A stretch of DNA of 16,622 nucleotides from Candidatus Thorarchaeota archaeon SMTZ1-45 (GTDB taxonomy: Archaea > Asgardarchaeota > Thorarchaeia > Thorarchaeales > Thorarchaeaceae). The stretch spans positions 1 to 16,622 of the forward strand of contig LRSL01000071.1 in the NCBI GenBank assembly GCA_001563335.1. Reading direction: 5' to 3'. Below are positions 1-16,622 of this stretch, in pieces (the first letter of the stretch is position 1; each line of letters starts with the position of its first letter). The translations under genes were made by a program, and so were the position numbers. The notes below the pieces were generated by a model. It made no database searches and was not told the DNA's origin. It worked only from the letters and a program-made list of their open reading frames with translations.

Positions 1-2
1 TG

Positions 3-125
3 TTTCACATTGAGGAACGAAGAGATCCGATTCCTGAAAATGTAGAAGTCTACAAGAAACAATACCCTATCTTTAACAAACTCATAAGCACTGAGATGGG
101 AAACATACTAGAATCAATATCATAG
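3..125 (+). CDS. 3' end of a gene truncated by the window edge; probable FGGY-family carbohydrate kinase C-terminus
   Basis: Frame open from base 3 to TAG at 123-125 reads FHIEERRDPIPENVEVYKKQYPIFNKLISTEMGNILESIS*. The P-x-P-E-N-x-x-x-Y-x-x-x-Y helix pattern resembles FGGY kinase C-termini. Only 40 aa are visible. Confidence 0.45.
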   Translation, partial: FHIEERRDPIPENVEVYKKQYPIFNKLISTEMGNILESIS

Positions 126-191
126 AAGAAAACCCAGACTCCTCGAAATCTTAATCAAAATTACCATGATACCTATCAAGGGGTATTTCGT

Positions 192-722
192 GTGGAAGAA
201 TTCAAAGAAGAGTCCTTAAGAGCTCGTTTTATTATTGTAATAGTGCCAAATCTGATTTTCTTTGTCACTTTGATTATCTCGATATTGCTGGTGCTGCAAC
301 TCTCACTTCCATGGTTTCTCTTTCTTGGAATGGAACTACTTCAACTCCCTCGGCTAATTGAGTTGATTGTAGGACAGGTCTTTGTGATACTCTGCGTAGG
401 TCTAGAAGCATGGGGTGTTACATCAATTAGTATGAATCGAGCACAAGGTAGCGATATTGGTGTCAAAGGATCATCATTAGTTACTACTGGTGCATACTCA
501 TATTGTCGACACCCAATTACTCTTGGCTTTGCTTTTGGGACTCCTGGATTTGGACTTGTTTTTGACTTTGTCCCTCTCCTAATTAATTCAGTTCTCTTCA
601 TACCAATCATGATTGCATTACTCATTTATGAAGAACGGGAGCTTCTCAATCGATTTGGAAACGAGTATATGGTATACAAGCAAAGAGTTCCGCTTCTTAT
701 TCCAAGAAAAAGGATATCTTAG
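192..722 (+). CDS. Isoprenylcysteine carboxyl methyltransferase / phospholipid methyltransferase (ICMT/PEMT, Ste14-like) family membrane protein
   Basis: Several hydrophobic segments, plus LVTTGAYSYCRHP and EERELLNRFGNEYMVYKQRVPLLIP, which match the LvtxGxYxxxRHP and EExxLxxxFGxxYxxYxxxVPxxIP family signatures. GTG start. Confidence 0.85.
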   Translation: MEEFKEESLRARFIIVIVPNLIFFVTLIISILLVLQLSLPWFLFLGMELLQLPRLIELIVGQVFVILCVGLEAWGVTSISMNRAQGSDIGVKGSSLVTTGAYSYCRHPITLGFAFGTPGFGLVFDFVPLLINSVLFIPIMIALLIYEERELLNRFGNEYMVYKQRVPLLIPRKRIS

Positions 723-726
723 AGCT

Positions 727-975
727 TCACTCATCATCTTGTTGGTTATCTTCCCATATCCGACCAAAGAATATGAGTGCCAGAACGAGTTCTGATCCTG
801 ATACATTGCGAGCAATATATTCAATCGATTCGCTGATTCTGTTCTCTTGATCCCATGCGTTTCTAGCGAGGTTAATGATATCTTCAATGCGGTGATCAGG
901 GATATCAAGTGCTTGGTGGAGTTGCTTCACATTGTGATCCTCAATAACAAGTGTACCGAGGTCATATGTGGGCAT
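727..975 (-). CDS. Small acidic hypothetical protein (82 aa, MPTYDLG...QQDDE)
   Basis: Part of the 727..1116 ORF. The ATG at 975-973 has a GGTGA Shine-Dalgarno-like motif upstream (minus strand gtggtgatcttaattATG). The longer 5' extension runs through the glpA upstream region and looks non-coding. Confidence 0.65.
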   Translation of the reverse strand: MPTYDLGTLVIEDHNVKQLHQALDIPDHRIEDIINLARNAWDQENRISESIEYIARNVSGSELVLALIFFGRIWEDNQQDDE

Positions 976-1088
976 AATTAAGATCACCACCCAAAATGAT
1001 GAAAATCTCCTTTTAATGTAATCTTGGCTATCTCCTATCTTTTGATATTCTAATCCAATCCGAAACCTTAGTATTGCACGTAGTTCAA

Positions 1089-1100
1089 CACCTATAGGTG
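1089..1100. promoter_or_regulatory. Perfect 12-bp palindrome CACCTATAGGTG, candidate operator in the divergent region upstream of glpA
   Basis: Palindrome read directly, ending 34 bp before the glpA ATG and lying downstream of a weak BRE/TATA-like CGAAACCTTAGTA (1061-1073). Function is inferred. Confidence 0.3.
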
Positions 1101-1134
1101 AACCTAGAATACTCACTCTTAGGAAAAGATATTC

Positions 1135-2781
1135 ATGAGCGAGTCTGAGTTTGATGTTGTAATAGTTGGTGGTGGAAGCACCGGTACAGCTGTAGCCCGT
1201 GATTGTGCATTGAGGGGTCTTAAGACTCTTTTACTTGAGCGTGATGATATTGCATCTGCTACTGTGGGTACTTGTGCGGGAATGATATCTTCTGGTCTCA
1301 AATATAGAGGCGAGCCAGATATAATGAAGATGTCCTCAACAGAGGTTGTACATCTAAATCGCATAGCACGTCACATAATAATGAAGAATCCCATTGTTGT
1401 TCCACTTCTCGATTTGAATGATGTCGCTAGTGATGGAGAGTACATAGAGGCCTATTCGGAACACGCTGAGGAACGAGATGTTCCAGAAATGATGTTTATC
1501 ACACCAGAGGCAACACGTGAGATTGAACCAATGATACATCCAAACATCATTGCTGGTGTTTACTACGAGGAATTCTTCATCGACCCTTTCCGTTTGTGCC
1601 TTCTTCAAGCTCTTGATGCAAGAAAGCATGGAGCAAAAATCAAAACTTATTGTGAAGTAATTGGTTTTAATATCGTAAGAAATGAGGTTCAGGAAGTTAT
1701 CTTCTATAACCGAATCACTGGAACAACAGAGAAAGTGAGTGCAAAGATAGTTGTAAATGCTGCTGGTCCATGGGCTCATAAGATTGCTAGAATTTGTGGT
1801 GCTGAGCTGGATCTTCGACTCAACAAAGGGGCTCATGTAATTCTTGACAGACGAGTAGTTAATGTTGGGATTACCTCAAGGGCAATCGATGGTCGTTGGA
1901 TCTATCTTTTTCCTCATGAAAATACGACATTACTTGGTACAACCGCATTAGATACATGGGAAGACCCTGATACATTGGTGGCATCCTTTGACGAGATTGA
2001 GTATCTTTTGAAAAGCATTGAGATTGTCATTCCCTCTATTCGTGAAGCACGAATAATTAGAACGATGGCTGGAGTACGCCCTCTCGTGCCTGATTGGAAA
2101 GTTCCTGAGGATAAGGTTACGCGAGGCTATCAAGTTGTTGATCATAATAATGGCTTGATTAGTTTCACAGGCGGAAAACTAGTGATGTGTAGGCATATGG
2201 CTGAAGCAGTCACTGACCTTGTATGCTCAAAATTGGGAATGCATGCGATATGTACAACACACAAGAACCCACTCCCTGGAAATGAAAGCGATGTTGACAT
2301 CGAATCATTATCTGTTGAATTCGGTGTCGCTATGCATGCATTGGAGCGGATGCGTGCTCGTCGTGGTACAGAGATATTAAAGATTCTTGAATTGACGAAA
2401 GACCATCCAGAATGGAAGACCACCATATGCACGTGCGAACCAATTATTGAAGCAGAGATGCGTTATGCAATTCGGGAGGAGTTTCCTCAAACTCTGAATG
2501 ATCTTCGCCGTAGACTGCGTTTAGGCACTGGACCATGCCAAGGAACATTTTGCACATACAAAGCTGCCTCTATACTCGCTGAGGAATTGGATCTAGAAGG
2601 TGATGACTTTCTGGTAGATATACTTGATTTCAGGGCAGAACGATGGAAAGGCATTCGACCGTCAATGAGAGGTGAACAGTTAGCACAGGAAGAATTAGCT
2701 CAAGGCATGTATTCATGTGTGGGAAATCTGGATCAATCTGATGTTGATTACGACCTAAAACCATGGGAGGAGGGAGGATAG
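1135..2781 (+). CDS. glpA: Anaerobic glycerol-3-phosphate dehydrogenase subunit A-like FAD oxidoreductase with C-terminal BFD-like [2Fe-2S] domain
   Basis: DVVIVGGGSTGTAVARDCALRGL FAD-binding start; VVNAAGPWA, KGAHV, LLGTT, AGVRPL and GGKL motifs; C-terminal ICTCE...RLRLGTGPCQGTFC. Followed by glpB- and glpC-like genes. Confidence 0.88.
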   Translation: MSESEFDVVIVGGGSTGTAVARDCALRGLKTLLLERDDIASATVGTCAGMISSGLKYRGEPDIMKMSSTEVVHLNRIARHIIMKNPIVVPLLDLNDVASDGEYIEAYSEHAEERDVPEMMFITPEATREIEPMIHPNIIAGVYYEEFFIDPFRLCLLQALDARKHGAKIKTYCEVIGFNIVRNEVQEVIFYNRITGTTEKVSAKIVVNAAGPWAHKIARICGAELDLRLNKGAHVILDRRVVNVGITSRAIDGRWIYLFPHENTTLLGTTALDTWEDPDTLVASFDEIEYLLKSIEIVIPSIREARIIRTMAGVRPLVPDWKVPEDKVTRGYQVVDHNNGLISFTGGKLVMCRHMAEAVTDLVCSKLGMHAICTTHKNPLPGNESDVDIESLSVEFGVAMHALERMRARRGTEILKILELTKDHPEWKTTICTCEPIIEAEMRYAIREEFPQTLNDLRRRLRLGTGPCQGTFCTYKAASILAEELDLEGDDFLVDILDFRAERWKGIRPSMRGEQLAQEELAQGMYSCVGNLDQSDVDYDLKPWEEGG

Positions 2782-4155
2782 ATGGATACTGAATGCGACC
2801 TTCTTGTCATTGGTGGAGGAATGGCTGGTCTTGTTGCTGGTAGTATCGCTTCAATGGAGGGTGTTTCTACTATTATCCTTCGCAAAGGACAAAGCGCTAC
2901 AGCATATTCATCTGGTGCTGTAGATATTATTGGGTATCTTCCAGGCACATCTGAACCATTCTCATCTCCTACCGAAGGACTCGCAGTTATTGCTGGAGTC
3001 TACCCACTTCATCCCTACAGTATTGTTGGATACAATGAAGATGTTGAAACAGAAAATATTGTCAGTGAAATCATTAGAAGAGCCCAAGATGCTATTACTT
3101 GGCTGAAGATAAATCTTGAAAATACTATTACTCCACTGATAGGAACCTTTGATTCGAATATCTATCCTATCACCGTTTTAGGAACGACAAAACCAACATG
3201 TCTGATTCAAAAGACAATGCATTCTGGAACACTTCAAGAGTGTGAAGATTCCACTCTTCTATTTGCTGGAATCAGAGGTTATGCTGACTTCAATCCATCA
3301 ATCGCAGCCAAGACCTATCTTGAAGACAGAATTGCTATTGGTAAACCGCCTCGTAAGGTTGGACGATGCGTTATACAAATCACTCCATTTGGAAAGCCGT
3401 TCAATCTGTCATCTATTGAGATAGCTAGACATTTGGACCATGAGAAATCCATTGAGGAAATTGCGAAGCAATTGAAAAAACAGGTGGACCAACTAGGGGC
3501 TAGTCATGTAGCAATTCCCCCTGTGCTTGGTCTTAGAAATGCTGTAGCAAATAAGAAGATACTAGAAGAATTGATTGAAGCTGATGTCTTTGAATTATTG
3601 GGTTTTCCACCATCTGTTCCTGGTCTACGGCTTCAAATTGCTCTGGAAGAAATCTACAGAAGGAGTGGTGGCAAGTTATTGGTTGGTCACGAAGCAATAA
3701 GCTATTCTAAGACCGGAAACAAATTGAATTATGTTACAGCTAGAGCTCCTCGTCGAGAGCTAAGAATTAATGCGAAAGCTTTCATCCTTGCCTCAGGGAA
3801 ATTCATTGGAGGTGGGTTGAGTGGCGACTTATCCGGTATGCATGAATCTGTTTTTGGACTGATGACTATCACTGGTGCATATCTCTTAGCCCGCGATATT
3901 ATACCTTCACGGATGACAAACCGTGTTGCAATAAGTCCAGAAGGACAACCTGTCTATTCATGTGGACTATCTGTAGATCCATTCTTTCGACCTGTGAGAG
4001 AGGATGGTGTGGAATGGGCTTCAAACCTCTTTGCTGCGGGGTCAATATTAGCTGGATATGATTATTCCACTGAGAAGAGTGGACTAGGTGTTGCTGCCAC
4101 AAGTGGCTATTCAGCAGCTAGGAGTGCAATTGACTTCATCAAGGAGGTGAATTGA
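2782..4155 (+). CDS. glpB: Anaerobic glycerol-3-phosphate dehydrogenase subunit B
   Basis: DLLVIGGGMAGL, GQSATAYSSGAVD, LGTTKPT, PPSVPGLRLQ, LASGKFIGGGL and NLFAAGSILAGYD...SGLGVA are GlpB-type motifs. GGAGG precedes an ATG that directly abuts the glpA stop. Confidence 0.88.
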   Translation: MDTECDLLVIGGGMAGLVAGSIASMEGVSTIILRKGQSATAYSSGAVDIIGYLPGTSEPFSSPTEGLAVIAGVYPLHPYSIVGYNEDVETENIVSEIIRRAQDAITWLKINLENTITPLIGTFDSNIYPITVLGTTKPTCLIQKTMHSGTLQECEDSTLLFAGIRGYADFNPSIAAKTYLEDRIAIGKPPRKVGRCVIQITPFGKPFNLSSIEIARHLDHEKSIEEIAKQLKKQVDQLGASHVAIPPVLGLRNAVANKKILEELIEADVFELLGFPPSVPGLRLQIALEEIYRRSGGKLLVGHEAISYSKTGNKLNYVTARAPRRELRINAKAFILASGKFIGGGLSGDLSGMHESVFGLMTITGAYLLARDIIPSRMTNRVAISPEGQPVYSCGLSVDPFFRPVREDGVEWASNLFAAGSILAGYDYSTEKSGLGVAATSGYSAARSAIDFIKEVN

Positions 4156-4156
4156 G

Positions 4157-5395
4157 GTGAATGAAGATGAAGCCTATGATTATGTAAAGAGTACGCTTAA
4201 GAAAGAACGAATTACTCCTTATCGTCAAGAAGAGCTTGAGTATGTTAAATCTGTAGAGAACTGCATAAATTGCGGGCTCTGTATAAACCATTGTCCAGTT
4301 GTAGCTGCAGTTGGAGTAAACCGTTTCAGTGGTCCTCGAAGTATCGCTGTTGAATTGAGTCGGTCACCTCCCGAATTCTGGTCCACTGCAGACATTGTAT
4401 ACTTGTGCACCGGATGTGGGACATGTCGTGAAGTTTGCCCTAAAAACGTCAATATTCCTGAAGTGGTCAATATCATACGCTCAAGAATATTCGACCACCG
4501 ACCTGATTTAGTTCCCAAAGGACTCTTTATGGTTCGTGAAATCCTTACTAAACATGATTTGGCATTCGAACCCTGGGAGGACAAGGATGAAAAAACAGAA
4601 AGCAGAAACATGCGACTTGAACGACTCAGGATCCCTTTTGTACCTGACAAATTTCTTGAAAATGCTGAGATAATATTCTATCCTGGTTGTCAAGCAGAGG
4701 AACGCGCTCAGGAGGTTCGTGAAGCGGCAAAGATAATCTTGGACTATTTCGATATTGAGTATACCCTGCTAGAGGACATGTCTTGTTGTGGACTTCCTGC
4801 TCGATTGATTGGTGATGAAGAAACTGCAAGATCATTAGGAATGCAGCTCAAAGAGAAGGTAACGAAGCTTGGAGCAAAAAAGGTGGTTACTACATGCGCT
4901 GGATGCACATCAAACCTGTCCGAAATTTCATACAACTATGATTGGGGCGTCGAAACTGTCCATATTTTAGAATTCATAGCCGAGGACATAGGGTTAGAAC
5001 GATTGAAAGAAGCAACTCACAGAAGTAATGAATTAGCTGACGTGCATGTCACTGTTCATGATCCCTGCCATCTAATTAAACACACATCACGACAGATAAT
5101 GGAACATGCACTAAACATACTACGTCTGCTGGATGGAGTAAGAGTTACAGAGTCTGAAGCTTATGATTCATGTTGTGGTGGAGGAGGATTAGTTTCCTAC
5201 CATGCTAATGATGTGGCTACTGCAGTTGTCAAAGAGAACCTAGAAGCAATCGAGAAAACAGGTGCGGACAGACTGGTGACTCCTTGTCCCTTGTGTACTG
5301 CACAGCTCGAAACTAATCTCTACAAAATAGGCAGTTCCGTTGAAGTTGATGATTTGACTGTGTTCATTGCTCAACGACTTCCTATGAAGAGGTGA
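4157..5395 (+). CDS. glpC: GlpC-like Fe-S subunit (two 4Fe-4S motifs plus two CCG domains; GlpC/HdrD/GlcF family)
   Basis: CINCGLCINHCP and CTGCGTCREVCP; CCG domains YPGC/SCCG/TTCAGC and HDPCH/SCCGGGG/TPCPLC. GTG start with GGAGGTGA at 4143-4150. Position follows glpAB. Confidence 0.78.
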   Translation: MNEDEAYDYVKSTLKKERITPYRQEELEYVKSVENCINCGLCINHCPVVAAVGVNRFSGPRSIAVELSRSPPEFWSTADIVYLCTGCGTCREVCPKNVNIPEVVNIIRSRIFDHRPDLVPKGLFMVREILTKHDLAFEPWEDKDEKTESRNMRLERLRIPFVPDKFLENAEIIFYPGCQAEERAQEVREAAKIILDYFDIEYTLLEDMSCCGLPARLIGDEETARSLGMQLKEKVTKLGAKKVVTTCAGCTSNLSEISYNYDWGVETVHILEFIAEDIGLERLKEATHRSNELADVHVTVHDPCHLIKHTSRQIMEHALNILRLLDGVRVTESEAYDSCCGGGGLVSYHANDVATAVVKENLEAIEKTGADRLVTPCPLCTAQLETNLYKIGSSVEVDDLTVFIAQRLPMKR

Positions 5396-5402
5396 ATCAT
5401 AT

Positions 5403-6830
5403 TTGCTTGATAATAAAACAAGAATGAAGTTATTCAAGCGAATAACAAAGATTCTGAGCAACGAACATGTCACCATGCATGAAACTGACCAGATACTAAA
5501 TGCACATGATGCATGGCCTCTGAGCGAAGCGAAAATTCGATCTGGAGAAGTTCTCCCCCTTGCTGACCTAATCGTATTTCCTGAATCCGTTGATGAAGTT
5601 TCAAAAATTCTTGTTATTGCTAATGAGCTGAAACTTCCAATTGTTCCTGTTGGAGGTGGCGCAGGGACATGTGGCGGCACGTTACCTATCTATGGCGGAA
5701 TTCAACTAGACTTGAAACGTATGAACAAAATCATAGAAATCGATCATAAGTCTATGTTAGTACGAGTTCAAGCAGGAGTCATTGGAATTGACCTTGAGGA
5801 AGAGGTAAACCGTTTAGGTTATACAACTGGTCATACACCAACTTCACTTCGTGCTTCAAACATTGGAGGATTTATTGCAACAAGATCAGGTGGCTCAATG
5901 TCCTCTCTATATGGGAAGATTGAGGATTTAACATTAGGCCTTCAGGTTGTGCTACCTAATGGTTCTATTATTGAAACAAAGGCTATTCCACGACATTCCG
6001 TTGGTCCTGACCTTCGTCAATTATTCATTGGCTCAGAGGGAACCCTAGGAATCATCACAGAAGCAACCATGAAGCTTTTTCCATTACCTGAAGATAGAAG
6101 GTTCAGGAGCGTTAGCTTTCCTGATGTACATAGTGGACTTGAGGCAATTCGCAAAATCTTTCGAGTAGGTATTCTTCCATCTGTTGTGCGCCTCTATGAC
6201 CCTGAAGATGCTGCATTCAGCTTCTCTATGCACTTTGAGTTTGAAGAGGGACACTGTATGCTTCTTCTTGCTTTTGATGGAGCTAGTAAGAAAATAGACA
6301 TCGATGAAAAGCAGGCTGTTCGAATTTGTCTAGAGGAGGGAGGAACAGATCATGGAGAAGGACCATCCAAACGATGGTGGGAACATCGATATGACATGTA
6401 CTATCCAACTCGTTTAACTACTGCTGGATTTGCAATAGGTGATACTATCGATATCGTAGCCACATATGATAAACTAGAGAGTGTCTATTATGCGATGAAG
6501 GATGCCATGGAAGCAGAAGATGCGGTAGTCATGTCTCATTTCTCACATATGTATCAGAATGGCGGTAGTATCTACATGATCTTCTTTACTTCACAACCCG
6601 ATGCAGAAACTGCTTGGGCTACTTACAAGAAAATCTGGGATGCTGGCGTATATGCATGTCATCGTGAAGGAGGTACAATGAGTCATCAACATGGAGTTGG
6701 ACTCTCCCGTAGTACTTATACCGAAGATGAATTGGGATCAAGTTTTGGTGTATTGAAGAAAATCAAAGAGGTTCTGGACCCCAATTGTATAATGAATCCA
6801 GGAAAACTTGGGTTGGGGGTGCGTAAATGA
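5403..6830 (+). CDS. FAD-binding oxidoreductase (VAO/PCMH fold), alkyl-dihydroxyacetone-phosphate synthase (AGPS)-like
   Basis: GHTPTS...IGGFIATRSGG...YGKIEDL, PRHSVGPDLRQLFIGSEGTLGIITEA, VVRLYD, GGSIY, SHQHGVG and LDPNCIMNPGKL. TTG start with GAGGTGA upstream. Confidence 0.8.
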   Translation: MLDNKTRMKLFKRITKILSNEHVTMHETDQILNAHDAWPLSEAKIRSGEVLPLADLIVFPESVDEVSKILVIANELKLPIVPVGGGAGTCGGTLPIYGGIQLDLKRMNKIIEIDHKSMLVRVQAGVIGIDLEEEVNRLGYTTGHTPTSLRASNIGGFIATRSGGSMSSLYGKIEDLTLGLQVVLPNGSIIETKAIPRHSVGPDLRQLFIGSEGTLGIITEATMKLFPLPEDRRFRSVSFPDVHSGLEAIRKIFRVGILPSVVRLYDPEDAAFSFSMHFEFEEGHCMLLLAFDGASKKIDIDEKQAVRICLEEGGTDHGEGPSKRWWEHRYDMYYPTRLTTAGFAIGDTIDIVATYDKLESVYYAMKDAMEAEDAVVMSHFSHMYQNGGSIYMIFFTSQPDAETAWATYKKIWDAGVYACHREGGTMSHQHGVGLSRSTYTEDELGSSFGVLKKIKEVLDPNCIMNPGKLGLGVRK

Positions 6831-7951
6831 TAGAACAAGACAAAATAGCTGAGCAAGTACGAATGTGCGCAGCTTGTCCAAAGATGTGTCGACATGTATG
6901 CCCAACATTCTTCGCATGGAGATCAGATGCTCCAACACCTCATGGTCGTGCTCTATTGCTTCACCAAGAAATTGTCGGAACTCGTAAAATAGATGAACGT
7001 GGAGTGGAGGTTTTATACCAATGTCTTGAGTGTAGTCATTGCCTTACTTGGTGCAAACCTGAGATTGACATAGCTACATTTGTTGAACTTAAACGACAAG
7101 AACTAGTAAAATCGGGGCAACAGCCTAAGGGTATATCGCAGCTGACAAGTCTGGTATCTGCAATGCACAATCCCTTTGACGAAGACCACTCTAAACGAAA
7201 TATGTGGATTAAAATTAGTAAATCGAAGGGACCTAAGGTCTTGTATTTCACCGGATGCACAGCAGCTTATAGAGAGAAAGATAGTGCTCAAGATACTGTA
7301 TACCTTCTTGAGCTTCTTGGATATTCTGTAGAAGTCACGCCTGATGAATGGTGTTGTGGCAGTCCACTTATCAGAACAGGAGATATTGAAACAGGGCTTA
7401 AACAAGCAGCTCATAATGTTGAGGTTCTGAACCGTGTCGATGCAGAAGAGATTTTGGTCACTTGCCCTGGATGCTATCGTGTCCTTACGACTGATTACAC
7501 TGAGAATGGATATGTACTCAATAAACCGGTCCTACACATAAGTGAATTCTTGGCTAAATCCTTGGATAAACTTCCAGTAGGAAAATGCGATAGGCTCGTT
7601 TCATTTCACGATCCATGTCATCTTGGTCGTCACTCTGGCATTTATCAAGCACCTAGAGATGTGATTACGCAAGTATGTGGCGTTGCTCCGGTCGAAATGG
7701 ATCGGAACAAAGAGAACGCAATGTGCTGTGGAAATGGAGCAGGACTTCGGACCTTATTTCCAGAGTATGCAAAGAAGATAGGCGCTGAACGAATACGTCA
7801 AGCAAAGAATGTTGACGCGAAATATCTTGTAACATCCTGCCCATTTTGCAAGGAAATGTTAGACGCACAATCAGATGAATTACTCACAGTTCTTGATTTA
7901 CCAGAATTTGTAATGCAGTTTGGCAAGGGCCGCGATGTGAAAACAGATTAG
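6827..7951 (+). CDS. Second CCG-domain Fe-S oxidoreductase subunit (GlcF/GlpC/HdrD-like)
   Basis: CAACPKMCRHVCP, CLECSHCLTWC, YFTGC, WCCG, VTCPGC, FHDPCHLGR, MCCGNGAG and TSCPFC. ATGA overlap with the AGPS-like gene. Confidence 0.85.
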   Translation: MIEQDKIAEQVRMCAACPKMCRHVCPTFFAWRSDAPTPHGRALLLHQEIVGTRKIDERGVEVLYQCLECSHCLTWCKPEIDIATFVELKRQELVKSGQQPKGISQLTSLVSAMHNPFDEDHSKRNMWIKISKSKGPKVLYFTGCTAAYREKDSAQDTVYLLELLGYSVEVTPDEWCCGSPLIRTGDIETGLKQAAHNVEVLNRVDAEEILVTCPGCYRVLTTDYTENGYVLNKPVLHISEFLAKSLDKLPVGKCDRLVSFHDPCHLGRHSGIYQAPRDVITQVCGVAPVEMDRNKENAMCCGNGAGLRTLFPEYAKKIGAERIRQAKNVDAKYLVTSCPFCKEMLDAQSDELLTVLDLPEFVMQFGKGRDVKTD

Positions 7952-7970
7952 GAAATGAAATCAGGTTTCT

Positions 7971-9098
7971 GTGACAAAGATGGACGCTGAAGAAGTACTT
8001 CGACTCAAGGTACGTTTGTTAACAGAAGGTGCTAGTCTTCCTGAAGGTCATTATAAAGGTCGAAAGGGCGGTGCAGGACCAGTTGGTGGAAGGTATTTCA
8101 TTCTTCCAAACAATCGGCCTTGTGGAATCCCAATAAGGCAGGGTGAAATGGCAAAGAAGTACAAATCTGCATCACTTGAACCAACGGATGATCCAAGAAT
8201 TTGGATTTATGATAATGAAATTGAACTAAAAAGTGTTCCACGACCTAGGTTCTATAACCGAAAAACCGAGGATGAAGTTCCATACTATAAGATTGCATTA
8301 CTGCATGGTTCTAAAACCCTAGCCACTACAGTATATCAAGCATGTAGATATTGGAAAAATGGGGCTCAGTGCAAGTTCTGCACAATCCCCACATCACACC
8401 TGTCAGATGATACCATTCTAGAAAAAGCTCCTGAACAAATTGTTGAGGTACTACTTGCAGCAATAGATGAGGGTGTTGTTGCTGATGTTCTATTAACAAC
8501 GGGAACTCCTGACACTCATGATGTTGGTCTAAAGCGTCTGATGAGTATACTTGAAGCCATTAGGGAAGTTAGTAGCATTCCAATTGGTATTCAGTTTGAA
8601 CCTCTTGTGGATAATAATATGATTCGAGACGTGTGGAATGCGGGTGCGAACGCAGTTGGAATTCATATTGAAAGTGCGGATGAAACCATTAGAGAAGAAA
8701 TGTGCCCTGGCAAGTTCCAATATGGTTCTCTAGAGATGTACCATAGAAGTTGGCAATCAGCGCTTCAGTACTTTGGGAGAGGCAATGTCAGCACATTTTT
8801 ACTACATGGACTTGGAGAGGATACTGGTCGAACACTATCACTTGCGCAAGAACTTGCTGAGGTGGGTGTACTCCCTGTTATTACTCCGGTTCGTCCATCA
8901 CATGGAAGTCAATTAGCGAACTATATTCCTACATATGTTGACAATTTGGAAAACTCCATTGACCTTTACAAGAAACTTGGAATCATTCTATACATGAACA
9001 GATTGAACCCTGAAAACACAGCTGCTGGCTGTCACAAATGTGGTGGTTGCACACCGGACCAAGAAGCATATGACTGGGCAGCTGAAAATCAGAGTTGA
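7971..9098 (+). CDS. Radical SAM protein, MSMEG_0568/Sll0785-like family (start may be the ATG at 7980)
   Basis: RKGGAGP N-terminal motif, IALLHG..TLATTVYQAC, non-canonical CX8CX2C (8343-8381), LLTTGT, VGIHIES and C-terminal AGCHKCGGC. Confidence 0.8.
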   Translation: MTKMDAEEVLRLKVRLLTEGASLPEGHYKGRKGGAGPVGGRYFILPNNRPCGIPIRQGEMAKKYKSASLEPTDDPRIWIYDNEIELKSVPRPRFYNRKTEDEVPYYKIALLHGSKTLATTVYQACRYWKNGAQCKFCTIPTSHLSDDTILEKAPEQIVEVLLAAIDEGVVADVLLTTGTPDTHDVGLKRLMSILEAIREVSSIPIGIQFEPLVDNNMIRDVWNAGANAVGIHIESADETIREEMCPGKFQYGSLEMYHRSWQSALQYFGRGNVSTFLLHGLGEDTGRTLSLAQELAEVGVLPVITPVRPSHGSQLANYIPTYVDNLENSIDLYKKLGIILYMNRLNPENTAAGCHKCGGCTPDQEAYDWAAENQS

Positions 9099-9637
9099 TG
9101 CATAAACCTAGAAGTTATAGCCCTGAACACCTCCTGTATCTGTCGAGAATCATGGAAGAGTATCCTGCTGAAGAAATCCGAGTCATTGAGTTTGAAGAAG
9201 AAGATGCAAATGATATAGCAGAGCTTTTTCGACAGGTTTGGCCGCTGGCTGTTGAGTATCCTGAGCACTGGCGAAAAAAGAGGATTTACACTCCTGAACA
9301 AATTATCAATGAAATGAGGAATGGATTTCACTTCTTCGGAAGTCGGCTTCAAGGACAGATTGTAGGGGTGTATAAAGCAAAGATAACCGACAAAGGTCTC
9401 TATGGAGAGCATCAAACTGTCCGTCCTGAATGTCGTGCAACAGGACTTGCATCTGCTATGTACATTCAGTTTGCAGAATATGGAAGAGCTCATGGATGCA
9501 AGCGGAATTATTGCAACATTTTAGTCGGACAGGAAATTGGTGAAAAGCTCATGAAGAAGTTTGGTTTCCGACCTTGGGGAGAACCATATGAGCAAGCAGA
9601 GGGAATGCTAGTTCAGATGTATGAACGTTCTTTGTGA
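9098..9637 (+). CDS. GNAT-family N-acetyltransferase
   Basis: Motif A-like VRPECRATGLASAM and C-terminal KLMKKFGF. ATG at 9098 overlaps the radical SAM stop (TGATG). The ORF track starts at TTG 9095. Confidence 0.78.
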   Translation: MHKPRSYSPEHLLYLSRIMEEYPAEEIRVIEFEEEDANDIAELFRQVWPLAVEYPEHWRKKRIYTPEQIINEMRNGFHFFGSRLQGQIVGVYKAKITDKGLYGEHQTVRPECRATGLASAMYIQFAEYGRAHGCKRNYCNILVGQEIGEKLMKKFGFRPWGEPYEQAEGMLVQMYERSL

Positions 9638-9647
9638 TTTCCTTCTT

Positions 9648-11306
9648 CTAGGCTGGTAGATGCAAATACTTCAGATATGTAAGAACTTCATAGAAGTATT
9701 TACCTCCAAAAAGACCACTGGTCTTTAATCCTCCTAGGTGTGGATAATAATCGTCAAAATGTAAATGGTCTGTATTCACTGCAATACCTGGTGCTTCTAT
9801 TTCATCAAAGAAACGCTGCCATATCTCAGGGTCCTCACTATAAACTGAAGTTCGAAGGCCGTATGGTGTGTTGTTTGCCTGAGTAATTGCCTCTTCAAAT
9901 GAATTGATTTTCATAATTGGTAAAACTGGTCCAAAAGTTTCATGATACCACATTTTGCAGTCCAATGGAACATTGCTAAGAATCGTTGGTTTTAAGAAAA
10001 GACCAGAATCATCACGCTCCTCCTGAGCATTTAATCGATATCCTCCTGATTCTAGTTTTGCACCCTTACTTAGCGCCTCATTTATCATGTCGATATTCTG
10101 ATAAAGTGCACGTGTACCAATGACTGGCAAATCTGTATTTGGATCTTCTGGGAGACCAACGGTCAATTTTTGGCTCTTCTCTATGAGGGCGTCAATAAAA
10201 TCATCATAAATTGTTTCATGTAAGAATAGTCGCTTTGCTGCCAAACAAATCTGTCCCGAACCAAAGAAACGCGCATGACTTACATATTCCGCCACTTTTT
10301 CTATCTCAACATCTTTCCACACAAGACTGGCACCACTTCCAGCTAACTCTGGAATGAAATGTAGCCCTCTTCTTATAGCTTGAGACATTAATTTAAGACC
10401 AATATCTGAATCACCATAGTATACCATTGCATTCAGTGGAGACTCATTCACCATATATTGTGCAATACTTTGAGCTGGTCCAATTACAGACTGAAATGCA
10501 CTTTGTGGGAAGTCCAGTTCATTCATCGCTTCCGTCAATACATATGCTAGCTCCATATTAGTGAGAGGCATCCGCGATGGAGTTCTTGTGACCGTCGCAT
10601 TCCCAGCCCAGTAACTGGAAAGAATTGCCATTCCACCTAACCCAATTGCTACATTATAGGGTGGAAAAATCCCCACAGCCCCGAATGGATAGCGACTGAG
10701 GATAGTGCGTTCTCCTTCTTTTGAGCAAGGAATCTCCTTTGACTCAATCTTGGAAGTTGCGAACTCTATGTGGTCTTTGTATAGTGTTTTGAATACTCCT
10801 GTCGCTTGCCAGTCAAACAACTTCACGGGAGTACCCTCAGCAATCCCAATCTCCTTGAAGTTGTCAAAATGCTTCCAGAGTATCTCTCCAACTTTGATAA
10901 GACTTTCAGCTCGTTCTCTGAGCGTAAGACCCTTTCCCTTCTCGTTATACTCTCTATGCATTAGGTGACGAACGGAGTGAGCTTCCTCACATGCCTCAAC
11001 TGTTTCCTTTACTCCACCTATGGCATACTCAGCAAACATCATTTCCTGAATTTCATCTCTCGAAGCTTGTGGATATCCATGTACTCTGATGTAATCCTTT
11101 AGCAACCGTATTTCAGGTGTCTTGCTTGGAAACTGATTTGAAAAATAACGAGCCGCAAACCTGCTTAATGATCCCTGCTCTTTGAGAGCCATTGCATAAA
11201 GAAGTCTAGGATCCCCAATCACTATGTTCATGTTTGGAAAGAAACTAGTCTTTCCCTCAACAGGTTTTAATATTTCACCCTTGATGAGATGCCCAAAGAA
11301 ACGCAT
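9648..11306 (-). CDS. Aldehyde dehydrogenase family protein (divergent)
   Basis: RYPFGAVGIFPPYN, GNATV, catalytic ELAG (Glu) and GQIC (Cys354), ETFGPV and ANNTPYGL. AAGGAG upstream of the ATG. Confidence 0.88.
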   Translation of the reverse strand: MRFFGHLIKGEILKPVEGKTSFFPNMNIVIGDPRLLYAMALKEQGSLSRFAARYFSNQFPSKTPEIRLLKDYIRVHGYPQASRDEIQEMMFAEYAIGGVKETVEACEEAHSVRHLMHREYNEKGKGLTLRERAESLIKVGEILWKHFDNFKEIGIAEGTPVKLFDWQATGVFKTLYKDHIEFATSKIESKEIPCSKEGERTILSRYPFGAVGIFPPYNVAIGLGGMAILSSYWAGNATVTRTPSRMPLTNMELAYVLTEAMNELDFPQSAFQSVIGPAQSIAQYMVNESPLNAMVYYGDSDIGLKLMSQAIRRGLHFIPELAGSGASLVWKDVEIEKVAEYVSHARFFGSGQICLAAKRLFLHETIYDDFIDALIEKSQKLTVGLPEDPNTDLPVIGTRALYQNIDMINEALSKGAKLESGGYRLNAQEERDDSGLFLKPTILSNVPLDCKMWYHETFGPVLPIMKINSFEEAITQANNTPYGLRTSVYSEDPEIWQRFFDEIEAPGIAVNTDHLHFDDYYPHLGGLKTSGLFGGKYFYEVLTYLKYLHLPA

Positions 11307-11433
11307 TAGAAATTCAGTTCTCCTTTGATTTGTGTGTTCCAGTCAGTTTTGGTCGGCGAAGAGAGGAGATTTAAGAGCTTCTAATCTGGGAACATCGATG
11401 GTCCTAATCAAATCTGTCTTGAGGTGTGTTCAA

Positions 11434-13461
11434 ATGACAATTATGAATGATGAAGAATTGCTATATACAAAGGAAGAGCTTGAATTTCGCCTAAAAGTAC
11501 GTGAGTGGGTGGAAAAAGAAATCAGACCTCTGGCAGATAAGATAACAGATCCAGATTTTGACTATCGCAACTTTTTCAGGAAACTAGGTGAATTTGGTCT
11601 TTCAAGACTCTTGATACCCAAGAAATATGGTGGTTCTGAAAAACCATTCATGTATCAGCTACTCGCTGGTGAAGAAATCTCTGCAGTTTGCCCCTCTGCA
11701 ACCATGATGTTTGGAGCAAGTTGCACTCTCTCAGCAATTCCAATACTTCGATTTGGAACAGAAGAACAAAAGGAGAAGTATCTAGTTCCATTAGCAAAGG
11801 GAGAGAAAATTGGCGCATTGGCTATCACAGAACCGAAGGTAGGTAGTGATACTGCTGGGATGGTTACAAGCGCAAGATGGGACGAGAGCGAAGATTGTTG
11901 GATTCTAAATGGTGAAAAACGATACATAACAAATGGTAGCATCGCAGATCAGATTGTTGTTTTTGCTATCACAGATTCGACAGTTGAAAGTAAGAGCGGC
12001 ATGTCCGCCTTCATCATTGAAACCTCATGGAATGGATTCAAGGTTGAGAAAGACTTCAACCTGATGGGACGTGATGGAGTTCGCGTTTCTCATATCAGCT
12101 TCAGTAATCTAAAGGTGCCTAAAGATAATCTTCTTGGAAAATTGAATCAAGGTTTTCTAATCCTGATGAATGAACTAGATTCTGAAAGGGTTGGGATTGC
12201 TGCTGAAGCAATTGGTTGTATGCGGACCCCGTTCGAGATTGCTGTAAAATATTCTCAAGAACGTGAACAGTTTGGTCAACCGATTTCGCGTTTCGAAGCT
12301 GTTTCTTTCAAGGTTGCTGATATGGCTATGAAAATGCGAGCTGCAAGATTATTGCTAATTTCAGCGGCAAGAATGATTGAGAAGGACTTCCCATGTACAA
12401 AGGAAGCTACAATTGCAAAGCTCTATGCAAGCGAGGTATCAGTGGAATGCTGCGATATGGCAATACAGATTTGCGGAGGTGCTGGATATGTCAAAGATTT
12501 CTACCCTCTTGAGAGATTCTATAGAGATGCTCGTTTGGGTACAATAGGTGGTGGAACTTCGGAGATTTTGCGGTTCCTCATTCAAAGAGAGGTCTACATA
12601 GAGAGCAGACGCGACTCATCTGTCCGTGTATCACAAGAAGTTGACGACTTGGATTTTGATGTTATGATGAGTAGCATCCCAAATGGATTTAGACCAGACC
12701 GTTCTGAAGGTGTATCAGCCATCATTCATTTCGATTTTGATGACACTGACTCATGGATTCTGAAGATTGATAATCAGAAATGTGTAATTGAAAAGGGGGA
12801 AATTAACAAACCAGACATGACTGTAAAAACTGACTCCTTTACCTGGCGCAATATTCTACTTGGAAAACTTGATGCTATGCAAGCAATGATGACTGAGAAA
12901 GTCGCTATTGATACTGATGATATGGAACTTCTGATGAAATTTGCTAGAATGTTCAGATTCACTCCAGACATACTCCGAGGAGTGACCAAACTTGAAGAAC
13001 ATAAAGATGTGAAGAAGGAGGTTGCTGAGGAGTCAAAGTTTGAACTCGGTAAGAGTTTGGATGAGCTCGAAATAGGGGACACCGCAGAATCCACAATGTT
13101 GGTTACAGATGAACACATCCAATTGTATGCAGAAATGTCAGGAGATTATAATGCACTTCATATGAATGACGAATATGCAGCTACGACAATGTTCGGAAAA
13201 CGAATTGCGCATGGACCCATTGGTGGTGCTTTGGTTGCAAGGATAATTGGCACACAATTACCTGGACTGGGAACTTTAGCATTCAATATGAAAGTCAATT
13301 TCAAAGCACCCGTCTATCCTGGTGATGAGATTCGGGCAGTCGTTGAGGTTACAGAAAAGGTGCCAGAAGACAATCTGTGTCGGCTTAAATTCGATGTCTA
13401 CAATAATGATGGAATAATCGTTATGGATGGCTACGCTAACGTCATGCCTCCAATTAAATAA
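11434..13461 (+). CDS. Fusion protein: acyl-CoA dehydrogenase + SCP2 sterol/lipid-binding domain + MaoC/PhaJ (R)-enoyl-CoA hydratase
   Basis: ACAD (about 11434-12600): ALAITEPKVGSD, LNGEKRYITNG, REQFGQPI, YRDARLGTIGGGTSEI. SCP2 (about 12655-12960): KPDMTVKTDSFTWRNILLGKLDAMQAMM. MaoC (about 13050-13458): SGDYNALH...FGKRIAHG, FKAPVYPGD. Start placed at ATG 11434 because GAGGTG lies at 11421-11426. Confidence 0.88.
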   Translation: MTIMNDEELLYTKEELEFRLKVREWVEKEIRPLADKITDPDFDYRNFFRKLGEFGLSRLLIPKKYGGSEKPFMYQLLAGEEISAVCPSATMMFGASCTLSAIPILRFGTEEQKEKYLVPLAKGEKIGALAITEPKVGSDTAGMVTSARWDESEDCWILNGEKRYITNGSIADQIVVFAITDSTVESKSGMSAFIIETSWNGFKVEKDFNLMGRDGVRVSHISFSNLKVPKDNLLGKLNQGFLILMNELDSERVGIAAEAIGCMRTPFEIAVKYSQEREQFGQPISRFEAVSFKVADMAMKMRAARLLLISAARMIEKDFPCTKEATIAKLYASEVSVECCDMAIQICGGAGYVKDFYPLERFYRDARLGTIGGGTSEILRFLIQREVYIESRRDSSVRVSQEVDDLDFDVMMSSIPNGFRPDRSEGVSAIIHFDFDDTDSWILKIDNQKCVIEKGEINKPDMTVKTDSFTWRNILLGKLDAMQAMMTEKVAIDTDDMELLMKFARMFRFTPDILRGVTKLEEHKDVKKEVAEESKFELGKSLDELEIGDTAESTMLVTDEHIQLYAEMSGDYNALHMNDEYAATTMFGKRIAHGPIGGALVARIIGTQLPGLGTLAFNMKVNFKAPVYPGDEIRAVVEVTEKVPEDNLCRLKFDVYNNDGIIVMDGYANVMPPIK

Positions 13462-13507
13462 TAAACAACAAGATTGAACAAGCAAGAATCCACTTCAATC
13501 AATAGTT

Positions 13508-14833
13508 ATGAAATCTAAGGACCAATCTATTGACAGGAGCAATCATTCAGCAGGAAATGAAGATCTTGAAGCTCTGATACGATATGATGAATCAAGACTT
13601 TCAATGAAGTCATTACTTCGAGAAATACAAACCGCATCAGACTCTCAATATCATTCAAGGTCACTTCCACTATCTGTGATTAGATATAGAAATACAATCG
13701 ATTACATTCTGACCAAGTCTCTAGGTCAATTGGATTTTAATGAGTTGAATTCATTTGATAGGAATTTTCTCCGTTTGGCAATCTATGAACTTAGATGGCT
13801 TAATGTAAATCTTGATCATTTCAAATCAAAATACCCTCAAATTACTTCTCGCTATGAAGAAGTGCTCAAGCGTTCACTTGTTTTTGATTTGGATGCCACA
13901 GTAAGGAAGCTACCACTTGTAAACCAGTACAGCCTGAAGTACTCACACCCGTCATTCATTGTGCAAACTCTTCTCGATAACATGTCATCTGAAGATTGCA
14001 TTCATTTGTTGAAAAGCAATAATAGTTCGCGAGTTTATTACTTACGACCAAACAAGCTGCATGAAGGTTATAGCACATTCATTAATTCTCTGACTGGTGT
14101 TAAATTGGAACCAGACTCCCTTGTTCCTGAAATCTATCGTATTAATACAGGTATTGATGAAGTTGTCAAATCCGCTCTCTTCAGAGAGGGAAAGATATTG
14201 ATTCAAGATAAAGCTAGCATTCTCGTTGTTAACGCGCTTGATCCTCATCCAGGACAGAAAGTGTGGGATGCTTGTGCAGCACCTGGAATGAAGACTCAAT
14301 TAATTGCAGAGCGAATGAAAGGACATGGCTGTCTAGTTGCAAGTGATGTTTACCCACATCGTGTGAAAATGGCAAGAGAGCTTTCCAAGAAACTCAATAC
14401 TGAACATACTGAATGGACTCACTCTGATGCAACAAGACCGGAATTCAGGGATGCGGATAAGATACTCATTGATGCGCCATGCACTTCAACTGGAATTCTT
14501 CAATCTTATCCTTCATTCAAATGGCGATTAAACAAGGAAGCACTCTTTGCCTTAATGGCTATCCAGAACAAGATTCTTGATGGTATTCTCTCTGCGTATT
14601 CTGAAAGACCAGGCACAGAAATAGTATATGCGACTTGTTCTATTCTACCGCATGAAGGTGAGTCACAAATAGATTCTGCTTTGGAGCGTCATAACATTGA
14701 ACTGATGGACCCCCTCGACTATGGAGATTTTGGATATCCTAAGTTCAAATGTACTCAGAAAGTCCGCAGGGTTTTTCCTCACAAGCATGAATGTAGTGGA
14801 TTCTTCATTTCTCGACTTAGAATCAAGCATTGA
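13508..14833 (+). CDS. RsmB/NOP2/NSUN-family RNA m5C methyltransferase with NusB-like N-terminal domain
   Basis: LRLAIYEL (NusB-like), YSHP, QDKAS, motif I DACAAPGMKT, motif IV DAPCTSTG, motif VI YATCS and GFFISRL. Confidence 0.9.
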   Translation: MKSKDQSIDRSNHSAGNEDLEALIRYDESRLSMKSLLREIQTASDSQYHSRSLPLSVIRYRNTIDYILTKSLGQLDFNELNSFDRNFLRLAIYELRWLNVNLDHFKSKYPQITSRYEEVLKRSLVFDLDATVRKLPLVNQYSLKYSHPSFIVQTLLDNMSSEDCIHLLKSNNSSRVYYLRPNKLHEGYSTFINSLTGVKLEPDSLVPEIYRINTGIDEVVKSALFREGKILIQDKASILVVNALDPHPGQKVWDACAAPGMKTQLIAERMKGHGCLVASDVYPHRVKMARELSKKLNTEHTEWTHSDATRPEFRDADKILIDAPCTSTGILQSYPSFKWRLNKEALFALMAIQNKILDGILSAYSERPGTEIVYATCSILPHEGESQIDSALERHNIELMDPLDYGDFGYPKFKCTQKVRRVFPHKHECSGFFISRLRIKH

Positions 14834-15761
14834 TTCTTCGTTCAACCGACTCCATAACCCTTCTAGCAAACTCTCTGTCATCCTTGAAGGACCATGGAAT
14901 CTCTAGAAACAGTTTGCTTGCTGTTATCATGAGGTCTTTGTCACGATTAATCTGAATCTTGAAGATTAATTTTGTCCATTCAAAACAAGGATGTTCTTGG
15001 AAAGTTTGATTTTCTCCTGATTCAGAGGCAATCTTTGCGAGATATGCCATTCCTTCTTTTGGCTTTCCAAGCATAAGATCCGCAAGTGCTCCCATGCAAG
15101 CAAGAGTCACTGCATTTTTTACCATTCCAGATTTAATGTAAGACGCGGCTCCATCTTTGTATTCTTCAGCCTTCTTTGAATAGAGAGAACGACCATGACT
15201 AATTACCAAATCTCTATTTTCATCTTTGGAACCTGCTTTTCTAAGTGTGACACCTCCCAGAACTGCTGCCTTTAGCTCTGCCTGCATTTCTGTTGTAGGT
15301 TTGAGCTTAGATAACTTGTCAATCTTCTCTATAAGGCTCTCTCCAGCTTTGACAAGTTCATGTTTTGTGTCTGGATTACTAAGAGAAGGATCCCTTTCAG
15401 CAATACCTTCTTCATATACACCTCTTGCTGTACAGAATAAGTCGTAAGCTTTCTCAATCAAGTCATTTTTGTATGCGAAGTTAATTGCTTTAATATAGAC
15501 ATCAATTGCATTGTCTATTTCACCCAGATTTTCAAACTGTGTTGCTGATTCAATCAACCAAGGGAATGCGTCTGTGCTATTCGAATCAATTGCGTCTTGC
15601 GCTCGTGCTAGAGAACTATAGGCATCAATACATATTGTAGCAAGCTCGGGTCTTTTGCATTTAGAATTGACTTCTACCTTTGGAAGTTTCTGACCCCGAA
15701 GCCTACAATATGGATCATCTTCTGATGCACCTAACCAAGTGCACCTTCCTTCAGTAGCCAA
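14823..15761 (-). CDS. Hypothetical alpha-helical (TPR/SNAP-like) protein with Cys-rich N-terminus and a WH2-like motif
   Basis: 312-aa ORF with TTG start and protein-like composition. TPR-like helices (ESATQFENLGEIDNAIDVYIKA; ALADLMLGKPKEGMAYL). Convergent 11-bp overlap with the methyltransferase. Confidence 0.7.
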   Translation of the reverse strand: MATEGRCTWLGASEDDPYCRLRGQKLPKVEVNSKCKRPELATICIDAYSSLARAQDAIDSNSTDAFPWLIESATQFENLGEIDNAIDVYIKAINFAYKNDLIEKAYDLFCTARGVYEEGIAERDPSLSNPDTKHELVKAGESLIEKIDKLSKLKPTTEMQAELKAAVLGGVTLRKAGSKDENRDLVISHGRSLYSKKAEEYKDGAASYIKSGMVKNAVTLACMGALADLMLGKPKEGMAYLAKIASESGENQTFQEHPCFEWTKLIFKIQINRDKDLMITASKLFLEIPWSFKDDREFARRVMESVERRINA

Positions 15762-15880
15762 GCAGTTTTCACATCCAAGTAATCTATATCATGATTCCAC
15801 TTGAATGTTAAAAAACCAACCCACGCTGTATCGTTATCTTTAACTGCAATTAAAAAAGGCAAAGTTTTGAGGTACTCACA

Positions 15881-16288
15881 CTGGAAGATGATGACACGGA
15901 GCTTGCCATGATTAGGCGGAAGAAAATGGCCAAGTTAGTTGCCCGTGAAAAAATGATGCAGGAACAGAAGGAGCAAAAAATAAAGACAGAAGTCGAACGC
16001 GCAAAACTTCTCCAACGATTCTTGGCTCCCGATGCTATAACGTACCTCTCTATTCTAAAAAAGAACGAACCTCATATAGGTAAAAGAGTTGAAGACATTC
16101 TTCTTTATCTAATAGTTTATAGAGGCCTACGTCAGACAATCACTCAACTTGACATTCGCTATGTCGAACGTCAAGTTAAAGGTGAAGGCCCAACAATTCG
16201 TGTCCAACGTGATGGAGAAACATCTGACTTTGGTTCTTATGTACGAGAGGCCATAAGAGAGAGTTCAAATGATTCCAATAAAGATTAA
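15881..16288 (+). CDS. PDCD5/TFAR19-related (archaeal dsDNA-binding) protein; probable CTG start at 15881, alternative ATG at 15908
   Basis: (M)EDDDTELAMIRRKKMAKL...LLQRFLAPDA..YLSILKKNEPHIGKRVEDILLYL...I...PTIRVQR follows the PDCD5 pattern DDELxxIRxxKxAxL...LxxxLxPxAxxxL...P..A..VE..L. Confidence 0.7.
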   Translation: MEDDDTELAMIRRKKMAKLVAREKMMQEQKEQKIKTEVERAKLLQRFLAPDAITYLSILKKNEPHIGKRVEDILLYLIVYRGLRQTITQLDIRYVERQVKGEGPTIRVQRDGETSDFGSYVREAIRESSNDSNKD

Positions 16289-16620
16289 ACCATTGAATTT
16301 GCTCGTCCTCTCCAGTCTCTAATCATGTATCTTAGCTCTTCAACACTGCCTATCTGTTTCTTCCAAGAATCTGCAGTGCGTCTCATCTGAAAAACAAGAG
16401 CTCCACCTCGCGCAAGCTTTTGCTCAAGTATCTCAACTGCTGTTTCAAGTGCATTGACGATACTCTCTTGGTCATCTGTCTTTATAAGGAACTCTTCGAG
16501 ACTCTCGAAGATTGCATCAGGTTCCATCGCAAACCACTCCTCTCTAGGAACTTGAATTTCTCTGTACTTTTTTGCTGGTAAAACGATGCTCCCATCTTTA
16601 ACCTCAACCTCTCCAGCATT
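16285..16620 (-). CDS. Hypothetical protein, likely the C-terminal part of a gene that begins beyond the window
   Basis: The 16285..16527 frame stays open to the window edge (NAGEVEVKDGSIVLPAKKYREIQVPREEWFA-MEPDAIF...). Its stop overlaps the PDCD5-like stop at TTAA. Confidence 0.6.
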   Translation of the reverse strand, partial: NAGEVEVKDGSIVLPAKKYREIQVPREEWFAMEPDAIFESLEEFLIKTDDQESIVNALETAVEILEQKLARGGALVFQMRRTADSWKKQIGSVEELRYMIRDWRGRANSMV

Positions 16621-16622
16621 CT

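Follow-up and report, generated by a model that had tools for sequence, protein, structure and literature searches.

Sequence comparisons point to a large prokaryotic sister group of alkyldihydroxyacetonephosphate synthase (AGPS) that appears to keep the active-site pattern of that enzyme, to work with electron-transfer partners, and to be encoded alongside a kinase of the sugar type and a dehydrogenase of the glycerol-phosphate type. To our knowledge, AGPS itself is known solely as a non-redox enzyme that forms ether bonds, in eukaryotes and myxobacteria. The AGPS-like module is widely conserved and uncharacterized. We describe it in a 16,622-nucleotide stretch of DNA (hereafter the window) from Candidatus Thorarchaeota archaeon SMTZ1-45, an Asgard archaeon from marine sediment, where it lies in a conserved pathway operon and not in a chance neighborhood. 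It is about an even bet, in our view, that this operon encodes a redox pathway on a glycerol-type polyol, running from a kinase through a GlpABC-type dehydrogenase to the AGPS-clade flavoprotein and its CCG partner, with the substrate, electron direction, product, and final acceptor that we infer below. The features of the window are as follows:

3–125, + strand: C-terminal tail of an FGGY-family kinase (40 residues), from a contig-end overlap with contig C107
192–722: PEMT-family protein (Pfam/NCBIfam match)
1135–2781, + strand: GlpA-type FAD/2Fe-2S dehydrogenase subunit (DAO, DAO_C, and Fer2_BFD)
2782–4155, + strand: GlpB-type flavoprotein subunit (TIGR03378)
4157–5395, + strand: GlpC-like Fe-S subunit (Fer4_8 and two CCG domains)
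5403–6830, + strand: AGPS-clade (YgcU-like, short-form) VAO-family flavoprotein (FAD_binding_4 and FAD-oxidase_C)
6827–7951, + strand: CCG-domain Fe-S protein, the second CCG protein and predicted partner of the AGPS-like protein (Fer4_8 and two CCG domains)
7971–9098, + strand: variant radical SAM protein near the MSMEG_0568 family (TIGR04043 below cut-off, NF045502 above)
9098–9637 (from 9095 with a TTG start), + strand: GNAT acyltransferase (Acetyltransf_1)
9648–11306, − strand: aldehyde dehydrogenase (ALDH) with an N-terminal extension of ~120 residues (Aldedh)
11332–13461: ACAD-SCP2-MaoC fusion (Pfam/NCBIfam match)

Gene calls and Pfam/NCBIfam matches across the window reproduced the open reading frames, gene positions, and identities given in an earlier sequence-only reading of this DNA, together with its intergenic spacings: 0, 1, 7, −4, and 19 from the GlpA gene through the radical SAM gene, then −1 if the GNAT gene starts at ATG 9098 (−4 if at TTG 9095). 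The TGATG overlap suggests that translation of GNAT is coupled to that of the radical SAM gene. The gene ending at position 125 had been taken for a probable FGGY kinase tail, and its remainder was indeed located elsewhere in the assembly, on contig C107, whose reverse-complemented end overlaps the window's first bases and encodes the first 457 residues of the kinase; this part shares 81% identity with the kinase from another genome of the genus. Kinases of the FGGY family act on sugars. The best solved relative of the kinase is LsrK (191 bits), and the best models for its orthologues are XylB, LsrK, and GntK, each below cut-off. A GlpK orthologue was considered and rejected, the operon kinase orthologues scoring 154–223 bits on TIGR01311, whose cut-off is 590; the genome's highest-scoring match to that model (355.9 bits) is on a separate contig.

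The domain architectures of the next three subunits fit the anaerobic glycerol-3-phosphate dehydrogenase (GlpABC) type. The GlpB subunit scores above the cut-off of TIGR03378 (227.3 vs. 174.15 bits), and the GlpA subunit, from the only GlpA-family gene that tblastn found in the genome, reaches 413.6 bits on TIGR03377 against a cut-off of 552.8. The GlpC-like subunit, made up of a ferredoxin-like dicluster domain and two CCG domains, falls below cut-off on the GlpC models (125.3 vs. 278 and 77.1 vs. 279.9 bits) and has TfrB as its best match (176.7 bits).

What kind of enzyme is the FAD protein that follows? It belongs to the AGPS clade. By phmmer, the AGPS structures 2uuu and 4bby score 223 and 217 bits against it, vs. 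155 for LctD and 145 for LDHD. Its residues R263, H379, S381, Y391, and H428-Q-H430 align with the Arg, Tyr, and His-His-His positions of AGPS, which we take to be R419, Y578, and the loop at 615–617 in the Cavia enzyme; the roles of these residues are reportedly those described by Nenci et al. in 2012. R263 and Y391 are invariant in 22/22 sequences. At the loop, the window protein and those of its genus have SHQHG, and most other families have SHHHG. In a 95-sequence motif table, the 18 D-LDH-type homologues carry ExxD, GHxGDGNxH, and SGEHG, the last two being presumably metal and substrate ligands, whereas the window protein carries HFSHMYQNGGSIY and SHQHG and lacks both GHxGDGNxH and SGEHG. 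A plain D-2-hydroxyacid dehydrogenase (GlcD, D-LDH, or D2HGDH) was thus rejected, the D-LDH motifs being replaced by the AGPS pattern; search, active-site alignment, and motif table all bear out the AGPS-like identity proposed earlier. The window protein is shorter than solved AGPS (475 residues vs. 658 in Cavia and 584 in Dictyostelium) and lacks the N-terminal domain, since its residues 26–44 align to residue 178 of the Cavia chain or 128 of the Dictyostelium chain, where the alignment begins.

JGI annotates the orthologues as alkyldihydroxyacetonephosphate synthase, and a passage of one paper remarks, with surprise, on Agps matches in archaeal MAGs. Both, with the retained active-site pattern, are in keeping with a biosynthetic AGPS for which the operon supplies DHAP and whose product, alkyl-DHAP, would go into the G3P-based ether lipids of an Asgard archaeon. 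We regard this as extremely unlikely. The N-terminal domain is missing, and the kinase and Fe-S partner would have no role. PF01553, sought for a GNPAT-type acyltransferase, has 0 matches in this genome (87.7% complete), so that the reverse, ether-forming direction allowed for in the sequence-only reading loses its acyltransferase; matches to PF07993 (fatty-acyl reductase) in the genome are weak and confined to ORFs of 308–344 residues, with no clear candidate. Furthermore, the genome has a G1PDH-family gene with which to make ordinary archaeal lipids (PMC6737245, in the passages cited), and an excerpt of a recent paper describes archaea as being without plasmalogens.

How widely are these genes kept together? 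The order kinase-GlpABC-AGPS-like-CCG-radical SAM-GNAT is colinear in all seven same-genus loci and in 9/10 loci that represent other genera within the family. In the seven loci drawn from other families in the phylum, the AGPS-like-CCG pair is always kept, GlpABC stays with it in three, and a kinase lies no more than six genes away in six. Synteny of the neighborhood, proposed as a check on the earlier reading, thus held for the operon core through GNAT and failed for PEMT and ACAD-SCP2-MaoC. We then counted linkage in 80 loci from other species' genomes (62 AGPS-type and 18 D-LDH-type). A kinase was found at 21 AGPS-type loci, a GlpA/D gene at 19, and either at 30, compared with 0, 1, and 1 of the D-LDH-type loci, although related genomes are not independent, so that there were fewer separate events than these counts imply. 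The pathway linkage of kinase, GlpA-family, and AGPS-type genes is well supported, and the three occur together across phyla. Depending on lineage, the partner dehydrogenase is GlpABC, FngABC-like (DAO, Pyr_redox_2, and DUF1667), or GlpD-like. This linkage fits the core of the earlier proposal, an AGPS-like enzyme acting on a DHAP-type ketone delivered by two upstream steps.

The AGPS-like enzyme is also predicted to bind its CCG neighbor, with which its gene overlaps by 4 nt. The modeled complex reached an ipSAE of 0.93 vs. 0.00 for the best control—a mark attained by 58/80 solved complexes and 2/110 mismatched pairs—and may lean on resemblance to solved flavoprotein/Fe-S complexes. Three runs shared at least 94% of contacts, the pLDDT of the CCG partner was at least 91, and the predicted interface sets the CCG2 Fe-S domain (residues 9–78) against the FAD domain. 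A CCG gene occupies the +1 position at 26 of 74 loci, and the two proteins are fused in some Bacillota. At one Acidobacteriota locus, a single ORF of 940 residues joins the CCG protein to a GlpA/FngA subunit and includes a BON domain. The predicted binding, the fused forms, and the ETF genes that accompany E. coli YgcU together point to net redox chemistry. The non-redox release of an alcohol envisaged in the sequence-only reading would leave this Fe-S partner unexplained.

Pairing with a CCG protein also occurs at 14/18 D-LDH-type loci, the genome contains many FAD_binding_4 plus CCG pairs, and the architecture is that found in GlcDF and related dehydrogenases. GlcD is moreover the top NCBIfam match of the window protein (217 bits), and a lactaldehyde dehydrogenase model is the best for the ALDH (213–242 bits, every NCBIfam model being below cut-off). 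The operon might accordingly combine ordinary glycerol catabolism (kinase and GlpABC) with an independent GlcD/GlcF-type 2-hydroxyacid dehydrogenase, perhaps serving a methylglyoxal bypass with the ALDH. This is unlikely, given that the GlcD score is far below the cut-off of 567.9, that the D-LDH motifs are gone, that the kinase is not GlpK, that linkage to a kinase or GlpA/D gene distinguishes the AGPS type (30/62 vs. 1/18), and that the CCG partner is fused to a GlpA/FngA subunit in one lineage.

How might the pathway work? The FGGY kinase would phosphorylate a small glycerol-type polyol, either glycerol itself or an O-1-substituted glycerol, and the GlpABC-type flavin/Fe-S dehydrogenase would oxidize C-2, giving DHAP or a 1-substituted DHAP. 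The AGPS-clade flavoprotein would then act at C-1 of the ketone by the AGPS route, in which Tyr deprotonates C-1 and the resulting carbanion attacks flavin N5. Unlike AGPS, the flavoprotein would sit in a tight complex with a dedicated CCG Fe-S subunit, so that the flavin adduct would be resolved with net two-electron transfer. We favor an oxidative outcome, in which C-1 would become an aldehyde to give a 2-oxo-aldehyde phosphate; any O-1 substituent would depart as an alcohol once water adds, and the neighboring ALDH would convert the aldehyde to an acid. A reductive role would make sense in a fermenter that lacks an evident acceptor for a pair of dehydrogenases. The His-Gln-His of this genus, where AGPS and other families have His-His-His, counts against the scheme.

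The two flavoproteins might instead be parallel dehydrogenases, with GlpABC acting on sn-glycerol-3-phosphate and the AGPS-like/CCG pair on sn-glycerol-1-phosphate or another polyol phosphate, both yielding DHAP or being wired to interconvert the isomers. Each comes with a separate CCG subunit, common electron wiring is suggested by the CCG~GlpA/FngA fusion, and one Chloroflexia locus has an Fe-ADH_2 (G1PDH-family) gene between its kinase and AGPS-type genes; a passage of the FngABC paper also holds that many GlpA/FngA homologues probably act on polyols other than glycerol. Yet the Tyr/His/Arg pattern is that of an enzyme working on the α-carbon of a ketone and not of the alcohol-oxidizing D-LDH type, a G1PDH-family gene is already in the genome, and most triad-carrying bacteria have no known need for G1P, all of which makes this arrangement very unlikely.

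Which of the remaining neighbors belong with the operon? The radical SAM protein scores 272.2 bits on TIGR04043 (cut-off 303.7) and 135.5 on NF045502 (cut-off 125); the GNAT protein did not match the MSMEG_0567-type model at E ≤ 0.001. The radical SAM gene adjoins the operon in 7/7 genus and 9/10 family loci. In eight loci retrieved from other families, its homologue lies elsewhere in the genome, beside a GNAT gene in three cases. The radical SAM protein is thus an accessory, joined to the operon in this archaeal family only, and radical SAM plus GNAT are a family-specific add-on. An ALDH gene adjoins GNAT in 6/7 genus loci (five co-oriented) and 7/10 family loci, in line with its earlier inclusion in the neighborhood. 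The window ALDH sits on the opposite strand and is 36–40% identical to the co-oriented ALDH of relatives, an observation that counts against the mechanism proposed above. PEMT is found in 0/7 same-genus loci, and ACAD-SCP2-MaoC is whole in 1/7, with a 67-residue remnant at a second, and in 0/10 family loci; neither, then, is a conserved neighbor.

These contexts bear on the substrate first proposed for the locus, namely ether lipids broken down independently of O2: the kinase would yield 1-O-alkylglycerol phosphate and GlpABC alkyl-DHAP, the AGPS-like enzyme would free the alcohol, and ALDH with β-oxidation would degrade the chain. The AGPS type of the enzyme and the conserved triad agree with this, as do the marine sediment habitat, the BON domain of the Acidobacteriota fusion, and the DAGK-type lipid kinases (DAGK_cat plus YegS_C) that replace the usual kinase at three loci only (Acidobacteriota, Rhodococcus, and Nocardia). 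Against it, the operon proteins have zero predicted membrane segments, the kinase is a sugar-type enzyme nearest LsrK, the mammalian alkylglycerol kinase comes from a different family (according to a passage of the source), and an alcohol dehydrogenase and an acyl-CoA ligase are both absent. ACAD-SCP2-MaoC is seldom conserved, the AGPS N-terminal domain is missing, and the Fe-S partner is given no role. The short-form relatives lie mostly in soluble-carbohydrate contexts, among sugar transporters, isomerases, and glycosidases of families GH2, GH4, and GH31. A lipid substrate therefore finds no support, and with so few lipid kinases among these contexts we hold ether-lipid breakdown to be possible but quite unlikely. 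A broader form of the idea, also rather improbable, is that the AGPS-clade enzyme and its Fe-S partner cleave the C1-O bond of glyceryl ethers or 1-O-substituted glycerols without O2. The kinase and GlpA-family dehydrogenase would deliver 1-O-substituted DHAP, from which flavin-N5 carbanion chemistry and the Fe-S clusters would expel the substituent. If true, this would amount to an equivalent of alkylglycerol monooxygenase (AGMO) that works anaerobically and extends from Asgard archaea to E. coli. On this reading the pair could also take up or supply electrons in a way that frees GlpABC from the need for quinone.

The AGPS-like group as a whole suggests that a reaction is missing from current accounts of glycerol or polyol metabolism, one apparently encoded by marine-sediment anaerobes, Asgard archaea, and E. 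coli K-12 (ygcU). If the substrate is a glyceryl ether, it would explain O2-free recycling of ether lipids. If it is DHAP itself, the pathway would be a new branch of anaerobic glycerol metabolism and would bear on the current question of how GlpABC-type enzymes shed electrons.

How does the operon compare with known systems? GlcD/GlcF-type and fused FAD/CCG enzymes (glycolate oxidase, D-lactate dehydrogenase, and YdiJ) likewise pair or fuse a flavoprotein of the same superfamily with a protein of one ferredoxin-like and two CCG domains, but carry GHxGDGNxH and SGEHG where the window protein has the AGPS pattern, and a kinase or GlpA/D gene is linked at just 1/18 of their loci. Erythritol-type polyol routes share the operon's logic of a kinase followed by a GlpA/D-family flavoenzyme; in the Brucella EryA/EryB route, an FGGY kinase and a GlpD-like polyol-phosphate dehydrogenase are said to yield a keto-sugar phosphate. 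These routes have no AGPS-type enzyme, and their downstream isomerases were not seen in the window locus. GlpABC of E. coli and haloarchaea and FngABC of Pyrococcus have the same A, B, and C subunit types in the same order as the window, whose GlpA and GlpC scores are nevertheless below the equivalog cut-offs and whose kinase is not GlpK; FngABC-like genes accompany the AGPS-type gene in other lineages. Passages of the FngABC paper describe GlpABC as nearly confined to Gammaproteobacteria and haloarchaea and as tied to quinone. AGMO would share the outcome, glyceryl ether cleavage, if the C1-O cleavage reading is true; the source passage describes it as a membrane enzyme of another family that needs O2 and tetrahydrobiopterin.

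AGPS (EC 2.5.1.26; eukaryotes and myxobacteria) is the best solved relative of the window protein, with which it shares the VAO-type two-domain fold family, aligned Arg, Tyr, and His-x-His positions, and a link to DHAP supply. The window protein differs in its HQH loop (in this genus), its missing N-terminal domain, and its added Fe-S partner, and AGPS performs no net redox chemistry (PMC13019191, in a passage citing Nenci 2012). E. coli YgcU is 30% identical to the window protein over its full length and has the RLYD, H.SH.Y..G...Y, and HHHG motifs in common with it. We found nothing in print on YgcU function, and a substrate is known for no short-form member. The E. coli K-12 ygcNOPQRSUW-yqcE-ygcE cluster, like the operon, combines an FGGY kinase (YgcE) with electron-transfer partner genes; ETF alpha/beta and an ETF-QO-like protein take the place of the CCG protein, and instead of a GlpA-family gene there are sugar transporters, an SDR, and a regulator of the G3P-antiterminator family. 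The presence of a member in E. coli puts the question within reach of standard genetics.

What does the locus encode, and how far is its gene order conserved? The window is the whole of contig C71 (16,622 bases) of the Thorarchaeota metagenome-assembled genome G000, which has a completeness of 87.7%. ORF listing and Pfam/NCBIfam scans, which identified the genes from GlpA to the ACAD-SCP2-MaoC fusion, bore out the gene list and coordinates of the sequence-only reading, along with its spacings, the last of which is -1 if GNAT starts at the ATG at 9098. The gene ending at 125, for which that reading had suggested a kinase, does encode an FGGY kinase, of which the window has only the C-terminal part: another contig of this genome, C107, overlaps at its end with the first bases of the window and supplies the protein's other 457 residues. 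This end-to-end overlap (window 1-26) splits the kinase gene, so the assembly break sits within the operon.

Features of the window (coordinates, strand, identity)
3-125, +, C-terminal tail of the FGGY kinase, 40 residues, from the overlap with C107
192-722, +, PEMT/ICMT-family membrane methyltransferase with 3 hydrophobic segments
727-1116, -, 129-residue ORF without a Pfam match, antisense in the kinase-GlpA interval
1135-2781, +, GlpA
2782-4155, +, GlpB
4157-5395, +, GlpC-like protein with Fer4 and 2 CCG domains
5403-6830, +, FAD_binding_4/FAD-oxidase_C protein (the AGPS-like FAD enzyme)
6827-7951, +, second Fer4_8 + 2 CCG protein (the CCG partner)
7971-9098, +, variant radical SAM protein
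9098-9637, +, GNAT
9648-11306, -, ALDH
11332-13461, +, ACAD-SCP2-MaoC fusion
14823-15761, -, 312-residue ORF with a faint MIT-domain match
15908-16288, +, PDCD5-like dsDNA-binding protein

The sequencing runs carrying this stretch are DNA runs only, from marine sediment and seawater, and no RNA run is listed. A scan with bacterial promoter and terminator models, which are ill-suited to an archaeon, gave fewer sites than shuffled sequences did.

The order kinase, GlpABC, AGPS-like enzyme, CCG partner, radical SAM and GNAT is kept in all seven same-genus loci and in 9/10 loci from the family's other genera. All seven loci from the phylum's other families retain the AGPS-like/CCG pair, with a kinase at most six genes away in 6/7, GlpABC 5' of the pair in 3/7 and an FngABC-like set (DAO, Pyr_redox_2, DUF1667) adjoining it in 1/7. 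The sequence-only reading had taken everything from the kinase to the ACAD fusion as one neighborhood; the kinase-to-GNAT core stands, while the PEMT and the ACAD fusion fall away. The PEMT gene at 192-722 is found in none of the seven same-genus loci, occupies the kinase-GlpA interval in this genome alone, and looks like a local insertion. The ACAD-SCP2-MaoC fusion (709 residues), cast earlier as the beta-oxidation tail of the pathway, is whole in only one of seven genus loci and none of the 10 loci from the family's other genera, which speaks against that role; one further same-genus genome holds a 67-residue remnant of it and a 30-residue remnant of ALDH. Its presence whole in two genomes and as a remnant in a third suggests insertion followed by deletion. 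An ALDH gene lies 3' of GNAT, usually co-oriented, in 6/7 genus and 7/10 family loci, and these relatives' proteins are only 36-40% identical to the window's ALDH. The antisense ORF at 727-1116, whose start is only 18 bp from that of GlpA, recurs at 42-63% identity in most family loci; one genome lacks it and has the kinase directly next to GlpA. In most relatives the two ORFs at 14823-15761 and 15908-16288 likewise come 3' of RsmB; they seem to be housekeeping genes with no connection to the operon. Radical SAM homologues occur in 96 of the phylum's 151 genomes; in eight loci fetched from other families they lie away from the operon, with GNAT beside them in three, and no solved relative of the protein was found by sequence.

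Judged by sequence, the operon kinase falls outside the GlpK orthologues. Against TIGR01311 (cut-off 590), five of its orthologues taken from the conserved cluster reach 154-223 bits; XylB, LsrK and gluconokinase models fit them better, though below cut-off in every case but Afipia. The kinase's best solved relative is LsrK. No GlpK above cut-off was found in G000 (87.7% complete), and the window's own GlpA and GlpB are the genome's single copies. GlpB exceeds its equivalog cut-off; GlpA and GlpC fall below theirs, with domain architectures that nonetheless fit. The lack of a GlpK above cut-off and the single GlpA/GlpB copy agree with Manoharan et al. 2019, which describes Loki/Thor "glpK" genes as mostly carbohydrate kinases, with glpAD and G1PDH present. 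In the section covered here, the FngABC paper proposes GlpABC as an electron-bifurcating enzyme with NAD and quinone as acceptors, describes it as almost confined to Gammaproteobacteria and haloarchaea, and says nothing of AGPS-like or Asgard genes.

Is the FAD enzyme related to alkyl-DHAP synthase (AGPS) or to D-lactate-dehydrogenase-type (D-LDH-type) flavoproteins? Its best matches among solved structures are two AGPS chains (223 and 217 bits), ahead of LctD (155) and LDHD (145). A fold match of the protein alone would not discriminate between the two types. Opposite the active-site Arg, Tyr and HHH positions of AGPS, it carries RLYD, HFSHMYQNGGSIY and SHQHG; most orthologues from the phylum's other families have SHHHG. 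A table of 95 sequences splits cleanly into the AGPS type and a D-LDH type bearing ExxD, GHxGDGNxH and SGEHG. By these scores and motifs the enzyme is of AGPS type; it lacks the AGPS N-terminal domain. In a FastTree phylogeny (90 sequences, five partials omitted, ORFs >700 residues cut to the last 560, rooted on the D-LDH type), a long-form group unites Bacteroidales (one member scoring 297 bits to AGPS), actinobacteria, Myxococcota and others. The short-form group holds the window protein, other Asgard lineages, Bathyarchaeota, Thermoplasmatales, Chloroflexota, Firmicutes, Acidimicrobiia, Afipia and a Lentisphaerae/Kiritimatiellae subclade with NEHHG.

Several side observations concern this family. 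G000 has 14 matches to the FAD enzyme (contigs C7, C41, C86 and C1), several adjoining CCG proteins; these are a large family of D-LDH-type flavoprotein/Fe-S dehydrogenase pairs. Many Myxococcota/Deltaproteobacteria proteins of ~940-990 residues (P0122-P0192 and others) seem to have arisen by tandem duplication of the AGPS-type unit; they match ~54% of the query and are about 45% identical to it. Two loci (L078, L100) have adjacent double copies of the gene. Among other Asgard genomes, one AGPS-like match (G040) and four radical SAM matches (G102, G140, G158, G156) contain one in-frame TAA or TGA, which could reflect stop-codon recoding, a disrupted gene or the edge of an alignment.

There is a 4-nt overlap between the AGPS-like and CCG genes, whose products are predicted to form a complex in which the partner's Fe-S domain lies against the FAD domain. 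Against 0.00 for the best control, the score was 0.93, a mark reached by 58/80 solved complexes and 2/110 mismatched pairs; contact agreement between runs was at least 94% and partner pLDDT at least 91. Resemblance to complexes already solved could account for this pass. Fusions point to the same partnership: four Bacillota clusters join an AGPS-type protein to Fe-S domains (CCG plus Fer4_8 in three), and AGPS motifs were confirmed in two of the four. In an Acidobacteriota MAG (L060:4274-7096, ~50% G+C), a single 940-residue ORF fuses the CCG partner to a GlpA/FngA subunit (Fer4_8 + 2 CCG + BON + DAO + BFD), followed 3' by FngB-like, DUF1667 and DAGK-type kinase genes.

How specific are these associations beyond the phylum? 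Across 80 loci, one genome per species, an FGGY kinase was found in 21 of 62 AGPS-type loci and a GlpA/GlpD homologue in 19, with at least one of the two in 30, against 0, 1 and 1 of 18 D-LDH-type loci; a CCG protein occurred in 14/62 and 14/18, respectively. These counts, indicative only because related genomes are not independent, show a CCG partner common to both types and a kinase and GlpA-family linkage specific to the AGPS type. The order GlpD-AGPS-kinase occurs in Bacteroidales and Lutibacter, GlpD-AGPS(-kinase) in Acidimicrobiia, and GlpABC-AGPS-CCG in one Anaerolineae MAG. Apparent DAO~AGPS fusions (P0230, P0234), in which an Arg/Pro-rich junk linker replaces DAO_C, are probable read-through artifacts, as are over-long ORFs in the high-GC loci L053 and L058. 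The logic put forward by the sequence-only reading—kinase to GlpA-family dehydrogenase to AGPS-type enzyme—has strong comparative support.

The lipid substrate proposed with it is not supported. The neighbors of short-form genes mostly concern soluble carbohydrate. Acidimicrobiaceae have a sugar-type ABC transporter there, Afipia a LacI-type regulator and E. coli sugar MFS transporters; other such neighbors are fucose-isomerase-like, KduI/IolB, PfkB kinase and GH2, GH31 and GH4 glycosidase genes. Signs of lipid are scarcer (DAGK-type lipid kinases in three loci, one BON domain), and no membrane segments are predicted in the operon proteins. As a candidate substrate, we accordingly place a small glycerol-type polyol, which may be 1-O-substituted, ahead of long-chain ether lipids. 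That the enzyme is a genuine AGPS making ether lipids is a weak alternative, against which stand a G1PDH-family gene and, in this 87.7%-complete genome, the lack of any detected PF01553 acyltransferase or clear FAR. Because the genome already has that G1PDH-family gene, a racemase-like redox loop between G3P and G1P is a minor rival. The best reading is a conserved, uncharacterized redox variant of AGPS chemistry that would act on a DHAP-type ketone.

A literature search of main texts returned no paper naming both Thorarchaeota and alkyldihydroxyacetonephosphate synthase, and no description of the AGPS-like/CCG pair, of its association with the kinase and GlpA family or of what YgcU does; supplementary gene tables may list these genes. 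A 2026 paper on plasmalogen origins reports that the phylogeny of AGPS was uninformative and that archaea lack plasmalogens, and a Black Sea study calls Agps matches in archaeal MAGs a surprise.

The short-form group extends to E. coli K-12, whose YgcU (30% identity) carries RLYD, HSSHSYQNGTNMY and VHHHG. Its neighbors (L114, ygcN to ygcE) encode the FGGY kinase YgcE, ETF alpha and beta (YgcQ/R), ETF-QO-like YgcN, G3P-antiterminator-family YgcP, sugar transporters and an SDR. These ETF genes, the predicted binding of the CCG partner and the Bacillota fusions all argue against the non-redox release step envisaged earlier. E. coli's two other Fix-like ETF sets serve reductases, so electron flow may run either way. 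The ygc cluster of E. coli K-12 is a possible laboratory model for the AGPS-like enzyme family.
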